From a virus (taxonomy: Duplodnaviria > Caudoviricetes): a stretch of 64,000 nt of DNA. Under the pieces are notes generated by a model, which was given only the letters and a program-made list of their open reading frames with translations, had not been told where the DNA came from and ran no database searches. Positions 1-64,000 of the stretch are shown here, piece after piece. Where the stretch lies: positions 2,085-66,084 of the IMG/VR virus record IMGVR_UViG_3300021961_011268; one strand, given 5' to 3'. The position numbers and the translations under genes were made by a program. The first letter of the stretch is position 1. Every line of letters starts with the position of its first letter.

Positions 1-1
1 A

Positions 2-382
2 ATGAAAAATATATTTTTACTTTCTTTGATAATTTTTATATCAAGTTGTTCATTTGCTAATATAAGCTTTTGGGACGATAATCAAGCTTATAGATCTGTA
101 GATATAAATGTTGGGGCTAATAAGTTAAATTGCGATGTAATGCAAGATTTATCATTTCATGTTTCATCATTAGAATATAATGTTTTTTGGTTAGAGCAAT
201 ATTCAATCAATAAAAAAACTAAAGATATAATTGAAATGATAAAACCAATTAAAGAAACCCTTAATGACTTTAGAAAACGTATTGATTCAAAAGAATTGAG
301 TGTTGCTTATTGTAGGTTAAAACAAAAAATATTAATTGAACAAACACATGAATTATCACGTGCAATTATGGTGAGATACTAA
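2..382 (+). CDS. Hypothetical protein, probable lipoprotein
   Basis: Hydrophobic N-terminus ending in lipobox-like ISSC. Confidence 0.5.
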   Translation: MKNIFLLSLIIFISSCSFANISFWDDNQAYRSVDINVGANKLNCDVMQDLSFHVSSLEYNVFWLEQYSINKKTKDIIEMIKPIKETLNDFRKRIDSKELSVAYCRLKQKILIEQTHELSRAIMVRY

Positions 383-383
383 T

Positions 384-626
384 ATGACAGAACAAATACC
401 TTCAATCGAAGAATTAATGAATAGCGATGATGCTGAAGTGGCAAACAAAGCGTCTATTGTTCAAAACATTTTGGATTCTTATAAGAATGATGAAATTAGC
501 GCAAGTGAATGTAAAGAATTGCTTGAAGATACTGTAAGACTTGATCAAGTCAAAGCCCAAGCAAATGCAACTACTGCTATGTCATATCTTATTCTTGGTG
601 TATCAATAATTACTGCAGCTCTTTAG
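384..626 (+). CDS. Hypothetical protein with C-terminal hydrophobic helix
   Basis: Tightly packed ORF; acidic body and hydrophobic tail. Confidence 0.5.
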   Translation: MTEQIPSIEELMNSDDAEVANKASIVQNILDSYKNDEISASECKELLEDTVRLDQVKAQANATTAMSYLILGVSIITAAL

Positions 627-628
627 TT

Positions 629-1228
629 ATGCTTCCAAAAGTCTTTTTGATAGGATATAATAAGACTGCAACTTGTGCCTTTCATGAGTTTTTCCTCAAT
701 AATCATTATAATAGCATTCATTGGAAAAACAATATGGACTTTCTTGCAAAAAGAATGAAAAGTAATTATATAATGAATCTTCCTATGCTTCATGGAATTG
801 ATTATTATGATTTTTATTCAGATTTTAGTTATTGTGAAAATAATGAATATATAGAAGGAAATGAATACTTTCAAGAATTGGATGAAGATTATCCAAACTC
901 ATATTTTATTATGCAATATCGACCACTCGATGATTGGATTAATTCAAGATTAAATCATATAAAAAATGGAAAAAAAGATTATCCAATTCGAATTGCTCGA
1001 TCTTTAGATTTGCCAAATATTAATATGGTACTTGATTTATGGGAAGAGCAATGGAATATAACACATAAAGAAATGATTCAATATTTTAATGGATACGATA
1101 GATTTTTACCAATTAATATTGCTGAAGAAGGTATAGAAACAATAATACATTTTCTTCGAAAAGATTATGAATTAGATAAAAAATATTTTAAAAAAGTAAA
1201 TATCACAAATGAAAAGTCTATCAAATAA
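629..1228 (+). CDS. Sulfotransferase-family protein
   Basis: IGYNKTAT 5'-PSB-like loop and YRPLDDWINS 3'-PB-like motif. Confidence 0.65.
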   Translation: MLPKVFLIGYNKTATCAFHEFFLNNHYNSIHWKNNMDFLAKRMKSNYIMNLPMLHGIDYYDFYSDFSYCENNEYIEGNEYFQELDEDYPNSYFIMQYRPLDDWINSRLNHIKNGKKDYPIRIARSLDLPNINMVLDLWEEQWNITHKEMIQYFNGYDRFLPINIAEEGIETIIHFLRKDYELDKKYFKKVNITNEKSIK

Positions 1229-1886
1229 TTGGTATTTACCTGATGATGATTGTCATGGCATTTCTACAAAGTCAGAAGAAAAAATGCTTTATGGTCTTGA
1301 AAGATTTAATCGACCAATATTAGAAGCTTTTAAAAAACTTTGTAAATCAAAAAGAGTTTTTCTTGACATTGGTGCAGCATTTGGGGCTATTTCAAGAGGT
1401 GCTATTAACGATTTTGAAGAAGTACATTCATTTGAAATTAATGAAGAATCAAGACAAGCTTTACTTATGAATATGCAAGATTATAAAAATTCATATGTAT
1501 ATGATTTTGGTTGTGGATCACGATATGATTATGTTCAACTTGCGTATAATAATAAATATCGAAATGTTGGTTCAATATTAAATTCACAATTTAAACCACA
1601 TTTTCTTAATAAAAAATGGAAACCAAATAAAATTTCAAAAGTAAAAATTCTACCAATTGATTCTCTTTATTTTAAAAATGTTGATGCAATTAAAATAGAT
1701 GTAGAAGGATATGAATTACAAATCCTTGATGGAATGAAAAACACATTGATATATAATTCACCAATAGTAATAGTTGAATCATATAAACCAGATTTATTAA
1801 CAAAATATATGGAAGATATACATCAATATAAACGTATTGGAAGAATAAATAAATCAGACATCATTTATAAAAAGATAAATATATAA
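1209..1886 (+). CDS. FkbM-family SAM methyltransferase
   Basis: FLDIGAAFG, VHSFE and IKIDVEGYE motifs. Confidence 0.85.
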   Translation: MKSLSNNWYLPDDDCHGISTKSEEKMLYGLERFNRPILEAFKKLCKSKRVFLDIGAAFGAISRGAINDFEEVHSFEINEESRQALLMNMQDYKNSYVYDFGCGSRYDYVQLAYNNKYRNVGSILNSQFKPHFLNKKWKPNKISKVKILPIDSLYFKNVDAIKIDVEGYELQILDGMKNTLIYNSPIVIVESYKPDLLTKYMEDIHQYKRIGRINKSDIIYKKINI

Positions 1887-1889
1887 ATA
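1882..1889 (+). promoter_or_regulatory. T4-type late promoter
   Basis: TATAAATA upstream of the membrane/spanin cluster. Confidence 0.65.
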
Positions 1890-1924
1890 ATATATTAGAT
1901 AATTTTATTAAAAGGCTTATTGTT

Positions 1925-2236
1925 ATGGTTGATAGATTTAAAGAATTTACAGGAACTACTTCAGTTGCCGGTGCTGGTGATGATGGTATTGTTCCAGTTA
2001 ATCCAAAAAAGAAAAGAAAAGTTTTTGATGTTCCTGATCATATCTTTAAAAGACTTGCTCCAGGTAAAATGAAATATGAACGTTGGGCAAAATATCTATC
2101 TACGTTTGAAGAATACGAACGCCAGATATTTGAATATATAAAATCAAATAGAAACCATGAAGTTATATTGAGAAATCAAGTATCTGGTGAAGCAAAATTA
2201 GTATCAATAATTACAAAGGAAAAAATAGATGATTAA
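1925..2236 (+). CDS. Hypothetical phage protein
   Basis: ORF downstream of a late promoter. Confidence 0.55.
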   Translation: MVDRFKEFTGTTSVAGAGDDGIVPVNPKKKRKVFDVPDHIFKRLAPGKMKYERWAKYLSTFEEYERQIFEYIKSNRNHEVILRNQVSGEAKLVSIITKEKIDD

Positions 2237-2411
2237 AACAGCATACAATTGGGTAAAAAACCGTCTAAAAGAAAGAACATCATACGATGGTGTTGCTCTA
2301 ATTGGAGTTGGCGTTGCAATTATCATAGCTGGTCCATTTACTAAAATAGCAGCTTATGCAGCAATTGTATATGGTGCATGGACACTTTACAAAGAAGAAA
2401 AAGCAAAATAA
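2229..2411 (+). CDS. Small two-TM membrane protein (holin candidate)
   Basis: Two hydrophobic segments, charged C-terminus, directly upstream of the spanins. Confidence 0.45.
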   Translation: MIKTAYNWVKNRLKERTSYDGVALIGVGVAIIIAGPFTKIAAYAAIVYGAWTLYKEEKAK

Positions 2412-2417
2412 AATAAT

Positions 2418-2792
2418 ATGCCTTATATTATTCTTATTATATTGATTAGTGGATTTTGCGGCGGCGGATATTTTTATTACAAAGATACTCAAGCAAGACT
2501 TGAAGCCGCTGCCGCAAATATCGCTACTCTCAAATCAATTACTGAAACACAAGAAGCAACAATTAAACAACAAATAGAAGATCAAGAAAAAAATCAAGAA
2601 CTACTATCAAATCTTCAAACATCGATGACAGAAAATGAACAATATCTTGATGAACTTCGTAGAAAACTAAATAAGCATAATTTGACTCTATTAGCGTTGA
2701 GAAAACCTGCTCAAATAGAAAAAAGAATAAACGATGGAACTGCCCAAGTTTTTAAAGATATTGAATCTGATACTGCTATCCCTAATAATTAG
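2418..2792 (+). CDS. Inner-membrane spanin (Rz-like)
   Basis: N-terminal TM followed by coiled coil; overlaps a downstream lipoprotein gene. Confidence 0.75.
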   Translation: MPYIILIILISGFCGGGYFYYKDTQARLEAAAANIATLKSITETQEATIKQQIEDQEKNQELLSNLQTSMTENEQYLDELRRKLNKHNLTLLALRKPAQIEKRINDGTAQVFKDIESDTAIPNN

Positions 2793-3135
2793 TGGATGTA
2801 GCATATTTAAATCACCAAAGCCTATTGAAACAATAGTCACTAAAACTGTGATACAAAAACAGAATGTGCCTATTATGAATAGACCTAAGCCAATTGTATT
2901 GAATCCCGTTGAATTTTATGTTGTCACTGAAGAAAATCTTGAAGAGTTTATTGAACGTTTTAAAGGTGGAAATGGCGAATTTGTTATTGTTGCAATGTCA
3001 ATTCCAAGTTATGAAAATCTTTCTCTTAATGTTGCAGATCTTAGAAGATATATCAATCAACAAAAAAGCATAATTGTGTATTATGAAGATTCAGTAAAAC
3101 CAAAAGACGAAACTCCTACTACTCTAGAAAAATAA
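2734..3135 (+). CDS. Outer-membrane spanin lipoprotein (Rz1-like)
   Basis: Lipobox IISGC, Pro-rich linker, overlap with the i-spanin gene. Confidence 0.75.
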   Translation: MELPKFLKILNLILLSLIISGCSIFKSPKPIETIVTKTVIQKQNVPIMNRPKPIVLNPVEFYVVTEENLEEFIERFKGGNGEFVIVAMSIPSYENLSLNVADLRRYINQQKSIIVYYEDSVKPKDETPTTLEK

Positions 3136-3213
3136 AATTTTAAATTTCTATATACTTTTTTATAAGTTCGTTGTATTATATATAATTACATCAAATATAG
3201 AAGGAGAAAAGTA

Positions 3214-4968
3214 TTGGTAAAAATAGCATTCAAGCGAGATAAACATCTTTCTGAACAAGCACAAACATTAATTAAAGATTATTATTGTCTTCCTGATGAG
3301 TCATCACCACAAGAGGCTTTTGCTCGTGCTGCTCAATGCTATTCAAATGGCGACGATGAATTTGCCCAAAGAATATATGACTATGCCTCAAAAGGTTGGT
3401 TCATGTTTTCTTCTCCTGTACTAAGTAATGCTCCAAAACAAGGTGAAAAACCAAGAGCTCTTCCAATTTCTTGTTTCTTGACATATGTTGATGATACTCT
3501 TGAAGGACTTATTGACCATACAACAGAATTACGATGGCTATCTGTAAAAGGTGGAGGAGTTGGAGGTCATTGGTCTTCAATTCGTTCAAATTCAGATAAA
3601 GCTCCTGGCCCAATTCCTTTTATACATACAGTAGATGCTGATATGACTGCATATAAACAAGGTCGTACACGTAAAGGTTCCTATGCGGCTTATTTAGATA
3701 TATCACATCCTGATATTGTTGAGTTTATCCAAATGAGAATACCTCAAGGTGATATTAATCGAAAAAATCTTAATCTACATCATGGCGTCAATATTACAGA
3801 TTTGTTTATGCATGCAGTTGAAGCAAATGGTACTTGGGATTTAATTGACCCGCATACAAAAGAAATTACAGAAACATTATCTGCACGTAAATTATGGGAA
3901 CAATTACTTGAGGCAAGATATCGTACTGGTGAACCTTATATTCATTTTATTGATACTGCAATTCGTGCATTACCTCAAGAACAAAAAGATTTAGGGTTAA
4001 CTCTTCATGGTTCAAATCTTTGTTCTGAGATAGAACTTGCTACAAATAATGAAAGAACAGCCGTTTGTTGTCTGTCATCAGTAAATATTGAACAATATGA
4101 TAAATGGTCTAAAACAAATATGATCCAAGACCTTATTCGTTTTCTTGATAATGTGCTCGAATATTTTATTAAATATTGTCCAGATACTTTATCAAAAGCA
4201 AAGTATTCTGCTTATCGTGAACGTTCACTTGGTCTTGGTGCAATGGGTTATCATTCATATTTGCAATCAAAAAATATAGCATTTGAATCAGAAGAAGCAT
4301 TAAATAAAAATATTGAAATATTTAAACATATTAAAGAAGAAGCATTAAAGCAAACATATATTCTTGGTAAAGAACGTGGTGAAGCTCCAGATATGGTTGG
4401 TTCAGGTAAACGCAATGCCCATCTTCTTGCAATTGCACCAAACGCAAATTCAAGTATCATTATTGGTACAAGTCCGAGTATTGAACCACTTAAAGCAAAT
4501 GCTTATACGCATCGCACAAGAGTAGGATCTCATCTCATTAAAAATAAAAATCTTGAAAATCATCTTGAAAAACTTGGTATGAATACAGAAAAAGTATGGA
4601 GTTCAATTATTACTACAAATGGTTCTGTTCAACATCTTGATTTTCTTGACGACCATACAAAAGAAGTATATAAAACTGCAAGTGAAATTAATCAAAATAA
4701 TGTTGTATTACAAGCTGGTGTAAGACAAGAATATTTATGTCAATCTCAATCATTAAATATTTTTTTTGCTGCTGGTGCAAATCGTAAATATCTTCATGAA
4801 GTCCATTTTAATGCTTGGAAAAATGGATGTAAAGGTCTTTATTATCTTCGTACAGAAGCTGGTTCAAGAGCTGAAAATGTTTCATTAAAAGTAAAGAGAG
4901 ATGCACTACAAGATTATCAATCGGAAAATTTAGAAAAACAAGACGATTGTGTGAACTGTCAAGGATAA
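3214..4968 (+). CDS. nrdA: Ribonucleotide reductase class Ia alpha subunit (no ATP cone)
   Basis: PISCF, SNLCSEI, AIAPNANSS, GLYYLRT and C-terminal CVNC; TTG start with GGAG SD. Confidence 0.97.
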   Translation: MVKIAFKRDKHLSEQAQTLIKDYYCLPDESSPQEAFARAAQCYSNGDDEFAQRIYDYASKGWFMFSSPVLSNAPKQGEKPRALPISCFLTYVDDTLEGLIDHTTELRWLSVKGGGVGGHWSSIRSNSDKAPGPIPFIHTVDADMTAYKQGRTRKGSYAAYLDISHPDIVEFIQMRIPQGDINRKNLNLHHGVNITDLFMHAVEANGTWDLIDPHTKEITETLSARKLWEQLLEARYRTGEPYIHFIDTAIRALPQEQKDLGLTLHGSNLCSEIELATNNERTAVCCLSSVNIEQYDKWSKTNMIQDLIRFLDNVLEYFIKYCPDTLSKAKYSAYRERSLGLGAMGYHSYLQSKNIAFESEEALNKNIEIFKHIKEEALKQTYILGKERGEAPDMVGSGKRNAHLLAIAPNANSSIIIGTSPSIEPLKANAYTHRTRVGSHLIKNKNLENHLEKLGMNTEKVWSSIITTNGSVQHLDFLDDHTKEVYKTASEINQNNVVLQAGVRQEYLCQSQSLNIFFAAGANRKYLHEVHFNAWKNGCKGLYYLRTEAGSRAENVSLKVKRDALQDYQSENLEKQDDCVNCQG

Positions 4969-4972
4969 TAAA

Positions 4973-6172
4973 ATGAAAGTAGAAATCTATTCAAAAAGTG
5001 ATTGCCCATTTTGTGAAAAAGCAAAACAATGGTTTAAATCTCATGGTTATTCATATATTGAGCATAAGCTTGAGACAAATGAGGAAAGGGCTGCTTTATA
5101 TCAAAAAATTCCTGGTGCTCGTTCTGTTCCGCAAATTTTTATTAATGATAAATTAATTGGTACATATGATCAATTTATGGAAATATCAGATTCATTGATT
5201 AAAAAAGAATCTGGTGGAATGATGCAATTCTCTGAAACATATAAACCGTTTTATTATCCTTGGGCTGTTGAACTTACTCGAAAACATGAAGCAATCCATT
5301 GGGTTGAGGATGAAGTTGATTTGTCTGAAGATATGAGTGATTGGAAAACTGGTAAACTCACTCCTGTTGAAAAAGATTATATTACAAATATCTTACGATT
5401 ATTTACTCAATCAGATGTAGCTGTTGGTCAAAACTATTATGACTACTATATTCCAAGATTAAAAAATAATGAAATACGTAATATGCTTGGATCTTTTGCT
5501 TGTCGTGAAGGTGTACATCAAAGAGCATACGCACTTCTAAATGAAACTCTTGGATTATCAGATTCAGAATACCATGCATTTCTTGAATATAAAGAGATGG
5601 TTGAAAAACTCGAATTTATGATTGATAATGATGTTAATTCAATTCGTGGTCTTGCCCTTTCAATGGCACGATCTGTTTTCAATGAAGGTGTTGCACTCTT
5701 TGCTTCATTTGTAATGTTACTTAATTTCCAACGTTTTGGCAAAATGAAAGGAATGGGTAAAGTTGTTGAATGGTCAATACGTGATGAAACAATGCACGTT
5801 GAAGGAAATGCTCGTATTTTCAAAACGCTTTGTTTAGAAAATCCACGTATTGTCAATGATGAGTTCAAAGCAGAAATTTATGAAATGTCTCGTACTGCAG
5901 TAAAACTTGAAGATAAATTTATTAGCTTAGCATATAAGATGGGTGAAATTGAAGGTCTTACTTCTGATGAAGTAAAAAAATATATAAGATATATTACTGA
6001 TCGAAGATTAATACAACTTGGCCTAAAACCAAATTTTAAAGTAAAAGAAAATCCTTTACCATGGCTAGAATGGATTCTAAATGGTGCAGATTTTACAAAC
6101 TTTTTTGAAGGAAGAGTTACTGAATATGAAGTAGCTGGTTTAACAGGAAAATGGGAAAGCGCTTATGAGTAA
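4973..6172 (+). CDS. nrdB: Glutaredoxin fused to ribonucleotide reductase beta subunit
   Basis: N-terminal CPFC and SVPQIF glutaredoxin motifs; EGVHQRAY, DETMH and NFFEGRVTEY NrdB motifs. Confidence 0.95.
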   Translation: MKVEIYSKSDCPFCEKAKQWFKSHGYSYIEHKLETNEERAALYQKIPGARSVPQIFINDKLIGTYDQFMEISDSLIKKESGGMMQFSETYKPFYYPWAVELTRKHEAIHWVEDEVDLSEDMSDWKTGKLTPVEKDYITNILRLFTQSDVAVGQNYYDYYIPRLKNNEIRNMLGSFACREGVHQRAYALLNETLGLSDSEYHAFLEYKEMVEKLEFMIDNDVNSIRGLALSMARSVFNEGVALFASFVMLLNFQRFGKMKGMGKVVEWSIRDETMHVEGNARIFKTLCLENPRIVNDEFKAEIYEMSRTAVKLEDKFISLAYKMGEIEGLTSDEVKKYIRYITDRRLIQLGLKPNFKVKENPLPWLEWILNGADFTNFFEGRVTEYEVAGLTGKWESAYE

Positions 6173-6344
6173 ATATATTATTGAATGCGATGAATGTTTA
6201 TCAACATATATCGTAATAGTAGAAGATAACGACAATGAAGATGGTTTAACACCTGAAAATTGTTGTATGTGCAACTCATTAATTTCTGCTGAATTGCTTG
6301 ATGATCTTGATACAGAAGAATCTCTTTATTGGGCCCCTGTGTGA
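6165..6344 (+). CDS. Small acidic zinc-ribbon-like protein (59 aa, not in the ORF track)
   Basis: Hand translation MSKYIIECDECLSTY...ENCCMCNSLIS...WAPV; start overlaps the nrdB end. Confidence 0.65.
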   Translation: MSKYIIECDECLSTYIVIVEDNDNEDGLTPENCCMCNSLISAELLDDLDTEESLYWAPV

Positions 6345-6404
6345 TCAAGAGCATTTAATGTTATATATCTATACAATTAACATCATCTGAAAACCCATAT
6401 AGAT

Positions 6405-6491
6405 TTTCTTATAATAATATTACAAAAATATTTTTATATATATAATAATGTTACAAAAATCAATATATAATTATAATATTATTATAAGAAA
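6405..6491. repeat. AT-rich intergenic element with an 18-bp perfect inverted repeat and a 20-bp direct repeat
   Basis: TTTCTTATAATAATATTA (6405-6422) pairs with TAATATTATTATAAGAAA (6474-6491); TATAATAAT(A/G)TTACAAAAAT at 6410 and 6441. Confidence 0.75.
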
Positions 6492-6500
6492 TGACTCAAG

Positions 6501-6941
6501 ATGACCTGGTTTTATAAAAATAAGCCTTTTACTTCAGATATGATTAAAGATTATCAAGGGTTTGTATATGTAATTACAAATATTGCTGATAATAATAAAA
6601 AATATATTGGTAAAAAGAATTTTATTAGTAAAATTACAAAACAACCTCTTAAAGGATTCAAACGTAAAAGAAAAATCCTTAAAGAATCTGATTGGCAAGA
6701 TTATTATGGCTCGTCAGATAAAGTCAATCAATTATTACTAGAACATGGCCCAGAAGTATTTCATCGAGAAATAATTCATCTCTGTAAAACAAAAGGCGAA
6801 ATGTCATATGTAGAACTTTGGTACCAAATGATCACTCACGCTTTGATATCAGACGAATATTATAATGGTATTATAGGTTGCCGTATAAATCATCGATCTG
6901 TTACAACTCTAGATCCAAAGACGCTCAAAACTGAACTGTAA
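6501..6941 (+). CDS. GIY-YIG nuclease domain protein
   Basis: GFVY...KYIG motif, YYGSS, terminal YYN. Confidence 0.8.
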   Translation: MTWFYKNKPFTSDMIKDYQGFVYVITNIADNNKKYIGKKNFISKITKQPLKGFKRKRKILKESDWQDYYGSSDKVNQLLLEHGPEVFHREIIHLCKTKGEMSYVELWYQMITHALISDEYYNGIIGCRINHRSVTTLDPKTLKTEL

Positions 6942-7062
6942 CAAAAATGTTACAGTTTTTATAAAAATTAAAAAAAGTGCATACGATGTGCATTTTTTTG
7001 TTTACAACATCTAAATAATATAATATAATGAATCTATCAAAACAACAAAAGGACACTATATT
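6936..7062 (+). promoter_or_regulatory. Early promoter cassette, copy 1 (operator, stem-loop, sigma70 promoter, leader)
   Basis: CTGTAACAAAAATGTTACA; A6-GTGCAT..TGCA-T7 hairpin; TTTACA(7001)-N17-TATAAT; CAAAACAACAAAAGGACA leader. Confidence 0.85.
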
Positions 7063-7452
7063 ATGAATACCGAATTAAAAAACATTAGAGAGCAAATTGA
7101 ACAAGAACGTCTGGATCGTATTGCTGAAGCCAAAAAGATAAAATCATATATTAATTATCATGGTTATTCAGACGTAACGCCATACGAAGTGGTTGAAGTT
7201 ATTTCTGATCAAACAGTTGTTGTCCGTGAAATGGATGCTGAACTTGATCCAAACTGGAAAATGGATATTCGTGAAGGTGGATTTGTAGGTCACGTTGTAA
7301 ATAACGGTGGCGAGTGGATAATCACTTCAAATCCTAAAAATCCAACTTATCGCGCTCGTTGGTCAAAAGCAAAAGGTCAATGGCAAATAAGAAATGGACA
7401 GCGTATGCGTATGGCTGATCAACCTCGCAAATTTTATGATTATAACTTCTAA
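7063..7452 (+). CDS. Early hypothetical protein
   Basis: First gene after cassette 1; AGGA SD. Confidence 0.7.
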   Translation: MNTELKNIREQIEQERLDRIAEAKKIKSYINYHGYSDVTPYEVVEVISDQTVVVREMDAELDPNWKMDIREGGFVGHVVNNGGEWIITSNPKNPTYRARWSKAKGQWQIRNGQRMRMADQPRKFYDYNF

Positions 7453-7880
7453 TGGGTAATATGCATCTCGTCAAGGGTCTTTATAATATAGACTCGCGTA
7501 AACCAAAAAATGGCAAAGTTCCGCAAGATCGTCTTGCGGCGCTTCGCATTGAGTGGAAAAAATATAATAAACTAATGAAGCAATCACGATTGCATTCAAA
7601 GGTAATTAAAAAGTTTGATGATTTTGTTTTATATACTCAAGGTAAATATAGGCCAGAAGAAGCAAAACGTAAACGTCAAATAATTACAGAAAGGTTTGAT
7701 CAAACAAAGCATATTGCCAAATCGCATGGTGATCAAATCGGTGGTATGGGTGCAGCAAAAGAAAAGAATATGTATACCGGCGATCTCATTGTAGGTATTG
7801 CTACTATGCACAAATCAAATCTTGTTCCAGTGATGCGTGGAACAAAGCAAGCTGAAGAGTTTGCAAAAATGCGTCGATAA
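7452..7880 (+). CDS. Hypothetical protein typical of T4-like phages
   Basis: Translationally coupled; C-terminal GIATMHKSNLVPV motif. Confidence 0.65.
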   Translation: MGNMHLVKGLYNIDSRKPKNGKVPQDRLAALRIEWKKYNKLMKQSRLHSKVIKKFDDFVLYTQGKYRPEEAKRKRQIITERFDQTKHIAKSHGDQIGGMGAAKEKNMYTGDLIVGIATMHKSNLVPVMRGTKQAEEFAKMRR

Positions 7881-7885
7881 ATCTA

Positions 7886-7914
7886 TTTACAAATAGGTTT
7901 GAATGATATATAAT
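7886..7914 (+). promoter_or_regulatory. Sigma70-type promoter
   Basis: TTTACA-N17-TATAAT. Confidence 0.7.
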
Positions 7915-7928
7915 GGATATATTAATAA

Positions 7929-8141
7929 TTGAAAAAGGAATATAATATGAAAAAATTTATGAATAGCTTTTTGAAAGCAAGAGAAATTGATAAATTTGAA
8001 TTTTTGATCGGAATAATAATTTATGGCTTCTGCTTTTTTGAATTCTTCTATTCATATCCAGATAATTATTTAGATTTTTTTGGTTGCTTTGTTGGTCTAT
8101 TCTTTATGTGGGATGGACTGCTTAAAATAAAGGAATATTAA
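7929..8141 (+). CDS. Small membrane protein
   Basis: Two Phe-rich hydrophobic segments; true start may be a downstream ATG. Confidence 0.5.
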   Translation: MKKEYNMKKFMNSFLKAREIDKFEFLIGIIIYGFCFFEFFYSYPDNYLDFFGCFVGLFFMWDGLLKIKEY

Positions 8142-8144
8142 TAG

Positions 8145-9008
8145 ATGATTATCATTGATTATTCAGCAATTTCTATATCAAATATTGCAATCCAAAAGTT
8201 ACAACCTGACGAAGATCTCTTTCGCCATATGGTTCTCAATTCCATACGTATGTATCGTAAAAAGTATGGTCGCGATTATGGCGAAATTGTTCTTGCTTGT
8301 GATGCCGGAGGTAATTGGCGTAAAGACATATATCCAGAATATAAGTATGCACGTAGTCAAGGTCGTAAAGATTCAGATCTAGATTGGACTCGCATATATG
8401 AAATATTAAATAAAATTGTTGATGAAATTAAAACATCATTTCCATATGTAGTTCTTCGTAAAGAAGGTATGGAAGCTGATGATATTATTAATTCTCTTGT
8501 TGAATACACACAAGAGTTTGGTAATTACGAAAAAGTTATGATTATTTCTGGTGACAAAGACTTTGCACAATTACAAAAATATTCAAATGTTGATCAATAT
8601 TCTCCAATTACAAAAAAGCTTATCAAAGTTGATGACCCACACGCTGTTTTAAAAACACAAATATTAAAAGGAGATGGTTCTGATGGAGTTCCAAATATAT
8701 TATCGCCTGATGATGTTTTTGTTCAAGAAAGTGTACGGCAAACTCCTTTAAGAAAAAAACTAATTGAAACTTTTATTTCAGCAAAAGATGTTCGTGATGT
8801 AATGACTGATGATCAATATCGTAATTATATTCGTAATAAAAAAATGATTGATCTATCAGAATGTCCAATTGAATTAAAAGAATATATAATTAAACAATAT
8901 GATTTACAATATGGTTCTCAACATCTTAATCGTTGTAAAGTGATGCCATATTTTATACAACATAACTGTCGTAACTTATTAGAAAATATAACGGATTTTA
9001 TACAATGA
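8145..9008 (+). CDS. rnh: T4-type RNase H / 5'-3' exonuclease
   Basis: WRKDIYPEYK, EADDII, SGDKDFAQL and GDGSDGVPN motifs. Confidence 0.93.
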   Translation: MIIIDYSAISISNIAIQKLQPDEDLFRHMVLNSIRMYRKKYGRDYGEIVLACDAGGNWRKDIYPEYKYARSQGRKDSDLDWTRIYEILNKIVDEIKTSFPYVVLRKEGMEADDIINSLVEYTQEFGNYEKVMIISGDKDFAQLQKYSNVDQYSPITKKLIKVDDPHAVLKTQILKGDGSDGVPNILSPDDVFVQESVRQTPLRKKLIETFISAKDVRDVMTDDQYRNYIRNKKMIDLSECPIELKEYIIKQYDLQYGSQHLNRCKVMPYFIQHNCRNLLENITDFIQ

Positions 9009-9436
9009 AATTAAAAAAATATAGTTTAGTTCATGAAATATTTGAGGCTGCATCAAAAGGTCGTCTTAAATCAGATAAAGTAGAAATACTTAAATATAAC
9101 GATTGTGTTCAAATACGTGATTATCTACGTTGCTTTTATGATGATCGTGTACAATTTGCATTACCTGAGGGTAAACCCCCGTATACACCCGCGGGTGAGC
9201 ATACTGCTCCTACAAATTTAATGCGAAAAAATAAGGAATTACAATATCTTGTAAAAGGTATACCTGCATGTGATCGTATGGCAAAAATGAAAAGAGAACA
9301 AAAATTTATTGAATTGCTTGAAGGTGTACACCCAAAAGATGCAGAACTTCTTATTGATATGGTAAACAAAAATACTCCAAAGGGAATTAGTAAAGAAGTA
9401 GTAAAAGAAGCATTTCCTGGATTATTGCCTGATTAA
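9005..9436 (+). CDS. Conserved T4-like phage protein downstream of rnh
   Basis: LPEGKPPY, KREQKFIELLEGVHP and EAFP motifs. Confidence 0.7.
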   Translation: MKLKKYSLVHEIFEAASKGRLKSDKVEILKYNDCVQIRDYLRCFYDDRVQFALPEGKPPYTPAGEHTAPTNLMRKNKELQYLVKGIPACDRMAKMKREQKFIELLEGVHPKDAELLIDMVNKNTPKGISKEVVKEAFPGLLPD

Positions 9437-9453
9437 TCCTTAAGAGATATATA

Positions 9454-10008
9454 ATGAATATTTTTATACTTGATAAAGATCCAATAATTGCAGCTCAATT
9501 GCAATGTAATAAACACGTTCCAAAAATGATAGTCGAAAGTGCACAAATGCTTTCGACTGTTCATCGTATGTTGGATGGCATTGAAGAACGTCGACCTTCA
9601 AAGTCTGGTAAGACTATGTCAAAGTATTGGATTCTACCTGATGCTCGTGAAGATATATTATATAAAGCTGTGCATATGCATCATCCTTGTACTATATGGA
9701 CCGCACAATCAAATAACAATTATAACTGGCATTGGGTTCACTTTGCAGCTCTTTGTGATGAATATAAGTATCGTTATGGTAAAGTCCATTCGACTGATAG
9801 ATTGCTTCGTAAAGCATTGAAAGAATTGCCAAGTAATATTTCATTTGGTGATCTGACTCCGCAACCACTTGCAATGAAGTCTAATCCAGAATGTATAGCA
9901 CTTAAAGATCCTGTTAAAGCTTATAGAGCTTTTTATCAAACAAAACAAGATCGTTTTAAGATGGTATGGTCCAAACGTCCAGTGCCAGAATGGTTTGTAT
10001 ATAAATAA
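9454..10008 (+). CDS. Pyrimidine-dimer DNA glycosylase-like (DenV-related) protein
   Basis: MNIFILD...KHVPKMIVESAQMLST, HPCTIW and EYKYRYGKVH motifs. Confidence 0.7.
   Translation: MNIFILDKDPIIAAQLQCNKHVPKMIVESAQMLSTVHRMLDGIEERRPSKSGKTMSKYWILPDAREDILYKAVHMHHPCTIWTAQSNNNYNWHWVHFAALCDEYKYRYGKVHSTDRLLRKALKELPSNISFGDLTPQPLAMKSNPECIALKDPVKAYRAFYQTKQDRFKMVWSKRPVPEWFVYK
10000..10007 (+). promoter_or_regulatory. T4-type late promoter
   Basis: TATAAATA upstream of the FmdB-like gene and lysozyme. Confidence 0.65.
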
Positions 10009-10030
10009 ATCATATTAGTAAGGAAATACA

Positions 10031-10276
10031 ATGCCTCTCTATTCAATGAAAAACCTGAAAACTGGTGAAATATCTGATATGCATCTGAGTTTTGCTGAAC
10101 GTGAAGCTCTACTTGAAACTGGTGAATATCAACAACAAATAACAAGTATACATATTGTGTCTGGTGTAAAAAGTTTACACTCAAGAACGCCAGATGGATT
10201 TAAAGATTTATTAAAAAATATGAAAAAGAAACGTGGCCGTCCAGCCAAAAATATGTCTATCACAGGAGATAAATAA
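10031..10276 (+). CDS. FmdB-like small protein lacking the zinc cysteines
   Basis: MPLY start and PDGFKDLLK motif. Confidence 0.5.
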   Translation: MPLYSMKNLKTGEISDMHLSFAEREALLETGEYQQQITSIHIVSGVKSLHSRTPDGFKDLLKNMKKKRGRPAKNMSITGDK

Positions 10277-10717
10277 ATGGACCTTAAAAAATTACAAAAA
10301 GACCTTGAAACTGACGAAGGTGTTGTGTATAAAGTTTATAAAGATCATCTTGACTATCCAACATTTGGAATAGGTCATTTGATTCTTAAATCAGATCCTG
10401 AGTATGGTCAAGACGAAGGTACTCCTGTTTCTGAAGAGCGAGTTGCAGAAGCATTTGAAAAAGATTGTCAAAGTGTATTATCTGATTGTACAATTCTTTA
10501 TGATTCTTTTTATACGTTTCCAGAAGAAGTACAACTTATATTAGCAAATCAAATGTTTAATATGGGTCTTACACGCTTAAGTAAATTTAAAAACTATAAT
10601 AAAGCAATCAATGCTGGTGACTGGAAACAAGCAGCGATTGAAGGTCGCGATTCATTATGGTATCGTCAAGTAACTAATCGTGCTGAACGTCTTATGAGAA
10701 GATTAGAAGAAGTTTAA
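10277..10717 (+). CDS. e: T4-type lysozyme (GH24 endolysin)
   Basis: DEG...YKDHLDYPTFGIGH catalytic E/D/T region, FNMG, SLWYRQVTNRAERL. Confidence 0.9.
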   Translation: MDLKKLQKDLETDEGVVYKVYKDHLDYPTFGIGHLILKSDPEYGQDEGTPVSEERVAEAFEKDCQSVLSDCTILYDSFYTFPEEVQLILANQMFNMGLTRLSKFKNYNKAINAGDWKQAAIEGRDSLWYRQVTNRAERLMRRLEEV

Positions 10718-10732
10718 AATGAAAGATAGATT

Positions 10733-11404
10733 ATGTTTGAACATGAAAAAGTTACTTTGGGATATAAAGATTTACGCTGTGAAACTACCGATATTGGAAG
10801 GCGTTATTATACTCCTACTGGCGAGCATTATCCAAGTATCACAACTGTTCTAGGTGAACTTTCAAAAGACTCAATAATGAAATGGCGAGCTCGAGTTGGT
10901 GAAGAAGAAGCTAATAAAATCTCAACTCGAGCAGCTAATCGTGGTACTGCTGTTCATAACATACTTGAAAAATATGTCAATAATGAAGAAATATCAAAAG
11001 ATACTTTACCTCATATTTACAATTCATATCTTAAAATAAAACCAATTCTTGATCAAAGTTTATCATTAGTATATTCTCAAGAAGCTCCTCTTTATTCAGA
11101 TTATTTAAAGATTGCAGGAAGAGTAGATCTTGTCGGTGTATGGGATGGTGTACCTTCTATTATTGACTATAAGACAAGTCGTAAAGAAAAGAAAAAGGAA
11201 TGGTGTGAAGGTTATTTTATGCAATGTGCCTTTTATTCTCTTGCATGGGAAGAACGTACTGGAATGGGCATACCAAATATTGTAGTTGTAATGGATGTTG
11301 ATAATTCAGATCCAATTATATTTAAAGAGCATCGAGATAATTGGATAGATAAACTAAAAAATGCAATTGAATTTTATAATTTTCGTAAGAATGGAACAGT
11401 ATAA
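10733..11404 (+). CDS. PD-(D/E)XK exonuclease
   Basis: YPSITTVL, RGTAVH, AGRVD, IIDYKTS and QCAFY motifs. Confidence 0.85.
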   Translation: MFEHEKVTLGYKDLRCETTDIGRRYYTPTGEHYPSITTVLGELSKDSIMKWRARVGEEEANKISTRAANRGTAVHNILEKYVNNEEISKDTLPHIYNSYLKIKPILDQSLSLVYSQEAPLYSDYLKIAGRVDLVGVWDGVPSIIDYKTSRKEKKKEWCEGYFMQCAFYSLAWEERTGMGIPNIVVVMDVDNSDPIIFKEHRDNWIDKLKNAIEFYNFRKNGTV

Positions 11405-11407
11405 GAA

Positions 11408-12184
11408 ATGATAAGACGACTAATAGCAGGTCCATGTCAGGCAGAAGACTATGATCTATCATATCAAATTGCAAAACACATGAAAGATATTTGTGACAAA
11501 TATTCAATTGAATATTATTTTAAAGCAAGTTTTGATAAGGCAAATCGTAGTCATATTGATGGTAAGCGTGGTCCTGGTCTTCACGAAACTCTTCATCAAT
11601 TCAAGAAGCTGAAAAAAGATATACCAAATCTTAAGATATGTACAGACATTCATGAGTCTTGGCAAGCAAAAGAAGTTTGTGGATTTGTTGATATTATTCA
11701 GATACCAGCATTCCTTTGCCGTCAAACAGATTTAATTCAAGCAGCTTGTGACATTGGTGTTATTGTAAATATTAAAAAAGGACAATTCCTTTCACCAACC
11801 GATGTTCCAAATATTTTATCAAAGACTCGTGGCGAAGTCTGGATTACAGAACGTGGTACATGTTTTGGATATAATAATTTAGTAGTAGATTTTAATGGTA
11901 TGCAATGGATGCTTAAGAATGTGAAAGCACCGCTTGTCTTTGATGTAACCCATTCAACACAAAAACCTGGTGGTAATGGTCAATCATCAGGTGGTAATCG
12001 AGAATATACACCAGGTTTATTCAAAGCAGCTCATGCAATCGGTGTTGAAAACTTTTTCCTTGAAGTACACCCAGATCCAGACAATGCACCAAGTGATGGA
12101 CAAAATATGATGTATTTAAAAGATGTAGAACCATTATTAAATAACTTACAAGGTCAACTTCCTTGGCCTATGTGGATTGATTGA
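11408..12184 (+). CDS. kdsA: KDO 8-phosphate synthase (metal-dependent type)
   Basis: IAGPC, KASFDKANRS, QIPAFLCRQTDL, KKGQF, DVTHS, EVHPDP and SDG motifs. Confidence 0.96.
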   Translation: MIRRLIAGPCQAEDYDLSYQIAKHMKDICDKYSIEYYFKASFDKANRSHIDGKRGPGLHETLHQFKKLKKDIPNLKICTDIHESWQAKEVCGFVDIIQIPAFLCRQTDLIQAACDIGVIVNIKKGQFLSPTDVPNILSKTRGEVWITERGTCFGYNNLVVDFNGMQWMLKNVKAPLVFDVTHSTQKPGGNGQSSGGNREYTPGLFKAAHAIGVENFFLEVHPDPDNAPSDGQNMMYLKDVEPLLNNLQGQLPWPMWID

Positions 12185-12939
12185 TGAAAGACCGTATTAA
12201 TTCTCTTTTTGCTATTTGTATTCCAGCTCGTTATGGATCAACACGATTTCCAGGTAAACCACTAGAAGATCTTGGTAATGGTAAAAATTTGATTCAGCAC
12301 GTATATGATATTTGTGCCTCGACTGGTATCGATACTTATGTCTTGACTGATTCAATTGATATTATTAAATCTCTTGGTTCTAAACGTCGTACTATGATGA
12401 CTATTAATAAACACGAAAATGGTACAAGTCGTTGTGCTGAATTTATGTATCGCCATCGTTATAATTCATATCGATATATTATTAATGTTCAAGGTGATAT
12501 GGTTGATATAAGGCCTGATATGATTCAACAAATCGTTAATTATATTAGTAATCTTTACCTATTAAATGTTAGTGGTCAAATACCAGATGTTCTTAGCCTT
12601 TATACTGAAATGAAACAAGAAGACCGTGAGAATCCTCACGTTGTTAAATGTATACATAACAATAATATATTAGCAAAAGCAATATGGTTCTTGAGAGCTC
12701 CGCTAGAGTATGGCAGTCAACATTTAGGAATCTACGGCTATACAAAGGATGCTCTATTAAACTATAATGAGCTTGATCGTACTGAGCACGAACAGATCGA
12801 ATCGTTAGAGCAATTAAGATGGTGTGTTAATGATATAGATTTTAGGTTATTAAAAACAGATTATGATGGCCAAGAAATCAATACGCCTGAAGACTTAGAA
12901 AAATGGAAAGACATAAATATTAAAGGTTATAATAAATGA
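12181..12939 (+). CDS. kdsB: CMP-KDO synthetase
   Basis: IPARYGSTRFPGKPL, NVQGD, HLGIYGY and ESLEQLR motifs. Confidence 0.94.
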   Translation: MMKDRINSLFAICIPARYGSTRFPGKPLEDLGNGKNLIQHVYDICASTGIDTYVLTDSIDIIKSLGSKRRTMMTINKHENGTSRCAEFMYRHRYNSYRYIINVQGDMVDIRPDMIQQIVNYISNLYLLNVSGQIPDVLSLYTEMKQEDRENPHVVKCIHNNNILAKAIWFLRAPLEYGSQHLGIYGYTKDALLNYNELDRTEHEQIESLEQLRWCVNDIDFRLLKTDYDGQEINTPEDLEKWKDINIKGYNK

Positions 12940-13289
12940 TTGCTGGAAAAATATGGGGTACCACTGAGTTAATAGAACAAAATCATGCCTTGGAGTTTCA
13001 TAGAATAACTATCAAAAAACGTGGCATTTGTTCTAAACATAAACATGAGGCAAAAACAAATGGCTTCTTTGTTGAATCAGGCAAGTTGCTCATAAGAGTA
13101 TGGCAAAATGATTATGACCTTGTTGATGAGACTATCCTTTATTCTGGAGATTATACAACTGTAAAGCCAGGAGTTTATCATCAATTTGAAGCATTAACAG
13201 ATGTCATTGCATATGAATTATATTGGGCTCCTCCTTTACAACACAACGACATACAACGAGAAACAGTAGGATATATTAAAAATGACTAA
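12936..13289 (+). CDS. Cupin-fold protein (possible sugar isomerase)
   Basis: KIWG, SKHKH, FFVESG and PGVYHQF cupin motifs. Confidence 0.75.
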   Translation: MIAGKIWGTTELIEQNHALEFHRITIKKRGICSKHKHEAKTNGFFVESGKLLIRVWQNDYDLVDETILYSGDYTTVKPGVYHQFEALTDVIAYELYWAPPLQHNDIQRETVGYIKND

Positions 13290-13578
13290 TGAACTCAATG
13301 ATTTCGGTTTTTGTTTTGTTGATGATGAAGAGTTTGAAGCACCAAAACTTGAACTTGAAAATGTTAAAGAAGCAACAACCGCAGAAATAGAATTAATTAA
13401 AACACAAGCGTTTGATACAATACAATCGATGCAAAGTCTTATATTACCACTTCTTCTGAATTTGAAAAAGAATCCAGAAAAGACTGTAATTAAATGGCCG
13501 AATCGTGGTCCAATTATTCAAGCACAAATTGATAAGATTGAGAAACTCATTGACGATTGGCAATCGCAAATATTATGA
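13282..13578 (+). CDS. Hypothetical phage protein
   Basis: DFGF and LKKNPEK..IKWPNR motifs; coupled to neighbours. Confidence 0.6.
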   Translation: MTNELNDFGFCFVDDEEFEAPKLELENVKEATTAEIELIKTQAFDTIQSMQSLILPLLLNLKKNPEKTVIKWPNRGPIIQAQIDKIEKLIDDWQSQIL

Positions 13579-14389
13579 TAATCGTAAAGATATTCAAAAG
13601 ATATGGAATGATTCAAAGCATAATATAATCAAAGCAAAGGGAACCATTGGTCTCGGCGATTGTATGTCTGCTTTGAATATAGCTCATTTTCGTTCTTTTA
13701 TATTTGAAAAAAAGATCACTCTTGAGAATCATTGGTATCATGATGAAGATTATCAATATCACTTTGAAGATCCAGAAACAATTATCGAAAAATTTGATTA
13801 TTTTGCAAAATATTATCAACCAGCAGATGTTGAAATAAAGCACATATTCAATTCAACAAATGAAGGTCTTTATAAACAACGTTATCAACACCATCGTGGT
13901 ATTATTAAAAATAATGATTATCGTGCATGGTCATTTAATGCGTCAATTGTAAATACTCCAATTGTAAAAAATAAAATTGTGATGTGGAGACAAACATTTA
14001 ATGCTGATATACCAAAGAATTATAAAAGAATATTTGATAATGATGGTTGGAATTATATTGTTCAATCTTTACAAAAACAAGGATATAGTGTAGCTCAAAT
14101 TGATTATCGAACTTCAATTAGAGAAGTGATGTACCATATATCAACTTGTGAAGCTACAATTGGATATGAAGGAATGTTTCATTATGTTGCTAAAAATTTT
14201 TGGAAGCCAATGATTATTTTTACACGAGATAATATTAGTAAATTACATACACCACACGCACTTCTTTTTTGTCGTTCAATTAAAAGACCATTTGATATGA
14301 CATGTCTTGATAATTTTCCACCAATACTTGATATTGCTAAAAGTATGATAAATACAGCATATAAGAATATGATATTGGAAACAAAATGA
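13505..14389 (+). CDS. Putative GT-B-fold glycosyltransferase-like protein (start uncertain)
   Basis: GLGD and IGYEGMFHYVA motifs resembling GT9; glycan-island context. Confidence 0.5.
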   Translation: MVQLFKHKLIRLRNSLTIGNRKYYDNRKDIQKIWNDSKHNIIKAKGTIGLGDCMSALNIAHFRSFIFEKKITLENHWYHDEDYQYHFEDPETIIEKFDYFAKYYQPADVEIKHIFNSTNEGLYKQRYQHHRGIIKNNDYRAWSFNASIVNTPIVKNKIVMWRQTFNADIPKNYKRIFDNDGWNYIVQSLQKQGYSVAQIDYRTSIREVMYHISTCEATIGYEGMFHYVAKNFWKPMIIFTRDNISKLHTPHALLFCRSIKRPFDMTCLDNFPPILDIAKSMINTAYKNMILETK

Positions 14390-15375
14390 AAATAGATAGA
14401 GCAGTAATTGAAATAGCCGGTGGATGTAATTATAGTTGTGATATGTGTCCACAATCAAATCCAGGTCGTGATTCACGCTTCTTGAGAAATATGGGACTCG
14501 AAGAATTTGAAAAGAATGTGGCTGATTGTGCTCAACATGGATTAAGAGTCGTCAATCTTGATGGTTCTGGTGAAGCAACACTTCTTCATAACTTACCAGA
14601 TTATATTCGAATTGTAAAGAAATATGGAGCAAAAGCATTTATCTTTTCAAATGGTTTACGTATGCGTGGAAAATTCATGCAAGAATGTGTTGATGCTGGT
14701 CTTGACTTCTATCGATTCTCTGTGATTGGTTCAACACCAAAAGAATATAGTAAATGGATGAATCGTAGTGAACGTACTTATGATATTATATGGAATAATA
14801 TAAAAGAAATGCAAAGATATATTCATCTTTCAGATTCGCAATGTATTGTTTCAACGTATCATCTTATTTGTAATAATAATGATCCAGAAGAACTCAATCG
14901 ATATAAAGCAAAGCATGCAGAAATCAATCGGATTGTTCCAGGAATTAAAACAGAAATATGGAAAATGCATAATTGGAGTGGTGTATATGATAATGAACAA
15001 AAAAGAAGTGGTACTATCAAGACGTGCGGAAGACCTTTTAGCCCAGACGTCGTTATCAGAGCAGGAGGCCTTGATGGAAAAACTGGAGCAGTTGCACCTT
15101 GTTGCCAAGTCCTTGGACAAGACGAAAAAGCAGTCTTAGGTCATACATCTGAAAATACAATTGAAGAAATATGGAATGGTCTAGAATACACTCAATTAAG
15201 AGAAGACCATATTAATGGAGAATATCCAGATTATTGTAAAGGATGTGACTTTTTGATCGATGATCCTGAAGTTCTTGTTTATACTAATTTTGATAGATCT
15301 CAATATCATATGCATGGTACAGAATTTAATTTAAATGATTATCGTGATGTTAGACAATATTTACCACCGCTTTAA
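14386..15375 (+). CDS. Radical SAM protein with SPASM/twitch domain
   Basis: CNYSCDMC, GSGEA, and C-terminal C...PCC...CKGC. Confidence 0.9.
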   Translation: MKIDRAVIEIAGGCNYSCDMCPQSNPGRDSRFLRNMGLEEFEKNVADCAQHGLRVVNLDGSGEATLLHNLPDYIRIVKKYGAKAFIFSNGLRMRGKFMQECVDAGLDFYRFSVIGSTPKEYSKWMNRSERTYDIIWNNIKEMQRYIHLSDSQCIVSTYHLICNNNDPEELNRYKAKHAEINRIVPGIKTEIWKMHNWSGVYDNEQKRSGTIKTCGRPFSPDVVIRAGGLDGKTGAVAPCCQVLGQDEKAVLGHTSENTIEEIWNGLEYTQLREDHINGEYPDYCKGCDFLIDDPEVLVYTNFDRSQYHMHGTEFNLNDYRDVRQYLPPL

Positions 15376-15392
15376 TTTGGACGACTATCGCA

Positions 15393-16025
15393 ATGTATGA
15401 GATTAGATATAGTGAACTCTGGGATCACGGATATTTGTGGCCAAAAAAGGATGTACATCTTTGGCGTCATTGCAATAAAAATAAGTTTGGCCCAAAGATG
15501 CTAGATATTGTGATCGAAAAAGCGAGTGGCAACAAAACTATAGTACAAGCCGGCGGAGCGACCGGGGTTTATGCAAAGTATTATGCTGACTTTTTTGATA
15601 ACGTAATAGTCTTCGAACCTGATAGTACAAACTTCCATTGCTTAGAAAATAATACAGGTTCACATAAAAATATACATATCAATAATTTTGCTCTATCACA
15701 CAATTGCCAAGAAGTACCAATGCGAAATGTCATTATCAACGCTGGCGCAACTCACGTCACTCGTAATCCAAAGGCAACAAAATACAAAGCAAAGGCAGTC
15801 ACAATCGATAGCCTCAATCTTGATTCTTGTGATGTGATTCATCTTGATATTGAAGGATACGAAACAAATGCTCTTCGTGGTGCAATGAAGACAATTCAAA
15901 AATATAAACCGCTCATTGTTCTTGAAACTTGGGATAACGATTTGATGGCATCGATCGGCTATACTTCATATGGCTTTGCTGGTAACGATAAGGTATTTGT
16001 CTCTTATGACTTACTCGTATCTTAA
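15393..16025 (+). CDS. FkbM-family methyltransferase
   Basis: VQAGGATG, VFEPD and HLDIEGYE motifs. Confidence 0.85.
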   Translation: MYEIRYSELWDHGYLWPKKDVHLWRHCNKNKFGPKMLDIVIEKASGNKTIVQAGGATGVYAKYYADFFDNVIVFEPDSTNFHCLENNTGSHKNIHINNFALSHNCQEVPMRNVIINAGATHVTRNPKATKYKAKAVTIDSLNLDSCDVIHLDIEGYETNALRGAMKTIQKYKPLIVLETWDNDLMASIGYTSYGFAGNDKVFVSYDLLVS

Positions 16026-16611
16026 TAAAAATATACCAATTCATATTATCACACTTCTCGGTAATCCAATTTCTGAATATTATTTGAATGAAATTGAACC
16101 AACGTGGCATCTCTTTGGTTATGAGAACACTCGATTATTCAATGGTATTACGCCTGAAACAATCGAAGAAAGATGTCCAATCAAACTTAATTTCATATAC
16201 AAAAGAAAACAAGATCGTAAACCAAAGTATTTTACGCCAACAGAAAAAGCGTGTTGGTATAGTCATTATTATCTATGGAGAAAAATTCGTAGGGAAGGCG
16301 TACCGGCCATTGTAGCCGAACACGATTGTAAATTATTACAGCAATTGCCAGTTAGTCTTGAACAATATGACATTCGATCATTTGCATCACATCATATAAA
16401 GAAATGTCTAATGGCTGCGAGCGCATATTATATTACGCCAAAAGGTGCTGATCAACTGATTGAGAATCTTGGACGAGTCATTCAAAATGTTGACGGATAT
16501 ATACTCAATCAACCCAATCAAACTAATTTTAAAAAGCAAATATATATTAATACATACGCTCAAGTGATATATAACAAGAAAATTGGAGCCACCATAAACC
16601 ATGACAAATAA
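15970..16611 (+). CDS. GT25-like glycosyltransferase
   Basis: ACWYSHYYLW, AEHD and AYYITPKGA motifs; start probably a downstream ATG. Confidence 0.7.
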   Translation: MALLVTIRYLSLMTYSYLNKNIPIHIITLLGNPISEYYLNEIEPTWHLFGYENTRLFNGITPETIEERCPIKLNFIYKRKQDRKPKYFTPTEKACWYSHYYLWRKIRREGVPAIVAEHDCKLLQQLPVSLEQYDIRSFASHHIKKCLMAASAYYITPKGADQLIENLGRVIQNVDGYILNQPNQTNFKKQIYINTYAQVIYNKKIGATINHDK

Positions 16612-17389
16612 GCGACTCATATTTCAAGTAGCAGTTGGAAGACCTTCAAAACTCTATGAGCATTGTATTAAATCAGTCAGTCAATATTGTAAAAAATATA
16701 ATATTGATCATATTGTTCTTCGTCAACCAAAATTAAGAATTGGTGTTGATCCATTTAATACAAATAGGTCAACAGAAGCTGTTGCACGTCTTGGTTATTT
16801 ACCAATCTTTGAAAAAGAAAACGCATTTGAATATCTGGATCAATATGACCAAGTTGCAATCATTGATTCAGATATATACATTCGTGACACTGCACCAAAC
16901 ATCTTTGATGAAGTCACAGATGAATACGATTTTGGTGCTGTTGTAGAACGTCAAATGCCTATCACAGAAGCATATAAAGCAAAGATTCGTAATTATTCAA
17001 GAATGCAATATTCATCATTAAATCAAATCGATTGGAAATGGAATCATGATGGCGCTGAGTTTTATAATATGGGTATGATGGTATTAAATCAATCATTCAA
17101 AAAATATCTCAATGGCGAATCGCCAAAAGAATTCATTCAACGAATCGAGTTTAAAAACTTTGTTGATGGCAAAGGTGCATGGAAATGGAGTACTGACCAA
17201 ACATTATTGAACTACTTTGTCAAAAAATATAAAATCAAAACAAAACAGCTCGAATATAAATGGAATTCATTGTACACTGCAGTGACACCTAAGGCACAGA
17301 AAGAATCTCATTTTGTACACTTCTTTTTGAAAGATCATTTGCCAAATCGTGGTGAGGATGTTGATCAACTCATCAAGGATATCGACTAA
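16601..17389 (+). CDS. GT-A glycosyltransferase (GT8/GT34-like)
   Basis: IIDSDIYI DxD motif, YNMGMMV, DQTLLN and FVHF. Confidence 0.75.
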   Translation: MTNKRLIFQVAVGRPSKLYEHCIKSVSQYCKKYNIDHIVLRQPKLRIGVDPFNTNRSTEAVARLGYLPIFEKENAFEYLDQYDQVAIIDSDIYIRDTAPNIFDEVTDEYDFGAVVERQMPITEAYKAKIRNYSRMQYSSLNQIDWKWNHDGAEFYNMGMMVLNQSFKKYLNGESPKEFIQRIEFKNFVDGKGAWKWSTDQTLLNYFVKKYKIKTKQLEYKWNSLYTAVTPKAQKESHFVHFFLKDHLPNRGEDVDQLIKDID

Positions 17390-17400
17390 AGGTAAAGCAC

Positions 17401-17532
17401 TAATACTGTTACATTTTTGTTACACTTTGAAAAAAAATGCACACTAAATGTATAAATGTGCATTTTTTTGTTTACATACTATTAAAACTAGTATAGAATA
17501 GATATATCAAAACAACAAAAGGACATTATATT
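17401..17532 (+). promoter_or_regulatory. Early promoter cassette, copy 2
   Basis: CTGTTACATTTTTGTTACA; A-run/TGCAC..GTGCA/T-run hairpin; TTTACA(17471)-N17-TAGAAT; CAAAACAACAAAAGGACA. Confidence 0.85.
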
Positions 17533-17814
17533 ATGGATAATACAAATTTAAAATTCAGTGGTTTCAAAGTAGGTCAAACGATCAAAGCATTTGATTTTAT
17601 GCCAATGGCCGATCGCCCGGATAGATTCGTTCAAGGTAAAATCGTATCAATACCAGAAGATCGTGGTTATGCTTGTTATGAAGTAAAGTCTGATGCATTT
17701 CTTGGTAATTACGATGAAGGTGTATCGGTTTTTGTTCCGATGGAATTGGATTTCATGGAGTATGACCAGCGAGTCACATTGATCATGGACGAAAACGGAA
17801 GGGAGAGAGTGTAA
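17533..17814 (+). CDS. Early hypothetical protein
   Basis: First gene after cassette 2. Confidence 0.7.
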   Translation: MDNTNLKFSGFKVGQTIKAFDFMPMADRPDRFVQGKIVSIPEDRGYACYEVKSDAFLGNYDEGVSVFVPMELDFMEYDQRVTLIMDENGRERV

Positions 17815-17815
17815 T

Positions 17816-18484
17816 ATGAGACACGCTGCTCGGCACCTTCAAGATCATCAGATTTTGATATACGGACAAGGTGGTAAACTTGCTATAAAAGCAGATTTGC
17901 CATTAGAACTCATCATGAAATATGATCGTTATTATGATAAGAAAGTTCATCTTATTGAAAAAGGTCGTACGACACGATTCAATGATAGTAAGATGAATAA
18001 AGTTTATGCTGCTGAAAATCATTCAGCACAAAAGTTCAAAGATCAACTACCGCCTTTGTCTGACAAAGAAATGAATAAAGCTTTCAAACGTATTGTCAAG
18101 TCAAAGACGTACCAAAAACTTGTTGAAGCGAAAAGCCAAGCCAAAGGTCATTCTCAGCCAAGTCTTGTCATCAAAGACAGACTTAATGGTAATTGTCAAG
18201 GTTGGGCTCATCCGAATGGTATTATTGAATTACGAACAAATCGAAATCTTTATATTCTATTGCACGAGCTTGCTCACACTGCAGGTCACATGCATCATGA
18301 CGTTGGTTTCATTCAAGCAGTATTGAAACTATCAAGTCGTTTCATATCACGTGAGTTTGCAAAAGAACTGAAAAAGACATTTAAGAAATTAAAGATCAAG
18401 ACAACGATTTCAACTCACATCAAAACTCCACAAGAATGGTTGAAAGATTATGAAAGACTTTCAGGCGCAAGAAAAAAGTTATAA
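17816..18484 (+). CDS. SprT-like zinc metallopeptidase domain protein
   Basis: LLHELAH followed by HMHHD..F; basic protein. Confidence 0.65.
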   Translation: MRHAARHLQDHQILIYGQGGKLAIKADLPLELIMKYDRYYDKKVHLIEKGRTTRFNDSKMNKVYAAENHSAQKFKDQLPPLSDKEMNKAFKRIVKSKTYQKLVEAKSQAKGHSQPSLVIKDRLNGNCQGWAHPNGIIELRTNRNLYILLHELAHTAGHMHHDVGFIQAVLKLSSRFISREFAKELKKTFKKLKIKTTISTHIKTPQEWLKDYERLSGARKKL

Positions 18485-18513
18485 AAATCTATACATCAAA
18501 AGGACAATATATT

Positions 18514-18867
18514 ATGATTATAAAACAAAACATCAACGAATATACAGTAGAAGAATTAATAACTATTAAAGAAGAAGCTTTAAAAAATGCTAGAGAAACA
18601 GTCGAAAAGCATCTCTTACAAAATGGTGAATACGGTTATTGTGGCTTTGCTTGGACTAATATATATGATATTAAAGGTAGTACGAAACTAGGACGTAATA
18701 TGAAAAAAGCAGGTTTTGAAAAGGATTATTCTGGAAATTTTAGTTTATGGAACCCAAGTCAATCATATACACAATGTATGTATACAAAAGAAATAGGTGC
18801 AGAGGCTGCAGCTGCAATATTTAGAAAAGCTGGTTTTGACAGTTATGCACATTCAAGAGCAGATTAA
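18514..18867 (+). CDS. Early hypothetical protein
   Basis: CAAAAGGACA leader like the cassettes; CGFAW motif. Confidence 0.65.
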   Translation: MIIKQNINEYTVEELITIKEEALKNARETVEKHLLQNGEYGYCGFAWTNIYDIKGSTKLGRNMKKAGFEKDYSGNFSLWNPSQSYTQCMYTKEIGAEAAAAIFRKAGFDSYAHSRAD

Positions 18868-18880
18868 AGGATAATATCAA

Positions 18881-19339
18881 ATGATTAAATATATTAGTCA
18901 TCGTGGTAATTTAACTGGGCCTGAACCAGAAAAAGAAAATAGAATTTCTACAGTTGAAAACGTTTTACATCTAGGATTTGATTGTGAGATTGATGTTCGA
19001 TTTATTGATAATAAATTTTATCTAGGTCATGATGAAGCACAAGAAGAAGTATCAATTAAATGGTTAAATCAAAGAGGTCTATGGATCCATTGTAAAAATA
19101 TTGAAGCTTTGATTGAACTTCAGCAATATAAATATATTAATAGTTTTTGGCATCAAGAAGATCAATATACACTTACAAGTAATGGATATATATGGGTTTA
19201 TCCAACTGAATATATACCTATGAATAGCGGTAATCGTATTATTGCAAATTGTGCAAATGTAATGGTTAATGATGGTCGATATGCAGGTTACTGTTCTGAT
19301 TATATACAACATTTAAAGGAAGAATTTAGTGCATTATAG
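18881..19339 (+). CDS. Minimal GDPD/PLC-like phosphodiesterase-fold protein
   Basis: ISHRGN, EN, EIDVR, LGHD and CSD motifs. Confidence 0.75.
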   Translation: MIKYISHRGNLTGPEPEKENRISTVENVLHLGFDCEIDVRFIDNKFYLGHDEAQEEVSIKWLNQRGLWIHCKNIEALIELQQYKYINSFWHQEDQYTLTSNGYIWVYPTEYIPMNSGNRIIANCANVMVNDGRYAGYCSDYIQHLKEEFSAL

Positions 19340-20393
19340 AGTAACGTACGAAATTGAAAGTGATGATATACCTTTAGCAGCTCATAATATTGCTATTGGT
19401 CAAAGTATTGGTAATCCAAATGTTCGTTCAGAAATTGAGATGGCTGACAACATTAAAGAAATGGAAGCAATCGTCGAAAAGATTGAAGGTAATAAAGTAA
19501 TAATTGCCTTTCCTTTGAAAGCGTGGGATTGGCCAAACATATCGCAACTTTTATGTACGATACAAGGTGGTCAGTCAGATATTGAACTTGTTCATCGATG
19601 TCGAGTGATTGATATTGAAGGTTTAGATTATATGAATCAACCAGTTCTTGGTATGAAGGCAATGAAAGAAAGATGCGATGCAACAGATCGTCCTCTCTTT
19701 GGTAGTATTGTAAAGCCAAAATCAGGTCTCACTGAATTACAACTTATCAAAATTGTTGAACAAATGGTTGATGGTGGTACGGATTTCATTAAAGAAGATG
19801 AGATCATGGCAAACAATTCTTATTTACCTCTTCAAAAACGTGTTGATATTATTAGTGAAATGTTAGATAAGAAAAACTCAAATGTTGTTTATTCTTATTG
19901 CGTGAATGCTGATCCACTTGAATTGATTGAAAATCTTGATATTGTCAAGCAAGGCGGTGGTGATTGCGTTCATATTAACTTCTGGTCTGGACTTGGTGCA
20001 TATACAACAAGCAATCAAAAAGGACTTATTACTCACTATCAAAGGTCGGGCATTCGTATTCTAACCGACCCGGATAATCGATTTAGTGTTTCTTGGCCAG
20101 TTGTAGTCAAACTTGGTATTATGGCAGGTATCGATACGATGCACATTGGAATGCTTGGTGGTTATTATCCAGAAGGAGAATCAGAAGAAGAAACACTTGA
20201 GGCATTATCACTTTGTCAAAAGTATGATCGTGTTGCAGCCCTCTCATGTGGTATGAATCCAGATTTTGCACGAGAAATACGTGGTAATATTGGAAATAAT
20301 TGGATGGCTAATATAGGTGGATGGCTACATACAGGTGATAGTATATATCAAAAAGTTTATGAAATGAGAAAAAGTCTAGAGGAAACAATATGA
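19329..20393 (+). CDS. RuBisCO-like protein (form IV)
   Basis: IVKPKSGL and GTDFIKEDE motifs, DTMHIG, SCG; lacks the His294 and Lys334 equivalents; GTG start. Confidence 0.9.
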   Translation: MHYRVTYEIESDDIPLAAHNIAIGQSIGNPNVRSEIEMADNIKEMEAIVEKIEGNKVIIAFPLKAWDWPNISQLLCTIQGGQSDIELVHRCRVIDIEGLDYMNQPVLGMKAMKERCDATDRPLFGSIVKPKSGLTELQLIKIVEQMVDGGTDFIKEDEIMANNSYLPLQKRVDIISEMLDKKNSNVVYSYCVNADPLELIENLDIVKQGGGDCVHINFWSGLGAYTTSNQKGLITHYQRSGIRILTDPDNRFSVSWPVVVKLGIMAGIDTMHIGMLGGYYPEGESEEETLEALSLCQKYDRVAALSCGMNPDFAREIRGNIGNNWMANIGGWLHTGDSIYQKVYEMRKSLEETI

Positions 20394-21097
20394 AAATAAT
20401 TTTGCCAATGGCGGGAAATGGTAGTCGATTTTTTGATGCCGGATATTCTCTACCAAAACCTTTGATTGATGTCAAAGGAAAACCGATGTTTTCTCGTGTT
20501 CTTGATAATTTAAATATTACAAAGGATGATGATATTCATTTCATTGTTCGTATGGAACATGTACTTAATTATCAAATACAAAATCAGATTCATGACTATT
20601 ATCCAGATGCTCATATCCATGCATTAAGTGAAATGAATGAAGGGGCTTGTCAAACTGTTTTGACAGCAATCGATCAATATAGTGAATTAGATTTTATGGT
20701 AGCAAATTGTGACCAAATTATGATATGGGAAAGGCCTGATTTTAATTTTAAAATTGGTGGTACTATCATGACGTTTACACCCGATCATGATAAACCAATA
20801 CATTCATACGTAAAATGCAATGATAAAGGGCATGTGATTGAACTTGCTGAAAAACGTATGATTAGTAATATTGCAACAACTGGTGTTTACCATTTTGGAT
20901 CTCAAAAAGATTTCTATATTGCAGCACATCAAATGATGGAAGCAAATGATCGTACAAATGGTGAATTCTATCTTGCTCCTGTATATAATTATTTAAATAA
21001 ACCAATTGAAATATATCATTGCGAAAAATTCATTGGAATGGGTACACCTCAAGAATTAGAAGAATTGAAACAAACTGATTATTATAAGAACTTATGA
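20390..21097 (+). CDS. Sugar-phosphate nucleotidyltransferase
   Basis: ILPMAGNGSRF...PKPLI, NCDQ, AEK, NGEFY and MGTP motifs. Confidence 0.85.
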   Translation: MKIILPMAGNGSRFFDAGYSLPKPLIDVKGKPMFSRVLDNLNITKDDDIHFIVRMEHVLNYQIQNQIHDYYPDAHIHALSEMNEGACQTVLTAIDQYSELDFMVANCDQIMIWERPDFNFKIGGTIMTFTPDHDKPIHSYVKCNDKGHVIELAEKRMISNIATTGVYHFGSQKDFYIAAHQMMEANDRTNGEFYLAPVYNYLNKPIEIYHCEKFIGMGTPQELEELKQTDYYKNL

Positions 21098-21828
21098 AAC
21101 TTGCTATTTGTGTAACTGGACAATATAGACCAACTGTAAGAAATCCATCAGACGCAAAATTTAATTTAGATCGCTTTCAACAGATCTTTTATGATGCTGA
21201 TGTATATTATCACACATACGATAAAAATGTAGATTCATTACCAAATTGGATAAATCGCAATCAAGTTTATTCATGGCCTGAACCAGAAAATCATTACCAT
21301 CCAGTAAATGATACGCCTTTTTTGTGTCCACATAAAAAATTTCATGATTATCGAAAAAGAAATATTTTAACACATAAGACTGCTCATGCCCATAAGCAAA
21401 TACTTTCTTATGCAAATTTAATTGAACAAATGACATTACCTCAATATCATAGTTATGATATATTGATTCGTATACGTTGGGATACCGCAATCAATATGAC
21501 TCGTCAAGATATTGAAAAGTATTTTGAATATGTAATGAATGAAGGTCCTGTTGGATTTATGACAAGGGCAAATCGTGGACCAAAATATGAAAATGGAAAT
21601 ACCGTTATATTGCCAAAAGATAGTACCGCTATAGATGATGATTGGTATTGTTATTTACCTGATACAATGATACTTCATAGTCCAAAACATTTTGATCCAA
21701 AATATGTTCAAGAACTTTTTTCAAAACGACAATTATGGCCAGCAGAATGGGGATGGTGGCAAACAATGTCAGAACCTTATAATAATAATCATTTATCTGT
21801 CCATGGTGGTGTTATTATTGCAAGATAA
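21094..21828 (+). CDS. Putative glycosyltransferase-like protein
   Basis: KLAICVTGQYR and YDILIRIRWD motifs common in glycan clusters. Confidence 0.5.
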   Translation: MKLAICVTGQYRPTVRNPSDAKFNLDRFQQIFYDADVYYHTYDKNVDSLPNWINRNQVYSWPEPENHYHPVNDTPFLCPHKKFHDYRKRNILTHKTAHAHKQILSYANLIEQMTLPQYHSYDILIRIRWDTAINMTRQDIEKYFEYVMNEGPVGFMTRANRGPKYENGNTVILPKDSTAIDDDWYCYLPDTMILHSPKHFDPKYVQELFSKRQLWPAEWGWWQTMSEPYNNNHLSVHGGVIIAR

Positions 21829-21833
21829 ATCTA

Positions 21834-21862
21834 TTTACATATTTAAAAGTATAATATATAAT
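21834..21862 (+). promoter_or_regulatory. Sigma70-type promoter
   Basis: TTTACA-N17-TATAAT. Confidence 0.65.
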
Positions 21863-21923
21863 TATAATTATATTTTTAGAAGTATAATATATAATTATAA
21901 TTATATTTTTAGAAGTATAATAT
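21847..21923. repeat. 33-bp AT-rich tandem repeat (~2.3 copies)
   Basis: Unit AAGTATAATATATAATTATAATTATATTTTTAG containing the palindrome ATATAATTATAATTATAT. Confidence 0.9.
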
Positions 21924-21940
21924 TAAGAGGAAAGTAAAAC

Positions 21941-22555
21941 ATGAGTGAGTTAAGAAAATCATTTGATAGAGCTGGATCTGATAAAGGCTGGAAACATGGT
22001 TATGAAAGGGCTTATGAAGAAACCTTTGAACCAATTCGAAATGAACCATTGAATATACTTGAAATTGGTATTTTACATGGTGAATCACTTGCTGCTTGGG
22101 TTGACTACTTTCCGAATGCACAAATTTATGGCATTGATACATTCGAAAGAGTTGCACCAAAAGATATTAATATATTGAATCATGAACGTGTACATTGGTT
22201 AAAAGGTATGAGCCAAACAATTAATACAAAAGAATTAATAAAAAAAACTTGGCCTGATGTTCAATTTGATATTATTATTGATGATGGCCTACATACGCCA
22301 ATTGCGAATGGTGCCACATTTGAAAATCTGATTGAATTTTTAAAAGATGACGGATATTATTTTATTGAAGACATATATCCACTTGATATTCTTACTGAAA
22401 AAGAATGGCAAAATCGTTGGATCACAACACACCAAAAAGATTTTACGATGATAAATTGGGTAAGATTTACAAATGCATTATTTGGATATAAAGAAAAACA
22501 TTATGATCTTCGAGATCGATATGCTGATTCTTATATTATAAGGATATCGAAATAA
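21941..22555 (+). CDS. Class I SAM O-methyltransferase
   Basis: SDK..HGY, ILEIGI, IYGID, DIIIDDGLH and YFIED motifs. Confidence 0.85.
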   Translation: MSELRKSFDRAGSDKGWKHGYERAYEETFEPIRNEPLNILEIGILHGESLAAWVDYFPNAQIYGIDTFERVAPKDINILNHERVHWLKGMSQTINTKELIKKTWPDVQFDIIIDDGLHTPIANGATFENLIEFLKDDGYYFIEDIYPLDILTEKEWQNRWITTHQKDFTMINWVRFTNALFGYKEKHYDLRDRYADSYIIRISK

Positions 22556-23289
22556 TGAAAGCTTTTATTATTACAATGAAGGATAATTCTGAATCTGTTG
22601 CACTGTCCAATCGTTGTGTTGAATCAATAAAAAATTCGAATACACTACTTGATGTTTATATATCAAATGGAGTTGTACCAGAAACACTTTCAGAAACACT
22701 TCATTCGTATTTTCGAAATTCATCTATACCAAATATATATTATACATATCCAAAAACTCCTGATGAAAATCGTCATGATATTAAATCAGGTTTAAAACTT
22801 TCAGCCTATCAAACAGTTGATTTGGATAAAAGAGTTTCTTGCCTAATGTCTCATTATGTATTATGGCATTATGCAATTAAAAATAATGAGACAATTATGA
22901 TACTTGAACATGATGCGTGTTTTTATCCAAAGAAATTCAATGTTAATATAAAATTTTCTGGTTCTATTCTTGGTCTTAATGATCCAAGAGGAGCAACAAG
23001 AAAAGCAAATGTATATCATGAGAAGCTTGCAATTGGCAATCCAGAATCAAAACCAATTCCAAGAGAGATCCCTTGGATTGATGATCATATGGTACCTCAA
23101 GGTCTTGCTGGAAATTCAGCTTATATTATTAAACCAAAAGGTGCTCAAATATTATGTGAATTAATTGCTGAACATGGATTATGGCCGAATGATAGTATCA
23201 TGTGTAAACAATTAATGCCAGGTGAATTGCAAACAGTTTATCCATATGTCACATATGTAAAACAAACTAAGTCATTTACATCATCTTAA
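22555..23289 (+). CDS. GT25-like glycosyltransferase
   Basis: SCLMSHYVLW, ILEHDA and AYIIKPKGA motifs. Confidence 0.75.
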   Translation: MKAFIITMKDNSESVALSNRCVESIKNSNTLLDVYISNGVVPETLSETLHSYFRNSSIPNIYYTYPKTPDENRHDIKSGLKLSAYQTVDLDKRVSCLMSHYVLWHYAIKNNETIMILEHDACFYPKKFNVNIKFSGSILGLNDPRGATRKANVYHEKLAIGNPESKPIPREIPWIDDHMVPQGLAGNSAYIIKPKGAQILCELIAEHGLWPNDSIMCKQLMPGELQTVYPYVTYVKQTKSFTSS

Positions 23290-23298
23290 GGAAATATT

Positions 23299-23997
23299 AT
23301 GAAAGCATATGTTATTACAATTGAGAATCATAAAGGTTCAAATGATTGCGCAGATCGATTAATTAAATCTGGTAATGCAGATCGTTTTGGTAGTGGTCTA
23401 TGGATTCATAAATTTAAGGCAACAACACCTACTAATATCCATCAGATATTTGAAAATGAAGGTTTAAATCCTTCTGCTTTTCAGGATAAATATTCAATTC
23501 AAGAGAATGCAATGGCTTGTTTTTATTCTCATTATTCCTTATGGAAAAAGACGGTTGAAGAAGATGAGCCTCATATGATCTTTGAGCATGATGCAGTTAT
23601 TGTGGGTGATATTCCAAATATATTCACACTACCTGATAAAGGATGTATATCATTTGGTAAACCTTCATATGGCAAATATAATATTCCAACACAAATTGGT
23701 ATTAATCCATTACAGAGTAAGCAATACTTTCCAGGCGCGCATGCGTATCTAGTCAGACCTCATTGTGCAAAACAATTAATTCAAAAGGCTAAGACACACG
23801 CAGCTCCAACAGATCTTTTTTTAACAAATGCTAATTTCAATTTCCTTGAAGAATATTATCCATGGCCTGTTGAAGTAAAAGATACCTTTACAACAATACA
23901 ACAAGAAAATGGATGTATTGCAAAACATAATTATAATAAGAATTATCGTATTGATACAAATTGGGATAATCCTAATGCGGGACAAGATTTTAAATGA
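23299..23997 (+). CDS. GT25-like glycosyltransferase
   Basis: ACFYSHYSLW, IFEHDA and GAHAYLVRP motifs. Confidence 0.75.
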   Translation: MKAYVITIENHKGSNDCADRLIKSGNADRFGSGLWIHKFKATTPTNIHQIFENEGLNPSAFQDKYSIQENAMACFYSHYSLWKKTVEEDEPHMIFEHDAVIVGDIPNIFTLPDKGCISFGKPSYGKYNIPTQIGINPLQSKQYFPGAHAYLVRPHCAKQLIQKAKTHAAPTDLFLTNANFNFLEEYYPWPVEVKDTFTTIQQENGCIAKHNYNKNYRIDTNWDNPNAGQDFK

Positions 23998-24635
23998 ATG
24001 TATTCTTAACAGGTTGTGATAAAAATACTGAATGGATGCTACAATGGTGGTATCACGAATATTCAAAATATAATACAACACCTGTTATTTTTGCAAACTT
24101 TGGTGTAAGTCATACAACGCTTGAGTGGGCAAAGGATAATTTTCATGATATTATTGATATGACTAATCAAAAACAAAGTGGCTGGTTTTTAAAACCTCTT
24201 GCCATGAGAGAAGCTGGAAAGGTCTATTCGAAAGTTTGTTGGATTGATACTGATTGTCATGTACTAGATAATATTTCTGAAATCTTTTCATTTTCGAAAA
24301 AAGAAAAACTTGGCATGGTACAAGATAGACCTTGGACAAAAAGAACTGGAGAGATATGGCATAATAGTGGTATTGTTTTATTTGAAAATAATCCAAAGAT
24401 ATTAAATGATTGGATCAATGAGATTCAATCAAATCCAAGAAAAGGTGATCAAGAAACATTGCATTATATGCTTAAGACACCATTAAATGTTTTAATATTT
24501 ATTGAAGATTTACCATTTATATATAATACACTTCGACTCGATTTTGTTGATGGTGTAGCACAAAAAAATGCAAAGGTCCATCATTGGACAGGAGCTAAAG
24601 GAAAAGAAAAAATAAAAGAGATAATGAACAAATGA
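23994..24635 (+). CDS. GT-A glycosyltransferase (GT8-like)
   Basis: WIDTDC, HNSGIV, GDQETL and HHWTG motifs. Confidence 0.75.
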   Translation: MNVFLTGCDKNTEWMLQWWYHEYSKYNTTPVIFANFGVSHTTLEWAKDNFHDIIDMTNQKQSGWFLKPLAMREAGKVYSKVCWIDTDCHVLDNISEIFSFSKKEKLGMVQDRPWTKRTGEIWHNSGIVLFENNPKILNDWINEIQSNPRKGDQETLHYMLKTPLNVLIFIEDLPFIYNTLRLDFVDGVAQKNAKVHHWTGAKGKEKIKEIMNK

Positions 24636-25237
24636 ATAAGGTAATACATGTCATAGGTAATGGGCCAAAAGGTGCACCTCTTTTTAATAAAGAAGAACGT
24701 AAAGGTCTTAAAATCGGATGTAATATACTTCCATTTGCAATACCTAATATTTATGGTACAGTAATTGCTGATTTTAAAATGATGAAAGCGATTACCGAAG
24801 GATCTGTTACTGTACCTGGCGATTGGATCCTTGGCTTTCGGCCGAAGGTATGGAGTGAAAAAACACCTGGTTTTCTTATGAAATTTGGTCATCAAATTAA
24901 AGAATTCTATTTGAATAAACCTGATTATGCTGAAACATATACTGATTTCAATTGTGGCCATATGGCTGTTCATTATAGTGCACATAAATTGAAAGGTACA
25001 GAGATCCATCTTTATGGATTTGATTCTCTCTTTGAGTTTGACATTCGATCTACGACCGACTTTGTATTACCGAGTGATCGTGGTACAGGCAATACTCACA
25101 AGCTATCAGAAAAATGGCGTCATATCTTTAATGAAATGTTCAAAGAATTCAGTGATACAAAGTTTATACTTCATCACAACCATGGTGATCTTAAAATTAA
25201 TAAATCTAATAATATTGAAATTATTATAGGCAAATAA
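24632..25237 (+). CDS. CstII/Maf/GT29-like fold putative CMP-sugar transferase
   Basis: VIGNGP, IGCN, NCGHMA and IHLYGFD motifs. Confidence 0.55.
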   Translation: MNKVIHVIGNGPKGAPLFNKEERKGLKIGCNILPFAIPNIYGTVIADFKMMKAITEGSVTVPGDWILGFRPKVWSEKTPGFLMKFGHQIKEFYLNKPDYAETYTDFNCGHMAVHYSAHKLKGTEIHLYGFDSLFEFDIRSTTDFVLPSDRGTGNTHKLSEKWRHIFNEMFKEFSDTKFILHHNHGDLKINKSNNIEIIIGK

Positions 25238-25354
25238 TACTGTTACATTTTTGTTACAGCTATAAAAAAGTGCATATGATGTGCATTTTTTTGTTTACAT
25301 ATAGTTTAAACTATGGTATAATGAATATATCAAAACAACAAAAGGACAGATAAA
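25235..25354 (+). promoter_or_regulatory. Early promoter cassette, copy 3
   Basis: CTGTTACATTTTTGTTACAG; hairpin; TTTACA(25294)-N17-TATAAT; CAAAACAACAAAAGGACA. Confidence 0.85.
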
Positions 25355-25843
25355 ATGACAAATGAAATTAGAAATAAAGAAAATCAAGTAATTTTCACTT
25401 ATGAAGAAAAATGCTTAAATCAAGCTAACTTAGTTGGTGCTAACTTAGTTTGGGCTAACTTAGTTGATGCTGACTTATCTGGTGCTAACTTATCTGGGGC
25501 TAACTTACATGGTGCTAGCTTATTTAGGGCTGACTTATCTGGGGCTGACTTATCTGAAGCTGACTTAGTTTACGCTAATTTAGCTGGGGCTAATTTATCT
25601 GGCGCTAATTTATCTGGGGCTAACTTAGTTGGTGCTAACTTATTTATGGCTGACTTATCTGGGGCTGACATATCTGGGGCTGACATATCTGGTGCTGACT
25701 TATTTATGGCTAATATAGGTGGTATTACGGCAAATGCCGATCAATTAGTAGCATCATTTAAAATTCCAATTGATTTGATTTTAGATATTCAGCCTGATAT
25801 TCGTATTGTTGAAGAAGAATATCGTGATACTGAGGAAAAATAA
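25355..25843 (+). CDS. Pentapeptide repeat protein
   Basis: About 20 tandem A(N/D)Lxx repeats (15-bp DNA units). Confidence 0.92.
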
Positions 25844-25844
25844 A

Positions 25845-26453
25845 ATGTTAAAAAATCAGAATATAATACTTACCGATGCTGATGGTGTACTTCTTAATTG
25901 GGAATATGGTTTTCATCAATTCATTCAAAGATATAAAGACGTACCAGAAGATAAAATTGTTTATGGTACATATTCTATTTCTGAAAGATATGACATAAGT
26001 GATAGACTTGCAATGCATCTTGTTCGAACATATAATGCTTCTGCTCATATGTTATATTGTAAACCATTGAGAGATAGTGTTAAATATGTTCGTAAGCTTT
26101 ATGAAGAACATGGTTACAAATTCCACGTTATTACATCTCAAACAGACGACAAGTATGCTGCAGATTTACGCAAAAAAAACTTATGTAATATATTTGGTGA
26201 AGACGTCTTTGACGGTTTCACGATCTTAGGATGTGGTGCTGATAAAGATGATGCTTTAATGCCATATGCTGGAAGTGAATGTTATTGGATTGAAGATAAA
26301 ACAAAGAATGCAAATCTTTCTGAAGTTTTTGGCTTAAAAGGTATATTAATGGATCATATGTATAATACTAAAGATAAAATAGCTGATAGTGTTATTAGAC
26401 TTCCAAATTGGAAAGCAATATATAATTATATTACTGGAGAAATTCATGTTTGA
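25845..26453 (+). CDS. HAD-superfamily phosphatase (T4 30.2-like)
   Basis: LTDADGVLL DxD motif, VITS, K and WIEDK. Confidence 0.8.
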   Translation: MLKNQNIILTDADGVLLNWEYGFHQFIQRYKDVPEDKIVYGTYSISERYDISDRLAMHLVRTYNASAHMLYCKPLRDSVKYVRKLYEEHGYKFHVITSQTDDKYAADLRKKNLCNIFGEDVFDGFTILGCGADKDDALMPYAGSECYWIEDKTKNANLSEVFGLKGILMDHMYNTKDKIADSVIRLPNWKAIYNYITGEIHV

Positions 26454-26724
26454 TTATAAATTTAATGAAGATGTAAATATTGTTGAACTTCAAGAATATG
26501 TTGATGCTACTTATTCTCAGCATTATTCAACAAACAAATATCAAGCCGGTGAATTCATTATTGATGCTGGTCATGGTATGGGTTTTGCAATCGGTAATAT
26601 CATGAAATACGCTCAGCGTTATGGCAAAAAAGATGGTTGCAATCGTAAAGATTTAATGAAAATATTACATTATGCTTTGATTGCTTTATACGTACACGAT
26701 AAAGAAAATAGTAATGAATTATAA
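26446..26724 (+). CDS. DUF3310-like protein
   Basis: QHY, GFAIGNIMKYAQRYGKK and DLMK motifs. Confidence 0.75.
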   Translation: MFDYKFNEDVNIVELQEYVDATYSQHYSTNKYQAGEFIIDAGHGMGFAIGNIMKYAQRYGKKDGCNRKDLMKILHYALIALYVHDKENSNEL

Positions 26725-27319
26725 AGACCTTTTAGGCAAAGTTGCCCACCAACAATTTGTATATGGTCCTGATGTAGACTTTCTCAAGTCATTCCGGTCG
26801 AACCAAATAATAAGCAAAGAGTGGTTGGTGGACAACATTCAAAAAAGTGTCAGTGTTGACTCCTACAATAATGTAGCAGTCCTTGGATCATGGAGTTCTG
26901 TCCTTCTCTATGAACTCATGTCAATTGGAAGTGATGCCCCAATTGAGCACTGGCACTTTTTTGATATCGATCCACATGTTCATATTCAACGTGATCGTTA
27001 TTTTGAAGCAAATAATATGAATAAGAACTATACATCATACACAAAAGATGTAGATATACTTTTCCGTGATCACGGATTTCATAAACAATTTGATCTCATA
27101 ATCAATCCAAGTTGCGAACATATGATGGATCTTCGAACAACAAATGGGCCAATCTATGCTCTTTGCAGTAATAATATGAATAATATAGATCAACATATTA
27201 ATTGCGTACAATCAAGCCAACAATTACGCGAAAAGAACAATCTCAGTACTGTTTTATATAAGGGAACAAAGCAATTGTCAACAGGATATAATCGCTTTTG
27301 TGTGATTGGATTGCATTAA
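26714..27319 (+). CDS. SAM-methyltransferase-fold hypothetical protein
   Basis: SKEWL, VLGSW, FDID and IINPSCEHM motifs. Confidence 0.55.
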   Translation: MNYKDLLGKVAHQQFVYGPDVDFLKSFRSNQIISKEWLVDNIQKSVSVDSYNNVAVLGSWSSVLLYELMSIGSDAPIEHWHFFDIDPHVHIQRDRYFEANNMNKNYTSYTKDVDILFRDHGFHKQFDLIINPSCEHMMDLRTTNGPIYALCSNNMNNIDQHINCVQSSQQLREKNNLSTVLYKGTKQLSTGYNRFCVIGLH

Positions 27320-27333
27320 AAATACATCTTTTG

Positions 27334-27341
27334 TATAAATA
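27334..27341 (+). promoter_or_regulatory. T4-type late promoter heading the curli-like operon
   Basis: TATAAATA 5 nt before the ATG at 27347. Confidence 0.65.
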
Positions 27342-27346
27342 TATCT

Positions 27347-27640
27347 ATGGATATATTTGGACTTATCTCTGAAGTTGGAGCTCCCATAGCTGCAATGATA
27401 GCAATGGGGTTTTTTATATTTCTCGTTATTCGACAAATGCTTGAGGGTATTATCGAACGAGTGAATACTCTTACTATGTTTTGTAATAGTCTAGAAAACC
27501 GTGCAAGAACAATGTCAAATGAAATGATTAAGATTGATCTACTTGTTTCAAGTGCTCTTGATCTAAGACCTGATATTGATAGAATTGCACGAGCAGAAAA
27601 CTTTGTAGAAGATAAAAAAGTGGATGTAAGAAGAGATTAG
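27347..27640 (+). CDS. Single-TM coiled-coil membrane protein
   Basis: LISEVGAPIAAM TM segment; paralog of the next gene. Confidence 0.65.
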   Translation: MDIFGLISEVGAPIAAMIAMGFFIFLVIRQMLEGIIERVNTLTMFCNSLENRARTMSNEMIKIDLLVSSALDLRPDIDRIARAENFVEDKKVDVRRD

Positions 27641-27928
27641 ATGGAAGAAAGTTTTAATATTATTAATTTGATTAGTGAATATGGTTTTCCTGTTGTTGCA
27701 ATGGTTGGTCTTGGATATTTTATTTATTTTATATGGAATTTTGTTAATAAAAATGTTGATCCTGAAATGCATAAAATGCATCTTGCTCTTATTCGAGTAA
27801 TTGATCAAACAAGAATGCTCGATCAAGATATGATAAGATTGCAGCAAAAAGTCAATGTTGTATTAGAATATAGAGAAATATATGGAAGAGCACATCAAAA
27901 AACTAAAAAGAAAAAAGAGGATGAATAA
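27641..27928 (+). CDS. Single-TM coiled-coil membrane protein
   Basis: LISEYGFPVVAM TM segment; paralog of the previous gene. Confidence 0.65.
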   Translation: MEESFNIINLISEYGFPVVAMVGLGYFIYFIWNFVNKNVDPEMHKMHLALIRVIDQTRMLDQDMIRLQQKVNVVLEYREIYGRAHQKTKKKKEDE

Positions 27929-28424
27929 ACTTATCGATAAATTTATCATATTAATTATGGTATCTTTTTGGATTTTTATTATTTGCATTTCAATAGCAAA
28001 TTCAACTGAGTTGAATCATAAATTTAAATCACCATCATTTAATGGTATTAATACGAGTGCTCATTATTTGACAATTGAGAATCAAATGAAATCTCGTAAA
28101 GATAAGATTCAATCAGATATTGAAGCTGAATTGTTGGCAAAACAAAGAGAAGAAGAAAATACTTTATTGTCAAAATTTATTCGTAATTTTGAATCAAGAG
28201 TATATTCACAGTTAAGTAAACAATTAGTTGATCAATTATTTGATGGAACTGGATCCTCATTTGGATCATTTGTTCTTGAAGGAAGTACAATTACATATCA
28301 AATACAACCTTGTGATGATATGATAAGATGCAATATTGGCGATGAAGTAATTGTTATGGATATTGTTGATGAAGCCGGCTCGAGCACTAATATAACAATA
28401 CCGATAGGTGCTGGAACTTTTTAA
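27921..28424 (+). CDS. csgF: Curli assembly protein CsgF-like
   Basis: Signal peptide followed by TELNHKFKSPSFNG, resembling the CsgF N-terminal F.NP.FGG motif; adjacent to csgG. Confidence 0.75.
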   Translation: MNKLIDKFIILIMVSFWIFIICISIANSTELNHKFKSPSFNGINTSAHYLTIENQMKSRKDKIQSDIEAELLAKQREEENTLLSKFIRNFESRVYSQLSKQLVDQLFDGTGSSFGSFVLEGSTITYQIQPCDDMIRCNIGDEVIVMDIVDEAGSSTNITIPIGAGTF

Positions 28425-28433
28425 GGTAGTAAA

Positions 28434-29249
28434 ATGCGTATATTCTTAAAAATTGTATTGTATACAATTATATTATCAATTATTTCAGGATGCGCATTGA
28501 ATAACTTTAAATATGATAAGATGCGACAAGATATGCCTATTGAGGAAATATTACCTACGCATGATGCGTTAAAGTCAATAAATCCTCCTGATAGAATGCC
28601 AGTTGTCGCGGTATATCAATTTGATGATAAAACGGGTCAAAGAAAACAGGTTGATTCGTCTGCTTTATTTAGCACAGCAGTTTCACAAGGAGCTGAAACA
28701 ATGTTGATTGATGCATTGAAAACTGCTGGAAATGGACAATGGTTTCGAGTTGTTGAAAGAATAGGAATAGATCATTTAGTAAGAGAAAGACAAATAGTAA
28801 GAAGCACAAGACAAGCTTATAATGATAATGAAGAATTGGCACCAATGCTTTTTGCGGGTATGATACTTGAAGGTGGTATTATTGGATATGATACAAATAT
28901 AGAAACAGGTGGAGCAGGAGCAAGGTATTTAGGAATAGGTGGACAAACACAATATCGTAAGGATTTTATTACTGTTTCTTTAAGAGGAATAAGCACACTA
29001 ACTGGAGAAGTATTATTAAATGTCCAAACGTCAAAAACAGTATTATCGGTGTCAAATGGATTTGATGTTTTTAAATTTGTTGATTTAGATACAAAACTAA
29101 TAGAAGTAGAAAACGGCATGACGGAAAATGAAAGTATAACTCGATCGACAAGATCATGCATTGAAGCAGCTGTTTTAGCACTTATTAAACAAGGTGATTC
29201 TCGTAACCTTTGGAAAATACGAGATAAAAAGGATAAAAGTAATGAATAA
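28434..29249 (+). CDS. csgG: Curli secretion channel CsgG lipoprotein
   Basis: Lipobox ISGC, VAVYQFDDKTGQRK, FSTAVSQG, WFRVVER and GGAGARYLGIG. Confidence 0.92.
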   Translation: MRIFLKIVLYTIILSIISGCALNNFKYDKMRQDMPIEEILPTHDALKSINPPDRMPVVAVYQFDDKTGQRKQVDSSALFSTAVSQGAETMLIDALKTAGNGQWFRVVERIGIDHLVRERQIVRSTRQAYNDNEELAPMLFAGMILEGGIIGYDTNIETGGAGARYLGIGGQTQYRKDFITVSLRGISTLTGEVLLNVQTSKTVLSVSNGFDVFKFVDLDTKLIEVENGMTENESITRSTRSCIEAAVLALIKQGDSRNLWKIRDKKDKSNE

Positions 29250-30006
29250 CATATTAGAACTAATAACGTTTATTATATGGTTTATTATCTCTATTGTTAT
29301 TATGACATTTATTTTGGGATATGCAAGTGCGCATGCGCAAACTTCATCAGATAATGAGATATATTTAAATCAAAGTGGAGATACAATCACTTTAAATATA
29401 AATCAAATAGGATATGGAAATAAATTTGGTGGAAGTGTTTCATCAGGTGTTGTAGCAACAGATCTAACTTTGACTGGTTCATCACTTGATATTGATTTGA
29501 CTCAAGATGGTAATAGTAACCAATTTCTAGGTAGTATTATTTTTGATAATAGTTTCCTTGATTTTACGACTACTGGTGATACCAATATTCTTACATTAGA
29601 TATTGGAAGCACTGGATCTGCAGATGATTCAAATCTTTTCTTGGATTTTACGGGAGATAATAATACACTTGATCTGAATATTGGAAGTGTAGCATCTGCC
29701 GAAAGATTAGATTTTGATTTAAACGTAATTGGTGGATCAAATATCTTTGATGTTGATATTGAAGCTGATGATGTGACATGGCAAGTTGATATTACTGGTT
29801 CAGGAAATGATTTCCTTTCAAATATCAAGGATGGTGCATATAACTCATTGACTATTGATTTTACTGGGGATAATGGTGATATTGATATTAATCAATGGTC
29901 AGGTTCATGTCCACAAGGTGTAACATCTTGCTTTGGAGTAATTGATGCAACGATTAATTCAGATAATGCAATTATACAAATTAACCAAAAAGATACTGTC
30001 GAATAG
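29242..30006 (+). CDS. Secreted curlin-like beta-repeat protein
   Basis: Signal peptide; N.I.L.Q.G repeats (DNEIYLNQSG, LNINQIGYGN, IDLTQDGNSN). Confidence 0.65.
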   Translation: MNNILELITFIIWFIISIVIMTFILGYASAHAQTSSDNEIYLNQSGDTITLNINQIGYGNKFGGSVSSGVVATDLTLTGSSLDIDLTQDGNSNQFLGSIIFDNSFLDFTTTGDTNILTLDIGSTGSADDSNLFLDFTGDNNTLDLNIGSVASAERLDFDLNVIGGSNIFDVDIEADDVTWQVDITGSGNDFLSNIKDGAYNSLTIDFTGDNGDIDINQWSGSCPQGVTSCFGVIDATINSDNAIIQINQKDTVE

Positions 30007-31117
30007 TCTTATATATTTTTTAATATTCTTTTCTCAAGGTTATGCCGCTGTTGAAAAGAATATTGGAAATATTATTGAAGTATCTGGAACAAATGGTATT
30101 ACATCAATTGATGGTGTAACTAAGGTTGGCACTAAAGATTTAGATATCTATTTTCGTGATACTATTGAAACAGTTCAAGGTAAAATGAAAATTGATTTTG
30201 TTGATGAAACAAAATTGTCATTAACAGAGCATTCTAAAGTCCTTATTGATGAATACTATTTTGATCCAAATCCATCAAAATCAAAAATGACTATGAGTTT
30301 TATTCAAGGAACGGCAAGATTTGCAACTGGTAAATTAGGTCTTGTTCCAAAGGAGAATATTATTATTAATACACCAACAGCAGTTGTTGGCGTTCGTGGT
30401 ACAGATTTCACAACAACAGTAGATGAACTTGGTCGATCATTAATTATTCTATTGCCAGATGAGGAATGTACAATTGATGGTGATTGCAATCCATCAGGAG
30501 AAATTACTGTTACAAATGCAGGAGGCGTTGTCACATTGACTGAAGCATATTCAGCAACAATGGTTACATCCTTTGATAATGCTCCAATGCAACCAGTAAT
30601 ACTTGAAAATATTACCATTAACATTATTGATAATATGTTTATTGTGACACCACCAAACGAAATAGAACAATCAATAGAGGAAGAAGAATCTAATAATCGG
30701 CCATCATATGATTTACTCGACTTTAATGATTTGGATATAAATTTATTAAGTGAAGATTGGGATGAAGAAGATCTTTCGATAAATGAAGTGGATATTAATT
30801 ATCTTGATGGTGATTTTTTACAAAATATTCTTGATGATTTGCTATTACAACAAGATTATTTAAAAGAATCAAGTCAATCAACAAGTTATGATATACAAGG
30901 CACAAATATTGGTTTTGATTCACAAACAAACTATTATACCTTTATTGACATTGGTGAGGGTACAATTCGATTTTATCGAATCGTTGGTGGTATAATAAAT
31001 ATAGTAACAAAAATAGATAGTAACATAACATTGGATACTGAAAATGATGGTAAAAAGAACTTTATTACTAATGGTGATGGTCAATCTGTTGTTCTTACAA
31101 TCCGCCAAGGCAATTGA
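29966..31117 (+). CDS. FecR-domain periplasmic protein
   Basis: D.IET, TPTAVVGVRGTDF and GEITV motifs; acidic linker; start uncertain. Confidence 0.85.
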   Translation: MQLYKLTKKILSNSLIYFLIFFSQGYAAVEKNIGNIIEVSGTNGITSIDGVTKVGTKDLDIYFRDTIETVQGKMKIDFVDETKLSLTEHSKVLIDEYYFDPNPSKSKMTMSFIQGTARFATGKLGLVPKENIIINTPTAVVGVRGTDFTTTVDELGRSLIILLPDEECTIDGDCNPSGEITVTNAGGVVTLTEAYSATMVTSFDNAPMQPVILENITINIIDNMFIVTPPNEIEQSIEEEESNNRPSYDLLDFNDLDINLLSEDWDEEDLSINEVDINYLDGDFLQNILDDLLLQQDYLKESSQSTSYDIQGTNIGFDSQTNYYTFIDIGEGTIRFYRIVGGIINIVTKIDSNITLDTENDGKKNFITNGDGQSVVLTIRQGN

Positions 31118-31400
31118 TCAAGATCAGAATAGTGTTTTTATTAATCAAATAGGTGATGATCTTAATTTGAATCTTAATCAAACTGGATATAATAATAATA
31201 TTGAGATTGACACAGATACGAATAGTAATAACATTTCAGTAGATCAAACAGGTTCTGGCCATGATGTAATATTAAATTTATATGGAACACAACCAAATAA
31301 TGTTTCTGTTTCACAATCAAGTACCACACCTCAAAGTTATTCAATTGAAACATATTGTATTACTATCGGAGGCTGCTCTATTTCAGTAGATCAACAATGA
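31044..31400 (+). CDS. Small secreted curlin-like protein
   Basis: Signal peptide; NSVFINQIG, LNLNQTG and ISVDQTG repeats. Confidence 0.6.
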   Translation: MMVKRTLLLMVMVNLLFLQSAKAIDQDQNSVFINQIGDDLNLNLNQTGYNNNIEIDTDTNSNNISVDQTGSGHDVILNLYGTQPNNVSVSQSSTTPQSYSIETYCITIGGCSISVDQQ

Positions 31401-33247
31401 AATATATCACATCAATATTCTCTTGCATTGCAGTCCTTATACTAGGATTATTTTTAAAAGTCACAGATCCATATATTATTGAAAGACTTCGTTTAATTAA
31501 TTTTGACCAATATCAACAATTAATACCACAACATAATAATAAAGATATAACACTTATTAATATTGGTGAGGAATCATTAAATCAATATGGTCAATGGCCT
31601 TGGCCTCGTTCTATTTTTGCTCAAGTCATTTCTGATTTAAGATCAGCAAATGCTGGAATTATTGTATTTAATATTATGTTTCCTGAGAGCGATAGATTTG
31701 GACAAGATGAAATTTTAAAATCATGGATAGATGGTAATGGTATTATTCTATCACAAACTGGTTCGCCAAAAGGAAGATCAGATTCAGCACCGTTTGTTGG
31801 CACTGTTGTTCTTGGAAGTGGTGATCCATATCAGTTTGTAGATGAATATCCAGGTATTGTTACAAATATAGAAGAATTTGAATCTTCTGCTTGGGGTGTT
31901 GGTGTATTAAACTCAAAACAAGAAATTGATAATGTAACAAGAAGAATGCCATTATTGATTCAATCAAATAATCAATTATATCCATCATTAAGTATGGAAA
32001 TACTGAGAGCAACGGTTGAAGAAAAGTCATATACAATAAAAGTAGAACCAACTGGTATTGAAAATTTTAGAATACCTCCATATGAACCAATACAAACTGA
32101 CGCGTCTGGTTCAATATGGATTAATTGGTCAAATAAATTTAAATCATACGAATATGGTAAAGACACTCTGCCAGATCTAAATGGTAATACGGTGATTGTT
32201 GGTCTTACTGCAGAAGGTCTTGTTCCATTAGTACCTACACCTCGTGGAGCTCTTTATCCACACGAGTTACAAGCTTCAGTATTAGCGGATCTAATGGACT
32301 CAAGCACATCAATTACTCGACCAAATTGGATGCCTATTGCTGAGATTTTATTAATTACAATTACAAGTATACTACTTCTTCTTTCTGTATATTATTTACC
32401 AATAGTATATTCGCTTGTATGTTCATTGTTTTTATTATCAATAAACATGTTAATACCGACATATCTATGGATGGAATCATTTTATTTGATGGATATGTCA
32501 TTTGGTATAATCTTAACAGTTATTCTTTTTGCACATTCAAGTTTTAATAATTTCTATAAGCAATTTAAATTACGACAACAAATTAAGAAACAATTTGAAC
32601 ACTATCTAGATCCAAGACAGGTGAAGATACTACAGAAAAATCCTGGGTTATTGAAACTTGGTGGTGAACGAAAAGAAATGACTTATTTGTTTATGGATAT
32701 TATTGGCTTTACACCAATATCAGAATTCTATAAGAACAAGAATGACCCTGAAGGTTTAGTTGAATTAGTGAATGAATTCCTTGATGAGATGACAAACATT
32801 ATATTGAAGAATGGTGGCATGATCGATAAGTTCATGGGAGACTGTATCATGGCAATATTCAATGCACCGATCGATATGCCTAATCATGCTGAGATGGCTA
32901 TTAAGTCTTGTATCGAAATCGAAGACAAAGTCAAAGAACTGAAAGCCAAATATAAAGAACGTGGTTTACCTGATATCAATGTCGGAACAGGAGTCAATAC
33001 CGGTACGGCAATCATCGGTAATATGGGATCAACAACAAGATTCGACTTTAGTGTGATAGGCGATGCGGTGAACTTGGCAGCAAGACTTGAAGCAACTGCT
33101 GGACGTGGCGATTACAAGAAATATCCTACAATATATTCTTCTATGACAAAAGAACAATTGCCTGATTCAATCAAGAGTAAACATATCGGTGATATCAAAG
33201 TGAAGGGAAAAGAAGACGTAATTGAAATATATACTATTTCTTCTTAA
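31397..33247 (+). CDS. CHASE2-domain class III adenylate cyclase
   Basis: GQWPWPRS CHASE2 motif, 3 TM helices, FMDIIGFT, DKFMGD, FDFSVIGDAVNLAARLE and VKGK. Confidence 0.93.
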   Translation: MKYITSIFSCIAVLILGLFLKVTDPYIIERLRLINFDQYQQLIPQHNNKDITLINIGEESLNQYGQWPWPRSIFAQVISDLRSANAGIIVFNIMFPESDRFGQDEILKSWIDGNGIILSQTGSPKGRSDSAPFVGTVVLGSGDPYQFVDEYPGIVTNIEEFESSAWGVGVLNSKQEIDNVTRRMPLLIQSNNQLYPSLSMEILRATVEEKSYTIKVEPTGIENFRIPPYEPIQTDASGSIWINWSNKFKSYEYGKDTLPDLNGNTVIVGLTAEGLVPLVPTPRGALYPHELQASVLADLMDSSTSITRPNWMPIAEILLITITSILLLLSVYYLPIVYSLVCSLFLLSINMLIPTYLWMESFYLMDMSFGIILTVILFAHSSFNNFYKQFKLRQQIKKQFEHYLDPRQVKILQKNPGLLKLGGERKEMTYLFMDIIGFTPISEFYKNKNDPEGLVELVNEFLDEMTNIILKNGGMIDKFMGDCIMAIFNAPIDMPNHAEMAIKSCIEIEDKVKELKAKYKERGLPDINVGTGVNTGTAIIGNMGSTTRFDFSVIGDAVNLAARLEATAGRGDYKKYPTIYSSMTKEQLPDSIKSKHIGDIKVKGKEDVIEIYTISS

Positions 33248-33536
33248 TAGCGTCAGCACCAAAGAATGCAGACACAAGAACTGCAATTGACGCAAAATAT
33301 GTTGGTGCAATATCGGCAATAAGTTCAGCTGCTTTTTCCATTCCCATTAATGAAGTTAAAGCAATACCTATTGGATATACTAATAGTCCAATCAATGAGA
33401 ACCATGCCATTTTACGAATAGCATCACGTTGAGCGTCTTGATCTTCAAGTTCTTTACGTTTAAACTCAAGATGCATTTGTACTTCTTCTTCAGATATGTG
33501 ACCATCGCCATTTAAATCTACTGGTTTATCAGACAT
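33234..33536 (-). CDS. Two-TM membrane protein with EF-hand-like loop (holin-like)
   Basis: DLNGDGHISEEE loop and two TMs; has its own late promoter. Confidence 0.6.
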   Translation of the reverse strand: MSDKPVDLNGDGHISEEEVQMHLEFKRKELEDQDAQRDAIRKMAWFSLIGLLVYPIGIALTSLMGMEKAAELIADIAPTYFASIAVLVSAFFGADAIKKK

Positions 33537-33563
33537 AGAAAATCCTTTTACTAATTAATAATA

Positions 33564-33571
33564 TATTTATA
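33564..33571 (-). promoter_or_regulatory. T4-type late promoter
   Basis: TATAAATA on the minus strand. Confidence 0.6.
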
Positions 33572-33580
33572 AAAAAACTA

Positions 33581-33609
33581 TTTACAACATTATTATTATA
33601 TGGTATAAT
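33581..33609 (+). promoter_or_regulatory. Sigma70-type promoter
   Basis: TTTACA-N17-TATAAT. Confidence 0.7.
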
Positions 33610-33643
33610 AAATTATTATTAACAAAATTACAAAGGATCTATT

Positions 33644-33925
33644 ATGAATACGTTTACAAAAGATGAAATTATCAATATGTTGAGGAATAATACCTGTTAT
33701 ATTAACTTTACTAAAAAAGATGGTACAATAAGAAAAATGAATGCTACTCTTAATGAACAGTTTATACCTGAAGATATGAAACCAAAATCAAATACAACAA
33801 TGAAAGAAAATGATAATGTTGTTCGTTGTTTTGATGTTGATGTTCAAGATTGGAGATCATTTCGAGTCGATTCAATTAATTCATTTAAAGATGCATATAT
33901 TGCTTTCATTGAATCAGTAGAATAA
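33644..33925 (+). CDS. SH3/WYL-like (DUF2693-type) phage protein
   Basis: FTKKDGTIRKM and WRSFR motifs. Confidence 0.75.
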   Translation: MNTFTKDEIINMLRNNTCYINFTKKDGTIRKMNATLNEQFIPEDMKPKSNTTMKENDNVVRCFDVDVQDWRSFRVDSINSFKDAYIAFIESVE

Positions 33926-34042
33926 TACTGTTACATTTTTATCACAGCTATAAAAAAAATGCACGCAATGTGCATTTTTCTATTTACATATTGTTATAAC
34001 TGGTATATAATGATTCTATCGAAACAATAAAAGGACATATAT
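33923..34042 (+). promoter_or_regulatory. Early promoter cassette, copy 4
   Basis: CTGTTACATTTTTATCACAG; hairpin; TTTACA(33983)-N17-TATAAT; AAACAATAAAAGGACA. Confidence 0.85.
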
Positions 34043-34273
34043 ATGAATACAGAAATTTTTTCAATTGGTTATGATAGTGAATTTCAAAGTGATAAATTTG
34101 TAGCAACTGATATTGAAGGTGTTGACTTCGTTCGTGACATTCCTTGTGAAAGTTGTGAATTCAGTAAAGAATGCGAAATGAAAGCTGTTGATTGTGTAGC
34201 TACTCGTGCCTGGTATTATATTGGCGATTATTTAGATGCTGATGTTGGTCGTCTTCGCCGTGCTTGTAAATAA
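34043..34273 (+). CDS. Early small Cys-rich protein
   Basis: CESC-x5-C-x6-C cysteine pattern. Confidence 0.6.
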   Translation: MNTEIFSIGYDSEFQSDKFVATDIEGVDFVRDIPCESCEFSKECEMKAVDCVATRAWYYIGDYLDADVGRLRRACK

Positions 34274-34290
34274 TGATTGAGGATTAAATT

Positions 34291-35427
34291 ATGAGATTAA
34301 AAAGAAAAAAGAAGATTGTGCGCAAAGTTAAAACTGGTATTGCTGGCGCGCCAGTTGATCATGGCTTTATGTGGTATAATCATTATTTCAGAACTGAAGT
34401 TGAAAAGAAAGAACTTGCAGGCGTTATTCGTAATTATATTCGTAAATCATTTTCAAAGGAAGAAGCAGCATTAATGTTAAGTGCTCCTGATTGGCTCTTT
34501 TATGCTTATCAACATATTGCAGCAATTATAAGTTGGAATGAATTGAATTTAAAATTTCCAGATCATTATAATATTAATAGAGCATTAACTAATTATTTTG
34601 CTAATGTTAGGAAATCTGCAATCAATAAAATTGAATTAAAATCTTTTTTAGAAGACACATCTCCTGCTATTAAAACTAAATCTCCAATGGAAATTTTGAA
34701 AATTAAAACTTCTGATATGCTTGCTTATATTGATGAAGTAATTGATGCTCATATAGAACAAGAAACAAATAATGCAAATACTGCATTTGATGGGATTGAC
34801 ATATATTCACTTTTCCAAAAAGATAATGTTGCTTATAATACAGCAAAACAATGCTTTGATCATATTGAAAATATATATGAAGAGATTAAAGAATTAGTTG
34901 AGACAAAAGATCCAGATCTTGTTGAAGCCTATTCATACATGAAATTAAAAAGACAAAAAATCTTTTTACAATTCCTTCAAGATATAAAAGATAATATCCA
35001 AAAATATATTCTAAATAAAAAAGCTGTTCGTAAAACAAAAGCTCCAAAGATTATAACTGCTGATAAACAAATTAAAAGACTTAAATATAATAAAGAGTCA
35101 AAAGAATATAAAATGGTTTCAATTCCTCCAATTCAAATTATTGGAGCATCCCGTCTTTTTGTTTTTAATACAAAATATCGATCATTGATTGAATATGTAA
35201 CTAATTCACCAAAAGGTTTTAGTGTGAAAGGTACTACATTGCAAAATATAGATGATGATAAATCAAGATCTATTCGTCTTCGAAAACCTGAAGAAATGCT
35301 TACAATCGTTCAAACAAAGGCAATAAGTAAAATTGATAAAGCATGGAAAGAATTGACTACAAAACAAAGTAAGCCAAATCCAAGAATAAACGAATATTGC
35401 ATTTTAATAAAGGTATTTAATCAATGA
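34291..35427 (+). CDS. Conserved T4-like phage protein upstream of gene 33
   Basis: LVEAY, FNTKYR, GFSVKGTT, LRKP and RIN motifs. Confidence 0.7.
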   Translation: MRLKRKKKIVRKVKTGIAGAPVDHGFMWYNHYFRTEVEKKELAGVIRNYIRKSFSKEEAALMLSAPDWLFYAYQHIAAIISWNELNLKFPDHYNINRALTNYFANVRKSAINKIELKSFLEDTSPAIKTKSPMEILKIKTSDMLAYIDEVIDAHIEQETNNANTAFDGIDIYSLFQKDNVAYNTAKQCFDHIENIYEEIKELVETKDPDLVEAYSYMKLKRQKIFLQFLQDIKDNIQKYILNKKAVRKTKAPKIITADKQIKRLKYNKESKEYKMVSIPPIQIIGASRLFVFNTKYRSLIEYVTNSPKGFSVKGTTLQNIDDDKSRSIRLRKPEEMLTIVQTKAISKIDKAWKELTTKQSKPNPRINEYCILIKVFNQ

Positions 35428-35651
35428 CAAAAATTAAAATAATGACAAAAAATAGTGTTTCAGAAATCATACAAAAACAGGTTTTTGAAAATAATATGTC
35501 TTACATTGATGCAATCATTTATATATGCGAAAAGAATAATATCGAAATTGATGATATTAAAAAATTCATATCTCCTGTTATTAAAGAAAAACTTGAAGCA
35601 GAAGCGATGAACCTAAATTATTTGCCAAAAGAAAATGCACTTAATTTTTGA
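35424..35651 (+). CDS. 33: Late transcription coactivator gp33
   Basis: YIDAI..ICE..., KEKLEAEAMNLNYL; position upstream of gene 32. Confidence 0.85.
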   Translation: MTKIKIMTKNSVSEIIQKQVFENNMSYIDAIIYICEKNNIEIDDIKKFISPVIKEKLEAEAMNLNYLPKENALNF

Positions 35652-35658
35652 ATTTCTA

Positions 35659-35687
35659 TTTACTAATGATAGAAAAATATATATAAT
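35659..35687 (+). promoter_or_regulatory. Sigma70-type promoter for gene 32
   Basis: TTTACT-N17-TATAAT. Confidence 0.6.
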
Positions 35688-35731
35688 ATACATACAAACA
35701 TACACTGTAATATAAAGGATATACAAATACA

Positions 35732-36625
35732 ATGTCATTTGAAAATTTAAAACGCAATCGAAATAATATTGCAAAACTTGTTGAAGAAGCAAATAAAGTT
35801 GGTGGCACAAATACTCGTCAAGAAGACGAAAGAATGTGGAAACCGACAGTTGATAAGGCAGGTAATGGTTATGCTGAAATTCGCTTCTTACCTCAAGTTG
35901 ATGGAGAAGATCTACCATGGGTACAATATTGGGACCATGGTTTCAAAGGTCCATCTGGTCTATGGTATATTGAAAAATCACTCACATCAATTGGGCAAAA
36001 TGATCCTGTATCAGAATCAAATAGCGTTCTCTGGAATTCGGGTATTGAGTCCGATAAAGCAATTGCTCGTGATCGTAAACGTAGACTACATTATGTTTCG
36101 AATATTATGGTTGTCTCTGATCCAGGCAATCCACAAAATGAAGGCAAAGTCTTCATGTATATGTATGGTAAAAAGATCTTTGATAAGATTATGGATATTA
36201 TGCAACCAGCATTCCAAGATGAAAAACCGGTTAATCCATTTGATCTTTGGGAAGATGTTACATTCAAAGTGAAAATCCGTCAAGTTGAAGGATATCGCAA
36301 TTATGATAAATCTGAGTTTGTAAGAAATGACGTATTCCGCGATGATGACCATCGTGAAGAAGTTTATAATCAAGTTCATAAACTTTTTGAATTCGTTGAC
36401 CCTAATTCATATAAATCATATAATGAATTGAAAGCAAAACTCAATCAAGTTCTTGGTGTTGAAAATAATCTTTCAGTTCGTGAAATGGATCAACTTGGTG
36501 AAGCAACTCCTCCAACTCCACAAGTTGAAAAAGTAGCGAAACCGGTGACTGCTGAAGAATATTCATCAATGGAAGATACTGATGAAGATACATTTCAATA
36601 TTTTGCAAAACTAGCGAATAGTTAA
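35732..36625 (+). CDS. 32: Single-stranded DNA-binding protein gp32
   Basis: DKAGNGYAEIRFLP, WYIE, GKKIFDKI, NYDKSEF and acidic tail. Confidence 0.96.
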   Translation: MSFENLKRNRNNIAKLVEEANKVGGTNTRQEDERMWKPTVDKAGNGYAEIRFLPQVDGEDLPWVQYWDHGFKGPSGLWYIEKSLTSIGQNDPVSESNSVLWNSGIESDKAIARDRKRRLHYVSNIMVVSDPGNPQNEGKVFMYMYGKKIFDKIMDIMQPAFQDEKPVNPFDLWEDVTFKVKIRQVEGYRNYDKSEFVRNDVFRDDDHREEVYNQVHKLFEFVDPNSYKSYNELKAKLNQVLGVENNLSVREMDQLGEATPPTPQVEKVAKPVTAEEYSSMEDTDEDTFQYFAKLANS

Positions 36626-36644
36626 AATTTCTTTCATAGAACTA

Positions 36645-36672
36645 AGGGAGAGCTTCGGCTCTCCCTCTTTTT
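36645..36672 (+). terminator. Rho-independent terminator with cUUCGg tetraloop
   Basis: AGGGAGAGC-TTCG-GCTCTCCCT followed by a T run, between convergent genes. Confidence 0.9.
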
Positions 36673-36700
36673 AACGATTATATTATTATCAATTTTTTAA

Positions 36701-38392
36701 TTAGTAGGCCATTGCTTCGTCATAACCAAAGGTATTTCGTAAACTTGCAATAGGCATAGAAGCTCCATTTAAATTTGTTGTTTGTTGCGAATTATTAACA
36801 ACCTGCGTTGATGCATCTTGGGGTGCTATTATTACATTATTTCCATTTGCAGATTGCTCAGCGTCTCTATTAGCTTGTGCTAATTGACTTGCTTTATTAA
36901 CATCTCTTGCTATTAACGCTGCTTCAGTGGCAAGACTTAGTGCTGTTCCTACACCGGGGAACGTTGAAGCAATACCTCCACCTAGCTCTAAAGCTGCTCC
37001 AACAAAATCACCCTTTATAGCTCTTTTGACAGCGAATCCTGAACCCATTATTAAGCCAAGGCCAGGAAGTTTTTTAAAAAAGCCTTTAGCTAATCCTTTT
37101 GCGGCTGCTTCACCAGTTTCCTTTGCAGCTACTACTGCGACTTGTTTACCGGCTGTTTTTGCAGCTACGTTTGTAGCAGTTTGTGCTGCACCTTTAACAC
37201 CTTTCCCTACTGTTTTTGCTACACCAATTGCACCTTTCCCTACTGTTTTTGCTACACTAATTGCACCACTTACAATTCCCTTCAATGCTTTAAATCCTTT
37301 AAGAAGTTTATATGCAATAAAAGTTTCGATCAATAATTCGAGGCCAGTCGATATCACATCGCCATGCTCTTTAAAAAAATCTACGATTCGAGTGAACGTT
37401 GATACAATACTTTCTTTTAAGGATACTAGATCATCTATAAGTTTCCCAGATTTTAAATATTCTATTAAATTTTTAAAAGCATCTGACTTAATAAACGTAT
37501 TGAATCCTAGTACTAGTGCTATCAATCCAGCACCTTTAAGAGCAGTCTTAATAAAATCCCAAAGAGTTTCAGCGCCGGCTTTGATTTTTTCACCAACAAA
37601 TTCCACCCCTTTACCAGGAGCCTTTTTAACCTTTTCTAGTAAAGATTCTTTATTAGCTAGTTTTTCAATCTTAGCTCTTTTCGCGTCTGCTTTAGCTGCA
37701 GCTAGTATTTCTTTTCTTCGCTCGGCAACTTGTTTTTTAAAATCTTCTTTTTCTTCTTTTCTTTGTTTTATACGGTCTGCTCGCTGTTCCCAAAATTCGA
37801 ATTTACGCATTTCATGTGCGACGACCATTTCAGTTAACGTGAATTTGCCTTGTTCATATATACTTTTAAGAGTTCCTAATAAACCTTTTCTTTGCTCTTG
37901 AGCTTGCTTTTGAGCTTGCTCTTGAGCTGCTCGAGCTTTTCGTCCATCCGTTAATAACAGTTGAGGGACATCATTAATAGCAGCTGGTAGAGCTAATAAT
38001 GCAGGCTTTAGTTGTGACACGACTTCATTAGAAAAATCTGTTGTTATTTGAATTAATTTGCCTATATTATCTTGTACGGCTTTATGAGTTAGGCTATCTT
38101 TTTCTGTAATTTTTAATATATCGCCTATATTATTTTGTACGGCTTTATGAGCTAGGCTATCTTTTTTTACAATTTTTAATATAGTTTTATCATGGTCTTT
38201 TATTTCTTTATTATGTTTTTCTAGCTTTTCGTTATATTCGTTCTGAGTATCAAGTTTAGAGCTAATATCATCATGTCTTTTAGAATCATCTTCATCAGTA
38301 GATAACTTCGCAATGGCTTTATTTAAACCTTTGTTTTCCTCTTGTTTAAATTCTTCTTTCTCTTTACTTCGAAGAGATTTTACGTCTTCCAT
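36701..38392 (-). CDS. Probable baseplate hub / tape-measure protein (gp29-like)
   Basis: Charged coiled-coil N-terminal half, Gly/Ala-rich C-terminal half (KKLPGLGL...GDFVGAALE); position after gp26/51. Confidence 0.55.
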   Translation of the reverse strand: MEDVKSLRSKEKEEFKQEENKGLNKAIAKLSTDEDDSKRHDDISSKLDTQNEYNEKLEKHNKEIKDHDKTILKIVKKDSLAHKAVQNNIGDILKITEKDSLTHKAVQDNIGKLIQITTDFSNEVVSQLKPALLALPAAINDVPQLLLTDGRKARAAQEQAQKQAQEQRKGLLGTLKSIYEQGKFTLTEMVVAHEMRKFEFWEQRADRIKQRKEEKEDFKKQVAERRKEILAAAKADAKRAKIEKLANKESLLEKVKKAPGKGVEFVGEKIKAGAETLWDFIKTALKGAGLIALVLGFNTFIKSDAFKNLIEYLKSGKLIDDLVSLKESIVSTFTRIVDFFKEHGDVISTGLELLIETFIAYKLLKGFKALKGIVSGAISVAKTVGKGAIGVAKTVGKGVKGAAQTATNVAAKTAGKQVAVVAAKETGEAAAKGLAKGFFKKLPGLGLIMGSGFAVKRAIKGDFVGAALELGGGIASTFPGVGTALSLATEAALIARDVNKASQLAQANRDAEQSANGNNVIIAPQDASTQVVNNSQQTTNLNGASMPIASLRNTFGYDEAMAY

Positions 38393-38399
38393 TAGCTAA

Positions 38400-38861
38400 T
38401 TACCTCTCTGTTGTCGACTCTAGTTGTACAACACCATTATTAATAAGCTTTGCTCTATTCTTCATATGCTGTTCTTTGAGTTCTTCTTTACTTCCCCCAA
38501 AATAAGGAACGGCATGTCCTTCCATAATCATTATTTCTGTCACTGGAATCCAATTATCTGTAACTGGATAATACACAATAAAATCTCCTAGGATACGGCC
38601 AAATTTGCCTTTCATATCCTCACCTTTTTTATTGATTTGTGTTTTTAATATTGGATTACCTTTAAGCAATTCTTTCAATCTTGCTTTTGCAGCAAGACCA
38701 AATTTCTTTTCAACAATATCACTTGTACGAGATTCAGGAGTATCAATTCCCATAATACGCACACGTTCACCTTTAATCATGATATTAAAACCAAGATCGA
38801 TATCAACATCAACAGTGTCGCCATCAACTACTTTATTTATTTTACAGTTGTATTCGTACAT
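38400..38861 (-). CDS. SNase-like thermonuclease
   Basis: VVDGDTV, RIMGIDTPE and GKFGRIL motifs. Confidence 0.9.
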   Translation of the reverse strand: MYEYNCKINKVVDGDTVDVDIDLGFNIMIKGERVRIMGIDTPESRTSDIVEKKFGLAAKARLKELLKGNPILKTQINKKGEDMKGKFGRILGDFIVYYPVTDNWIPVTEIMIMEGHAVPYFGGSKEELKEQHMKNRAKLINNGVVQLESTTER

Positions 38862-39004
38862 TATCTACTTCTCATCTTTCTGGCTTCTTCTTCGTTTAAT
38901 CGTTTTTCTTCTTCTAAATGATCTTGTAATAGCGAAATATATACGTCTAGTTCCCAAGGTATTAAATTCTCTATCTCAGTCAAACTATATTTAAAAACAT
39001 GCAT
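38861..39004 (-). CDS. Small gp51-like baseplate chaperone segment (47 aa, not in the ORF track; may be reached by frameshift)
   Basis: Hand translation MHVFKYSLTEIENLIPWELDVYISLL...; frame open upstream to the end of gp26. Confidence 0.75.
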   Translation of the reverse strand: MHVFKYSLTEIENLIPWELDVYISLLQDHLEEEKRLNEEEARKMRSR

Positions 39005-39057
39005 TAAAGTAAAACTCGTCTTATAATAGTTTATAAGATTATTATGAGATAGAGCTA

Positions 39058-39768
39058 CTAAAAAAAATCATTCAGGCCTTTTATATTTACTTCATAATCT
39101 TCATTACAAGATGTACACTTTTTTGTTTCATTATATTGCAAATAAGGCATTTCTTCAGCGACAAATGCGGCAATTTTTTCAAACTGGTTTGACGATAATG
39201 AATCAATAAATGCATCTTGATCTTTGGTACTTTCATCAGCAAAAATAATTCTTTCGTCTTCTGTATTTACTGCTAAAATAGACGATTTAATTATTTCAAA
39301 TGTTTCAGTTGTTTCACTTTTATTTGCAGTAGATAAATTTACTAACTCATCATAAGTATAAAATTTCATTTCAAGAGATACATCATTTGTTAGTTTAACA
39401 ATTTTGTCTACTTTTGTAGCATCTTTACTCATTACTACATCGTTAATATTCACTTTAATATCGTTTTGAGTATCACAATGAGGGCATTTATATATTAAAT
39501 CAACGTTTTCGCCGGTTGATTGAGCTCTCAATTTAACAAAAATATACTCAACATCGAATGATGTAAGCTTTTTTGTATCAACATCTTCTACGCACGCATC
39601 AATTAATTTTAAAATTGATCTCATAATCATTTTATCATCATTTGATTCTTTTGCTTGAAGCAGAATCTTTTCTTCTTTTACCAGGTAAGGTCGATATGAA
39701 ACAGTTTTTCCTGTACTCGGTATAGTCATTTCATGCAAGGTTGCATTATTTAAAATTGGCAAAGCCAT
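39058..39768 (-). CDS. 26: Baseplate hub assembly chaperone gp26(/51)-like
   Basis: MALP, YRPYLVKEEKILL, DVEYIFVKLRAQS, CPHC and CTSC; ends in DFF. Confidence 0.85.
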   Translation of the reverse strand: MALPILNNATLHEMTIPSTGKTVSYRPYLVKEEKILLQAKESNDDKMIMRSILKLIDACVEDVDTKKLTSFDVEYIFVKLRAQSTGENVDLIYKCPHCDTQNDIKVNINDVVMSKDATKVDKIVKLTNDVSLEMKFYTYDELVNLSTANKSETTETFEIIKSSILAVNTEDERIIFADESTKDQDAFIDSLSSNQFEKIAAFVAEEMPYLQYNETKKCTSCNEDYEVNIKGLNDFF

Positions 39769-39803
39769 AATATATTATCTCCAATAGTTTATATTATAAT
39801 CAT

Positions 39804-39811
39804 TATTTATA
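39804..39811 (-). promoter_or_regulatory. T4-type late promoter
   Basis: TATAAATA on the minus strand upstream of gp26. Confidence 0.6.
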
Positions 39812-39815
39812 ATCG

Positions 39816-40544
39816 TTAAAATAGTTGTGCAACTCGTGATATAAGTGAGCCAGCAAGAACTTTACCTAGTTCTTCATCTTTATTTGATATTCCTGGGATT
39901 CTTGTTTTAAAATCATCATAATTTAATTCTACTGTAAGCTCCGCAATTCCATCGAGTTCATTATTAAATTCAAAACCTGACACAATTTTAGGAAATGCTC
40001 TATTTAATATCACTTCATATGTTATTTGATCATCAGTTATAAAATCAAGATCAATTTCGCCTTGAGCTAAATCAAATGGTCCAATTTTTGGTAATCTATT
40101 TTGTAAGTTTGAAGGAAGCTTTGGTAAACCCAATGATGTTTGATAAACTGGTAAACCAAAACCTTTTTTAAGAGCTGATATAATTACAGTTTTTTCGTAT
40201 TCCGATTTATATCTAACTTCGTATGTATCTTCATTAAATGCCAAAGCCTGCCAACGATCAAAATAATCTTTGATGCCGAAATCATTTAATACCATAAAGG
40301 TCATAGATACATCTCCATAAGTAATACCATTTACTTGCTGTACTTGTATCGCCCCAATAGTTTTTTCTGCGCTCACTAAATTTTTGCCTGGTATGTTAAC
40401 AGCTTTACATAATAAATTATGTTCACGACTAGCATTACCATTTGGACTGCCGAGCGATGGAAGCGTGACTTTATATAAATTAGTATGTGCTACACCTCCA
40501 CCTTTGCCAATCACAGATTTTAATTGATCTACTGAATATACCAT
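39816..40544 (-). CDS. Tail tube initiator / tube-like protein (gp54-like)
   Basis: GGVAHTNLYKV, LC..VNIPG, YFDRWQ and AFP motifs; synteny. Confidence 0.65.
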   Translation of the reverse strand: MVYSVDQLKSVIGKGGGVAHTNLYKVTLPSLGSPNGNASREHNLLCKAVNIPGKNLVSAEKTIGAIQVQQVNGITYGDVSMTFMVLNDFGIKDYFDRWQALAFNEDTYEVRYKSEYEKTVIISALKKGFGLPVYQTSLGLPKLPSNLQNRLPKIGPFDLAQGEIDLDFITDDQITYEVILNRAFPKIVSGFEFNNELDGIAELTVELNYDDFKTRIPGISNKDEELGKVLAGSLISRVAQLF

Positions 40545-41137
40545 TAAATCATACTCCTTGAATCTCGCCATACTTTACCTTGACTTCCTTTCTCCCAATC
40601 AGCCGTTGGAAGAAATGCAGCAATTTCCCATTCAGGAGGAGAAACAAGAGCAAATCTTGATCTTACATGGTCGGTCAAATAATGTTTGAAAGCAGGTTTA
40701 AACCATTTATATTTTGCTGCAGATTTTAACTTTTGATAGTTAAGTTGCAATCTTGTTGTTTCATCATTTTTTTGATTATTTGTAGGTGTATCATTAATTA
40801 AAGAATCAAGAAGTTTTCCTCTTAAAAGAGGTGGAAGATAATGCATATTTAATCCATAGAATCCACCTGGAGCTTTTTCAATAACAATTGTAAGAGGAAA
40901 TCTATCATAATATGGCAATGTGTCTTTCAGCTTTGGATCATAAAAATACATTACCATTTGTCCAGGTAAAAACCCTGATCGAAGAGTGACTTCTTCTTCC
41001 TTCATCAGCGCGCTACGTTTTGTTATTTTACCGAGTTCTTTGGCTTTTTGAGTAAACCATTCAATCGATTGTTTTGTCTTTGGCGTAATACCAGCTTTAA
41101 ATGCTTCAGCACTGAGTTCTTTAAATATTTCAGACAC
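40544..41137 (-). CDS. 2: DNA end protector protein gp2
   Basis: YFYDPKLKDTLPYYDRFPL, GLNMHYLP and KHYL motifs. Confidence 0.92.
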   Translation of the reverse strand: MSEIFKELSAEAFKAGITPKTKQSIEWFTQKAKELGKITKRSALMKEEEVTLRSGFLPGQMVMYFYDPKLKDTLPYYDRFPLTIVIEKAPGGFYGLNMHYLPPLLRGKLLDSLINDTPTNNQKNDETTRLQLNYQKLKSAAKYKWFKPAFKHYLTDHVRSRFALVSPPEWEIAAFLPTADWEKGSQGKVWRDSRSMI

Positions 41138-41162
41138 AAATTAATTCCTATTTAATATAGAT

Positions 41163-41717
41163 CTATTTATAATCGTATTTAAATAATTCAATATCTTTTT
41201 TATACTCGTAAGCCACAATATCAATAAGTTCTTGGTTATAATAATCGGTATAATGTGTATGTTCTGAAGTATTTTGCGGTTCTCCTAATGGTTCATATAC
41301 ATTATAAAAATCTTGTATTATTTTAAAATCTTTGTCTAAGTTTTCAAATTGAAGTATATGATCAATATTATCATTAATAAATTTATATTGCTCTTTTTTT
41401 ACACAACCATATCCTTTTACCCATTGTTTCTTAATAAATCCCGCAAAGTCATGTTTCATGTCAGTTGTTCTTTTGATATAATGATAACCTGAAACCATAC
41501 GATCCCAAGGATTACGAACAACTACAAATGTAGTACCAAGATCACCATATGTTTTTTGCAAAAAATTCATATCAGCATGCTTACCCATATAAATGCTTTT
41601 ATGACCTAATTGCTGAGTATTTGATATATGTTTTACTAACCAATTTGAAATAGATACTCCAGCAGTTTTTGGAATATGAATAAATGTGCTATATGGTTTT
41701 TCAATCAAAACTGTCAT
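41163..41717 (-). CDS. Sulfotransferase family 2 protein
   Basis: FIHIPKTAGVS and VRNPWDRMVSGY motifs. Confidence 0.85.
   Translation of the reverse strand: MTVLIEKPYSTFIHIPKTAGVSISNWLVKHISNTQQLGHKSIYMGKHADMNFLQKTYGDLGTTFVVVRNPWDRMVSGYHYIKRTTDMKHDFAGFIKKQWVKGYGCVKKEQYKFINDNIDHILQFENLDKDFKIIQDFYNVYEPLGEPQNTSEHTHYTDYYNQELIDIVAYEYKKDIELFKYDYK
41164..41171 (-). promoter_or_regulatory. T4-type late promoter
   Basis: TATAAATA on the minus strand upstream of gp2. Confidence 0.6.
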
Positions 41718-42213
41718 ATTTAGTTTTCTTTTTTCTGCCTCTACGCATTGTCATCGGTTTTAAAGGCTTTGTTGATTTTGGTTTAATTCCCATTTTTTCT
41801 AATTCGTTTTCAGTCCAAATCAAAAACTTCCAATTACGATCATCACAATATTCTTTTGCAGCTTTCCATTTATTATTATTCTTAATATAATCAAAGCTTT
41901 CATTTAAATATCTTTTTGTCTTTCTACCTGGAAATTTAGGCGGTTTTGTTTGTGAATATGGTTTTATTTCAATAAGAGCAACTTCGCCATTCTTAAATTT
42001 AATTTTAAGGTCTGGAAAATAACGATGGTACTTACGATCCATCTCATAAAAGTATGGAATGATAATTTCTTCTGAACTCCATTTGAGCACATCAGTATTA
42101 TTATCACACCATTTAAAACAATAACGTTCCCACATTGATCTCCATATGATTTTTGTTGGATCTCCTTCGTATTTATGTGGATTTTTTAATGTAAATTTAC
42201 CTGAATACGCCAT
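41701..42213 (-). CDS. 4: Head completion nuclease gp4
   Basis: NPHKYEGD, RSMWE, WSSEE, HRYFPD, EIKP and KW.AA motifs. Confidence 0.93.
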   Translation of the reverse strand: MAYSGKFTLKNPHKYEGDPTKIIWRSMWERYCFKWCDNNTDVLKWSSEEIIIPYFYEMDRKYHRYFPDLKIKFKNGEVALIEIKPYSQTKPPKFPGRKTKRYLNESFDYIKNNNKWKAAKEYCDDRNWKFLIWTENELEKMGIKPKSTKPLKPMTMRRGRKKKTKYDSFD

Positions 42214-42223
42214 GAATTATCTT

Positions 42224-42231
42224 TATAAATA
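42224..42231 (+). promoter_or_regulatory. T4-type late promoter
   Basis: TATAAATA upstream of the baseplate operon. Confidence 0.7.
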
Positions 42232-42264
42232 GAACTATTACTATATATTATATGGAGAAACTTT

Positions 42265-43281
42265 GTGCCAGAAACCCCAGAGATACAACCAGAAAGTGTT
42301 GAACCTGAATATAGCCTAAAAGAAGATTTTGATCTAAGATATCCTATAGATCAAAATTATTATCAGGCTGAAATTCGTTTTTCTGTATACGAAGTCGATA
42401 ATGATATTGCAGAACTTGATCTATCATTGCAACTAGGCGATAATAAAGCAGATGATGAAAAAAGTAATAAAGCAAATGGCGAGCAAATATCAAATCTCGG
42501 CGTTGATGAATTATTAAAGGGCAGCACCTCATCAAAATATAAAAAAGTAGAAGGAAGAGATGTATCTTTGTATCTTCCAGCAGGCCTTGCATTTAATGAT
42601 GGTGTTAGTTACGACCAAGTCAATATTGGCACTTTGGGAATAATAGCAGAAGGCATGATGGGCAGTAAAAAAGGTAATATGCTTAGTGATTTAGGGAAAA
42701 ATGCTACAGATATTTTAGAAAATTTGGGAAAAGGCGCAGGTGGCGGTGGCGATCTCGGAAAATTAATAAACGCAAAAATAGCTAGTTTTGGCGGAGAAGG
42801 TATTGGTGGTGCAGTATCTGGTGCCTTACGCGTAAAAGAAAATCCTCATACAAGAGTACTTTTTGGATCTGTGCCAATAAGAGAATTTCAGTTTGCATTT
42901 CAATTCTTACCGACTAGCAAAAAAGAAGTAAAGGCTATTCATAAAATAATTCGGGTCTTTCGAGAAGAACTTTATCCAAGAGGTATAGCAAAAGTTGGTA
43001 ATACTTATAATGGATTTGACTATCCTAATGTATTTAAAATAGAATTTTTTTATCAAGATAAACCCTTAACTAATGCTCCTAAAATTATTGAATGCTATTT
43101 AACCGGTGCTCAAACAAACTATAACCCAAACATAATGTCATTTTTTGAAGACGGAAAGTTCACAGAAATTACTTTAAATCTAACCTTTATCGAAGAAAGA
43201 ATTCTTGTAAGGCAAGATATTGAGGAACAATATAAGGAACAAGCGGAATTGGATAATCCAAATCTGGAGGTAGAGATTTAA
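42265..43281 (+). CDS. 48: Baseplate tail-tube cap gp48-like
   Basis: LYLP, NP, REFQFAFQFLP, YP..F.I and L.LTF.E motifs; synteny. Confidence 0.75.
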   Translation: MPETPEIQPESVEPEYSLKEDFDLRYPIDQNYYQAEIRFSVYEVDNDIAELDLSLQLGDNKADDEKSNKANGEQISNLGVDELLKGSTSSKYKKVEGRDVSLYLPAGLAFNDGVSYDQVNIGTLGIIAEGMMGSKKGNMLSDLGKNATDILENLGKGAGGGGDLGKLINAKIASFGGEGIGGAVSGALRVKENPHTRVLFGSVPIREFQFAFQFLPTSKKEVKAIHKIIRVFREELYPRGIAKVGNTYNGFDYPNVFKIEFFYQDKPLTNAPKIIECYLTGAQTNYNPNIMSFFEDGKFTEITLNLTFIEERILVRQDIEEQYKEQAELDNPNLEVEI

Positions 43282-43283
43282 TA

Positions 43284-44000
43284 ATGTCATCGTATTTTAA
43301 AAATTTCGAACAAATTGACTATCAATTCGGCAATGAAGTAACAACCGCAAAGATTCAAAACTTAACGCAGTCAGTAAGAATTGAAGATATTATACAAGAT
43401 GATATTTCATTTTATAATCTCTATACAATTCTTGATGGTGATCGCCCTGATATATTGTCTTACAAGTTTTATAAAAATTCAAAATATCATTATACATTTT
43501 ATCTTATGAACTCTAAGATACTCGAGTCAGGTTGGCCACTCGTATCAGCTGATGTTACTCAACTTGTTCAAACAGTACACCCAAATACAACACTTGTTAC
43601 CCAAGATAGATTAGACGGCAAAATGAATGTAGGACAAACGGTGACTGGATCTTCTTCAGGTGCAAGCGGTAAAATCGTGAGTAAAAGATATGACTTTGGT
43701 CAAATTATTATTGAAGGAACACATTCATTTAGTGGTAGTGAAGTAATCACATCAGATACTGGTGAAACTGTTACTCTTACTGCTGCGACTCCAGAATATT
43801 TATCGACTCATCATTATGTTGATGGTAACGGAAACTATGTTGATGTTGATCCTTTTTCAGGTGATCCAAGTATCTATACTGTAGTTACATTTCTTGATCA
43901 ATATAATAATGAAAATGATAATTTAAAACAGATACGTATTATAAAACCAAGCGCGATTAATCAAGTACATACTGAATTTATGAGACTTTTGAAAGAATAA
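43284..44000 (+). CDS. 53: Baseplate wedge gp53-like
   Basis: YFKNF, GDRPDILSYKFY, WP and NENDNLKQIRIIKP motifs. Confidence 0.8.
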   Translation: MSSYFKNFEQIDYQFGNEVTTAKIQNLTQSVRIEDIIQDDISFYNLYTILDGDRPDILSYKFYKNSKYHYTFYLMNSKILESGWPLVSADVTQLVQTVHPNTTLVTQDRLDGKMNVGQTVTGSSSGASGKIVSKRYDFGQIIIEGTHSFSGSEVITSDTGETVTLTAATPEYLSTHHYVDGNGNYVDVDPFSGDPSIYTVVTFLDQYNNENDNLKQIRIIKPSAINQVHTEFMRLLKE

Positions 44001-44003
44001 TAT

Positions 44004-45368
44004 ATGAGTGATATTAAACTAAAATCGCCATTTGATTATCGGCTTAAAGAAGTAACACTTTCAGCTGATCGGTTTGAAAATGATATTGATATAACATCGG
44101 TAATTGCTCAACTTGATATTTCAGAAAATATTAATCGGCCATTCCTTATCGGTAATCTCGTTATTGGAGATACGACTGGTTTATTTGAAAGAATTAATTT
44201 CGTCGGAACAGAAAAAGTCAATATTAAACTACATTTAATTGCAGAAGAACCTGTAATCATTAATAAAAATTTTCATATTACTGGTATTAATAACGTTGAA
44301 CAATCAAATGAATCTTCTGGGATTTTATCTATTGAACTAATTGAAGATCATGCTTATAGAAATTATTTAGAAAATGTGAATCGGCCTTATGAAGGTAATG
44401 CGACAAAAATTATTGAAGATTGTATTAAGGAATTTCTTGATAAAGAGCTTGAAAAAATAACAGATACAAATACTGAACTTGCTCCATTGAAATGCATCAT
44501 ACCAAATTGGCATCCGCTTGATGTTGTTAAATGGCTAACAAAATATATGATTCGTGATTTTGGATTTCCATATTTCTTTTATTCAACAATTCATAGTGAT
44601 AAAATACAAATGAATGATTTGTTGAATATATTGAAAGCACCAGTCGTAAATAGTATTCCATTTAATTATTCTATTGCTGCAGCAGCTGAAACAAGGAATA
44701 CTATTGAAGAACAATCATATGTTATTAACGATATTGATTTTAGTTCTAACTTAAACACATTAAATAAAATACGTGAAGGTGTTGTTGGATCAACAAATCA
44801 AACAGTTGATATTATTAAAAACTCTTCATCAAGAGAAATAATACATTTTGACATATATCAAATGTTCAAAGATATTAAAGCAAATGGCGCAATCAAAGCA
44901 AATCAAGCTTATATACCTTATGATAGTAAGGCAAAAGTTAATGATAAAATATTACACGATTATGATTCAAGACGTATATCAGAACTTGAAGTTAGTTATG
45001 TTTATGGTAAAGATATTCTTAATTTTACAAATGTAATGGATCTTGATAAACAACTATTGGCGAAATCAATTCTCAGTTGGTTAAATGAAAATAAAGTAAC
45101 AATTAAAATTCCTGGAAGAAATTTCTTAGAAACTTCAGATAGAAATGCAATTAAACTTGGCGATCAAATACAAATTAAAATTCTAAAACCAATACGAAAC
45201 GGTAGTTCACTTGAGACAGTTGAGCCCGATGGGGATATATACGATAAGAAAAGATCTGGCGAATATGTGATTCAAGCGATTCGACATATGTTTGTTTTTG
45301 ATCGTTATAGTGTTGTGGCTGAATGTACTAAGTTAACCGATATAGAAAACACTTTTGAGAAAATATAA
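44004..45368 (+). CDS. Baseplate hub protein (gp27-like)
   Basis: ISENI, IIPNWHP, FFY and SGEYVI..IRH motifs; lies between 53 and 5. Confidence 0.55.
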   Translation: MSDIKLKSPFDYRLKEVTLSADRFENDIDITSVIAQLDISENINRPFLIGNLVIGDTTGLFERINFVGTEKVNIKLHLIAEEPVIINKNFHITGINNVEQSNESSGILSIELIEDHAYRNYLENVNRPYEGNATKIIEDCIKEFLDKELEKITDTNTELAPLKCIIPNWHPLDVVKWLTKYMIRDFGFPYFFYSTIHSDKIQMNDLLNILKAPVVNSIPFNYSIAAAAETRNTIEEQSYVINDIDFSSNLNTLNKIREGVVGSTNQTVDIIKNSSSREIIHFDIYQMFKDIKANGAIKANQAYIPYDSKAKVNDKILHDYDSRRISELEVSYVYGKDILNFTNVMDLDKQLLAKSILSWLNENKVTIKIPGRNFLETSDRNAIKLGDQIQIKILKPIRNGSSLETVEPDGDIYDKKRSGEYVIQAIRHMFVFDRYSVVAECTKLTDIENTFEKI

Positions 45369-46198
45369 TGCAAACATTTTATGGAGATAGTACGCGTTGG
45401 TTTATCGGTATTGTTACGAATAATAACGACCATGAATTAAAACTAGGGCGAGTACAAGTACGTATATATGGTATTCATGATAATACAGTTGATATTGCAT
45501 ATAAAGATTTACCATGGGCTCAAGTATTAGTACCATCAACGGAAGATGGAACATCAGGACTTGGTTTGAGTCCAAATCTCAAAAACGGTGCTCAAGTATT
45601 TGGTATTTTTCTTGATGGAAAACAATCACAAGCTCCTCTTATACTTGGTTCAATACCAAAAATAGAAATACCAACAATAACAAATATTGATAAAGCAATT
45701 ATTAATTCAAAAGTAAATGATAAAACTCTTGATATATCAAAAGAGCCTGTTGAGAAAATTAATAACCAAAAAAATATTGTTAAACAAGAAGGTTCTACAA
45801 ATGCTGAAATAGCTTATAATTTCTTTATTGCAAATAGTTTGTCTGCTTATGCAAGTGCAGGAATTGTTGGTTGTCTTATTACAAAGGCTGGTGCTAATTT
45901 AGATCCAACACAATTTACAAGAAGAAATGTTGTTTATCCTATTAGTCGGCTTTCAAGATATAATAAGTTTTCACGTGAGCATAATCTTGATGCTAATACA
46001 TTGAATGCAGTTTTACAATTTATTATTTATGAAGGAAATAAATATCCAGGGTTAGGTTTCCAACAAACAGTTGAATCGACTGATATTAATAAAATTGCTA
46101 CTAATTTTGGAAAAAGGTATCTTTTAATTAATAATACTAATAAACTTAAAGAATGTATTAATAATGCAAAAGATGTATATGAAAGGTTTTCTGGATAA
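45368..46198 (+). CDS. 5: gp5 N-terminal OB-fold plus degenerate tail-lysozyme-like domain
   Basis: WFIG.V, LGRVQVRIYGIH, LPWA and VFGIFLDG..Q.P.ILG motifs. Confidence 0.85.
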   Translation: MQTFYGDSTRWFIGIVTNNNDHELKLGRVQVRIYGIHDNTVDIAYKDLPWAQVLVPSTEDGTSGLGLSPNLKNGAQVFGIFLDGKQSQAPLILGSIPKIEIPTITNIDKAIINSKVNDKTLDISKEPVEKINNQKNIVKQEGSTNAEIAYNFFIANSLSAYASAGIVGCLITKAGANLDPTQFTRRNVVYPISRLSRYNKFSREHNLDANTLNAVLQFIIYEGNKYPGLGFQQTVESTDINKIATNFGKRYLLINNTNKLKECINNAKDVYERFSG

Positions 46199-47802
46199 TG
46201 GCTATATCTAAAGGTGTACTTGATACTGCAAAAAATATTGCCATTAAAAAGGCCAACGTTGCAGGATTTAAAGGGCAAGCACTTGATGCTGTATCAAATT
46301 TAAATAGTACTGCTGGCTCAATTCTGAAAGGTGCCAATGCAGTCGGTGCAGTTGAAGGAGGCGTTGCAGCACTGACTGGTAATGTATCACAGCTCACTGA
46401 TGCCGTACCTGGTCTTAAAACGGCAATTGGTGGTGGAACAACTGGTGATATTGAAAAGATTACTGGCACTATTGCAGGTGCCGGATTGAATGTTGCAATC
46501 GCCGGAGGATCAGGATCTGGCGCAATTAGTGAAATGCTGAAGGCTGGAGAAGGAGTAGTCTCTGGATTACTTGGTTCTGTATCGACTGGACTTGGTGGAT
46601 TTACTGGTATTTTAAGTAAAGTTTCTGGGCTTGGTGCAGGAAATGTTCTTGGCGACCTGGCAAAAAATGCAGGTGGTATTCTTGGAGGAGCAGCAGCTGC
46701 TCTTACTCAAAATTTAGATCGACTTACAAATGTTGGTATCGGTCAACCAATTAAAGATCTTATCGAAAAAACATCAGGAAATATTGGTAATGTTCTAATT
46801 GCAATTACGGCTAACCAGGGTAAACTATTACCAAATGACGTAAAAGATTTGATTGGTAAAGTAGATAGTGGTAATCTTACCGATGCTTCAAAAATATTAG
46901 GTGATAAAATTCAATCTGGTAGTGAACTCATTAATAATCTTGAAAATTTGGGTGATAAAGATATAAAAAATCTATCAGATGCAGAAAAAGCCGAATTGGC
47001 AAAAGAATTAGATAAAGATCCTGCTCTTAGACAACAATATATTGAAAAGTCATTAAGTAATATTAAAACAAATGCGGCTGATAATGTCGAAAAAGGCAAA
47101 AGTAATAATACTGCTGCTGGTCAAAGTACTTCTCCAGATAAACAAATTGGCGCTAAAGATTCAACTTGGAATGGTGATAATACAAGTGATAATCGTCATT
47201 TTGATATTGTAACAAGTTTTGAAGAACTTGAATCAGAACTCAAAGCCACAGAAAGAGATATTACAGAAGTTATTGTAAATTGGACTGAGAGCTATAATAA
47301 TGATGGCTTAACTCCAAATGATATATTTAAAGAAATTAAAAGTCGTGCTTCAAATGGATATTGGCATTTCCTCATCTTTCCAAATGGGACAATAACAAAA
47401 TTTGCACCAATTGGTGAAGTAACAAATCATACCTCTTTTGGCGGATGGAAACGTGGAGATACTGCAACACTTTATATTCCAAATAGAGATTCACACAATA
47501 AATATAGTATTGGTGTTGCTTTTGTTGGTGGACTTGATGATGAGAAGAATACTTTTCTCACGCAAAAACATTATGAATCATTTTCTAAATTTATGAGAAC
47601 ATTTTATAAAGTATATCCAGGCGGACAGGCCTGGGGCGCGCGGGATCTGATTGGACTTGACCAAGGTTATGAAGCACCTGGCTTTGATGTTCAAGATTAT
47701 GTTCGAACTATATTTAATAAAGTAAATACAACAAAAGAAACTGAAGCAGCCTTAGGTGCAAAAGAATTAATAGCAAAAATGATTGAGAATGCAAATGGCT
47801 AA
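46198..47802 (+). CDS. Gly/Ala-rich tail protein with C-terminal amidase_2/PGRP-like domain
   Basis: ITEVIVNWT, WHFLIFPNG, HNKYSIGVAFVGG and PGFDV motifs. Confidence 0.65.
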   Translation: MAISKGVLDTAKNIAIKKANVAGFKGQALDAVSNLNSTAGSILKGANAVGAVEGGVAALTGNVSQLTDAVPGLKTAIGGGTTGDIEKITGTIAGAGLNVAIAGGSGSGAISEMLKAGEGVVSGLLGSVSTGLGGFTGILSKVSGLGAGNVLGDLAKNAGGILGGAAAALTQNLDRLTNVGIGQPIKDLIEKTSGNIGNVLIAITANQGKLLPNDVKDLIGKVDSGNLTDASKILGDKIQSGSELINNLENLGDKDIKNLSDAEKAELAKELDKDPALRQQYIEKSLSNIKTNAADNVEKGKSNNTAAGQSTSPDKQIGAKDSTWNGDNTSDNRHFDIVTSFEELESELKATERDITEVIVNWTESYNNDGLTPNDIFKEIKSRASNGYWHFLIFPNGTITKFAPIGEVTNHTSFGGWKRGDTATLYIPNRDSHNKYSIGVAFVGGLDDEKNTFLTQKHYESFSKFMRTFYKVYPGGQAWGARDLIGLDQGYEAPGFDVQDYVRTIFNKVNTTKETEAALGAKELIAKMIENANG

Positions 47803-49804
47803 AACATTTGAAAATGATGGGTTTATTGATCCAACTTTCCAATATCCTACTCAAGAATATTGGCTTAAGCCAAGTACAAATATATCGAATTATGCAGGTA
47901 AAAGTCATATATTAAATTATGGTGGTTCATATTCTAATATTAATATGAATTTTACTTATAATACAAATTCTGTCTACACTCAATGTAATACAAAAGAAAC
48001 TGCTTCTGGTCATATAATACAATATGATGATACTCTTGGACGTGAACGCGTATTGATTAAGCATCGTTCAGGATCTGGTCTTGAAATGAGACCTGATGGT
48101 ACCATTCTTGTTTCAAGTACAAATAAGCATGTACTTACCGTTGCTGCAGATCAAACTATAATTGTTGAAGGTAATGCTAATCTTATTTATAATGGCAATC
48201 TCAATGTTGATGTCATAGGCGATTATACTATGAATATTGGTGGTAATTATAACATTGACGTGATGGGTAACGTTCAGGAAAAATTAAAAGGCCGAAGAGA
48301 TACTGAAGTTGAATTAACCCAAACTCTTGATCTCAAAGAGAATTATGAATTAACTGTACTTGGTAATCAAACAGCGACAACTCTTGGTAATATGACTTCA
48401 CTCATCAAAGGTAATGGCAAAAATCATATTAATGGATCTTCAGAATATTTTGTTGGTGGTGCTCTTCGTATTACGGCAGAAGATTCATGTTCAATGTCTT
48501 CAGAAAATATTAATATTGGTGCAACTGATATAAGCCTCTTTGGTACGACTGGTACAATTGGCGGTGATGAAGTCATTATGTATACTAAAAATATTTTTGC
48601 CCAAAAGAGTGTTCATGCCGAAACTATGAAAGCAACCAAAACCATTTATGCAGATAAAAGTGTTCATGCTGAGACGATGCAAGTCACTGATACCTTTATT
48701 GGTGATCTCAAAGGAACTGCAGAAAAAGCAATCACTGCTGATGTAACGAATTCTCAGGGTTATGCTGAAAATGAGCAAGGAACAGCTGCTGGCTTTAGTA
48801 TTACTGATACTGCTGCAGATGAAACTCCAACTGATAGCGATCAGACTGCATTGCCAACAGCAGGAATTATGACCGCTTATCTCAATACTTCTGACAAAGG
48901 TATTAAAAGAGTCAATATTGATCCAGGTGATGGATTGAAAAACTCAATAGATCTTTCGGCCGAAACGGATCAGGTGATTCGTAGACAATTGACAACTGGT
49001 GAGGTAAGAGCAAGATTAAGAAATCCTGCAAATGTCAATGCTTCAAACTTTATAACAAAACAATTGTCTGATGGTGTCTTATCGCAAGATTATGCAATCA
49101 CAGTTCCACCTGGAGAAGTTGGAAGAATTGTATCAAAAGATGGTGGAATTATTCGAGGCCAAGATATTGTTACAACTCAAAATGCCGCATATGGTAAATT
49201 TGTACCAGGTCCAAAACTATTTAAAAATATACCTGATCCACAATATATCATTACTGATTCAAGTATCATTACGCCATCAACAAGATTGTCAGATAAATAT
49301 ACACTTGCTAAATTCCTTTCAGGGCAAGGTAATAAAGTAACACTCAATCATATTGTTGATAATACTGCAAGGATTTCAATTGCTCGAAATTTACAACAAC
49401 AAATAAATGCTATTAATGTATTTCATGACACTCTACGTTTTATGAATTATCGTCTTGTCATTATAGAATCTCTATATCAAACAGGACCGGGTGAATCAGC
49501 TTCTGATATTGCATCATTAGCTACAAATGGTCAATCAGTAGTGTATCAAGTAATTAATGATCTTGGACAAGTTGATCTTCCAAAAACATTTGAACTTGCC
49601 GAATATTGGAAAAGTTTTGTTCAATTTGATAAATGTATTCTTGATTATGATAATTATAATCCAGATGGAAGTCTTTCAGCTCAGATTGTTTTAACTATGC
49701 CAAACATAAGTACAACTTATGAAGCTTCTTATTCAAATAAAATTGAAACAAGATATAATAATAAAACACAATCAAGTTCAGACTTTGTTGAAATAAAGTT
49801 ATAA
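47795..49804 (+). CDS. gp5 C-terminal beta-helix spike portion with extra C-terminal domain
   Basis: ETASGHIIQYDDT.G.ER..I.HRSG motif followed by V.GN repeats. Confidence 0.75.
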   Translation: MAKTFENDGFIDPTFQYPTQEYWLKPSTNISNYAGKSHILNYGGSYSNINMNFTYNTNSVYTQCNTKETASGHIIQYDDTLGRERVLIKHRSGSGLEMRPDGTILVSSTNKHVLTVAADQTIIVEGNANLIYNGNLNVDVIGDYTMNIGGNYNIDVMGNVQEKLKGRRDTEVELTQTLDLKENYELTVLGNQTATTLGNMTSLIKGNGKNHINGSSEYFVGGALRITAEDSCSMSSENINIGATDISLFGTTGTIGGDEVIMYTKNIFAQKSVHAETMKATKTIYADKSVHAETMQVTDTFIGDLKGTAEKAITADVTNSQGYAENEQGTAAGFSITDTAADETPTDSDQTALPTAGIMTAYLNTSDKGIKRVNIDPGDGLKNSIDLSAETDQVIRRQLTTGEVRARLRNPANVNASNFITKQLSDGVLSQDYAITVPPGEVGRIVSKDGGIIRGQDIVTTQNAAYGKFVPGPKLFKNIPDPQYIITDSSIITPSTRLSDKYTLAKFLSGQGNKVTLNHIVDNTARISIARNLQQQINAINVFHDTLRFMNYRLVIIESLYQTGPGESASDIASLATNGQSVVYQVINDLGQVDLPKTFELAEYWKSFVQFDKCILDYDNYNPDGSLSAQIVLTMPNISTTYEASYSNKIETRYNNKTQSSSDFVEIKL

Positions 49805-49807
49805 ATA
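49800..49807 (+). promoter_or_regulatory. T4-type late promoter
   Basis: TATAAATA upstream of gp25. Confidence 0.7.
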
Positions 49808-49827
49808 GATAAAAATAAAGGCAAGAA

Positions 49828-50271
49828 ATGGTTAATAAAGTTTTTAGCGTTGAAGATGGCAATCAGCAGACAACAAGTGCAGTCACTGCTCGTAAACGCC
49901 TATATAAAGATATTGATTTATCATTCGCAAAAGCTCCATCAAATGATGTATATAAAAAGACCGATCTTGCTTCTATAAAACAAGCAATAAAAAATTTATT
50001 ATTGACAAACAATTTCGAAAAGCCGTTTAATCCAAACTTTGGTGCAAATATAAGAGCTTTACTTTTTGATCTTGCTGATGGAAGGCTTGAATCAAAAGCA
50101 AGAGAAAAAATTCAATTCGCAATTAATAAATATGAACCAAGAGTTGAAATAATGAAAATTAAAGTAGAACCAGAACCAGATCGAAATGACGTGAGAATAC
50201 AAGTGAATCTCAAAATAAGAAATTCAAGTACTACGTTCGATATAAGTACTTCATTAAACAGGTTAAGATAA
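49828..50271 (+). CDS. 25: Baseplate wedge gp25
   Basis: YKDIDLSF, IKNLLLT...EKPFNPNFG and YEPRV motifs. Confidence 0.92.
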   Translation: MVNKVFSVEDGNQQTTSAVTARKRLYKDIDLSFAKAPSNDVYKKTDLASIKQAIKNLLLTNNFEKPFNPNFGANIRALLFDLADGRLESKAREKIQFAINKYEPRVEIMKIKVEPEPDRNDVRIQVNLKIRNSSTTFDISTSLNRLR

Positions 50272-52076
50272 TGGCAACAAATATTTCATCATCAAGATTA
50301 GACTTCAATAATATTAAGAATCGTCTTAAAACTTTTCTTGCAGCAAAAAGCGAATTTACTGATTATGATTTTGAAGCCTCAGGACTTAATAACATTCTTG
50401 ATGTGTTGGCATATAATACTCATTTCAATGGATTAACTGCAAACTTTGCATTGAATGAATCATTTCTCAACACTGCACAATTAAGAAGTTCAATTGTTTC
50501 GCACGCTGAAACTCTTGGATATACACCAAGATCAATTACAGCTTCTATTGCCTATCTTAATTTATCACTTGATCTTACCGGTGTTGCAAATCGTCCATCT
50601 ACAATTACAATTCCAAGATATACAGCATTCACTTCATCAGTTGCTGGTGTATCTTATACCTTTAGAACTATAGCATCTTATACAGCGCCTGATGATGGTA
50701 CAGGTAGTTATACATTTGTGACTGCAGAAGGTTCAACATCAATTCCTGTTTATCAAGGTACAGAAAGAACAAAAACATTTTTTGTTGGAGATATTACTGA
50801 TCGTCAACTTTATGTAATACCTGACAACACAATTGATACAACAACACTTGATGTAAAGGTATATGCTTCACCAACATCTTCTTCATACACAACATATACG
50901 CTTCTCGATAATGCAACTTCAGTTGGTGTTGATAGTACATATTATTCTATACACGAAGCACCAAATGGATTCTATGAAATACATTTTTCTGATGGTATTA
51001 CCTTTGGTACCGCACCTATTTCAGGCAATAAAATTGTAATTAATTATTTATCAACAGTTGGCGCAGATGCAAATGGTGGTAGTACCTTTGCGCCAGTCTC
51101 TCAAGTGACAGTAAATGCTGTAAATTATAATCTTGGAGTCGTAACAGTAGCAAACTCATCGTCAGGCGCATCAAAAGAAGATAGTGAAGCAATTCGGCTA
51201 AATGCTCCAATTGCGTTTGCTGCTCAACAAAGGCTTGTGACAGCTGATGATTATAAAGCATTAATATTGAAAAGATATTCTGTTGCAACGGATGTAAGTT
51301 CATGGGGTGGACAAGATAATGTCCCTGTTGATTATGGTAAAGTATACATTTCAATTAAATATGTTGATGGAACAGCTGCTGCAACAAAAACCGCAACTGA
51401 ATCATCAATCACAACAAATTTGGTGAATAAACTCGGTGTTATGTCAATCACTCCAGTTTATGTTGAGCCAATCAATACATATATTGAAACTAAAACAACT
51501 TTCCGTTATGACCCAAGTGCTACAAATATTACAAGGAATACACTTTCTTCAAATATACAAACAGTGATTAATAATTATTTCACAAATAATTTAAAAAAAT
51601 TCAATACGACATTTAGAAAATCAAATCTTCTTACTTTGATTGATGATGTCGATCCAGGTGTGTTAAACTCAAAAATGAGTATTGTAATGAATCAAAGAGT
51701 AACACCAACTCTTGGTGTCAGTCAATCACATACTGTAATTTTTCCAGTTGCGCTTCCTTCACCAGATGATGTCAATTATATTATCACATCATCTTATTTT
51801 ACAGTAAATTCGCAATTATGTAATATTCGTAATTTATTAGGTAGTACTAAATTGCAACTTGTAAACCAATCAAGTCAAGTAGTGATTGATAATCTTGGCT
51901 CTTATAATACAAACGGTACAGTAAATATTGAAGGACTTACTATCAATTCAATGGTAGGTTCAACCTTTAAATTGAAAGCAGTGCCGGCAAATGAAAGTAC
52001 AATTACTCCATTAAGAAATTATATTATCGATAATGATATTGATGATTCATATGTAACAGGTGTTACTGAGACATAA
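50271..52076 (+). CDS. 6: Baseplate wedge gp6
   Basis: LDFNNIK, DYDFEASGL..LDVLAYNTH, NESFL.TAQLRSS and QQRLVTADDY motifs. Confidence 0.95.
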   Translation: MATNISSSRLDFNNIKNRLKTFLAAKSEFTDYDFEASGLNNILDVLAYNTHFNGLTANFALNESFLNTAQLRSSIVSHAETLGYTPRSITASIAYLNLSLDLTGVANRPSTITIPRYTAFTSSVAGVSYTFRTIASYTAPDDGTGSYTFVTAEGSTSIPVYQGTERTKTFFVGDITDRQLYVIPDNTIDTTTLDVKVYASPTSSSYTTYTLLDNATSVGVDSTYYSIHEAPNGFYEIHFSDGITFGTAPISGNKIVINYLSTVGADANGGSTFAPVSQVTVNAVNYNLGVVTVANSSSGASKEDSEAIRLNAPIAFAAQQRLVTADDYKALILKRYSVATDVSSWGGQDNVPVDYGKVYISIKYVDGTAAATKTATESSITTNLVNKLGVMSITPVYVEPINTYIETKTTFRYDPSATNITRNTLSSNIQTVINNYFTNNLKKFNTTFRKSNLLTLIDDVDPGVLNSKMSIVMNQRVTPTLGVSQSHTVIFPVALPSPDDVNYIITSSYFTVNSQLCNIRNLLGSTKLQLVNQSSQVVIDNLGSYNTNGTVNIEGLTINSMVGSTFKLKAVPANESTITPLRNYIIDNDIDDSYVTGVTET

Positions 52077-52079
52077 TAT

Positions 52080-53024
52080 ATGAAACAACGTACAAATACA
52101 TTTTTTAATCGTAAGGCAATTGACTTTAGAACTAGTCGTGTTGAAGATGTTTTACCGGATTATTTTAAAGAAGATTATCCAAATCTTATTAAATTCCTTG
52201 ATTATTATTATGACTTTATGGATTCAGATGGAACTCATGCTTTTAATAGCGAAATCTATGAATTATTTCGTGCAAAAGATATTGAATCAACTTCACTAGC
52301 TTTACTTGATAATATATTTAAAGAAATTGGTCTCGGTGCAAGTCAAAAATATTTTACAAATCCCAGACAGGTTGCTGCATTTTTAGCAAAATTTTATCGT
52401 ATCAAAGGTTCACTTTATTCAGCTGAAGGTTTCTTTCGAACATTCTTTAATGAACAACCAACTATTTCTTATCCAAAAGAAAATATATTTATTGTTAGTG
52501 AATCTCAAATAGGTACAGAATCACAACGTTTTATTATTAATAATGACATATATCAAATCTTTTCTATCTTAATCAAGATGTCTAGACCAGTATCACAATG
52601 GAAAGATTTGTATAAAAGATTTGCGCATCCAGCAGGTTGGTATTTTGCTGGAGAAGTACTACTTGAAGGTGTTGGTGATCTTATTGATTCAGATGGAATG
52701 CCATTATCAATACCAGATGAAGGGGCTAATTTATTCCAAGTAGATAATTCAGCTTCGTTCACTCTATCACCATTTACTTCGATTTCAGCAATCTACCCAG
52801 ATGGTGCTGATTCTGATGCTATTGATGAACGACTTGATTTGAATACAATTATTGACATATATGATTCAGCAACAATCGCAACATTAGATAGAATGTATGA
52901 CAATATTGAAGATGTAATTGATCTCATATCACCGACAATGGACGAAGACTCTGATGGATCAACCAAACCAATTAAAATGTCAAATATATTTGAACGTATG
53001 GATAAAGATAATTTTGACAATTAA
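52080..53024 (+). CDS. Baseplate wedge gp7-like (short)
   Basis: YPNLIKFLDYYY, FYRIKGS and HPAG motifs; follows gp6. Confidence 0.7.
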   Translation: MKQRTNTFFNRKAIDFRTSRVEDVLPDYFKEDYPNLIKFLDYYYDFMDSDGTHAFNSEIYELFRAKDIESTSLALLDNIFKEIGLGASQKYFTNPRQVAAFLAKFYRIKGSLYSAEGFFRTFFNEQPTISYPKENIFIVSESQIGTESQRFIINNDIYQIFSILIKMSRPVSQWKDLYKRFAHPAGWYFAGEVLLEGVGDLIDSDGMPLSIPDEGANLFQVDNSASFTLSPFTSISAIYPDGADSDAIDERLDLNTIIDIYDSATIATLDRMYDNIEDVIDLISPTMDEDSDGSTKPIKMSNIFERMDKDNFDN

Positions 53025-53037
53025 TATGAATATTTAT

Positions 53038-53045
53038 TATAAATA
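53038..53045 (+). promoter_or_regulatory. T4-type late promoter
   Basis: TATAAATA. Confidence 0.7.
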
Positions 53046-53066
53046 GATGTAATAAAAGGATTACAA

Positions 53067-53471
53067 ATGGCAAGGCAAAATATAGGAATTGGTTCTTCAG
53101 CAAATGACGGGACTGGAGATACGCTTCGAGAAGCAGGAACAAAGTTGAATGCCAACTTTACCGAGCTTTATGAAACTCTTGGCGGTCCTATTGGTGTAAG
53201 TACAATTACAGCAAATGGTGCAGTTTCAACTACTGCAGGTTATATTATATGTAATAAAGGAAGTGCACTTGCCCTTACTCTTGCCGATGGAATAGTTGTT
53301 GGTGAAACAAAAGTATTCACAAATAAAGGTGCTGGTGCCGCAACGGTTACCCCAGCAAACTTTGCTCAAGGCACTTCATTTGCTCTTGCTCAATATGATG
53401 GTTGTACTGTCATTTGGGATGGATCAAATTGGTATTTAATTGGTAACCAAGGTGAAATTACAGTAGCTTAA
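53067..53471 (+). CDS. Short baseplate protein with gp9/gp10-type N-terminus
   Basis: IGIGSSANDGTGDTLR.AG.K.N.NF.ELY motif. Confidence 0.75.
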   Translation: MARQNIGIGSSANDGTGDTLREAGTKLNANFTELYETLGGPIGVSTITANGAVSTTAGYIICNKGSALALTLADGIVVGETKVFTNKGAGAATVTPANFAQGTSFALAQYDGCTVIWDGSNWYLIGNQGEITVA

Positions 53472-53483
53472 TAGGAATAAAAA

Positions 53484-54836
53484 ATGACTGCAATATTAAC
53501 AGATGCATTGAAAAAACAAATATTAGTAGATATTTTAAATAATGTCAATGATTCAGCTGGAGCCGGTAATTATTATATTGGTATAGGACGTTCAGAAGAT
53601 TGGGATTCTGCTGATGATGCTCCAACAACTCTTAATAGTTTAAGAGAACAACGGAATTTTAGACTTGGTCTTCAATCTATCAAATCCGCTGAAGATGTAT
53701 CATTTGTAGTTCCACGTAATAATTGGGTATCAGGTGCAACTTATTCAGCTTATGATGATAATCAAGTTGGATATCCATCAAATCCATATTATGTTCTCAC
53801 AGAAGATGATCGTGTATATATTTGTTTACAACAAGGTCGTAATACTGGCGGCGTATCAGTTGCTTCGACTGTTAAGCCAAATAATACAACTTCAGCTTCT
53901 TTTAAAACAGCTGATGGTTATATCTGGAAATTCCTCTATACTCTTTCAGCAACAGCAAAAACTAAATATTTGTCAAGTAATTTTATTCCTGTTAAACTTC
54001 AAGGTCTAACCGATTCTAACTCTGTTGCTTCAGAAATACAACAAGAGTTACTTCAAGATTCTGCGATTGTAGGTCAAATTGCAAATATTACAATAACAAA
54101 TGGTGGAACCGGTTATACTTCTACACCTACAATTGGAATTGTTGGTAATGGTGATTCTGCTACTGCAGTAGCTGTTATATCTGGTGGATCAATTGTAGAT
54201 ATTAAACTTGATTCAAATGGTATTGGTAAAATTAATCATGGATATGGATATGATTATGCAAATATAACTATTACTGGCGGTTCTGGTTCTGGTGCTATAG
54301 CTCGGGCAAATCTATCACCAAAGCTTGGTTTTGCTGGAGATGCAAGAGATGATATGAAATCTTCAAGTCTTATGTTTAATACAAAACCTGCTGGTACAGA
54401 ATCAGGCAAATTCTTAATAGGCCAAGATTTTAGACAAGTTGCTTTGATTAAAAATCCAAAAGTACCAAGTACAGACTCAGATTATACGCAAGCTTCTGGT
54501 CTTGGATTACTTAAAATGACTTTTTCCGCTGTCACTACGCCATTCACTGCAGATAGAACAATATCTGGTGCATCATCTGGCGCAAAAGCATTTGTTGATA
54601 CATTTGACTCAGATTATTTGTATTATCACCAAACAGAGGAAACAGGATTTACAGCATTTACAAACGGTGAAGCTATAAGCGAAGATGATGGTTCTGGTGC
54701 AGGCACTGCAGATTCTGCTGCTGTTACTCTTGATATAAATAGATTAACAGGTGATATTTTATATATCGAAAATAGAGCAGCAATTGATCGATCAGTTGAA
54801 CAAACAGAAGATATTAAAGTAATTATTCAAATTTAA
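53484..54836 (+). CDS. 8: Baseplate wedge gp8
   Basis: YYIGIGR, VVPR.NW, VYICL, DGYIWKFLY, FRQV.LIKNP and YIENR..I.R...Q.EDIK motifs. Confidence 0.88.
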   Translation: MTAILTDALKKQILVDILNNVNDSAGAGNYYIGIGRSEDWDSADDAPTTLNSLREQRNFRLGLQSIKSAEDVSFVVPRNNWVSGATYSAYDDNQVGYPSNPYYVLTEDDRVYICLQQGRNTGGVSVASTVKPNNTTSASFKTADGYIWKFLYTLSATAKTKYLSSNFIPVKLQGLTDSNSVASEIQQELLQDSAIVGQIANITITNGGTGYTSTPTIGIVGNGDSATAVAVISGGSIVDIKLDSNGIGKINHGYGYDYANITITGGSGSGAIARANLSPKLGFAGDARDDMKSSSLMFNTKPAGTESGKFLIGQDFRQVALIKNPKVPSTDSDYTQASGLGLLKMTFSAVTTPFTADRTISGASSGAKAFVDTFDSDYLYYHQTEETGFTAFTNGEAISEDDGSGAGTADSAAVTLDINRLTGDILYIENRAAIDRSVEQTEDIKVIIQI

Positions 54837-54849
54837 TTGGTAAAATAAT

Positions 54850-57800
54850 ATGACAACTACTTATACTGAAACCTTATTTGCAAATACGTATAAAGACGAT
54901 TATGCCGATTCGGATAATTATTATCGCATTTTATTTAATTCTGGTAGAGCTCTTCAAGCCCGTGAATTAACTCAAATGCAAACAATAATTCAAGCCGAAA
55001 TTGAAAGATTTGGTAATAACATTTTTAAAGATGGTGCTGCAGTAAATCCTGGTGGTCCTTCAATTAATGCCAAATACGAATTCATTAAATTGAATACGTC
55101 TGTAAATGGATTACCAGCAACAAGTATTGTTGGAAATACATTTACCGGTTCAGGAATTAGCGCAAAGGTTCTTGAAGTAGTTGCTGCAACAGGTAGTGAT
55201 CCTGCTACTCTTTATGTTCAATATACGGATACATCTGGTGGAACATCAGGATCAACACCAATTCGTATGACTCCTGGTGATAATATTACCGATGGAACAA
55301 ATACTCTTACTGTTCAAACAACAAATACTTTAGCAAATCCGGCAGTTGGTGCTGGCGTTAAACTGAGTGCAGGTCCTGGTGACTTTTTTGTTCAAGGACA
55401 TTTTGTATTCTTTAATGGTGGTTCATTAATTGTATCAAAATATAGTCCAACATATACTGGAACAGTTGGATTTAAAATAGTACAAGATGTTGTAACTGCA
55501 GGTGATAATTCTGCTCTATATGATAATCAAGGAGCAACACCAAATCTTTCAGCTCCAGGTGCTGATCGTTACCGTATTCAACTTGTATTGATCGATCAAG
55601 CAGATATTACTGGAACTGATAATTTTGTATTCTTTACAAAAATTATTAATTCAGAAATTGTTGATCAAGCAAAAGGTACAGATAATTATAATAAGATTAA
55701 TGATTTACTTGCTCTTCGTACAAAAGAAGAATCAGGTAATTATATAGTTGATCAATTCATATTAAAATTCGATGAGGATTCTGCTGCAGGTGATGCAACA
55801 ATCCTTAAAGCCGATGTAAGTAATGGTATTGCTTATGTTGATGGTTATCGTTCAGAAATTCCTGCACCAGTTACTATTAATGTCAATAGAGCTCAAACTA
55901 CAACTACTGAAAATAATGAAGTTGTTGGTGCTAATTATGGTAACTATCTTATTGTTGAAGGAGCAGATCCTCAAGGTCTTCCAAATATTTCAACTTTTGA
56001 GAAATGGAATTTACAAGATACCACATCATATGGTGGCGCTACAATAGGTACAGCACGTATTCGCTCAATTGATAATTATGGTACAGATTACAAATATTAT
56101 CTATTTGACATTCAAATGAATTCTGGTCAATCTTTCAGAAATGTGAAAAGTATAGGACTTGATTCTGATAATTGGGCAAATCCAATACTAGAATCTGGTA
56201 AAGCAGTACTTAAAGAGACAAATAAAAATAATCTTTTATTTAGTCTTCCTGTACAACGTCCACAATCATTAAGTGATATATCACTTGAAGTTCAAAGATA
56301 TCGTACTGCAACAACAGATGGTTCTGGTAATGCTACAATTACTCTTTCTGCAACAGGTGAAACATTTGCAAATACAAATGATTGGTTAGTCTCAGTTGAT
56401 TCTTCTGGTGCATTTATTTCTCCATCAATTTCTGGTTCTGGTACACAATCATCAACCATTAGTGGAGCTCCACATAATTCAGCAATCCAAATATTGACAA
56501 AAGTAAATAAAGCTTCTGGATCAATAAGAACAAAAACTCTTACAGAAACAACATTTACTGGTACTGTTGATTCAGATGGCAATGGCCTTGAAATTATGAG
56601 TCTTGGAAAAGCAGACATATATGAAGTGACAAGAGTTACATCTGTTGATTCTGATGGAATTGACTTAAGTTCACTCTTTACGATTGATAATGGACAAAGA
56701 GATAATTTCTATGCTCCAGGTAAATTGATTGTAAAAGGTAACCAAACACCACCAGCTGGAAACGTATTTGTAAGATTTAAATATTTCCAACATGGCGCGT
56801 CAGGTGATTTCTTTGCTGTAAATTCATATACAGGTCAAGTAAGCTATTCAAATATTCCAAACTATATACTTGCTGATGGTACAATTGTTGAATTAAGAAA
56901 TGTGCTTGATTTTAGACCCCGTCAAGATGATACAGGTGCAAACTTTAGTGGAGCTACTGCAAGAGTAAACGAACTTCCTTCACCAACAGATCTAATTACA
57001 ACAGATGTTACGTATTATCTTGGAAGAAAAGATAAATTGGTTCTTTATCCTCCAACTCAAAGTCGTTTAAGATCTACACTTGATATTATTGAAGGTAAAC
57101 CAAGTACTGAGCCACAATATCCTTCAACGCCAGATGGTGCATTGAATCTTTATCGTATTGAAATGAATCCATATACTATTAATGACTCGGATCTTTCAAT
57201 TGAAAAAATAGATGCAACTCGTTACACAATGGCTGATATTGGTAAAATCGATCGTAAATTAAATAAACTTCAAGAAGTTACATCGCTTTCTCTTCTTGAA
57301 GCTGATACTAATAATCTTACGATTCTTGACTCAGCTGGCACTAATCGTTTGAAATCCGGTTTTCTTGTTGATAATTTTGCAAATCATGTTTATTCTGATA
57401 CAAATGCAATTGATTATCGGGCAAGTATTAATCTTCTTACAAAAACTTTACATCCTGAGATTCGAGAAGATAATAATAGATTGATTTATGACTCTGATCT
57501 AAGTACTAATACAATTAAAAAAGGCGATAATGTTTATATTAATTATACTGAAACTGAAGCAATAGGGCAAGATAAAGTTTCAACTACACAGAATCTTAAT
57601 CCATTTAATGTTATTGCATATAACACTGAGATTGTACTTTCTCCTGCAAGTGATGAATGGAAAAGTCGTGAAAACGAAGTTCCAGCACTTGATATTGGAA
57701 CACCAATAACAACGCCAAAACAAAAATTTAATTATGATAATGTGACCGTTAACTGGTTAGGAATGTCTGACGGTCAGCTTGAATATCATTTCCCTAATGG

Positions 57801-59916
57801 AATACCTGATTGGGCATTTGATCAAAATGTAACTGTATCAAAATCAAGTATTCCAAAAAATGTTCTTGGTGTTAATTATAATGTTAATAGCGCAATAACT
57901 TCTGTGATCAACGAACGTACTATTAGTAAAACAATCGTTCCGTTTATGAGATCAAGAAAAATATACTTTAAAACATCTGGACTGATACCAAATTCAACAT
58001 ATTTTGCATTCTTTGATGGTATTTCTGTTGCTAATTGGGTAAGAGAAGAAACATTTAGCTTCTTAGCTGATGATGTTGATGATTATGGAGATAAATATGC
58101 AAATGCGACTGCACATCCAGAAGGATCTACAGCGCTTATCGCAGATGCAAGTGGTACTATCGAAGGTTCATTCTTTATACCAAATATTTCATCGATAAAA
58201 TTTAGAACTGGAGCTCGAGAATTTGCACTATTAGATATTAATGTCTATAATAAATCTAATGCACTTTCATATGCAACTGCTCTCTATACTTCAGCAGGAG
58301 CATTACCACCTGGTGAAGTACTAAACACTAAACCGCAAATAAAAACAATTGGTTATTACGATCCAATTGCGCAATCAATATTAATTAATGAAGATAAAGG
58401 ATTCTTTATTACGAAGGTAAGAATCTATTTTGCAAGTAAAGATAGTACACTTCCTGTAAAAGTAACAATACGTCCAATGGTAAATGGACGTCCTTCATCT
58501 TATGACATTATTCCTGGATCAATTGTTTATAAAAATCCATCAGCTGTAAATATTGTTGGAACACAAACAACTGCTGGTGTTCTTGCAGCCGGTACTGATT
58601 TTGAATTTGATGAACCAATATACTTAGAACCTCAAACAGAATATGCAATTTGTGTATCTGCGGAGTCATCTGATTATTCGGTTTATGTTTCTGAAGTAGG
58701 TCAATTTGAACTTGGATCAACAGAAAAAAGAATTACAAGACAACCGAATCTTGGTTCACTTTTCCTTTCTCAAAATGGTACTACTTGGGAATCAAAACAA
58801 ATGCGAGATCTTACTTTTAAAGTATATCGTGCAGATTTTGATACTGCAGGTGGAAATATTATTCTTGAAAATGCTGCATTACCGACTGATCAACTTACTC
58901 TAAATCCTTTCTCTGTTGATTCTGGTGATGCAACAATTACAGTATATCATCCTGGTCATGGTCATGATTCTGGTGAAAGTGTTGTAATTTCAGGTTTAGA
59001 TTCTGCAACCGCATATGCAGGTATTCTTGGATCTTCATTAAATGGTACTCGAACAATTACCGGATATGATTATGATTATTATACCTTTGAAGCGGATTCG
59101 GCTGCAACTTCTTCTGCAGATATTGGTTCTACTCTTATCTCCGCATCAAAGAATATTAAATTTGATGTTGTAAATCCAATTATTGAAACACTTGAACCTA
59201 TTGGAACAAAATTATCAATTGAGGGTAAATTTACAACTGGTACATCAATTGCTGGAACTGAAACAAAGTATCAAAAAGATACATCATTTTCTCCTCTTGC
59301 ATTTAAAGATAATAAAATATTTAAAGCTCCATCATTAATTGCAAATAGTACAAATGAAACTGTCGAACTTGGATCTGGCATTAAATCAACAACCATCCAA
59401 ATACCAATGACAACAACATCTTCATTGGTATCACCAGTAGTTGATATGTCAAGAGCTTCACTTGCTACAGTATCTCATCGTATTGATAAACAAGCAAGTG
59501 TTGCAACAACTGGATTTAATGTTCCATTAAATTATGCTGCTGAAACTGTAGCTGAAAATGGTTCTCATCTGGCTAAACATATTACCACACCTATTATACT
59601 CAATGAAGATGCTGTTGGATTAAAATTGCTTATTTCAGCAAATCGACCTTCAGTTGCTGATTTCCTTGTTTATTATAGAGTAGCAGGTGATGGCGATATA
59701 TTGAAAGATCAAGCTTGGACACTTGTTGATAAAGAAAACGAAATTGCTTCAGACGATAATCCAAAAATCTTCCGTGAATATACTTATCTTGTTGGTGGTG
59801 ATGGTGGAGATCTAGATGCATTTAGCGAATTCCAATTGAAGATCGTAATGAGATCAACGAATAGTTCAAAAGTTCCTACGATTGGAAACTTAAGAGCAAT
59901 TGCGATGGCAGTATAA
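54850..59916 (+). CDS. Large virion structural protein (DUF4815/VrlC-like)
   Basis: YYRILF..GRALQARELTQMQ, APGADR, RTKEESGNY, DPIAQS and GSLFLSQNG.TW motifs. Confidence 0.85.
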   Translation: MTTTYTETLFANTYKDDYADSDNYYRILFNSGRALQARELTQMQTIIQAEIERFGNNIFKDGAAVNPGGPSINAKYEFIKLNTSVNGLPATSIVGNTFTGSGISAKVLEVVAATGSDPATLYVQYTDTSGGTSGSTPIRMTPGDNITDGTNTLTVQTTNTLANPAVGAGVKLSAGPGDFFVQGHFVFFNGGSLIVSKYSPTYTGTVGFKIVQDVVTAGDNSALYDNQGATPNLSAPGADRYRIQLVLIDQADITGTDNFVFFTKIINSEIVDQAKGTDNYNKINDLLALRTKEESGNYIVDQFILKFDEDSAAGDATILKADVSNGIAYVDGYRSEIPAPVTINVNRAQTTTTENNEVVGANYGNYLIVEGADPQGLPNISTFEKWNLQDTTSYGGATIGTARIRSIDNYGTDYKYYLFDIQMNSGQSFRNVKSIGLDSDNWANPILESGKAVLKETNKNNLLFSLPVQRPQSLSDISLEVQRYRTATTDGSGNATITLSATGETFANTNDWLVSVDSSGAFISPSISGSGTQSSTISGAPHNSAIQILTKVNKASGSIRTKTLTETTFTGTVDSDGNGLEIMSLGKADIYEVTRVTSVDSDGIDLSSLFTIDNGQRDNFYAPGKLIVKGNQTPPAGNVFVRFKYFQHGASGDFFAVNSYTGQVSYSNIPNYILADGTIVELRNVLDFRPRQDDTGANFSGATARVNELPSPTDLITTDVTYYLGRKDKLVLYPPTQSRLRSTLDIIEGKPSTEPQYPSTPDGALNLYRIEMNPYTINDSDLSIEKIDATRYTMADIGKIDRKLNKLQEVTSLSLLEADTNNLTILDSAGTNRLKSGFLVDNFANHVYSDTNAIDYRASINLLTKTLHPEIREDNNRLIYDSDLSTNTIKKGDNVYINYTETEAIGQDKVSTTQNLNPFNVIAYNTEIVLSPASDEWKSRENEVPALDIGTPITTPKQKFNYDNVTVNWLGMSDGQLEYHFPNGIPDWAFDQNVTVSKSSIPKNVLGVNYNVNSAITSVINERTISKTIVPFMRSRKIYFKTSGLIPNSTYFAFFDGISVANWVREETFSFLADDVDDYGDKYANATAHPEGSTALIADASGTIEGSFFIPNISSIKFRTGAREFALLDINVYNKSNALSYATALYTSAGALPPGEVLNTKPQIKTIGYYDPIAQSILINEDKGFFITKVRIYFASKDSTLPVKVTIRPMVNGRPSSYDIIPGSIVYKNPSAVNIVGTQTTAGVLAAGTDFEFDEPIYLEPQTEYAICVSAESSDYSVYVSEVGQFELGSTEKRITRQPNLGSLFLSQNGTTWESKQMRDLTFKVYRADFDTAGGNIILENAALPTDQLTLNPFSVDSGDATITVYHPGHGHDSGESVVISGLDSATAYAGILGSSLNGTRTITGYDYDYYTFEADSAATSSADIGSTLISASKNIKFDVVNPIIETLEPIGTKLSIEGKFTTGTSIAGTETKYQKDTSFSPLAFKDNKIFKAPSLIANSTNETVELGSGIKSTTIQIPMTTTSSLVSPVVDMSRASLATVSHRIDKQASVATTGFNVPLNYAAETVAENGSHLAKHITTPIILNEDAVGLKLLISANRPSVADFLVYYRVAGDGDILKDQAWTLVDKENEIASDDNPKIFREYTYLVGGDGGDLDAFSEFQLKIVMRSTNSSKVPTIGNLRAIAMAV

Positions 59917-59917
59917 T

Positions 59918-60145
59918 ATGAGTGATTATGTACAAGTTGAAGGACATTCTGGTCTTGTAAGAGATAAAAGGTCAGGTGCTATTTTGAATATAAATAGCAC
60001 TGATATTGAAAAAGCAAGAAAAGCAAAGGCCTTAAAAAGAAAAAACATATTAAAGAATGAACTATTAGAAACACAAGTACATGATTTACAAAATGAAATT
60101 GTTGAAATAAAAGGTCTACTTAATAAAATTTTAGAGAAACTATAA
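59918..60145 (+). CDS. Small coiled-coil protein of the T4-like structural module
   Basis: VEGHSGLVRD..SGAILN motif and C-terminal heptads. Confidence 0.7.
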   Translation: MSDYVQVEGHSGLVRDKRSGAILNINSTDIEKARKAKALKRKNILKNELLETQVHDLQNEIVEIKGLLNKILEKL

Positions 60146-60510
60146 TGGCAAAAACATTTGTAAACTTAAATGATACCATAGCTACTTGGAGAACACAACA
60201 TAATGATGTCGTTAATCTAATTGGTGATCTTGCTAGTCTTACAACAACCCAAGATTCAGATCTTGTTGGTGCAATTAATGAATTACAAGGTTTTCGTTCA
60301 GGTATTGATTCAGATGTTGGAACAAGAACATCTCTTACAACAACAGATAAATCATCTTTAGTTGCAGCAATTAATGAAATTGATTCAGATCTTGGTACGA
60401 TTAGTTCTTTATCAACAACAGATAAAGCATCTTTAGTTGCAGCAATTAATGAGTTAGAAGGAAGAATTGTAAACGTATATAATAGTTCTGGAACGCTCCT
60501 AAATACTTAA
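60145..60510 (+). CDS. Short fibre-like protein with three L.TT.....LV.AINE repeats
   Basis: LTTTQDSDLVGAINE, LTTTDKSSLVAAINE and LSTTDKASLVAAINE. Confidence 0.75.
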   Translation: MAKTFVNLNDTIATWRTQHNDVVNLIGDLASLTTTQDSDLVGAINELQGFRSGIDSDVGTRTSLTTTDKSSLVAAINEIDSDLGTISSLSTTDKASLVAAINELEGRIVNVYNSSGTLLNT

Positions 60511-60518
60511 GGATATGA

Positions 60519-63254
60519 ATGAGTACGCCAATAAAATTAACTGGTACGGGCGGAGATCTAGAACAATTCACTGTTGCAGAGCAAAATTATCTAGCATATC
60601 AAGCGGCGATACATTTATCCTTATCTGATTCAGATGATGTAGGAGCTTTAGATACTAAAATTGGTGGAAATTTAGTAGGTACATATACTGATACTATATA
60701 TGACCAACCAGTTGGTACTCATCCTGGTGCATCTCTTACTCAATCAACTGCAAATACATCTCTTTACCAAAATACTGGAACTGCACTTGAAAATGGTGGC
60801 GACTTTCATCGTCCTCTTGAATGGAATAATATTGATGTAAGTCCAGCTGGGTTAAAAGAAGTAAACGATACAAATCTTAATACTTTGGTTGATAGACTAC
60901 TTAGTACCGTTTTTACAAATGATTATCCTGGAACTTATCAACTTGGAACATCAGCTCCTTCCGGTGATTATACAAGTTATTTAACAAACATATTTACTGA
61001 TACACGAACAGATGGTACAAATGTAAATTATTCAATATTTAAAAGAACAAGTATGACACCACCTACTCAATATAAAGCTGTAAGGGCAAAAAGAGTAGGT
61101 GGCAATTTTGCTGGCGTACAAGTAATGTCTGAAGCTGAAAGTAGATATACTTTTGGCCAAAGAGCAAAAACAAGAATACTTGCTTCTGGGATTGGCACAT
61201 ATCAATTAAGAAGTTCAGCACAAGGTGCTCCTACAGACCCGGGCACATGGGTATCAAAAGGTATTGCAACTGATACATTACAAGATGTTGCTGATGATGA
61301 TTTTACTCGTACAAGTTTAACTGAATATGCTGTTGATTATACTGGAGATTATACAGGTAACTATATTTCATCCGTTGACTCTACAATAAATAGTACAAGT
61401 GATTTTATTGGTGACTTTACAGGCAATTATGTAGGTAATTATATTGCCTCTGTTGATAGTACAAGTGATAGTACAACTGAATTTGTTGGTGACTTTACTG
61501 GAAACTATGTTGGTAATTATATTGCTTCTGTCAATTATGCAAGCAATTCAACCGTAGATTATGCTGGAGATTATATTGGAAATTATATTACTTCTGTTAA
61601 TTATATTAGTAATAGCACGCAAGATTTTATTGCGGATTATACTGGTAACTATATTTCTTCTGTTGATTATTCAAGTAATAGCACCAGTATTTTTACCGCT
61701 AATTATATTGGTAACTATATTTCTTCTGTAGACTATACATCTACACGTGCTACTGATTTTATTGGTGACTTTACTGGTAATTATATAGGTAACTATATTT
61801 CTTCTGTTGATTATGCATCTATACGTGCTACAGATTTTATTGCGGATTATACTGGTAACTATATTGGTAATTATATAGCATCAGTTGATTATGCATCCAC
61901 ACGTGCTACAGATTTTATTGCGGATTATACTGGTAACTATATTTCTTCTGTTGATTATGCAATAAATTCAACAAGTGATTTTATTGCGGATTATACTGGT
62001 AACTATATTACTGCTGTTGATAGCACAACCAATTCAACTGATACTTTCACTGGTGACTTTACCGGTAATTATATTGGTAACTATATTGCAGATGTTGATA
62101 GTACAAGCAATTCAACTGATACTTTCACTGGTGACTTTACTGGTAATTATATTGGTAACTATATTGCAGATGTTGATAGCACACGAGTAAGTACGAGAGT
62201 AAGTACAAGAACAAGTACGAGAAATAGTGCTGTGTTTACTTTTGACGGATTATTCTATTTTATCGGTAATTATATTGGTAACTATACTGGTAACTATACT
62301 GGTAACTATCTTAGTGCTATAGATTCTACTAGCGATAGCACAAGAAATTCTACTAGCGATTTTATTGCTGATTTCACCGGTAACTATGTTGGTGCTGTTG
62401 ATAGCACAATTGATAGTACAAGCAATTCAACAAGTGATTTTATTGGTGATTTCACAGGTAACTATATTGCATCTGTTGATAGTACGAATAATTCAACTGA
62501 TACTTTCACTGGTGACTTTACTGGTAATTATATTGGTGCTGTTGATAGCACAATCAATTCAACTGATACATTTACAGGCGATTTTGCTGGTAACTATCTT
62601 GGTGCTGTAGATTCTACTATTGATAGCACAAGCAATTCAACTGATACATTTACAGGCGATTTTGCTGGAAATTATATCGGTGCAGTTGATAGTACGATTG
62701 ATAGTACAAGCAATTCAACTGATACATTTACAGGAGATTTTGCTGGTAACTATCTTGGTGCAGTTGATTCAACATCTGATTCGACTGCTGATTTTACTGG
62801 TGATTTTACTGGAAATTATATCGGTGAAGTTGATAGTACGAATAATTCAACTACAACTTTTACAGGTGATTTTACTGGCGATTATATTGGTATTGTTGAT
62901 TCAACAAATAATAGTATAGTTCAATATACCGGTGATTTTATAGGTGATTATATTGGCGCAGTTGATTCAACAATTGATAGCACATCAAATAGTGTTGATA
63001 CATTTATCGCAAATTATATTGGTAACTATATTGGTGCAGTTGATTCAACAATTGATAGTACAAGCAATTCAACTGATACATTTGTTGCCGATTTTACAGG
63101 AAATTATATAAGTGCCGTTGATAGTACCATTAATAGCACTGTAGATTATAGTGGTGGTTATATTGCTGATTATACTGGCAATTATGCGGGTTCTACAATA
63201 CAAAGCAGTAGTTCTATTATTGAAACATATACTCTTTATGTTAGAATTGCATAA
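60519..63254 (+). CDS. Repeat-rich virion fibre-like protein
   Basis: About 600 aa of (D/N)(F/Y)(T/I)G and VDST..NST repeats after a globular N-terminal domain. Confidence 0.7.
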   Translation: MSTPIKLTGTGGDLEQFTVAEQNYLAYQAAIHLSLSDSDDVGALDTKIGGNLVGTYTDTIYDQPVGTHPGASLTQSTANTSLYQNTGTALENGGDFHRPLEWNNIDVSPAGLKEVNDTNLNTLVDRLLSTVFTNDYPGTYQLGTSAPSGDYTSYLTNIFTDTRTDGTNVNYSIFKRTSMTPPTQYKAVRAKRVGGNFAGVQVMSEAESRYTFGQRAKTRILASGIGTYQLRSSAQGAPTDPGTWVSKGIATDTLQDVADDDFTRTSLTEYAVDYTGDYTGNYISSVDSTINSTSDFIGDFTGNYVGNYIASVDSTSDSTTEFVGDFTGNYVGNYIASVNYASNSTVDYAGDYIGNYITSVNYISNSTQDFIADYTGNYISSVDYSSNSTSIFTANYIGNYISSVDYTSTRATDFIGDFTGNYIGNYISSVDYASIRATDFIADYTGNYIGNYIASVDYASTRATDFIADYTGNYISSVDYAINSTSDFIADYTGNYITAVDSTTNSTDTFTGDFTGNYIGNYIADVDSTSNSTDTFTGDFTGNYIGNYIADVDSTRVSTRVSTRTSTRNSAVFTFDGLFYFIGNYIGNYTGNYTGNYLSAIDSTSDSTRNSTSDFIADFTGNYVGAVDSTIDSTSNSTSDFIGDFTGNYIASVDSTNNSTDTFTGDFTGNYIGAVDSTINSTDTFTGDFAGNYLGAVDSTIDSTSNSTDTFTGDFAGNYIGAVDSTIDSTSNSTDTFTGDFAGNYLGAVDSTSDSTADFTGDFTGNYIGEVDSTNNSTTTFTGDFTGDYIGIVDSTNNSIVQYTGDFIGDYIGAVDSTIDSTSNSVDTFIANYIGNYIGAVDSTIDSTSNSTDTFVADFTGNYISAVDSTINSTVDYSGGYIADYTGNYAGSTIQSSSSIIETYTLYVRIA

Positions 63255-63262
63255 TAAAAAAG

Positions 63263-63270
63263 TATAAATA
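63263..63270 (+). promoter_or_regulatory. T4-type late promoter
   Basis: TATAAATA. Confidence 0.7.
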
Positions 63271-63294
63271 GAATAAAATATATTTGGAGTTCAT

Positions 63295-64000
63295 ATGGGT
63301 ACGCCAATAAAATTAAATGGTAGTAGCGGCGATATAAAAGAATTCACTACAAGTGAAGAAAATTATCTTGCGTATCAGCTTGGTCTACGATTAGCTGCTG
63401 CCGCAAAAAATACTCCTGGATCTCTTGATAATATTGCTCGTGGAGGTCAGACTACTGTAGGTACATATACAGATACTTCATTTGATCAAGCAATTGGTAC
63501 TCATCCGCAATCAGGTATTACAACAACAACCGTAAATGTTCCACTTTATCAAAATACTGGTTCAGGAACAGAAACAGGTTCTGGTTTTAAAAGACCCATT
63601 CATTGGAATACTGCTCTTACTCCTGATTCAATACAAGAAATGAATGATACAAATTTCAATTCTTGTATTGATCGATTACTTAGCACCGTATTTACTAATG
63701 ATTATCCTGGAACATTTAAGCTTGCTTCATCAGCTCCTTCTGCTGATTATACTTCAGAAATTAGTAATATATTTAGTGACACAAGAACAGATGGTTCAAT
63801 AGTTAATTATTCTATCTTTAAAAGAAGAACAATGACTGCACCAACTGCCGTTAGATCAATTGCAATTAAAAGAGATGCAGCATCAAGTAAGCCTGATAAT
63901 TATGTTGGTTTACAAGAAATGACAGATGCTGAAATTACGGAAACCTTTGGTGAAAGAGCAAAAACGCGAATCAGTGCAAGTTTAATTGGTACATATCAAT
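63295..64000 (+). CDS. Paralog of the 60519 fibre protein (truncated by the window end)
   Basis: MGTPIKLNGSSGD...NYLAYQ, GTHP, DRLLSTVFTNDYPGT and DTRTDG shared with the previous gene. Confidence 0.85.
   Translation, partial: MGTPIKLNGSSGDIKEFTTSEENYLAYQLGLRLAAAAKNTPGSLDNIARGGQTTVGTYTDTSFDQAIGTHPQSGITTTTVNVPLYQNTGSGTETGSGFKRPIHWNTALTPDSIQEMNDTNFNSCIDRLLSTVFTNDYPGTFKLASSAPSADYTSEISNIFSDTRTDGSIVNYSIFKRRTMTAPTAVRSIAIKRDAASSKPDNYVGLQEMTDAEITETFGERAKTRISASLIGTYQ

Follow-up and report, generated by a model that had tools for sequence, protein, structure and literature searches.

A RuBisCO-like protein of a T4-like marine myovirus is linked to a sugar-phosphate nucleotidyltransferase and may act in the synthesis of activated sugars for glycans

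To our knowledge, every RuBisCO or RuBisCO-like protein (RLP) of known function takes part in CO2 fixation, salvage or catabolism. MtnW, which acts with MtnX and MtnD in the methionine salvage pathway of Bacillus, is a 2,3-diketo-5-methylthiopentyl-1-phosphate enolase, and the RLP of Rhodospirillum rubrum is a 5-methylthio-ribulose-1-phosphate isomerase. The viral RLP described here resembles both in its RuBisCO fold, in the retained carbamyl-Lys/Asp/Glu site and in the loss of carboxylase residues, and its expected chemistry would likewise start by enolising a keto-sugar phosphate. However, the MtnW and R. rubrum proteins serve methionine salvage without a nucleotidyltransferase, and PDB entries of these types matched the viral RLP only with E-values of about 1e-9 to 1e-10, whereas 3nwr and the majority of form II/III and form III enzymes reached 1e-17 to 1e-23. 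The type II PMI-GMP proteins (ManC/AlgA type), which are bifunctional mannose-6-phosphate isomerases / GDP-mannose pyrophosphorylases, combine an NTP_transferase domain with a metal cupin, as do the proteins of giant viruses (NCLDV) and the triple fusions described below, but they synthesise GDP-mannose without an RLP, and the small cupin partner of the RLP gave no PF01050 match. Fusion of a RuBisCO-family domain is also seen in the AMP pathway, where ribose-1,5-bisphosphate isomerase catalyses the step before RuBisCO. Two fusions of this isomerase (e2b2) with form III RuBisCO (P0150 and P0161) provide a precedent for regarding RLP-nucleotidyltransferase fusions as joined pathway neighbours, although they are near-canonical form III proteins (459-465 bits with TIGR03326) with 28-31% identity to the viral RLP and a different fusion partner.

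Divergent 'Form IV-like' RLPs were described from phage contigs of IMG/VR, some of them from myoviruses, and from Beckwithbacteria in a report whose main text calls their function 'unclear' and views the phage genes as possible vehicles for RuBisCO transfer (Jaffe, Castelle, Dupont and Banfield 2018/2019, bioRxiv 10.1101/386292, PMC6389311). The existence of phage RLPs of this clade is therefore not new. Our viral RLP likewise groups with phage and Beckwithbacteria RLPs, and judged by this grouping of sequences it very probably belongs to the same clade. The terms nucleotidyl, glycosyl, sugar, polysaccharide and neighbor are absent from the main text of Jaffe et al., a statement which does not extend to their Fig. 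S1 on genomic context. In comparison with that main text, the linkage and fusions to nucleotidyltransferase, cupin and GDPD-like genes as well as the members found in SAR11, Legionella, DPANN and giant viruses are contributed by the present analysis. As a link between RLPs and nucleotidyltransferases was not found in the searchable literature, the genomic context of the clade appears to be new.

The DNA analysed is a stretch of 64,000 nucleotides, termed the window, from a contig which is only about 40% complete. T4-type genes for gp32, gp33, gp2, gp4, baseplate wedge and hub proteins and NrdAB identify the contig as phage, and its source is a T4-like marine myovirus. The following features, all on the plus strand, are relevant here:

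12936..17389, +, upstream glycan island: Cupin_2, an unnamed protein, radical SAM/SPASM, FkbM methyltransferase, GT25, GT8-like (Pfam)
16601-17389, +, GT8-like gene of the upstream island (Pfam)
18881..19339, +, minimised GDPD-fold phosphodiesterase-like protein (predicted), 152 aa, ATG start
19329..20393, +, RLP, 'Form IV-like' viral/cellular clade (very probable), 354 aa, GTG start
20390..21097, +, NTP-transferase (NTPt) of the sugar-phosphate nucleotidylyltransferase family, conserved partner of the RLP, 235 aa
21094..21828, +, ORF4 family protein, putative GT-A-like glycosyltransferase, 244 aa
21941..22555, +, Methyltransf_24 (TylF-like) SAM methyltransferase, PF13578 E=9e-7
22555-23289, +, GT25 glycosyltransferase of the downstream island (Pfam), conserved in the RLP subclade of the window
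23299-23997, +, second GT25 glycosyltransferase of the downstream island (Pfam; the two GT25 genes with E=1.2e-11 and 2.2e-13), likewise conserved in this subclade
23994-24635, +, unnamed protein of the downstream island, conserved in the RLP subclade of the window
24632-25237, +, unnamed protein, last of the downstream island (22555..25237), conserved in the same subclade

The four genes at 18881-21828 were recovered exactly as read in the initial annotation; they overlap by 11, 4 and 4 nt and are followed by a gap of 112 nt; purine-rich stretches resembling ribosome binding sites precede each of the first three. A search against Pfam assigned the RLP to RuBisCO_large (PF00016, E=4.9e-26, 92.1 bits, cut-off 30.1), while the model of the RuBisCO N-domain reached 20.2 bits, just below its cut-off of 20.7. 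The AF2 model (pLDDT 92.0) superimposed with the RLP 3nwr and with form II, II/III and III RuBisCOs at TMq values of 0.84-0.87; by this predicted fold, comprising the N-domain and the TIM barrel, the protein is a member of the RuBisCO large-subunit superfamily. The dN/dS values of 0.10-0.23 against six viral orthologs, a seventh being saturated, indicate a real gene under purifying selection.

Residues were mapped by HMMER alignment of the RLP to the RuBisCO chain 8vgs_A, an entry titled as CABP-bound. K129 and K131 align with its Lys-Pro-Lys, K155, D157 and E158 with its Lys-x-Asp-Glu, Q238 with the second histidine of H-x-H-R, and Y280 with the loop-6 lysine, at which site Tyr/Gly is found; the N-terminal G-Q-S-I-G stands opposite E-S-S-T-G-T. 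We take the spinach equivalents to be residues 175/177, 201/203/204, 294 and 334, and Glu60/Thr65 in the N-terminal part. Among 22 clade members, K129-P-K131, K155-E-D157-E158, Q238, G274-M-x-G-G-Y279 and G330-G331 are invariant. The initial annotation had been made from the letters and their open reading frames, and its description of a protein of only 354 aa with an intact Lys-Pro-Lys pair and carbamylation/Mg motif, with Gln at the position of His294 and without Lys334, was confirmed. The last two features argue that the RLP is not a carboxylase.

The placement outside characterised RLP clades such as MtnW also held, as the protein scored far below all curated cut-offs and fell into a clade of its own. 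Among NCBIfam models for carboxylases it reached 103.1 bits with PRK04208 (cut-off 438) and 101.6 bits with TIGR03326 (form III, cut-off 497.45), and PRK13475 gave 66.3 bits (cut-off 489). In our trees the clade, with support of 99-100, is separated from OiaX-like and form III groups, and a Beckwithbacteria sequence lies inside a subclade of 60 rows (support 99) which contains all 39 viral sequences; these trees came from quick searches, have SH-aLRT as their sole measure of support, and were built from sequences other than the experimentally characterised MtnW, DeepYkrW and IV-Photo proteins. Carriers of the clade are T4-like phages, giant viruses, SAR11, Legionella, DPANN and CPR. The subclade of the window is distinguished by a long branch and a C-terminally shortened RLP.

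The NTPt matched PF00483 (E=1.9e-7, 31.3 bits, cut-off 21.2) and PF12804 (28.1 bits, cut-off 27), and among solved structures it is closest to 4evw, an 'NDP-sugar pyrophosphorylase' (E=2.8e-16), with HddC-like proteins next. It also matched PHROG 3980, which is 495 positions long, over positions 3-248. The motif G-x-G-x-R ... K is the N-terminal signature of sugar-phosphate nucleotidylyltransferases, and the corresponding residues G9, G11, R13 and K23 do not vary among 30 orthologs. Score and signature assign the sequence of the NTPt to this family (PF00483).

The RLP-nucleotidyltransferase linkage, on whose conservation the initial annotation had made its proposal depend, proved conserved across viruses, bacteria and archaea. 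Counted with HMMs whose source sequences were the viral clusters themselves and with genes called by a simple longest-ORF rule, an NTPt occurs together with the RLP at 34 of the 39 dereplicated viral loci, or 31 of 33 when each flank measures at least 3 kb, and in 44 of 47 cellular loci of the clade, 41 times within two genes. By comparison, among 16 loci with other RuBisCO homologs one contained an NTPt, and none within two genes. The exceptions are two viral loci with full flanks (L049 and L060) and three cellular ones (L084, L091 and L111); viral origin was checked for 10 of the 80 IMG/VR loci. The linkage is cemented by gene fusions. Among the 120 best-listed 90% clusters, 36 combine domains PF00016 and PF00483 in one protein, in the orders RLP-NTPt and NTPt-RLP, and RLP, NTPt and cupin are sometimes found on one polypeptide of 813-817 aa (RLP-NTPt-cupin). 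Furthermore, NTPt-cupin fusions (352-354 aa) occur at NCLDV loci and an NTPt-GDPD fusion at a Micrarchaeota locus. SAR11 carries a compact module of five genes (GDPD-like, NTPt, RLP, NTPt and ORF4 family) between housekeeping genes.

No Pfam match was obtained for the 152-aa protein encoded upstream of the RLP, and its orthologs at loci L077 and L048 remained with 14.7-15.4 bits below the PF03009 cut-off of 23.6. The family profile nevertheless retrieved the GDPD 7e0v from the PDB (E=3.6e-4), with the motif residues aligned. The AF2 model (pLDDT 91.4) superimposed with 1o1z and 7e0v in VIA-align over 143-146 of 152 residues (Z=12.0, rmsd 3.1-3.2), and each of the 23 rows that reached Z>=8 was of GDPD, PLD or SMaseD type or carried such a domain. 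GDPDs are characterised by the catalytic motifs H-R-G, E-N, E-x-D and H-D. Invariant residues among 21 family sequences are H7 R8 G9, E19 N20, E36 D38, G49 H50 and H70 K72. As modelled, the protein is a GDPD barrel with GDPD motif residues, falling short of the length of solved GDPDs by about 100 residues; the family HMM also matches a full-length GDPD (PF03009, E=5e-17) at the Woesearchaeota locus L093. The family is represented at 21 of the 39 viral loci and at 28 of the 47 cellular loci of the clade. The initial annotation had counted this gene as part of the unit, which agrees with the other viral subclades (19 of 25 loci) but not with the subclade of the window, where just 2 of 14 dereplicated loci contain it. 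A fifth recurrent partner had been overlooked: a small metal cupin with an intact metal-binding motif 1 is found at 23 of the 39 viral loci. This cupin, which gave neither a PF01050 nor an ARD match at E<=5, is absent from the contig of the window and occurs in 1 of 14 loci of its subclade; the other cupin of the window, encoded at 12936-13289, matched PF01050 weakly (E=0.026). Since cupin and GDPD-like genes are mostly lost and the RLP is shortened, the chemistry in the window's subclade may differ from that of the rest of the clade.

ORF4 matched neither Pfam nor PDB sequences. Its Atlas model (pLDDT 0.69) showed a TM score of 0.62 both to CAP59_mtransfer (CAP59-type mannosyltransferase), a match that satisfies the naming bar, and to WavE clusters, so that a function as putative glycosyltransferase is plausible. 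Y121-D122, R128-x-D130 and D183 are near-invariant in the family, members of which match DUF7796. The family is often multi-copy and is found in 29 of 39 viral loci as well as in the SAR11 module. Genes of the Methyltransf_24 type (clusters c6, c7 and c19) were found at 27 of the 39 viral loci, in 23 of them within three genes of the RLP. As judged by tblastn, genes of the downstream island, whose two unnamed products weakly match Nucleotid_trans and MptE-like models, keep the same order in 26-34 of 80 loci, and the GT8-like gene is present in 36, upstream of the RLP; the radical SAM gene and the gene preceding it recur in three. Taken over the RLP loci, the glycan genes comprise GT25, GT-A-like, GT2/GT4/GT10/GT11, Wzy, LicD and sugar epimerases/dehydratases, together with PMM, UDP-Glc dehydrogenase and methyltransferases of the Methyltransf_24 and FkbM families.

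On balance, we consider it probable that the RLP is a catalytically active, non-carboxylating enolase/isomerase which feeds a nucleotide-activated sugar pathway for glycans. The RLP would enolise a phosphorylated keto-sugar by means of its carbamyl-Lys/Asp/Glu metal site and Lys-Pro-Lys pair and, by reprotonation, act as an isomerase/epimerase like the known RLP enolase and isomerase. Its product would be passed to the adjacent NTPt or, alternatively, its substrate would be received from it; this order of steps is one we infer. In most lineages, the RLP-NTPt unit would also include the mini-GDPD and the small metal cupin, which is probably an isomerase/epimerase of sugar phosphates. The pathway would deliver a nucleotide-activated sugar or sugar phosphate (an NDP-glycosyl or CDP-phospho-sugar donor), which the GT-A-like protein, GT25 and TylF-type methyltransferases may place on a glycan of the infected-cell surface or virion. 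Linkage and fusions thus lend strong comparative-genomic support to the proposal of an anabolic RLP that works with a nucleotidyltransferase and does not serve salvage or catabolism. Of the initial annotation, this non-carboxylating, anabolic pairing is supported; the pentulose substrate and branched-sugar product that it named are speculative candidates, and the GDPD-like gene is not a core member in the window's subclade. A narrower version, to which we give slightly less than an even chance, is that RLP, NTPt and small metal cupin convert a central keto-sugar phosphate directly into an undescribed nucleotide-activated sugar, with an RLP enolisation that migrates the carbonyl or epimerises replacing the usual mutase or redox steps, and that the unit is exchanged among SAR11, the Legionella group, DPANN, CPR, T4-like phages and giant viruses.

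The kind of donor is where the principal alternative differs. The NTPt might instead link CDP to a sugar phosphate or polyol phosphate, from which a LicD-type or similar phosphotransferase adds a phosphodiester decoration, the site of action of the GDPD-like enzyme. A LicD-family gene (PF04991, E=1e-42) adjoins RLP-NTPt in Legionella nautarum, and ORFs of the same size lie at its position in two more Legionella loci, as judged by size and position alone. Several NTPt orthologs match IspD or NTP_transf_3, a cluster of TagD-like cytidylyltransferases (c40) is found at 3 of the 39 loci, weak RXYLT1_C matches were obtained at NCLDV-type loci, and GDPD-fold partners, one of them the NTPt-fused protein in L105, cleave phosphodiesters. 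However, LicD was encountered only in the Legionella group, the commonest transferase partners are GT-A-like and GT25 proteins, and the best full-length likeness of the NTPt is to sugar-1-phosphate enzymes (4evw, HddC-like proteins and the GlmU/RmlA/AglF models), which makes a CDP-linked donor rather unlikely. Such a pathway would be a variant of the preferred reading, differing in the kind of donor, with a teichoic-acid-like or ribitol-phosphate-like decoration.

Four other explanations would assign the RLP to different processes. The combination of RLP, phosphoesterase and metal cupin parallels MtnW/MtnX/MtnD, and the islands encode many SAM methyltransferases and radical SAM enzymes, whose 5'-methylthio- or 5'-deoxy-pentose phosphates could be recycled by an MtnW-like RLP, a phosphoesterase and an ARD-like cupin. 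This is improbable, as the MtnW models NF007095 and TIGR03332 gave 56.5 and 41.5 bits (cut-offs 409 and 513.6), the cupin gave no ARD match in the search above, no methionine-salvage genes were found in the window or in 22 annotated related loci (10 viral and 12 cellular, with none of MtnK/MtnA/MtnB type), and the near-universal NTPt and its fusions would be left unexplained. The Burkholderia RLP 3nwr is the best solved sequence relative (E=5.5e-23, TMq 0.84) and the OiaX model NF042437 is among the top three NCBIfam matches, which would fit a catabolic enzyme that decarboxylates or transcarboxylates a phosphorylated oxo-sugar acid and so boosts carbon use by the host. Yet the OiaX score is 91.5 bits against a cut-off of 700, the OiaX-like group forms a separate branch, and genes for kinases, dehydrogenases or transporters that serve sugar-acid catabolism were not seen in the annotated loci; OiaX-type proteins have a catabolic setting (apionate), whereas the neighbours of the viral RLP build glycans, and we regard such a role as very improbable. 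In some T4-like phages sugar-nucleotide genes serve DNA glycosylation, and in the T4-like phage studied here the activated sugar could similarly modify DNA, as in the glycosylation of hydroxymethyl-cytosine in T-even phages, rather than a glycan. Against this, SAR11, Legionella, DPANN and CPR carry the module on their chromosomes, giant viruses have it as well, and its neighbours include Wzy, GT4, LicD and O-methyltransferases; a dCMP hydroxymethylase was not found in the 64-kb window, which belongs to the incomplete contig, and DNA modification is accordingly a highly improbable function. JGI labels clade members as 'ribulose-bisphosphate carboxylase large chain'; surveys covering auxiliary metabolic genes (AMGs) list viral rbcL as a carbon-fixation gene. 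A genuine CO2-fixing RuBisCO is extremely improbable in view of the Gln at the His294 position, Tyr/Gly at the loop-6 lysine and the differing N-terminal Glu/Thr positions, the RuBisCO models all far under cut-off, the absence of small-subunit or phosphoribulokinase family matches among the window ORFs scanned, and the presence of the clade in heterotrophs such as SAR11 and Legionella; the carbon-fixation reading of 'viral rbcL' is very probably wrong for this RLP clade.

If the conserved role in activated-sugar synthesis is correct, it constitutes a new functional branch of a much-studied enzyme family, and many AMG calls of viral rbcL would be surface-sugar genes. The joint reading of RLP, NTPt and cupin would, if true, be the first anabolic, glycan-building role in the RuBisCO family. 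Since the module occurs in SAR11, SAR11-phage-like phages, giant viruses and the Legionella group, a surface sugar of this kind would bear on phage-host recognition in the ocean. The natural RLP-NTPt and RLP-NTPt-cupin fusions represent ready-made single proteins for an assay.

Matches of 74 ORFs of the window to PHROG families identified a T4-like myovirus, with the gp32 ssDNA-binding protein, the gp33 late regulator, the gp2 end protector, the gp4 head closure protein, baseplate hub and wedge proteins, NrdA/NrdB and spanins. The source record of 66,084 bases, of which the window covers 64 kb, is estimated to be ~40% complete. The closest isolates were found via the gp6 baseplate wedge protein, and the identities to phage C48C1 (41.6%) and Pelagibacter phage HTVC008M (38.5%) place the phage as a distant marine relative of the pelagimyophages. 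The four overlapping genes described in the initial annotation were recovered as ORFs with successive overlaps of 11, 4 and 4 nt:

18881-19339, + strand, GDPD-like protein of 152 aa
19329-20393, + strand, RuBisCO-like protein (RLP) of 354 aa
20390-21097, + strand, NTP-transferase (NTPt) of 235 aa
21094-21828, + strand, ORF4, a protein of 244 aa

This unit is embedded in a glycan-gene island of ~12 kb (12936-25237), whose other genes encode a cupin, a radical SAM/SPASM protein, FkbM and Methyltransf_24 methyltransferases, three GT25 proteins and one GT8-like protein. A DNA search with positions 17000-24000 returned only three short matches (132-230 bases of the query), and a scan for promoters and terminators found 95 as compared with 90.5 expected. 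As no match at E<=1e-3 was obtained when the RLP was run by tblastn against 50,697 GenBank phage records, the protein is absent from the cultured phages of that set.

The RuBisCO-type metal site of the RLP is conserved and under selection, and residues specific for carboxylation and hydrolysis are missing. The protein is a homolog of the RuBisCO large subunit (Pfam E=4.9e-26), and its AF2 model (pLDDT 92.0) superimposed on RLP 3nwr and on form II, II/III and III enzymes with TMq values of 0.84-0.87. Residue equivalences were taken from an alignment to RuBisCO chain 8vgs_A, the entry of which is titled CABP-bound. The Lys-Pro-Lys pair (K129, K131) and the Lys-x-Asp-Glu metal/carbamate site (K155, D157, E158) are kept, Gln238 replaces the second His of H-x-H-R, Tyr280 occupies the position of the loop-6 Lys, and the N-terminal substrate-binding stretch is unlike that of 8vgs_A. 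The residues had been read correctly from the sequence, as judged by this alignment; spinach numbers for the active-site positions are presumed ones. The kept core, Gln238 and the Tyr280 region are invariant across 22 diverse clade members, and dN/dS values of 0.10-0.23 against six orthologs, a seventh being saturated, indicate purifying selection on the gene.

Comparison with NCBIfam models revealed scores far below all cut-offs, namely 103 bits vs 438 for the form I/III-type, 102 vs 497 for form III, 91.5 vs 700 for OiaX, and 56.5 vs 409 and 41.5 vs 513.6 for the MtnW models. Likewise, 21 clade representatives stayed under the cut-offs, the top score among them being 279 bits. These representatives and the RLPs of 39 viral loci formed one clade (SH-aLRT 99) in a 115-sequence tree, apart from OiaX-like RLPs and from form III. 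The RLP thus appears to lie outside the characterised clades, as judged from scores and from trees that are quick searches with references labelled by NCBIfam scores rather than experimentally characterised MtnW, DeepYkrW and IV-Photo sequences. The window RLP belongs to a subclade of short proteins (351-381 aa) without ~40 C-terminal residues, which sits on a long branch nested within the viral diversity. In an exhaustive search of 1.84 billion representatives, 556 relatives reached E<=1e-3, and 29 of these reached E<=1e-30.

Phage RLPs as such are already known, because Jaffe et al. (bioRxiv 10.1101/386292) describe phage contigs with ~90 non-redundant 'Form IV-like' RLPs, which group with Beckwithbacteria and the function of which is called 'unclear'. 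Very probably this is the present clade, since in our combined tree of 93 rows a Beckwithbacteria sequence lies inside the subclade to which all viral sequences belong.

The partner proteins were assigned by profile and structure comparison, and the identities first proposed for two of them were borne out. The 235-aa protein is an NTP_transferase by Pfam, and its top solved relative is 4evw (E=2.8e-16), an uncharacterised NDP-sugar pyrophosphorylase, followed by HddC-type enzymes. The 152-aa protein had zero Pfam matches; its family profile matched GDPD 7e0v (E=3.6e-4) across the H-R-G / E-N / E-x-D / H-D region, and these motif residues are invariant in 21 family sequences. Its model (pLDDT 91.4) gave zero Foldseek matches at E<=1e-3; VIA-align then aligned it to GDPDs with Z=12.0 across 143-146 of 152 residues. 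Each of the 23 rows with Z>=8 was of the GDPD/PLD/SMaseD type or had a domain of that type, and generic TIM barrels appeared from Z 7.4 downwards. Profile, motif residues and model together mark the protein as a genuine minimised GDPD barrel. For ORF4, zero family matches were obtained; its Atlas model was closest to CAP59-type mannosyltransferases and WavE proteins (TM 0.62), and members of its family matched DUF7796. A fourth partner family of other loci, a small cupin of ~108 aa, has an intact motif 1 (G-X5-H-X-H-X4-E-X6-G) with invariant His44 and Glu51, and is not found in the 66-kb record, by estimate ~40% of the phage genome.

Across viruses and cells, an NDP-sugar-pyrophosphorylase-type partner of the RLP is near-constant, a metal cupin and a mini-GDPD are frequent, and the context is one of glycan building. 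In IMG/VR, 178 pattern matches comprised 176 viral stretches encoding an RLP relative; 80 loci were kept, the viral status of 10 of them was checked, and the RLP ORF was called in 78 of 81 loci. Dereplication at 90% RLP identity left 39 viral loci including the window. With genes called by a simple longest-ORF rule and partners counted by HMMs built from the same viral clusters, 34 of the 39 loci contained NTPt, at a distance of no more than two genes from the RLP in 29, and so did 31 of the 33 having at least 3 kb on each side. Of the remaining five loci, three are truncated by contig ends and two (L049, L060) truly lack the gene. The ORF4 family was present in 29/39 loci, MT24-type methyltransferases in 27/39, the small cupin in 23/39 and the GDPD-like gene in 21/39. 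In the subclade of the window, cupin and GDPD-like genes are mostly lost (1/14 and 2/14 loci, respectively, the window being one of the two), so that the minimal unit there is RLP, NTPt and ORF4. Pfam annotation of 10 distant viral loci placed the module in T4-like phages, e.g. L052 with a neck protein and gp15, and in giant viruses, such as L048 with an NCLDV major capsid protein and PCNA, and the GVMAG L072; the surroundings always contained glycosyltransferases, methyltransferases and sugar-nucleotide enzymes.

Scanning a single genome for each prokaryotic species gave 69 loci, which were divided at a drop in E-value (<=1e-35 vs >=1e-29) into 50 clade loci and 19 loci of other RuBisCO forms serving as control. 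Clade loci comprised 12 labelled Pelagibacter/Pelagibacteraceae (one a complete chromosome), three Legionella species, Tatlockia, one Francisellaceae MAG, Azospirillum, Nonomuraea, Turneriella, Verrucomicrobia, Elusimicrobia, Beckwithbacteria and other CPR bacteria, as well as Woese-, Pace-, Nano- and Micrarchaeota. Among the 47/50 with an RLP ORF, NTPt adjoined the RLP in 31, lay no more than two genes away in 41 and was present anywhere in the locus in 44, and GDPD-like, cupin and ORF4 family genes occurred in 28, 13 and 12, respectively. The corresponding NTPt values for the control loci with an ORF (16/19) were 0/16, 0/16 and 1/16, and none of these 16 carried a cupin, GDPD-like or ORF4 family gene. 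The linkage of RLP and nucleotidyltransferase is thus conserved (34/39 viral and 44/47 cellular loci vs 1/16 control loci). In SAR11 the module is compact, with genes for GDPD-like protein, NTPt, RLP, NTPt and ORF4 family protein inserted between thyX and mrp/hflKC.

The coupling extends to single polypeptides. Protein P0123 (667 aa) carries both Pfam domains, RLP and NTPt, as do 36 of the best 120 clusters found with it. HMMs detected the orders RLP-NTPt and NTPt-RLP in separate groups, and the reversed domain order marks the latter as an independent event; two proteins of 813-817 aa are triple fusions RLP-NTPt-cupin. Furthermore, NCLDV proteins of 352-354 aa are NTPt-cupin fusions, NTPt is joined to GDPD (NTPt-GDPD) in a Micrarchaeota locus, and a GHMP-kinase-NTPt fusion adjoins the RLP in a Woesearchaeota locus. 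NTPt is the hub, with RLP, cupin and GDPD as partners. The initial annotation had interpreted the operon as anabolic sugar activation by a non-carboxylating RLP; its core, an RLP coupled to a sugar-activating enzyme, is supported by the conserved linkage and the fusions, and the chemistry is treated below as a proposal. A 706-aa Azospirillum 'fusion' (L108) was rejected, as its long ORF results from read-through in high-GC DNA and the RLP is encoded in a different frame. In two further proteins (P0150, P0161; 726-742 aa), a ribose-1,5-bisphosphate-isomerase-like IF-2B domain is fused to a near-canonical form III RuBisCO; they presumably resemble single-polypeptide AMP-pathway enzymes.

In the combined tree the clade was recovered as monophyletic (support 100) and splits into three groups, the first with Legionella, Francisellaceae, Turneriella and Nonomuraea, the second with SAR11-A and DPANN, and the third (60 rows) with all viruses, SAR11-B, CPR and the fusions. 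On this tree, the virus label must change at least eight times, therefore the gene moved repeatedly between cells and viruses. SAR11-B adjoins a 16-member phage group. The two SAR11 lineages (Pelagibacter-labelled loci within L085-L110), eight rows with DPANN archaea and four beside the phage group, also differ in gene order. Two 'MAG' contigs, L082 (Sphingobacteriales, 142 kb) and L083 (Balneola), fall within the phage subclade of the window, L083 being nearly identical to viral locus L010, and L084 (Phycisphaerales MAG, 4-kb contig) groups with a giant-virus trio; all three are probably viral contigs binned as bacterial.

Most likely, as far as gene content and residues indicate, the RLP would enolise a phosphorylated keto-sugar and return the proton elsewhere, resulting in isomerisation, epimerisation or carbonyl migration. 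Enolisation with proton return is the reaction of MtnW and of the R. rubrum RLP, which provide a precedent for this step. The cupin may interconvert sugar-phosphate isomers, NTPt would then activate the product, and GT-A-like and GT25 transferases together with TylF-type methyltransferases would use and decorate it. The donor may be an NDP-glycosyl sugar or a CDP-linked sugar phosphate handed on by a phosphotransferase. The second option draws support from LicD, which adjoins RLP-NTPt in Legionella nautarum, from the GDPD partners and from IspD/NTP_transf_3 matches. In some phage loci (L058, at 8538-9152 and 10453-11262, and L062), genes for RibB (3,4-dihydroxy-2-butanone-4-phosphate synthase, E=3.9e-64) and a transaldolase-like protein lie closely downstream of the RLP module. 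As RibB and transaldolase both use pentulose or ketose phosphates, these neighbours may hint at the substrate pool.

Searches of open-access and bioRxiv text revealed no report of an RLP tied to a nucleotidyltransferase or to glycan synthesis, nor, in the portions available, of an RLP in giant viruses or SAR11 in the present sense; likewise, the accessible part of a 2025 RuBisCO survey preprint does not mention phage. AMG papers count viral rbcL as a carbon-fixation gene, and one of them describes activity for a Proteobacteria-like rbcL co-expressed with rbcS; this is a different rbcL and has no bearing on the present clade. The JGI label of clade members, one fusion protein included, is 'ribulose-bisphosphate carboxylase large chain'. 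The RLP clade itself being known, no earlier description seems to exist of its conserved coupling, often by fusion, to a sugar-activating enzyme, or of its spread over SAR11, Legionella-group bacteria, DPANN, CPR, phages and giant viruses.

Several tRNA genes are frequent in large T4-like phages; the 64-kb window yielded none. Three + strand ORFs (10277-10717, 45368-46198 and 47783-49804) matched different portions of the T4 gp5-type 'baseplate hub subunit and tail lysozyme', and this protein appears to be split over them. The NrdB small subunit (4973-6172, +) carries a thioredoxin/glutaredoxin-like N-terminal domain, with PHROG 22 matching residues 1-71 and PHROG 86 residues 88-394. Immediately 3' of the glycan island, a pentapeptide-repeat protein is encoded (25355-25843, +; PF00805, E=5.1e-31), and a pair of mutually adjacent paralogs (27347-27640 and 27641-27928, +) belongs to the uncharacterised family PHROG 18771. 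The radical SAM/SPASM gene of the island (14386-15375, +) and its unnamed upstream neighbour (13505-14389) accompany the RLP island in three (L002, L004, L008) of the 80 related loci, and B12-binding or plain radical SAM genes also occur in Woesearchaeota and Beckwithbacteria RLP loci. Outside the island, a galactose-3-O-sulfotransferase-like gene (41163-41717, -; PHROG 3347, E=2.4e-17) is located between the genes for the gp2 DNA end protector and gp4 head closure, and a sulfotransferase cluster, c85, is present in related RLP loci.

Follow-up and report, generated by a model that had tools for sequence, protein, structure and literature searches.

In the window (the whole stretch of 64,000 nucleotides analysed), positions 27,334 to 33,247 of the plus strand hold eight close-set genes behind a T4-type late-promoter motif, in the order TM1, TM2, CsgF, CsgG, Cur1, a FecR-domain protein, Cur2 and a CHASE2 class III cyclase. 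From TM1 to the cyclase, the spacings between consecutive genes are 0, -8, +9, -8, -62, -71 and -4 nt. A preliminary description had placed eight abutting or overlapping genes here behind a late promoter; all eight are present on the plus strand, and the domain matches, the spacing and the motif agree with that account. The motif, TATAAATA (27334..27341, +), lies 5 nt before the first ATG. Across the window it occurs about as often as expected by chance (14 against 14.6 expected). Of 38 distinct relatives, however, 19 carry it in the 80 nt preceding TM1, compared with 198 of 12819 background windows of 80 nt (1.5%). Sigma-70-like promoters and terminators within the block were no more frequent than chance. 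The same stretch, the short Cur2 included, was recovered again in contigs from other sequencing runs.

TM1 (27347..27640, +; 97 aa; PHROGs family phrog_18771) is a single-pass protein whose C-terminal part is helical and charged, and TM2 (27641..27928, +; 95 aa; phrog_18771, 3.5e-26) is its paralog (25% identity, E 2e-11), each with one hydrophobic segment. TM2 had a weak holin match (phrog_4898, E 0.008), and the named Atlas clusters nearest to TM1 were YvrJ (0.87) and Holin_BhlA (0.85), which we take as leads only. Judged by sequence, the two proteins appear holin-like. The published label of histidine kinase is not supported for either, as no His is conserved.

CsgF (27921..28424, +; PF10614, 1e-11) has a signal peptide, followed at the mature N-terminus by FKSPSFNG, a P-x-F-x-G motif common to bacterial CsgF; an alternative ATG lies upstream at 27882. 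CsgG (28434..29249, +; PF03783, 3e-50; NCBIfam CsgG, 7e-52) is an outer-membrane lipoprotein pore with the lipobox ISGC, and it aligned with E. coli CsgG (3x2r, 4e-47) over residues 16-270, the full length, including the lipobox Cys. In this alignment a Phe is kept and a Leu replaces the E. coli Asn, two positions that we take to be the constriction residues of the E. coli pore.

Cur1 (29242..30006, +) was assigned as a secreted curlin-family repeat protein from family-level matches. The alignment shows a Cys pair and about eight repeats of the form G-D-x-N / Q-x-G, with a mean column identity of 57% and invariant Gly, Asn and Gln positions in the repeats. Cur1 itself had no Pfam match, and 25 of 28 members of its family matched Curlin_rpt at E<=1 (best 7e-6). 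Among solved proteins, CsgA (8enq, E 0.003) was the best match of the family profile, and the match of Cur1 to NCBIfam CsgA (4.8e-4) fell under the family cut-off. An alternative GTG start is present at 29194. Cur2 (31047..31400, +; 117 aa) scored 21.4 bits on PF07012, whose cut-off is 20.7. The protein is shortened internally (relatives have 175-297 aa), retains the invariant Gly, His and Cys of the family alignment, was matched gap-free in the contigs from other runs, and persists in a strain of about 97% identity from another run.

The secreted FecR-domain protein (29945..31117, +; PF04773, 2e-10) is composed of a signal peptide, a FecR domain (about residues 36-240), an acidic linker and a beta-rich C-terminal domain. 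The C-terminal domain is confined to viral relatives and two bacterial cassettes, and full-length matches of the phage type turned up in just one of 401 sampled genomes and in two of 301. All structural neighbours of this domain are viral, among them curlin-sized proteins of 234-254 aa, which is a lead only. FecR-domain genes were present in 130 of the 401 sampled genomes, at only about 1-4 per genome. Around the closest bacterial relatives of the CHASE2 cyclase, in loci that have no curli genes, a FecR-domain ORF was found in 52 of 80 cases, and within 500 nt in 45. Such pairs have been reported in Burkholderia (PMC5192318, a LysM-FecR and CHASE2 kinase operon), in S. meliloti (smc02177-cyaD1, PMC5498481) and in Magnetospirillum (mtxA with a CHASE2 cyclase, PMC4439547). 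As in the phage block, an exported FecR-domain protein adjoins a CHASE2 receptor, but the partners in bacteria contain TPR, RTX, Calx-beta or LysM modules, have no phage-type C-terminal domain and are unlinked to curli genes. Because the FecR profile matched no solved chain by sequence, a link of the phage protein to MtxA is unconfirmed. In S. meliloti the FecR-domain neighbour is dispensable for perceiving the known plant signal (PMC5498481).

The CHASE2 receptor class III nucleotide cyclase (31397..33247, +; CHASE2 3e-41, Guanylate_cyc 3e-18) starts with a transmembrane segment (residues 4-22), followed by a CHASE2 domain (about 23-313), three transmembrane segments (314-379) and the catalytic domain (about 423-616), and the topology prediction agrees with a periplasmic CHASE2. 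The start at 31397 matches the N-termini of relatives; an upstream TTG at 31355 is likewise open. The best solved match was P. aeruginosa CyaB (3r5g, 1.9e-31), to which the catalytic residues Asp434, Lys478, Asp482, Ser552, Asn559 and Arg563 (32696..33085, +; numbered from the Met at 31397) were aligned. The metal-binding Asp434 and Asp482, Lys478 and Asn559/Arg563 (NLAAR) are invariant in 27 relatives, and Ser552 is kept in at least 90% of the 27 aligned sequences. The preliminary description had named the metal Asp residues, a substrate-specifying Lys/Asp pair and the N..AR motif. The metal Asp residues, the Lys and the motif are indeed kept, but the specifying Asp is Ser552, which lies seven residues before Asn559 and aligns with the Thr of CyaB; the pair is therefore of the class IIIb type, Lys/Ser(Thr), as defined in PMC2613629. 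Compared with the class IIIb cyclases 3r5g and 1wc1, the window's protein has CHASE2 as its sensor domain and Ser for Thr. Because Pycsar PycC models also score on the cyclase domain (2.5e-20), the nucleotide made is uncertain.

Linkage of the block genes in phage loci far exceeded chance. In 40 IMG/VR loci the sequence upstream of the cyclase is 5.5 kb or longer. Of these, TM1, TM2, CsgF, CsgG and FecR lay upstream on the same strand in 38, Cur1 was kept in 36, Cur2 in 35, and the complete set of seven upstream genes in 33. In phage loci anchored on FecR, CsgG was upstream in 67/67 and the cyclase downstream in 57/61; FecR stood without a nearby cyclase in the other four of the 61. In one lineage (L061), the cyclase is in a separate, convergent transcription unit with replication genes. 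The distance matrix of the FecR domain correlated at 0.76-0.87 with those of CsgF, CsgG and Cur1, and at 0.41-0.61 with that of CHASE2. Thus, FecR is bound more tightly to the curli genes than to the cyclase in phages.

The block is an already published module, FecR and cyclase included, and not a new one. According to the accessible part of PMC9599517 (Wittmers et al. 2022), myo- and podophages of SAR11 carry it and metatranscriptomes show it, in both cases with FecR and cyclase; FecR always comes after the curli genes, whereas a second curlin and the cyclase are frequent but not constant. Earlier, partial reports of the pelagiphage curli region are PMC7029224 and, from the text available, PMC9004378. 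The region in HTVC008M (KC465899) and Melnitz (MZ577097), likewise in T4-like marine phages, has the same genes in the same order as the window. Protein identity to these cultured phages is, however, only 35-48% where matched (26-27% for Cur1), the window's Cur2 is cut to 117 aa, and its block follows an LPS-gene island while that of the cultured phages lies next to ssb. The accessible part of PMC9599517 makes no mention of CHASE2 and labels the small genes as histidine kinases and FecR as an iron regulator, labels that do not fit the features found in the window. New in the present analysis are the bacterial FecR/CHASE2 pairing, the covariation of FecR with the curli genes, the TM genes without a conserved His, the endolysin gene upstream of the block in 35 of 74 relatives, and the Caulobacteraceae cassettes described below.

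With E. coli curli (PDB 3x2r, 6l7a, 8enq), the block shares a full-length CsgG with a lipobox, the CsgF N-terminal motif and curlin repeats. In contrast to E. coli, CsgE, CsgC and CsgD were not found in Pfam and domain searches of the window, the curlins are longer (254 aa), have Cys pairs and matched CsgA/CsgB only under family cut-offs, and FecR, the cyclase and small membrane genes are extra. Two Caulobacteraceae genomes (loci L088 in G001 and L265 in G560) share a cassette of six genes that lies in unrelated surroundings. It codes for CsgF and CsgG, a pair of curlins, a FecR protein matching the phage type over its full length (5e-126 and 3e-124), and a CHASE2 cyclase with 40% identity to that of the window. 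Unlike the window, the cassette has no TM1/TM2, both curlins precede FecR, and the GC content is 0.52-0.53. The two copies have unrelated flanks, with a PycTM gene after one and a SpdA/CpdA-like phosphodiesterase gene before the other.

Taken together, we consider, with a probability of about 0.55, that an uncultured T4-like marine phage here carries the pelagiphage 'viral type VIII secretion (curli)' module, and that the module serves both fibre export and envelope sensing. Late in infection, a single transcript from the TATAAATA promoter would supply all block proteins. The lipoprotein CsgG with CsgF would assemble into a pore of the curli type across the outer membrane of the host, through which Sec-exported Cur1 and the shortened Cur2 may pass to build fibre-like surface polymers, and the Sec-exported FecR-domain protein would act together with this secretion block. 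The four-pass inner-membrane cyclase may sense an envelope cue through its periplasmic CHASE2 domain and produce cAMP by its cytoplasmic class IIIb-like domain; the cue would most likely arrive via the FecR-domain protein, as the widespread bacterial gene pair suggests. TM1 and TM2, small single-pass paralogs that are not kinases, accompany the block. The module may serve aggregation, a superinfection barrier or lysis control; Melnitz-infected cultures had no visible clumping under the conditions used, according to the available text of PMC9004378. The preliminary description had seen here a surface sensor rather than a simple amyloid exporter. That opposition is not supported, as the block has every fibre-system gene (CsgG, CsgF and two curlin-family proteins). 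The part of the signalling reading that is supported is the presence, next to an exported FecR-domain protein, of a periplasm-facing CHASE2 receptor cyclase whose catalytic residues are intact. The precedent cited from Sinorhizobium is sound: the accessible part of PMC13001267 describes NsrA, an outer-membrane beta-barrel, as relaying a signal to CHASE2 cyclases.

FecR could instead be a pure secretion accessory, standing in for CsgE as adaptor or gate or acting as a fibre end or nucleator, with the cyclase an independent, uncoupled sensor. The constant FecR-CsgG linkage against the less constant cyclase, seen both in our loci and in the accessible text of PMC9599517, the stronger correlation of FecR with the curli genes, the separated cyclase of the L061 lineage, the absence of CsgE and, as a lead, the curlin-sized neighbours of the FecR C-terminal domain all point this way. 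We nevertheless find it rather unlikely, given that FecR adjoins CHASE2 cyclases in curli-free bacteria, that neither gene occurs in ordinary alphaproteobacterial curli loci (0/7), and that a profile comparison of FecR with Cur1 found no similarity. It is improbable, on the other hand, that the block is chiefly a trans-envelope signalling device that tunes lysis through cAMP, as first suggested; in this reading events at the CsgG/CsgF pore would pass through FecR to the cyclase, and TM1/TM2 would be holin and antiholin. TM1 and TM2 are indeed small and single-pass, with charged tails and weak holin-like matches; a T4-lysozyme-type endolysin gene lies within 2.5 kb upstream of the block in 35 of 74 relatives; NsrA is a precedent; the available text of PMC9004378 also proposes a lysis role of the pore; and a Pycsar membrane effector gene follows one bacterial cyclase. 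However, the fibre genes are complete and conserved, and the window's own lysozyme gene is 16.6 kb away. Domain searches found no nucleotide-binding domain in either TM protein or in the rest of the phage, and no cAMP receptor (cNMP-binding) domain in the window or in the two complete phage genomes and three large contigs searched with it. Moreover, TM1/TM2 are retained in cyclase-less phage loci and absent beside the cyclase of the bacterial cassette.

An ungated channel formed by CsgG, with or without CsgF, as a nutrient pore or a secretin/pinholin-like lesion beside vestigial curlin-like genes, was put forward in PMC7029224 and, in its accessible part, PMC9004378. The lack of CsgE and the shortened Cur2 are consistent with it, but the retention of both curlins in most loci, the conserved repeat positions of Cur1, and the invariant residues and persistence of the short Cur2 make it highly improbable. 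The published gloss that FecR is a ferric-citrate type regulator tying the module to iron uptake draws on the Pfam domain name and is considered in the available text of PMC9599517. We find it hardly credible: the phage protein has the periplasmic FecR domain alone and begins with a signal peptide, without a Pfam match to the anti-sigma domain; a scan of 84 window ORFs revealed neither an ECF sigma factor nor a TonB-dependent receptor; and the relatives in bacteria occur as fusions with TPR, RTX or Calx-beta modules, next to CHASE2 cyclases. Because FecR adjoins bacterial CHASE2 cyclases in 52/80 loci, FecR and the cyclase appear to be an inherited sensor pair and not an iron regulator.

The eight genes at window 27334-33247 all lie on the + strand with spacings of 0, -8, +9, -8, -62, -71 and -4 nt, and encode two small membrane paralogs (TM1, 27347-27640; TM2, 27641-27928; both phrog_18771), CsgF, CsgG, a curlin-family protein (Cur1), an exported FecR-domain protein, a second curlin-family protein (Cur2) and a CHASE2 cyclase. 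The content of the eight-gene operon in the preliminary description is borne out by domain matches, the common strand and the tight spacing. On the best reading of its sequence, the block would be expressed late and would form a curli-type export and fibre system to which a FecR/CHASE2 envelope sensor is attached. A T4-type late-promoter motif, TATAAATA, stands 5 nt ahead of the first ATG. Of 38 distinct relatives, 19 have the motif no more than 80 nt ahead of TM1, mostly at -13 to -17, against a background rate of 198 in 12819 windows, and additional genes abut TM1 in the remaining 19; its total in the window is at chance level (14 found vs 14.6 expected). No sigma-70-like promoter or terminator rose above chance in 26600-33800, the interior of the block included. 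The public runs listed as holding the window sequence include no RNA run. A contig from another run spans 27949-32913 with 8 differences and zero gaps, and a second other-run contig, about 97% identical, spans 30383-33567 with gaps only past the cyclase stop. The window record (an IMG/VR virus, estimated 40% complete) is a T4-like phage fragment with genes for ribonucleotide reductase, RNase H, gp32, a gp33-like coactivator and gp6/gp8/gp25-type baseplate proteins, and thus belongs among the marine T4-like or podo-type phages that carry the module.

The cultured phages HTVC008M (KC465899) and Melnitz (MZ577097) have all eight genes in identical order. In the text available from PMC7029224 and PMC9004378, only CsgF and CsgG are described, with 0 occurrences of 'cyclase' or 'FecR' in either. 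The available text of PMC9599517 (mSystems 2022) covers the region in full, for both podo- and myo-type pelagiphages, in the order of one or two 'histidine kinase' genes, CsgF, CsgG, CsgA/B, FecR, a second CsgA/B and an adenylate cyclase, and the gene set and order of the window match this pelagiphage T8SS/curli description. The same text reports module proteins at all 65 ocean stations surveyed, expression of the module in metatranscriptomes and an alphaproteobacterial origin for the region, and contains 0 occurrences each of CHASE2, late promoter and transmembrane segments. The window block is a further copy of the published module and is not new.

A search of IMG/VR returned 194 relatives of the cyclase. 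Among the 40 loci with at least 5.5 kb of upstream sequence, TM1, TM2, CsgF, CsgG and FecR were encoded upstream of the cyclase on the same strand in 38, and all seven genes were upstream in 33. The two exceptions (loci L058 and L070) resemble locus L061, in which ribonucleotide reductase, SegE and a methyltransferase are encoded ahead of the cyclase, and a CsgG-Cur1-FecR block lies just downstream of it on the opposite strand, with CsgF cut by the contig end. In loci of this type, the cyclase and the curli genes are neighbours and do not form one operon. When the search was anchored on FecR (best 80 of at least 560 relatives), CsgG was upstream in 67/67 loci with enough sequence and the cyclase was downstream in 57/61. 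The linkage of FecR and the cyclase to csgFG on which the signalling proposal depended holds in most of these loci; in the L061-type loci the two parts lie on opposite strands. In two loci (L222 and L229) the block stops after Cur2 and is followed by convergent helicase and UvsX genes, and in some others the cyclase is separated from Cur2 by unrelated metabolic genes.

The segment of CsgF that docks into CsgG has a P-x-F-x-G motif, and this motif is kept at the mature N-terminus of the phage CsgF (Pfam PF10614, 1e-11) in common with bacterial CsgF; a phmmer search of CsgF against solved chains gave no match. CsgG (PF03783, 3e-50) can be aligned end to end with E. coli CsgG (3x2r, 4e-47), the lipobox Cys being among the matched positions, and by homology and lipobox it is a homolog of the nonameric lipoprotein pore of curli systems. 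Cur1 is a 254-aa repeat protein. The window's Cur1 alone had no Pfam match; 25 of the 28 aligned members of its family match Curlin_rpt at E<=1 (best 7e-6), and the top solved matches of the family profile are CsgA (8enq, E 0.003) and a curlin-repeat protein (8c50, E 0.14). Cur2 (31047-31400; 117 aa) matches PF07012 at 21.4 bits (cut-off 20.7). It is short compared with the 175-297 aa of its relatives and is without their internal repeats, retains the family-invariant Gly, His and Cys residues, and recurs in this short form in contigs from other runs. The Cur1 family and Cur2 thus have the curlin repeats of the CsgA/CsgB subunits of a curli system. No CsgE adaptor, CsgC/CsgH chaperone or CsgD regulator family was found in the 84 window ORFs scanned, and the absence of CsgE/CsgC/CsgD-type proteins is likewise stated for phages and Alphaproteobacteria in the available text of PMC9599517.

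The FecR protein has a signal-peptide-like N-terminal segment and a single Pfam domain (PF04773, 2e-10, residues 73-163). In FecR/FecI/FecA cell-surface signalling, FecR has a cytoplasmic anti-sigma domain at its N-terminus and a membrane anchor, and works with ECF sigma and TonB partners. No anti-sigma domain was found in the phage protein, and no ECF sigma factor or TonB-dependent transducer among the 84 ORFs of the window. With a signal peptide and without these partners, the reading of FecR as an iron regulator was rejected. The FecR profile had no match at E<=1 among solved chains, and against the Cur1 profile only the signal peptides matched.

The 616-aa cyclase combines a CHASE2 domain (PF05226, 3e-41) with a class III cyclase domain (3e-18). 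Hydropathy places membrane segments at residues 4-22, 314-332, 337-355 and 361-379, and because one segment is N-terminal and three come later, the CHASE2 domain is predicted to be outside the cell and the catalytic domain inside, the arrangement of a CHASE2 receptor with its extracytoplasmic domain between transmembrane segments. Among solved chains, P. aeruginosa CyaB (3r5g, 1.9e-31) gives the top match, and other adenylate cyclases come next. Asp434, Lys478, Asp482, Asn559 and Arg563 are invariant across 27 relatives, with the metal-binding D434/D482 and the transition-state N559/R563 aligning to CyaB, so the metal Asp residues and the N..AR motif of the preliminary description stand. The ATP-specifying Lys/Asp pair proposed there is wrong in one detail, since Lys478 is present but the second residue, seven ahead of the Asn, is Ser552, neither Asp nor Thr, where CyaB has Thr. 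In the available text of PMC2613629, class IIIb cyclases are defined partly by a Thr in place of the substrate-binding Asp. ATP would be the likelier substrate of the phage cyclase. A search of the literature on phage-encoded cyclases and on cAMP in Pelagibacter returned nothing usable.

FecR/CHASE2 pairs are also found in bacteria. A scan with the cyclase alignment, one genome per species, gave 501 relatives, and an ORF matching the phage FecR profile was present in 52 of the 80 best bacterial cyclase loci, and in 45 it lies no more than 500 nt from the cyclase ORF. Flanking sequence is short in many of the 28 loci that gave no match, and 3 of the 80 depart from the ordinary bacterial pair (two phage-like short low-GC contigs and the Caulobacteraceae cassette copy L088). 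FecR-domain genes are otherwise sparse, occurring in 130 of 401 sampled genomes at E<=1e-10. The bacterial FecR partners bear TPR, RTX or Calx-beta modules. The pairing has been described in Burkholderia (PMC5192318) and for Magnetospirillum mtxA (PMC4439547), and in S. meliloti smc02177 adjoins cyaD1 (PMC5498481); the S. meliloti FecR-domain gene is needed for secondary-infection control and dispensable for perceiving the known plant signal (PMC5498481). The two short contigs (L084 and L085; 2.2 and 3.3 kb, GC 0.39 and 0.37), binned in Rhizobiaceae and Saprospiraceae MAGs, carry a phage-type cyclase at 61% and 39% identity and look like phage fragments in bacterial bins.

The L088 cassette lies on an 82.6-kb contig of a Caulobacteraceae MAG (genome G001) among ordinary metabolic genes, and contains CsgF and CsgG, two curlins, a phage-type FecR of full length and a CHASE2 cyclase that shares 40% identity with that of the window. 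Its GC content is 0.52, compared with 0.58-0.59 in the flanks. A second Caulobacteraceae genome, G560, has the same six genes with 87% DNA identity over exactly the CsgF-to-cyclase block and unrelated flanks, which points to a mobile cassette. No terminal repeats flanking the bacterial cassette were found. Full-length FecR matches were limited to 1 of the 401 genomes of the class sample, which is the genome of L088 itself, and 2 of the 301 of the family. In seven further CsgF-positive genomes of the class sample, CsgF and CsgG are accompanied by curlin-like ORFs, and FecR or cyclase was found within about 10 kb of none of these curli loci (0/7). Cells thus rarely have the fused module, and the cassette runs counter to the statement in the literature that bacterial curli operons have no FecR or cyclase. 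An SpdA/CpdA-like phosphodiesterase gene (L088 4740-5600; NCBIfam 2e-33 and 4e-24, both below cut-off) lies just upstream of the cassette in G001; it was rejected as a cassette member because the 87% identical block shared with G560 begins at CsgF. In G560, a PycTM gene (locus L265, 6417-7010, - strand; PF18967 8.8e-25, PADLOC PycTM 9.6e-18) is located 440 nt downstream of the cassette cyclase on the same strand, and this cyclase scores 9e-29 on a PycC model. No PycTM was found near the other fetched cyclase loci, and the pair of cyclase and PycTM is seen only in G560.

In the phages, pairwise-distance matrices of 79 distinct loci (2701 pairs, Spearman) and of 51 loci with endolysin as backbone marker (1176 pairs) were compared. 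The FecR domain correlated with CsgG at 0.78 (79 loci) and 0.84 (51 loci), with CsgF at 0.76 and 0.83, with Cur1 at 0.75 and 0.87, and with CHASE2 at 0.41 and 0.61; in the 51 loci, endolysin correlated with CHASE2 at 0.61 and with CsgG at 0.22. These values therefore hint that CsgF to FecR may be one exchangeable block and that the cyclase partly tracks the phage backbone. They are suggestive and not a test, because the pairs are non-independent and fast-evolving parts are weakly aligned.

Less probably, the block may have a signalling-only role or, as also raised in the preliminary description, set the timing of lysis. TM1 and TM2 are 25% identical to each other (E 2e-11). A histidine kinase would have a phospho-accepting His box and an ATPase domain. 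With no kinase-family match for either protein and no conserved His across 15 family members of 92-104 aa, the published histidine-kinase label was rejected; there was no defence-model match either. Each protein is small with one transmembrane segment and a charged tail, which are holin-like traits, and TM2 has a weak holin PHROG match (E 0.008). The TM profile matched helical designs only among solved chains, and the nearest named Atlas clusters, YvrJ (0.87) and Holin_BhlA (0.85), serve as leads only. In 35 of 74 distinct relatives, a homolog of the window's T4-type lysozyme (10277-10714) is encoded upstream of the first TM gene, on its strand and no more than 2.5 kb away; in the window itself, the lysozyme gene is 16.6 kb from the block across the LPS-gene island. 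TM1 and TM2 are retained at cyclase-less loci, and the bacterial cassette is without them. A gene of about 80 aa and unknown function lies directly upstream of TM1 in 29 of the 74 relatives and is absent there in the window. Examples of relatives with lysozyme-type or about 80-aa genes at this place are L005 (2752-3448) and L044 (2629-2883).

We consider it unlikely that the block acts as a checkpoint of the envelope at the end of infection. In such a checkpoint, TM1 and TM2 would be a holin-antiholin pair, the FecR protein would inform the CHASE2 cyclase about curlin export or the condition of the CsgG/CsgF pore, and the cyclic nucleotide would drive a membrane effector that sets lysis or excludes superinfecting phages; the cassette cyclase of G560 and its Pycsar-type effector would be the cellular counterpart of this nucleotide-triggered membrane switch. 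The phage cyclase domain also scores on Pycsar PycC models (2.5e-20), and matches 7r65, which we take to be a PycC, at 3e-4 only. Unlike Pycsar, which needs PycC with an adjacent PycTM or PycTIR, the phage block is without PycTM: searches of the window, HTVC008M, Melnitz and G001 gave none, and neither did phmmer at any phage locus fetched. The cNMP-binding domain PF00027 was found in 0/5 phage records, with none in the window.

The phages of SAR11 and OM43 are among the most abundant marine viruses and, to our knowledge, their hosts have no curli genes. The block occupies about 6 kb of these phage genomes. If fibres are made, they would change how infected cells adhere together and sink, and should the FecR/CHASE2 pair function as a sensor, a lytic phage would be supplying a second-messenger receptor of its own, which is rare. 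Three labels of the module should be corrected: the iron-regulator label does not apply to FecR, nor the kinase label to the small genes, and the cyclase is to be listed as a CHASE2 receptor whose substrate pair is Lys/Ser.

Several genes around the block were also noted. A 100-aa protein with an EF-hand-like N-terminus (weak Pfam match) and a hydrophobic C-terminal part is encoded at 33234-33536 (- strand), convergent with the cyclase gene with an end overlap of 14 nt, and has its own TATAAATA at 33564-33571; its HTVC008M and Melnitz homologs adjoin the tape-measure gene, so it is not a module member. A pentapeptide-repeat protein (25355-25840; PF00805, 5e-31) is encoded a short way upstream of the module. 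The envelope-sugar island between the lysozyme gene and the curli block (11408-24632) holds a KdsA-like DAHP_synth_1 protein, a cytidylyltransferase, a radical SAM/SPASM protein, FkbM methyltransferases and three family-25 glycosyltransferases, and within it lies an ORF with a RuBisCO large-chain catalytic domain (19440-20390; PF00016, 3.7e-26). Amid the baseplate genes, an ORF at 41704-42213 (- strand) has a TnsA-like endonuclease N-terminal domain (PF08722, 4e-18).

Follow-up and report, generated by a model that had tools for sequence, protein, structure and literature searches.

The tail genes of this uncultured marine T4-like phage raise the question of why their products carry so many Asp-Ser motifs, and whether these are marks that some enzyme reads. 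In the window (the whole stretch of 64,000 nucleotides that was analysed), a sequence-only reading had proposed that Asp-Ser followed by Asp, Ala, Gly, Asn or Thr is a glycosylation sequon enriched in the outer virion proteins. Judged from sequence comparison, a narrower form of this motif is a clade-specific, selected surface mark on outward-facing tail proteins, which behaves as if it were read. From gene content and motif we further infer a modification of the tag, its nature as a sugar, and the enzymes that could write it.

Tripeptide composition of the tail module

The tag was defined as the tripeptide Asp-Ser-(Asp/Ala), or DS[DA], and its counts were referred to expected values and to shuffles. 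The bare DS dipeptide showed a modest excess in the seven ORFs of 52080-63254 (57 against 31.1 expected), was significant by itself only in gp8 (shuffle p 0.005) and in the 911-aa fibre (p 0.0002), and was outscored by nine other dipeptides. The real signal lies in the narrow choice at the third position: across the 2788 aa of the six non-repeat ORFs, DS was followed by D in 15 cases, A in 10, N and G in two each, and S and T in one each. DS[DA] was found 25 times against 3.0 expected in these ORFs, a count reached by none of 20000 shuffles and an excess of about eight-fold for exposed tail, baseplate and fibre proteins. In the four non-repeat proteins that bear the motif, DSD (15 against 1.5 expected) and DSA (10 against 1.5) ranked first and second in enrichment among the 8000 tripeptides, a sharper pattern than had been claimed.

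D-x-[DA] was enriched at x = S only, and x-S-[DA] at x = D only. Clade-wide ratios were 5.8 for D-S-[DA], 0.83 for D-T-[DA], 0.52 for E-S-[DA] and 0.25 for D-S-[bulky hydrophobic], a pattern indicating that Asp and Ser are both strictly required, and that neither Thr nor Glu can stand in for them, nor a bulky residue be used in third place. D or A is preferred at the third position, then S or G, while N (0.74) and T (0.40) are depleted clade-wide; the set first proposed was correct in being restricted, but not in its inclusion of N and T.

All coordinates given here are on the forward strand. The gp7-like baseplate wedge protein (52080..53024, 314 aa; Pfam PF23786, E 6.4e-13) has five DS (4 DSD, 1 DSA), at residues 48, 203, 244, 262 and 290, and its homologues across the clade hold 187 DS[DA] against 23 expected. 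The gp8 baseplate wedge protein (53484..54836, 450 aa; PF09215, E 1.2e-10), whose family profile matches the T4 gp8 structures 1n7z and 9f4a, has nine DS (5 DSA, 2 DSD, 2 DSN), seven of them DS[DA]. The giant DUF4815 baseplate/fibre-base protein (54850..59916, 1688 aa; PF16075, E 3e-45) has 14 (6 DSD, 4 DSA, 2 DSG, 1 DSS, 1 DST), ten of which are DS[DA], and its homologues show 327 against 74 expected. Three DSD are found in the 121-aa fibre protein (60145..60510; PHROG tail fibre families), each directly ahead of a helix motif of the L-V/G-x-A-I-N-E-L type, with 122 DS[DA] against 14 expected in the homologues. The small gp9/gp10 N-terminal-type protein (53067..53471, 134 aa; PF07880, E 8.4e-10) has no DS in the window copy, and its longer homologues are tagged (66 against 11 expected). 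The earlier hand counts for the gp7-like, gp8, DUF4815 and 121-aa proteins were reproduced, as was the absence of DS from NrdA and gp32. The inner baseplate/hub module (42265..52076; Pfam), composed of tube cap, gp53-like, gp27-like, gp5-like, amidase, gp5 C-domain, gp25 and gp6 genes, is tag-poor, with 12 DS against 15.9 expected, one DSD and no DSA.

The 911-aa fibre (60519..63254) consists of an N-terminal domain followed by some 25 tandem copies of a 22-26-aa repeat, with the form (V/I)DST(IDST)xNSTDTFTGDFTGNYIGNYIxx and TRF periods of 12, 66 and 78 nt in the gene. Since 25 of its 26 DS are DST inside these repeats, the protein is not independent evidence for the tag. The VDST/IDST repeats noted in the sequence-only reading are present, but N and T are depleted at the third position across the clade, and the fibre DST is therefore a different, repeat-borne feature. 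A paralogous fibre gene, of which the start is seen in the translations (63295..63999, continuing past the window end), has the same N-terminal domain, and both fibres match one fibre of the complete relative G001.

Distribution in the clade and in outgroup phages

The clade sample comprised 80 related contigs and the complete relatives G001 and G006; this clade is without any cultured member. The tag was found throughout the sample; it keeps to the outer baseplate, fibres, neck and sheath, and is depleted in inner baseplate and non-virion proteins. DS[DA] was enriched 4.4-12.7 times in the outer proteins of the 80 relatives, against 9 occurrences where 54 were expected in the inner baseplate families, which bears out the claim of enrichment in outer virion proteins. 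In G001 the exposed tail set has 55 DS[DA] against 8.9 expected and all other proteins together have 9 against 19.9 (a value this low came up in 6 of 2000 shuffles); the corresponding values in G006 are 42 against 7.5 and 14 against 22.7. The neck, the tail-sheath stabiliser and the outer part of the sheath are also tagged in these complete relatives. The transferase-island loci (n = 80) hold 87 DS[DA] against 179 expected, and for the upstream ORFs of the window itself the depletion falls short of significance when taken alone (4 against 7.6; 362 of 3000 shuffles as low).

Orthologues in the cultured marine phages HTVC008M and Syn9 show no tag excess, which indicates that the tag is not needed for the fold, and the whole HTVC008M proteome has 28 DS[DA] against 28.0 expected. 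The gp7-like, gp8 and DUF4815 proteins of phage C48C1 are without the tag, and in its connector protein the motif excess comes from a tandem repeat. Within the clade the gp8 sites turn over, with 15 distinct sites over 53 homologues and only two of them in at least 80% of sequences, yet density is constant at 4-8 sites per sequence.

Candidate writer genes and known systems

The tag co-occurs with a conserved four-gene transferase cassette (22555..25237), formed by two GT25 genes (both matching Pfam PF01755), a GT8-like gene (213 aa) and a CstII-like gene (201 aa, 24632-25237); cassette neighbours are retained in 76-78 of 80 IMG/VR loci. The last two members gave weak GT8/Nucleotid_trans and PF01973 matches. 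The fold of the 201-aa protein resembles the Campylobacter sialyltransferases CstII and Cst-I (GT42) over nearly its whole length (Z 10.0-10.6, rmsd 4.1-4.3, 171-187 of 201 residues aligned), but a Z near 10 exceeds only moderately the 7-8 that the tool gives as background. Its PF01973 match (E 0.13) is far below threshold, and none of 20 distant members of its family matched a transferase family. A further GT25 gene (15970-16611; Pfam), the third copy in the window, and a gene for a GT8-like 262-aa protein (16601-17389; Pfam) are also present; in 66 of the 80 loci a homologue of the latter lies no more than 10 kb from the cassette, and in G001 it is 60% identical.

GT25 genes were also found in the relatives G001-G004, and not in C48C1, HTVC008M or Syn9, as the proposed link between motif and glycosyltransferase island predicts, but this co-occurrence is confounded with phylogeny because one clade is set against three outgroup phages; clade members without the cassette were not encountered. 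Phage C48C1 encodes homologues of the CstII-like protein, and also of a conserved pair comprising a 294-aa protein of unassigned family and a radical SAM/SPASM enzyme (13505..15375; Pfam). Since its gp7-like, gp8 and DUF4815 proteins are untagged, the CstII-like gene alone does not predict the tag. The radical SAM/SPASM enzyme is 70% identical in G001 and was present in one of 50,697 phage records, that of C48C1; the link of this pair to the tag is doubtful, because C48C1 has the enzyme and lacks a general tag. The accessory genes KdsA and KdsB, for CMP-Kdo synthesis (11408..12939; PF00793, PF02348), have no homologue in the tag-bearing G001, against the earlier suggestion that a CMP-Kdo pathway decorates these Ser residues.

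The best reading of the tag is putative cytoplasmic, phage-encoded O-glycosylation of Ser, to which we give somewhat less than an even chance. Most likely, phage enzymes would place a modification on the Ser in the cytoplasm while assembly is under way. First among the candidate writers are the two GT25, the GT8-like and the CstII-like enzymes, which could act in stepwise O-glycosylation, the last adding a CMP-activated ulosonic acid such as Kdo, as first sugar or cap. The acceptors of GT25 enzymes and of CstII are sugars of lipo-oligosaccharide, and the island may therefore instead remodel the host envelope.

The sugar reading is supported by the precedent of SdgB, which O-GlcNAcylates DSD as a minimal peptide, according to the available text of PMC8561734. 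The targets of SdgB and SdgA are staphylococcal Ser-Asp repeat adhesins, which the sugars shield against a protease (PMC8561734, PMC3794999, available text). In the phage case, as in this system so far as that text describes it, Ser flanked by Asp would be the acceptor and surface proteins the targets, and SdgB and SdgA are soluble enzymes working stepwise from nucleotide sugars. Their acceptor is a long uninterrupted SD repeat, whereas in the phage single tripeptides occur here and there on folded proteins, and Ala can stand for the second Asp. SdgB and SdgA are also described there as having the GT-B fold, and GT-B/GT4 families were unmatched in the window ORFs scanned.

Virion O-glycosylation by phage-encoded glycosyltransferases has reportedly been described in mycobacteriophages by Freeman et al. 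in 2023, and is said to affect capsid and tail-tube subunits, with no short sequon defined and with actinobacterial hosts. The present candidate, drawn from genes and motif, would likewise involve phage glycosyltransferases acting on their own virion proteins in the cytoplasm, but its candidate targets belong to the tail, baseplate and fibres of a T4-like phage from the sea, and its tripeptide tag is sharp. Ulosonic acids activated with CMP are the donors of CstII/Cst-I and Maf-type (PF01973/MptE-like domain) enzymes, and CMP-Kdo is a predicted product of the window; Maf enzymes put ulosonic-acid-type sugars of this kind on flagellin Ser/Thr in the cytoplasm. The 201-aa protein is shorter than these enzymes and 12-15% identical to them, with a Pfam match below threshold; the acceptor of CstII is a sugar, not a protein.

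Alternative readings of the tag

A purely structural role, in which Asp-Ser-small-(Gly) forms a turn or divalent-cation site stabilising exposed tail loops in sea water with no covalent modification, is unlikely, but survives best among the alternatives. D, S, G and A all commonly form turns, G occupies the fourth position in 24% of sites, and the motif usually follows a hydrophobic residue in a hydrophobic, strand-like pattern. Several gp8 sites are conserved in 40-45 of 54 sequences, and the sheath sites of G001 and G006 lie in equivalent loops. In an AF2 model of gp8 seven of nine sites are at helix ends, hairpins or loops; the share of Ser in coil (six of nine, against 51% coil overall) is not significant. 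The contexts range over helix ends, hairpin turns, long loops and one strand, and this change between sites argues against a structural motif, as do the same-fold orthologues of HTVC008M and Syn9 without it and the replacement of third-position Asp by Ala in ~40% of sites. Sites in gp8 and the gp7-like protein lie near indel-prone alignment columns. A DxD-type metal site would tolerate a varied middle residue, whereas only Ser is enriched, and a loop motif with a passive role gives no reason to expect that inner and non-virion proteins are depleted of it with the same order of specificity.

The evidence that the tag is read would fit equally a reader other than a glycosyltransferase, one placing phosphate, sulfate, a phospho-alcohol or an acyl group on Ser, or the docking of a decoration protein or assembly factor, a reading that we rank next and consider improbable. 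The window and its relatives encode sulfotransferases and nucleotidyl transferases, and G001 a zeta-toxin-like kinase, but such genes are less constant than the cassette (a sulfotransferase homologue near it in only 21 of 80 loci), and the matched sulfotransferase families are of carbohydrate type by PHROG and Pfam names.

A Bacteroidota-type sequon, with an en-bloc O-glycan pathway and phage-made CMP-Kdo, is very improbable. The general O-glycosylation sequon of Bacteroidota is D-(S/T)-(A/I/L/V/M/T), and a review calls this the sole known bacterial O-glycosylation system with a sequence motif (PMC8550257, PMC12871550, available text). As in the phage tag, Asp is obligatory right before the acceptor and cannot be replaced by Glu, and the choice of third residue is limited; DSA and the fibre DST are consistent with the sequon as given in the accessible part of PMC8550257, and the window encodes KdsA and KdsB. 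However, D-[ST]-[AILVMT] in outer proteins is near expectation (1017 against 973, ratio 1.04), Thr is unused and the commonest third residue, Asp, lies outside the sequon. The Bacteroidota system takes Thr as well, calls for a methyl group on the third residue and loses glycosylation with Gly there (PMC12871550, available text), whereas the phage tag is Ser-only with Asp, Ala, Ser or Gly. It is further described there as a periplasmic oligosaccharyltransferase system acting only on exported, non-cytoplasmic proteins, and the phage tag is on cytoplasm-assembled ones. Oligosaccharyltransferase and flippase families had no match among the window ORFs scanned, KdsA/B are absent from G001, and a Bacteroidota host is unsupported, as no host was inferred for the phage.

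A DNA-level or compositional artefact, such as GANTC-site selection or repeat inflation, deserves hardly any credence: GANTC is raised in 52080-63254 (57 against 34.5 expected) and repeats do inflate the DS count of the 911-aa fibre, but 47 of the 57 GANTC are in frame 0, the only raised frame (frames 1 and 2 hold 10 in 11.1 kb, and 65 in 44.5 kb outside this region), AGY codons, which are incapable of forming GANTC, serve for 17 of the 26 fibre DS (TCN for the other nine, so both types occur as first noted), the 25 non-repeat sites have varied codons (GAT/GAC, TCA/TCT/TCG, GAT/GCN), and the motif excess persists without the fibre. This origin was rejected on the frame and codon evidence, which indicates that selection acts on the motif in the protein, as the sequence-only reading had argued.

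If cytoplasmic O-glycosylation of the tag Ser by phage enzymes is true, the one established kind of system to which it would belong is that of phage glycosyltransferases decorating their own virion proteins.

Asp-Ser-(Asp/Ala) in the baseplate and fibre genes

The window makes up 64 kb of a virus record that is 66 kb long. Its G+C content is about 32%, and its Pfam matches place it among the T4-like marine myophages, with NrdA/B, RNase H and gp32 present. The Pfam order of the baseplate module is gp5-like, gp25, gp6, gp7-like (52080-53024), a gp9/10 N-domain protein (53067-53471), gp8 (53484-54836) and a 1688-aa DUF4815 protein (54850-59916), followed by fibre genes for proteins of 121 aa (60145-60510) and 911 aa (60519-63254), the last six all on the plus strand. 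The protein at 53484-54836 matches the gp8 baseplate wedge family PF09215 (E 1.2e-10), and its family profile matches the solved gp8 chains 9f4a (E 2.9e-9) and 1n7z (E 7.3e-7), which places it in the T4 gp8 family. By gp8, the closest deposited phage is the unassigned Phage C48C1 (37% identity); Pelagibacter phages share 27-28% and cyanophages about 25%. The 121-aa fibre had no matches among solved structures. The genes that separate gp32 from the baseplate module form a block on the minus strand, which includes those for a TnsA-like endonuclease (41701-42213) and a staphylococcal-nuclease-like protein (38400-38861), and homologues of both were found in G001, a complete relative.

The observation that Asp-Ser (DS) is frequent in the outer virion proteins was confirmed and sharpened, and every hand count of the sequence-only reading was reproduced. 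As a dipeptide, DS shows a modest excess in the seven ORFs of 52080-63254 (57, where the composition of the individual proteins predicts 31.1), singly significant only in gp8 (9 vs 3.6, p 0.005) and the 911-aa fibre (26 vs 12.0, p 0.0002) and not in gp7-like (p 0.17), DUF4815 (p 0.17) or the 121-aa fibre (p 0.11). Nine dipeptides outrank it by z-score, all of them pieces of the 911-aa fibre repeat. The signal lies in the tripeptide. Among the 31 DS of the six non-repeat ORFs (2788 aa), the following residue is D in 15 and A in 10, with N and G twice each and S and T once each, and DSD (15 vs 1.51) and DSA (10 vs 1.47) head the enrichment ranking of all 8000 tripeptides. Taken together as DS[DA], they number 25 against 3.0 expected, and no within-protein shuffle out of 20000 gave more than 12. 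In these ORFs, S is the only middle residue for which D-x-[DA] exceeds expectation, D is the only first residue for which x-S-[DA] does so, and DT is depleted (10 vs 19.3). The remaining window ORFs, pooled, contain 3 DSD (4.4 expected) and 1 DSA (3.7 expected); for the 73 ORFs upstream of 52080 the DS[DA] count is 4 vs 7.6, a deficit that is not significant by itself, since counts as low arose in 362 of 3000 shuffles.

A bias at the DNA level, offered earlier as an alternative on the ground that Asp-Ser codons can form GANTC, was rejected by frame analysis: GANTC is raised in 52080-63254 (57 vs 34.5 expected), but only in frame 0, which holds 47 of the 57, while frames 1 and 2 together hold 10 in 11.1 kb vs 65 in 44.5 kb of other plus-strand genes, so the GANTC excess is a by-product of the peptide. 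The codons at the 31 DS sites are GAT or GAC followed by TCA, TCT, TCG or AGT, with varied third codons. Serine codon usage contrasts sharply between adjacent late genes, with TCN in 40 of 45 for gp8, and 56 TCN and 56 AGY for the 911-aa fibre.

The 911-aa fibre (60519-63254, plus strand) was set aside from the tag analysis. Its N-terminal domain is followed by a tandem array of about 25 repeats, each 22-26 aa long and with a sub-period of 12 nt, and 25 of its 26 DS are DST within these repeats, where VDY or VNY takes the place of DST in some copies. The remark that its DS serines use both codon families holds, with 17 AGY and 9 TCN. Homologous fibres in relatives show little DS excess (12 vs 10.5 in the closest), and the DST repeats lie outside the conserved feature. 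The repeat units are built from the four-residue sub-units xDST, xNST, GDFT and GNYI, and their numerous NST triplets match the N-x-S/T pattern. Some neighbouring copies are 88-93% identical in DNA, which suggests recent expansion.

Distribution of the tripeptide across the clade

When IMG/VR was scanned with gp8, 324 candidate stretches emerged, 284 of them confirmed as relatives, and the best 80 loci (47-98% identity) were analysed. Only unique sequences were counted, and as they are kin, the observed and expected totals are not independent events. Alignment A1 was made without locus L067, which has 7 stops in its gp8 frame. In these best 80 of 284 relatives, DS[DA] was in excess in all the outer families: gp7-like (187 observed, 23 expected), the gp9/10 N-domain protein (66/11), gp8 (181/31), DUF4815 (327/74), the 121-aa-fibre family (122/14) and the 911-aa-fibre family (97/18). 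For the inner baseplate at the same 80 gp8 loci, the counts were 0/2 for gp27-like, gp5-like and gp25, 9/15 for the amidase, 0/10 for the gp5 C-domain and 0/24 for gp6. The clade-wide ratio of D-S-[DA] is 5.8 in outer and 0.17 in inner proteins. Related patterns in the outer proteins gave 2.15 (D-S-[SG]), 0.74 (D-S-N), 0.40 (D-S-T), 0.25 (D-S followed by a bulky hydrophobic residue), 0.83 (D-T-[DA]) and 0.52 (E-S-[DA]). Across 990 unique contexts, hydrophobic residues occupy positions -4, -2 and -1 before D and S; the residue after DS is D (0.31), A (0.24), S (0.15) or G (0.10), and the next position is G in 0.24.

Two complete relatives with terminal repeats, G001 (149 kb, gp8 53% identical) and G006 (146.6 kb, gp8 49% identical), allowed whole genomes to be compared. 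In G001, the block from gp7-like to the fibres, with neck protein gp14, sheath stabiliser gp15 and the sheath, contains 55 DS[DA] vs 8.9 expected, and all remaining ORFs contain 9 vs 19.9, with only 6 of 2000 shuffles as low. In G006, eleven homologous proteins contain 42 vs 7.5 and the remaining ORFs 14 vs 22.7. Both genomes carry the tag in the neck, the sheath stabiliser and the sheath. The G001 sheath has four sites at residues 89-248, on the N-terminal side of its conserved sheath domains, whose matches start at residue 296; compared with the G006 sheath, two sites share an alignment column and two are offset by 2-6 columns. The terminase, portal and scaffold of G001 contain no DS[DA] and its major capsid protein one. 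This capsid protein (L091:10257-11570) has DSS, DSD and DSS within 18 residues (aa 133-150), and such clustering of three sites with a small third residue suggests that the tag may also mark one capsid loop.

The excess was not found in the orthologues of gp7-like, gp8, the giant baseplate protein and the fibres in the outgroup phages HTVC008M and Syn9 (gp8: 1/0.7 and 1/0.5, respectively), and, judging by these orthologues, the fold of the tagged proteins does not require the tag. The whole HTVC008M proteome contains 28 DS[DA] vs 28.0 expected, with no protein reaching 3, indicating that the expectation is well calibrated. Phage C48C1 was dropped as a positive case: its gp7-like, gp8 and DUF4815 proteins contain no DS[DA], and the excess in its connector protein (15 vs 3.2) is due to a four-part tandem repeat.

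Individual sites turn over while their number is kept. The 53 gp8 sequences contain 15 distinct DS[DASG] sites, 2 in at least 80% of sequences, 8 in 20-80% and 5 in fewer than 20%, and every sequence keeps 4-8. There are 18 such sites in gp7-like (3 conserved) and 21 in DUF4815 (5 conserved); gp6 has a mean of 0.2 per sequence. In an AF2 model of gp8 (pLDDT 74.1, pTM 0.65), three of the nine sites are associated with helices (23 just past the end of one, 177 ahead of one and 192 in a final turn), while 224 and 375 are in hairpin turns, 243 and 331 in loops, 41 in a disordered loop and 410 within a strand, so the sites share no single local structure. Surface loops had been expected, and 6 of the 9 serines are indeed in coil, but with 51% of the model in coil this preference is not significant. 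As a proxy for exposure, the fraction of residues within 5 columns of indel-prone columns was higher for sites than for other residues in gp8 (0.67 vs 0.34) and gp7-like (1.00 vs 0.43), with a small difference in DUF4815 (0.43 vs 0.32).

Candidate writer genes

Upstream of the baseplate module is a sugar-metabolism island in which Pfam identified KdsA and KdsB (11408-12939), a radical SAM/SPASM enzyme, FkbM methyltransferases, three GT25, a nucleotidyl transferase and sulfotransferases. The glycosyltransferases encoded by the window are three GT25, two GT8-like proteins and one protein of CstII-like fold; two GT25, the 213-aa GT8-like protein and the 201-aa CstII-like protein form a cassette (22555-25237, plus strand), and the other GT25 and a 262-aa GT8-like protein are at 15970-17389. 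The window shares with G001 a 294-aa protein and radical SAM pair (enzyme 70% identity), three GT25, two GT8-like, the 201-aa protein, the nucleotidyl transferase and a sulfotransferase. KdsA and KdsB have no counterpart in G001, which removes the CMP-Kdo pathway, proposed earlier as a supplier of the modification, from the conserved feature. The best 80 genome matches of KdsA (44-52% identity) are scattered over many phyla, and inference of the host from this gene is thus uninformative.

GT25 matches number 3-5 in each of the relatives G001-G004 and were not found in G005, a 31%-complete fragment, or in C48C1, HTVC008M and Syn9; one window GT25 searched against 50,697 phage records gave a single weak match. 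The family of the 201-aa protein (24632-25237) comprises 578 metagenome proteins with identities typically of 54-60%; the protein has 532 IMG/VR matches, and C48C1 is the only deposited phage in which it was found. Among the best 80 of these 532 loci, the gene has GT25 neighbours in 78/80 and 76/80, the GT8-like gene in 78/80 and the 262-aa GT8-like gene in 66/80. All ORFs of these 80 island loci contain 87 DS[DA] vs 179 expected, and no ORF has at least 3. A RuBisCO large-subunit-like protein of 354 aa (19329-20393, plus strand; PF00016, E 4.9e-26), closest to type III and OiaX-like decarboxylase models, is encoded within the island, and 22 of 80 related loci have a homologue at most 10 kb from the cassette.

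The only Pfam match of the 201-aa protein is PF01973 (E 0.13, 12.4 bits vs a cut-off of 34.6), none of 20 distant relatives was placed by Pfam in a transferase family, and its family profile gave only chance-level rows against PDB sequences. Its confident AF2 model (pLDDT 90.4, pTM 0.89) has a sialyltransferase fold, of the GT42 or CstII-like kind, over nearly its full length. The best Foldseek match is CstII 1ro7_C (E 1.1e-3, probability 0.99, TM 0.43), and VIA-align to Campylobacter CstII/Cst-I gave Z 10.0-10.6 and rmsd 4.1-4.3 with 171-187 of 201 residues aligned. Other rows were a Pasteurella sialyltransferase (Z 10.0), the MptE-type kinase MptE HPPK (Z 9.6), mammalian sialyltransferases (Z 6.9-8.8) and thiamin pyrophosphokinases (Z 5.5-8.5). 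The family has invariant G-N-G, C-N and C-G-H columns, which may resemble the CstII motifs.

Since C48C1 has the 201-aa gene but no general tag, presence of the tag cannot be predicted from this gene by itself; the GT25 and GT8-like genes track it better, as judged on three outgroups only. The radical SAM/SPASM and 294-aa pair (13505-15375, plus strand) is kept in the window, G001-G003 and C48C1 (enzyme 65-71% identity), the last being the only one of 50,697 deposited phage records with the enzyme. It is not favoured as the writer because no more than 6 of 80 loci (best 80 of 532) have it within 10 kb of the cassette, and because it is present in C48C1, which lacks the general tag. The enzyme gave only sub-threshold generic radical SAM matches in NCBIfam, and the 154 homologues of its partner are all hypothetical, none with Pfam domains. 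A curli-type operon (27347-33247, plus strand) encodes CsgF-like and CsgG-like secretion proteins, a FecR-domain protein and a CHASE2 adenylate/guanylate cyclase, in a gene order kept in G001 (40-47% identity); an outer-membrane channel with a sensor cyclase is an unusual cargo for a lytic T4-like phage.

Comparison with known glycosylation systems and significance

Tail proteins assemble in the cytoplasm, and no match to oligosaccharyltransferase, flippase or polyprenyl-phosphate transferase families was found by Pfam in the window ORFs scanned. According to the review PMC12871550, bacterial O-glycosylation is generally without a sequence motif, the sole exception being the Bacteroidota sequon, whose system is periplasmic, acts on non-cytoplasmic targets and is abolished by Gly at the third position. 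The reading of the phage motif as this sequon was rejected: D-(S/T)-(A/I/L/V/M/T) is not over-represented in the clade outer proteins (1017 vs 973, ratio 1.04) or the window non-repeat proteins (15 vs 15.3), and, unlike the Bacteroidota system, which takes Thr as well as Ser, the phage tag does not use Thr, as the clade-wide D-T-[DA] ratio indicates.

The nearest enzymatic precedent is SdgB, which O-GlcNAcylates the minimal peptide DSD (PMC8561734); glycosylation of staphylococcal adhesins by this system shields them from cathepsin G (PMC3794999). The likeness is a Ser inside D-S-D, the most enriched tripeptide of the phage proteins. However, SdgB and SdgA act on a long tandem SD repeat, whereas the phage sites are isolated tripeptides (S-D-S ratio 0.92 in outer proteins), and they are GT-B (GT4) enzymes, whereas the window has GT25 and weak GT8 matches, and GT4/Glycos_transf_1 gave no match in its ORFs by Pfam. 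With virion glycosylation in mycobacteriophages the window has in common that glycosyltransferases are encoded by the phage. Self-glycosylation is reportedly established in those phages, through the work of Freeman and colleagues, and to our knowledge has so far been shown only there.

The earlier interpretation is supported in part: the motif behaves like a tag read by something and is carried on exposed virion proteins, but it is distinct from the Bacteroidota sequon, and glycosylation is its putative role. A more specific proposal, which we put forward tentatively and consider less likely than not, is that in this uncultured, abundant marine T4-like clade the tail exterior is glycan-coated through the Ser of a dedicated Asp-Ser-(Asp/Ala) sequon, that the glycan is added in the cytoplasm by enzymes of a conserved phage cassette, a CstII-like ulosonic-acid transferase among them, and that the rest of the proteome is purged of the sequon to avoid stray modification. 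If true, virion glycosylation directed by a sequon would be recorded in a phage for the first time, and the bacterial world would gain only its second O-glycosylation motif defined by sequence. No description of such a tag on phage tails was found in the open-access literature searched.

Even if the tag were structural, an eight-fold enrichment of one tripeptide on exposed proteins, with depletion elsewhere and in one clade only, needs explaining. If it is a modification site, phage self-glycosylation would extend to T4-like phages of marine hosts, decorated virion surfaces would be predictable from sequence in a widespread group of ocean phages, and a short portable acceptor tag with its enzymes would be available for tests in E. 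coli. A coat on the fibres and baseplate would bear on adsorption, protease resistance, and recognition by hosts and grazers.
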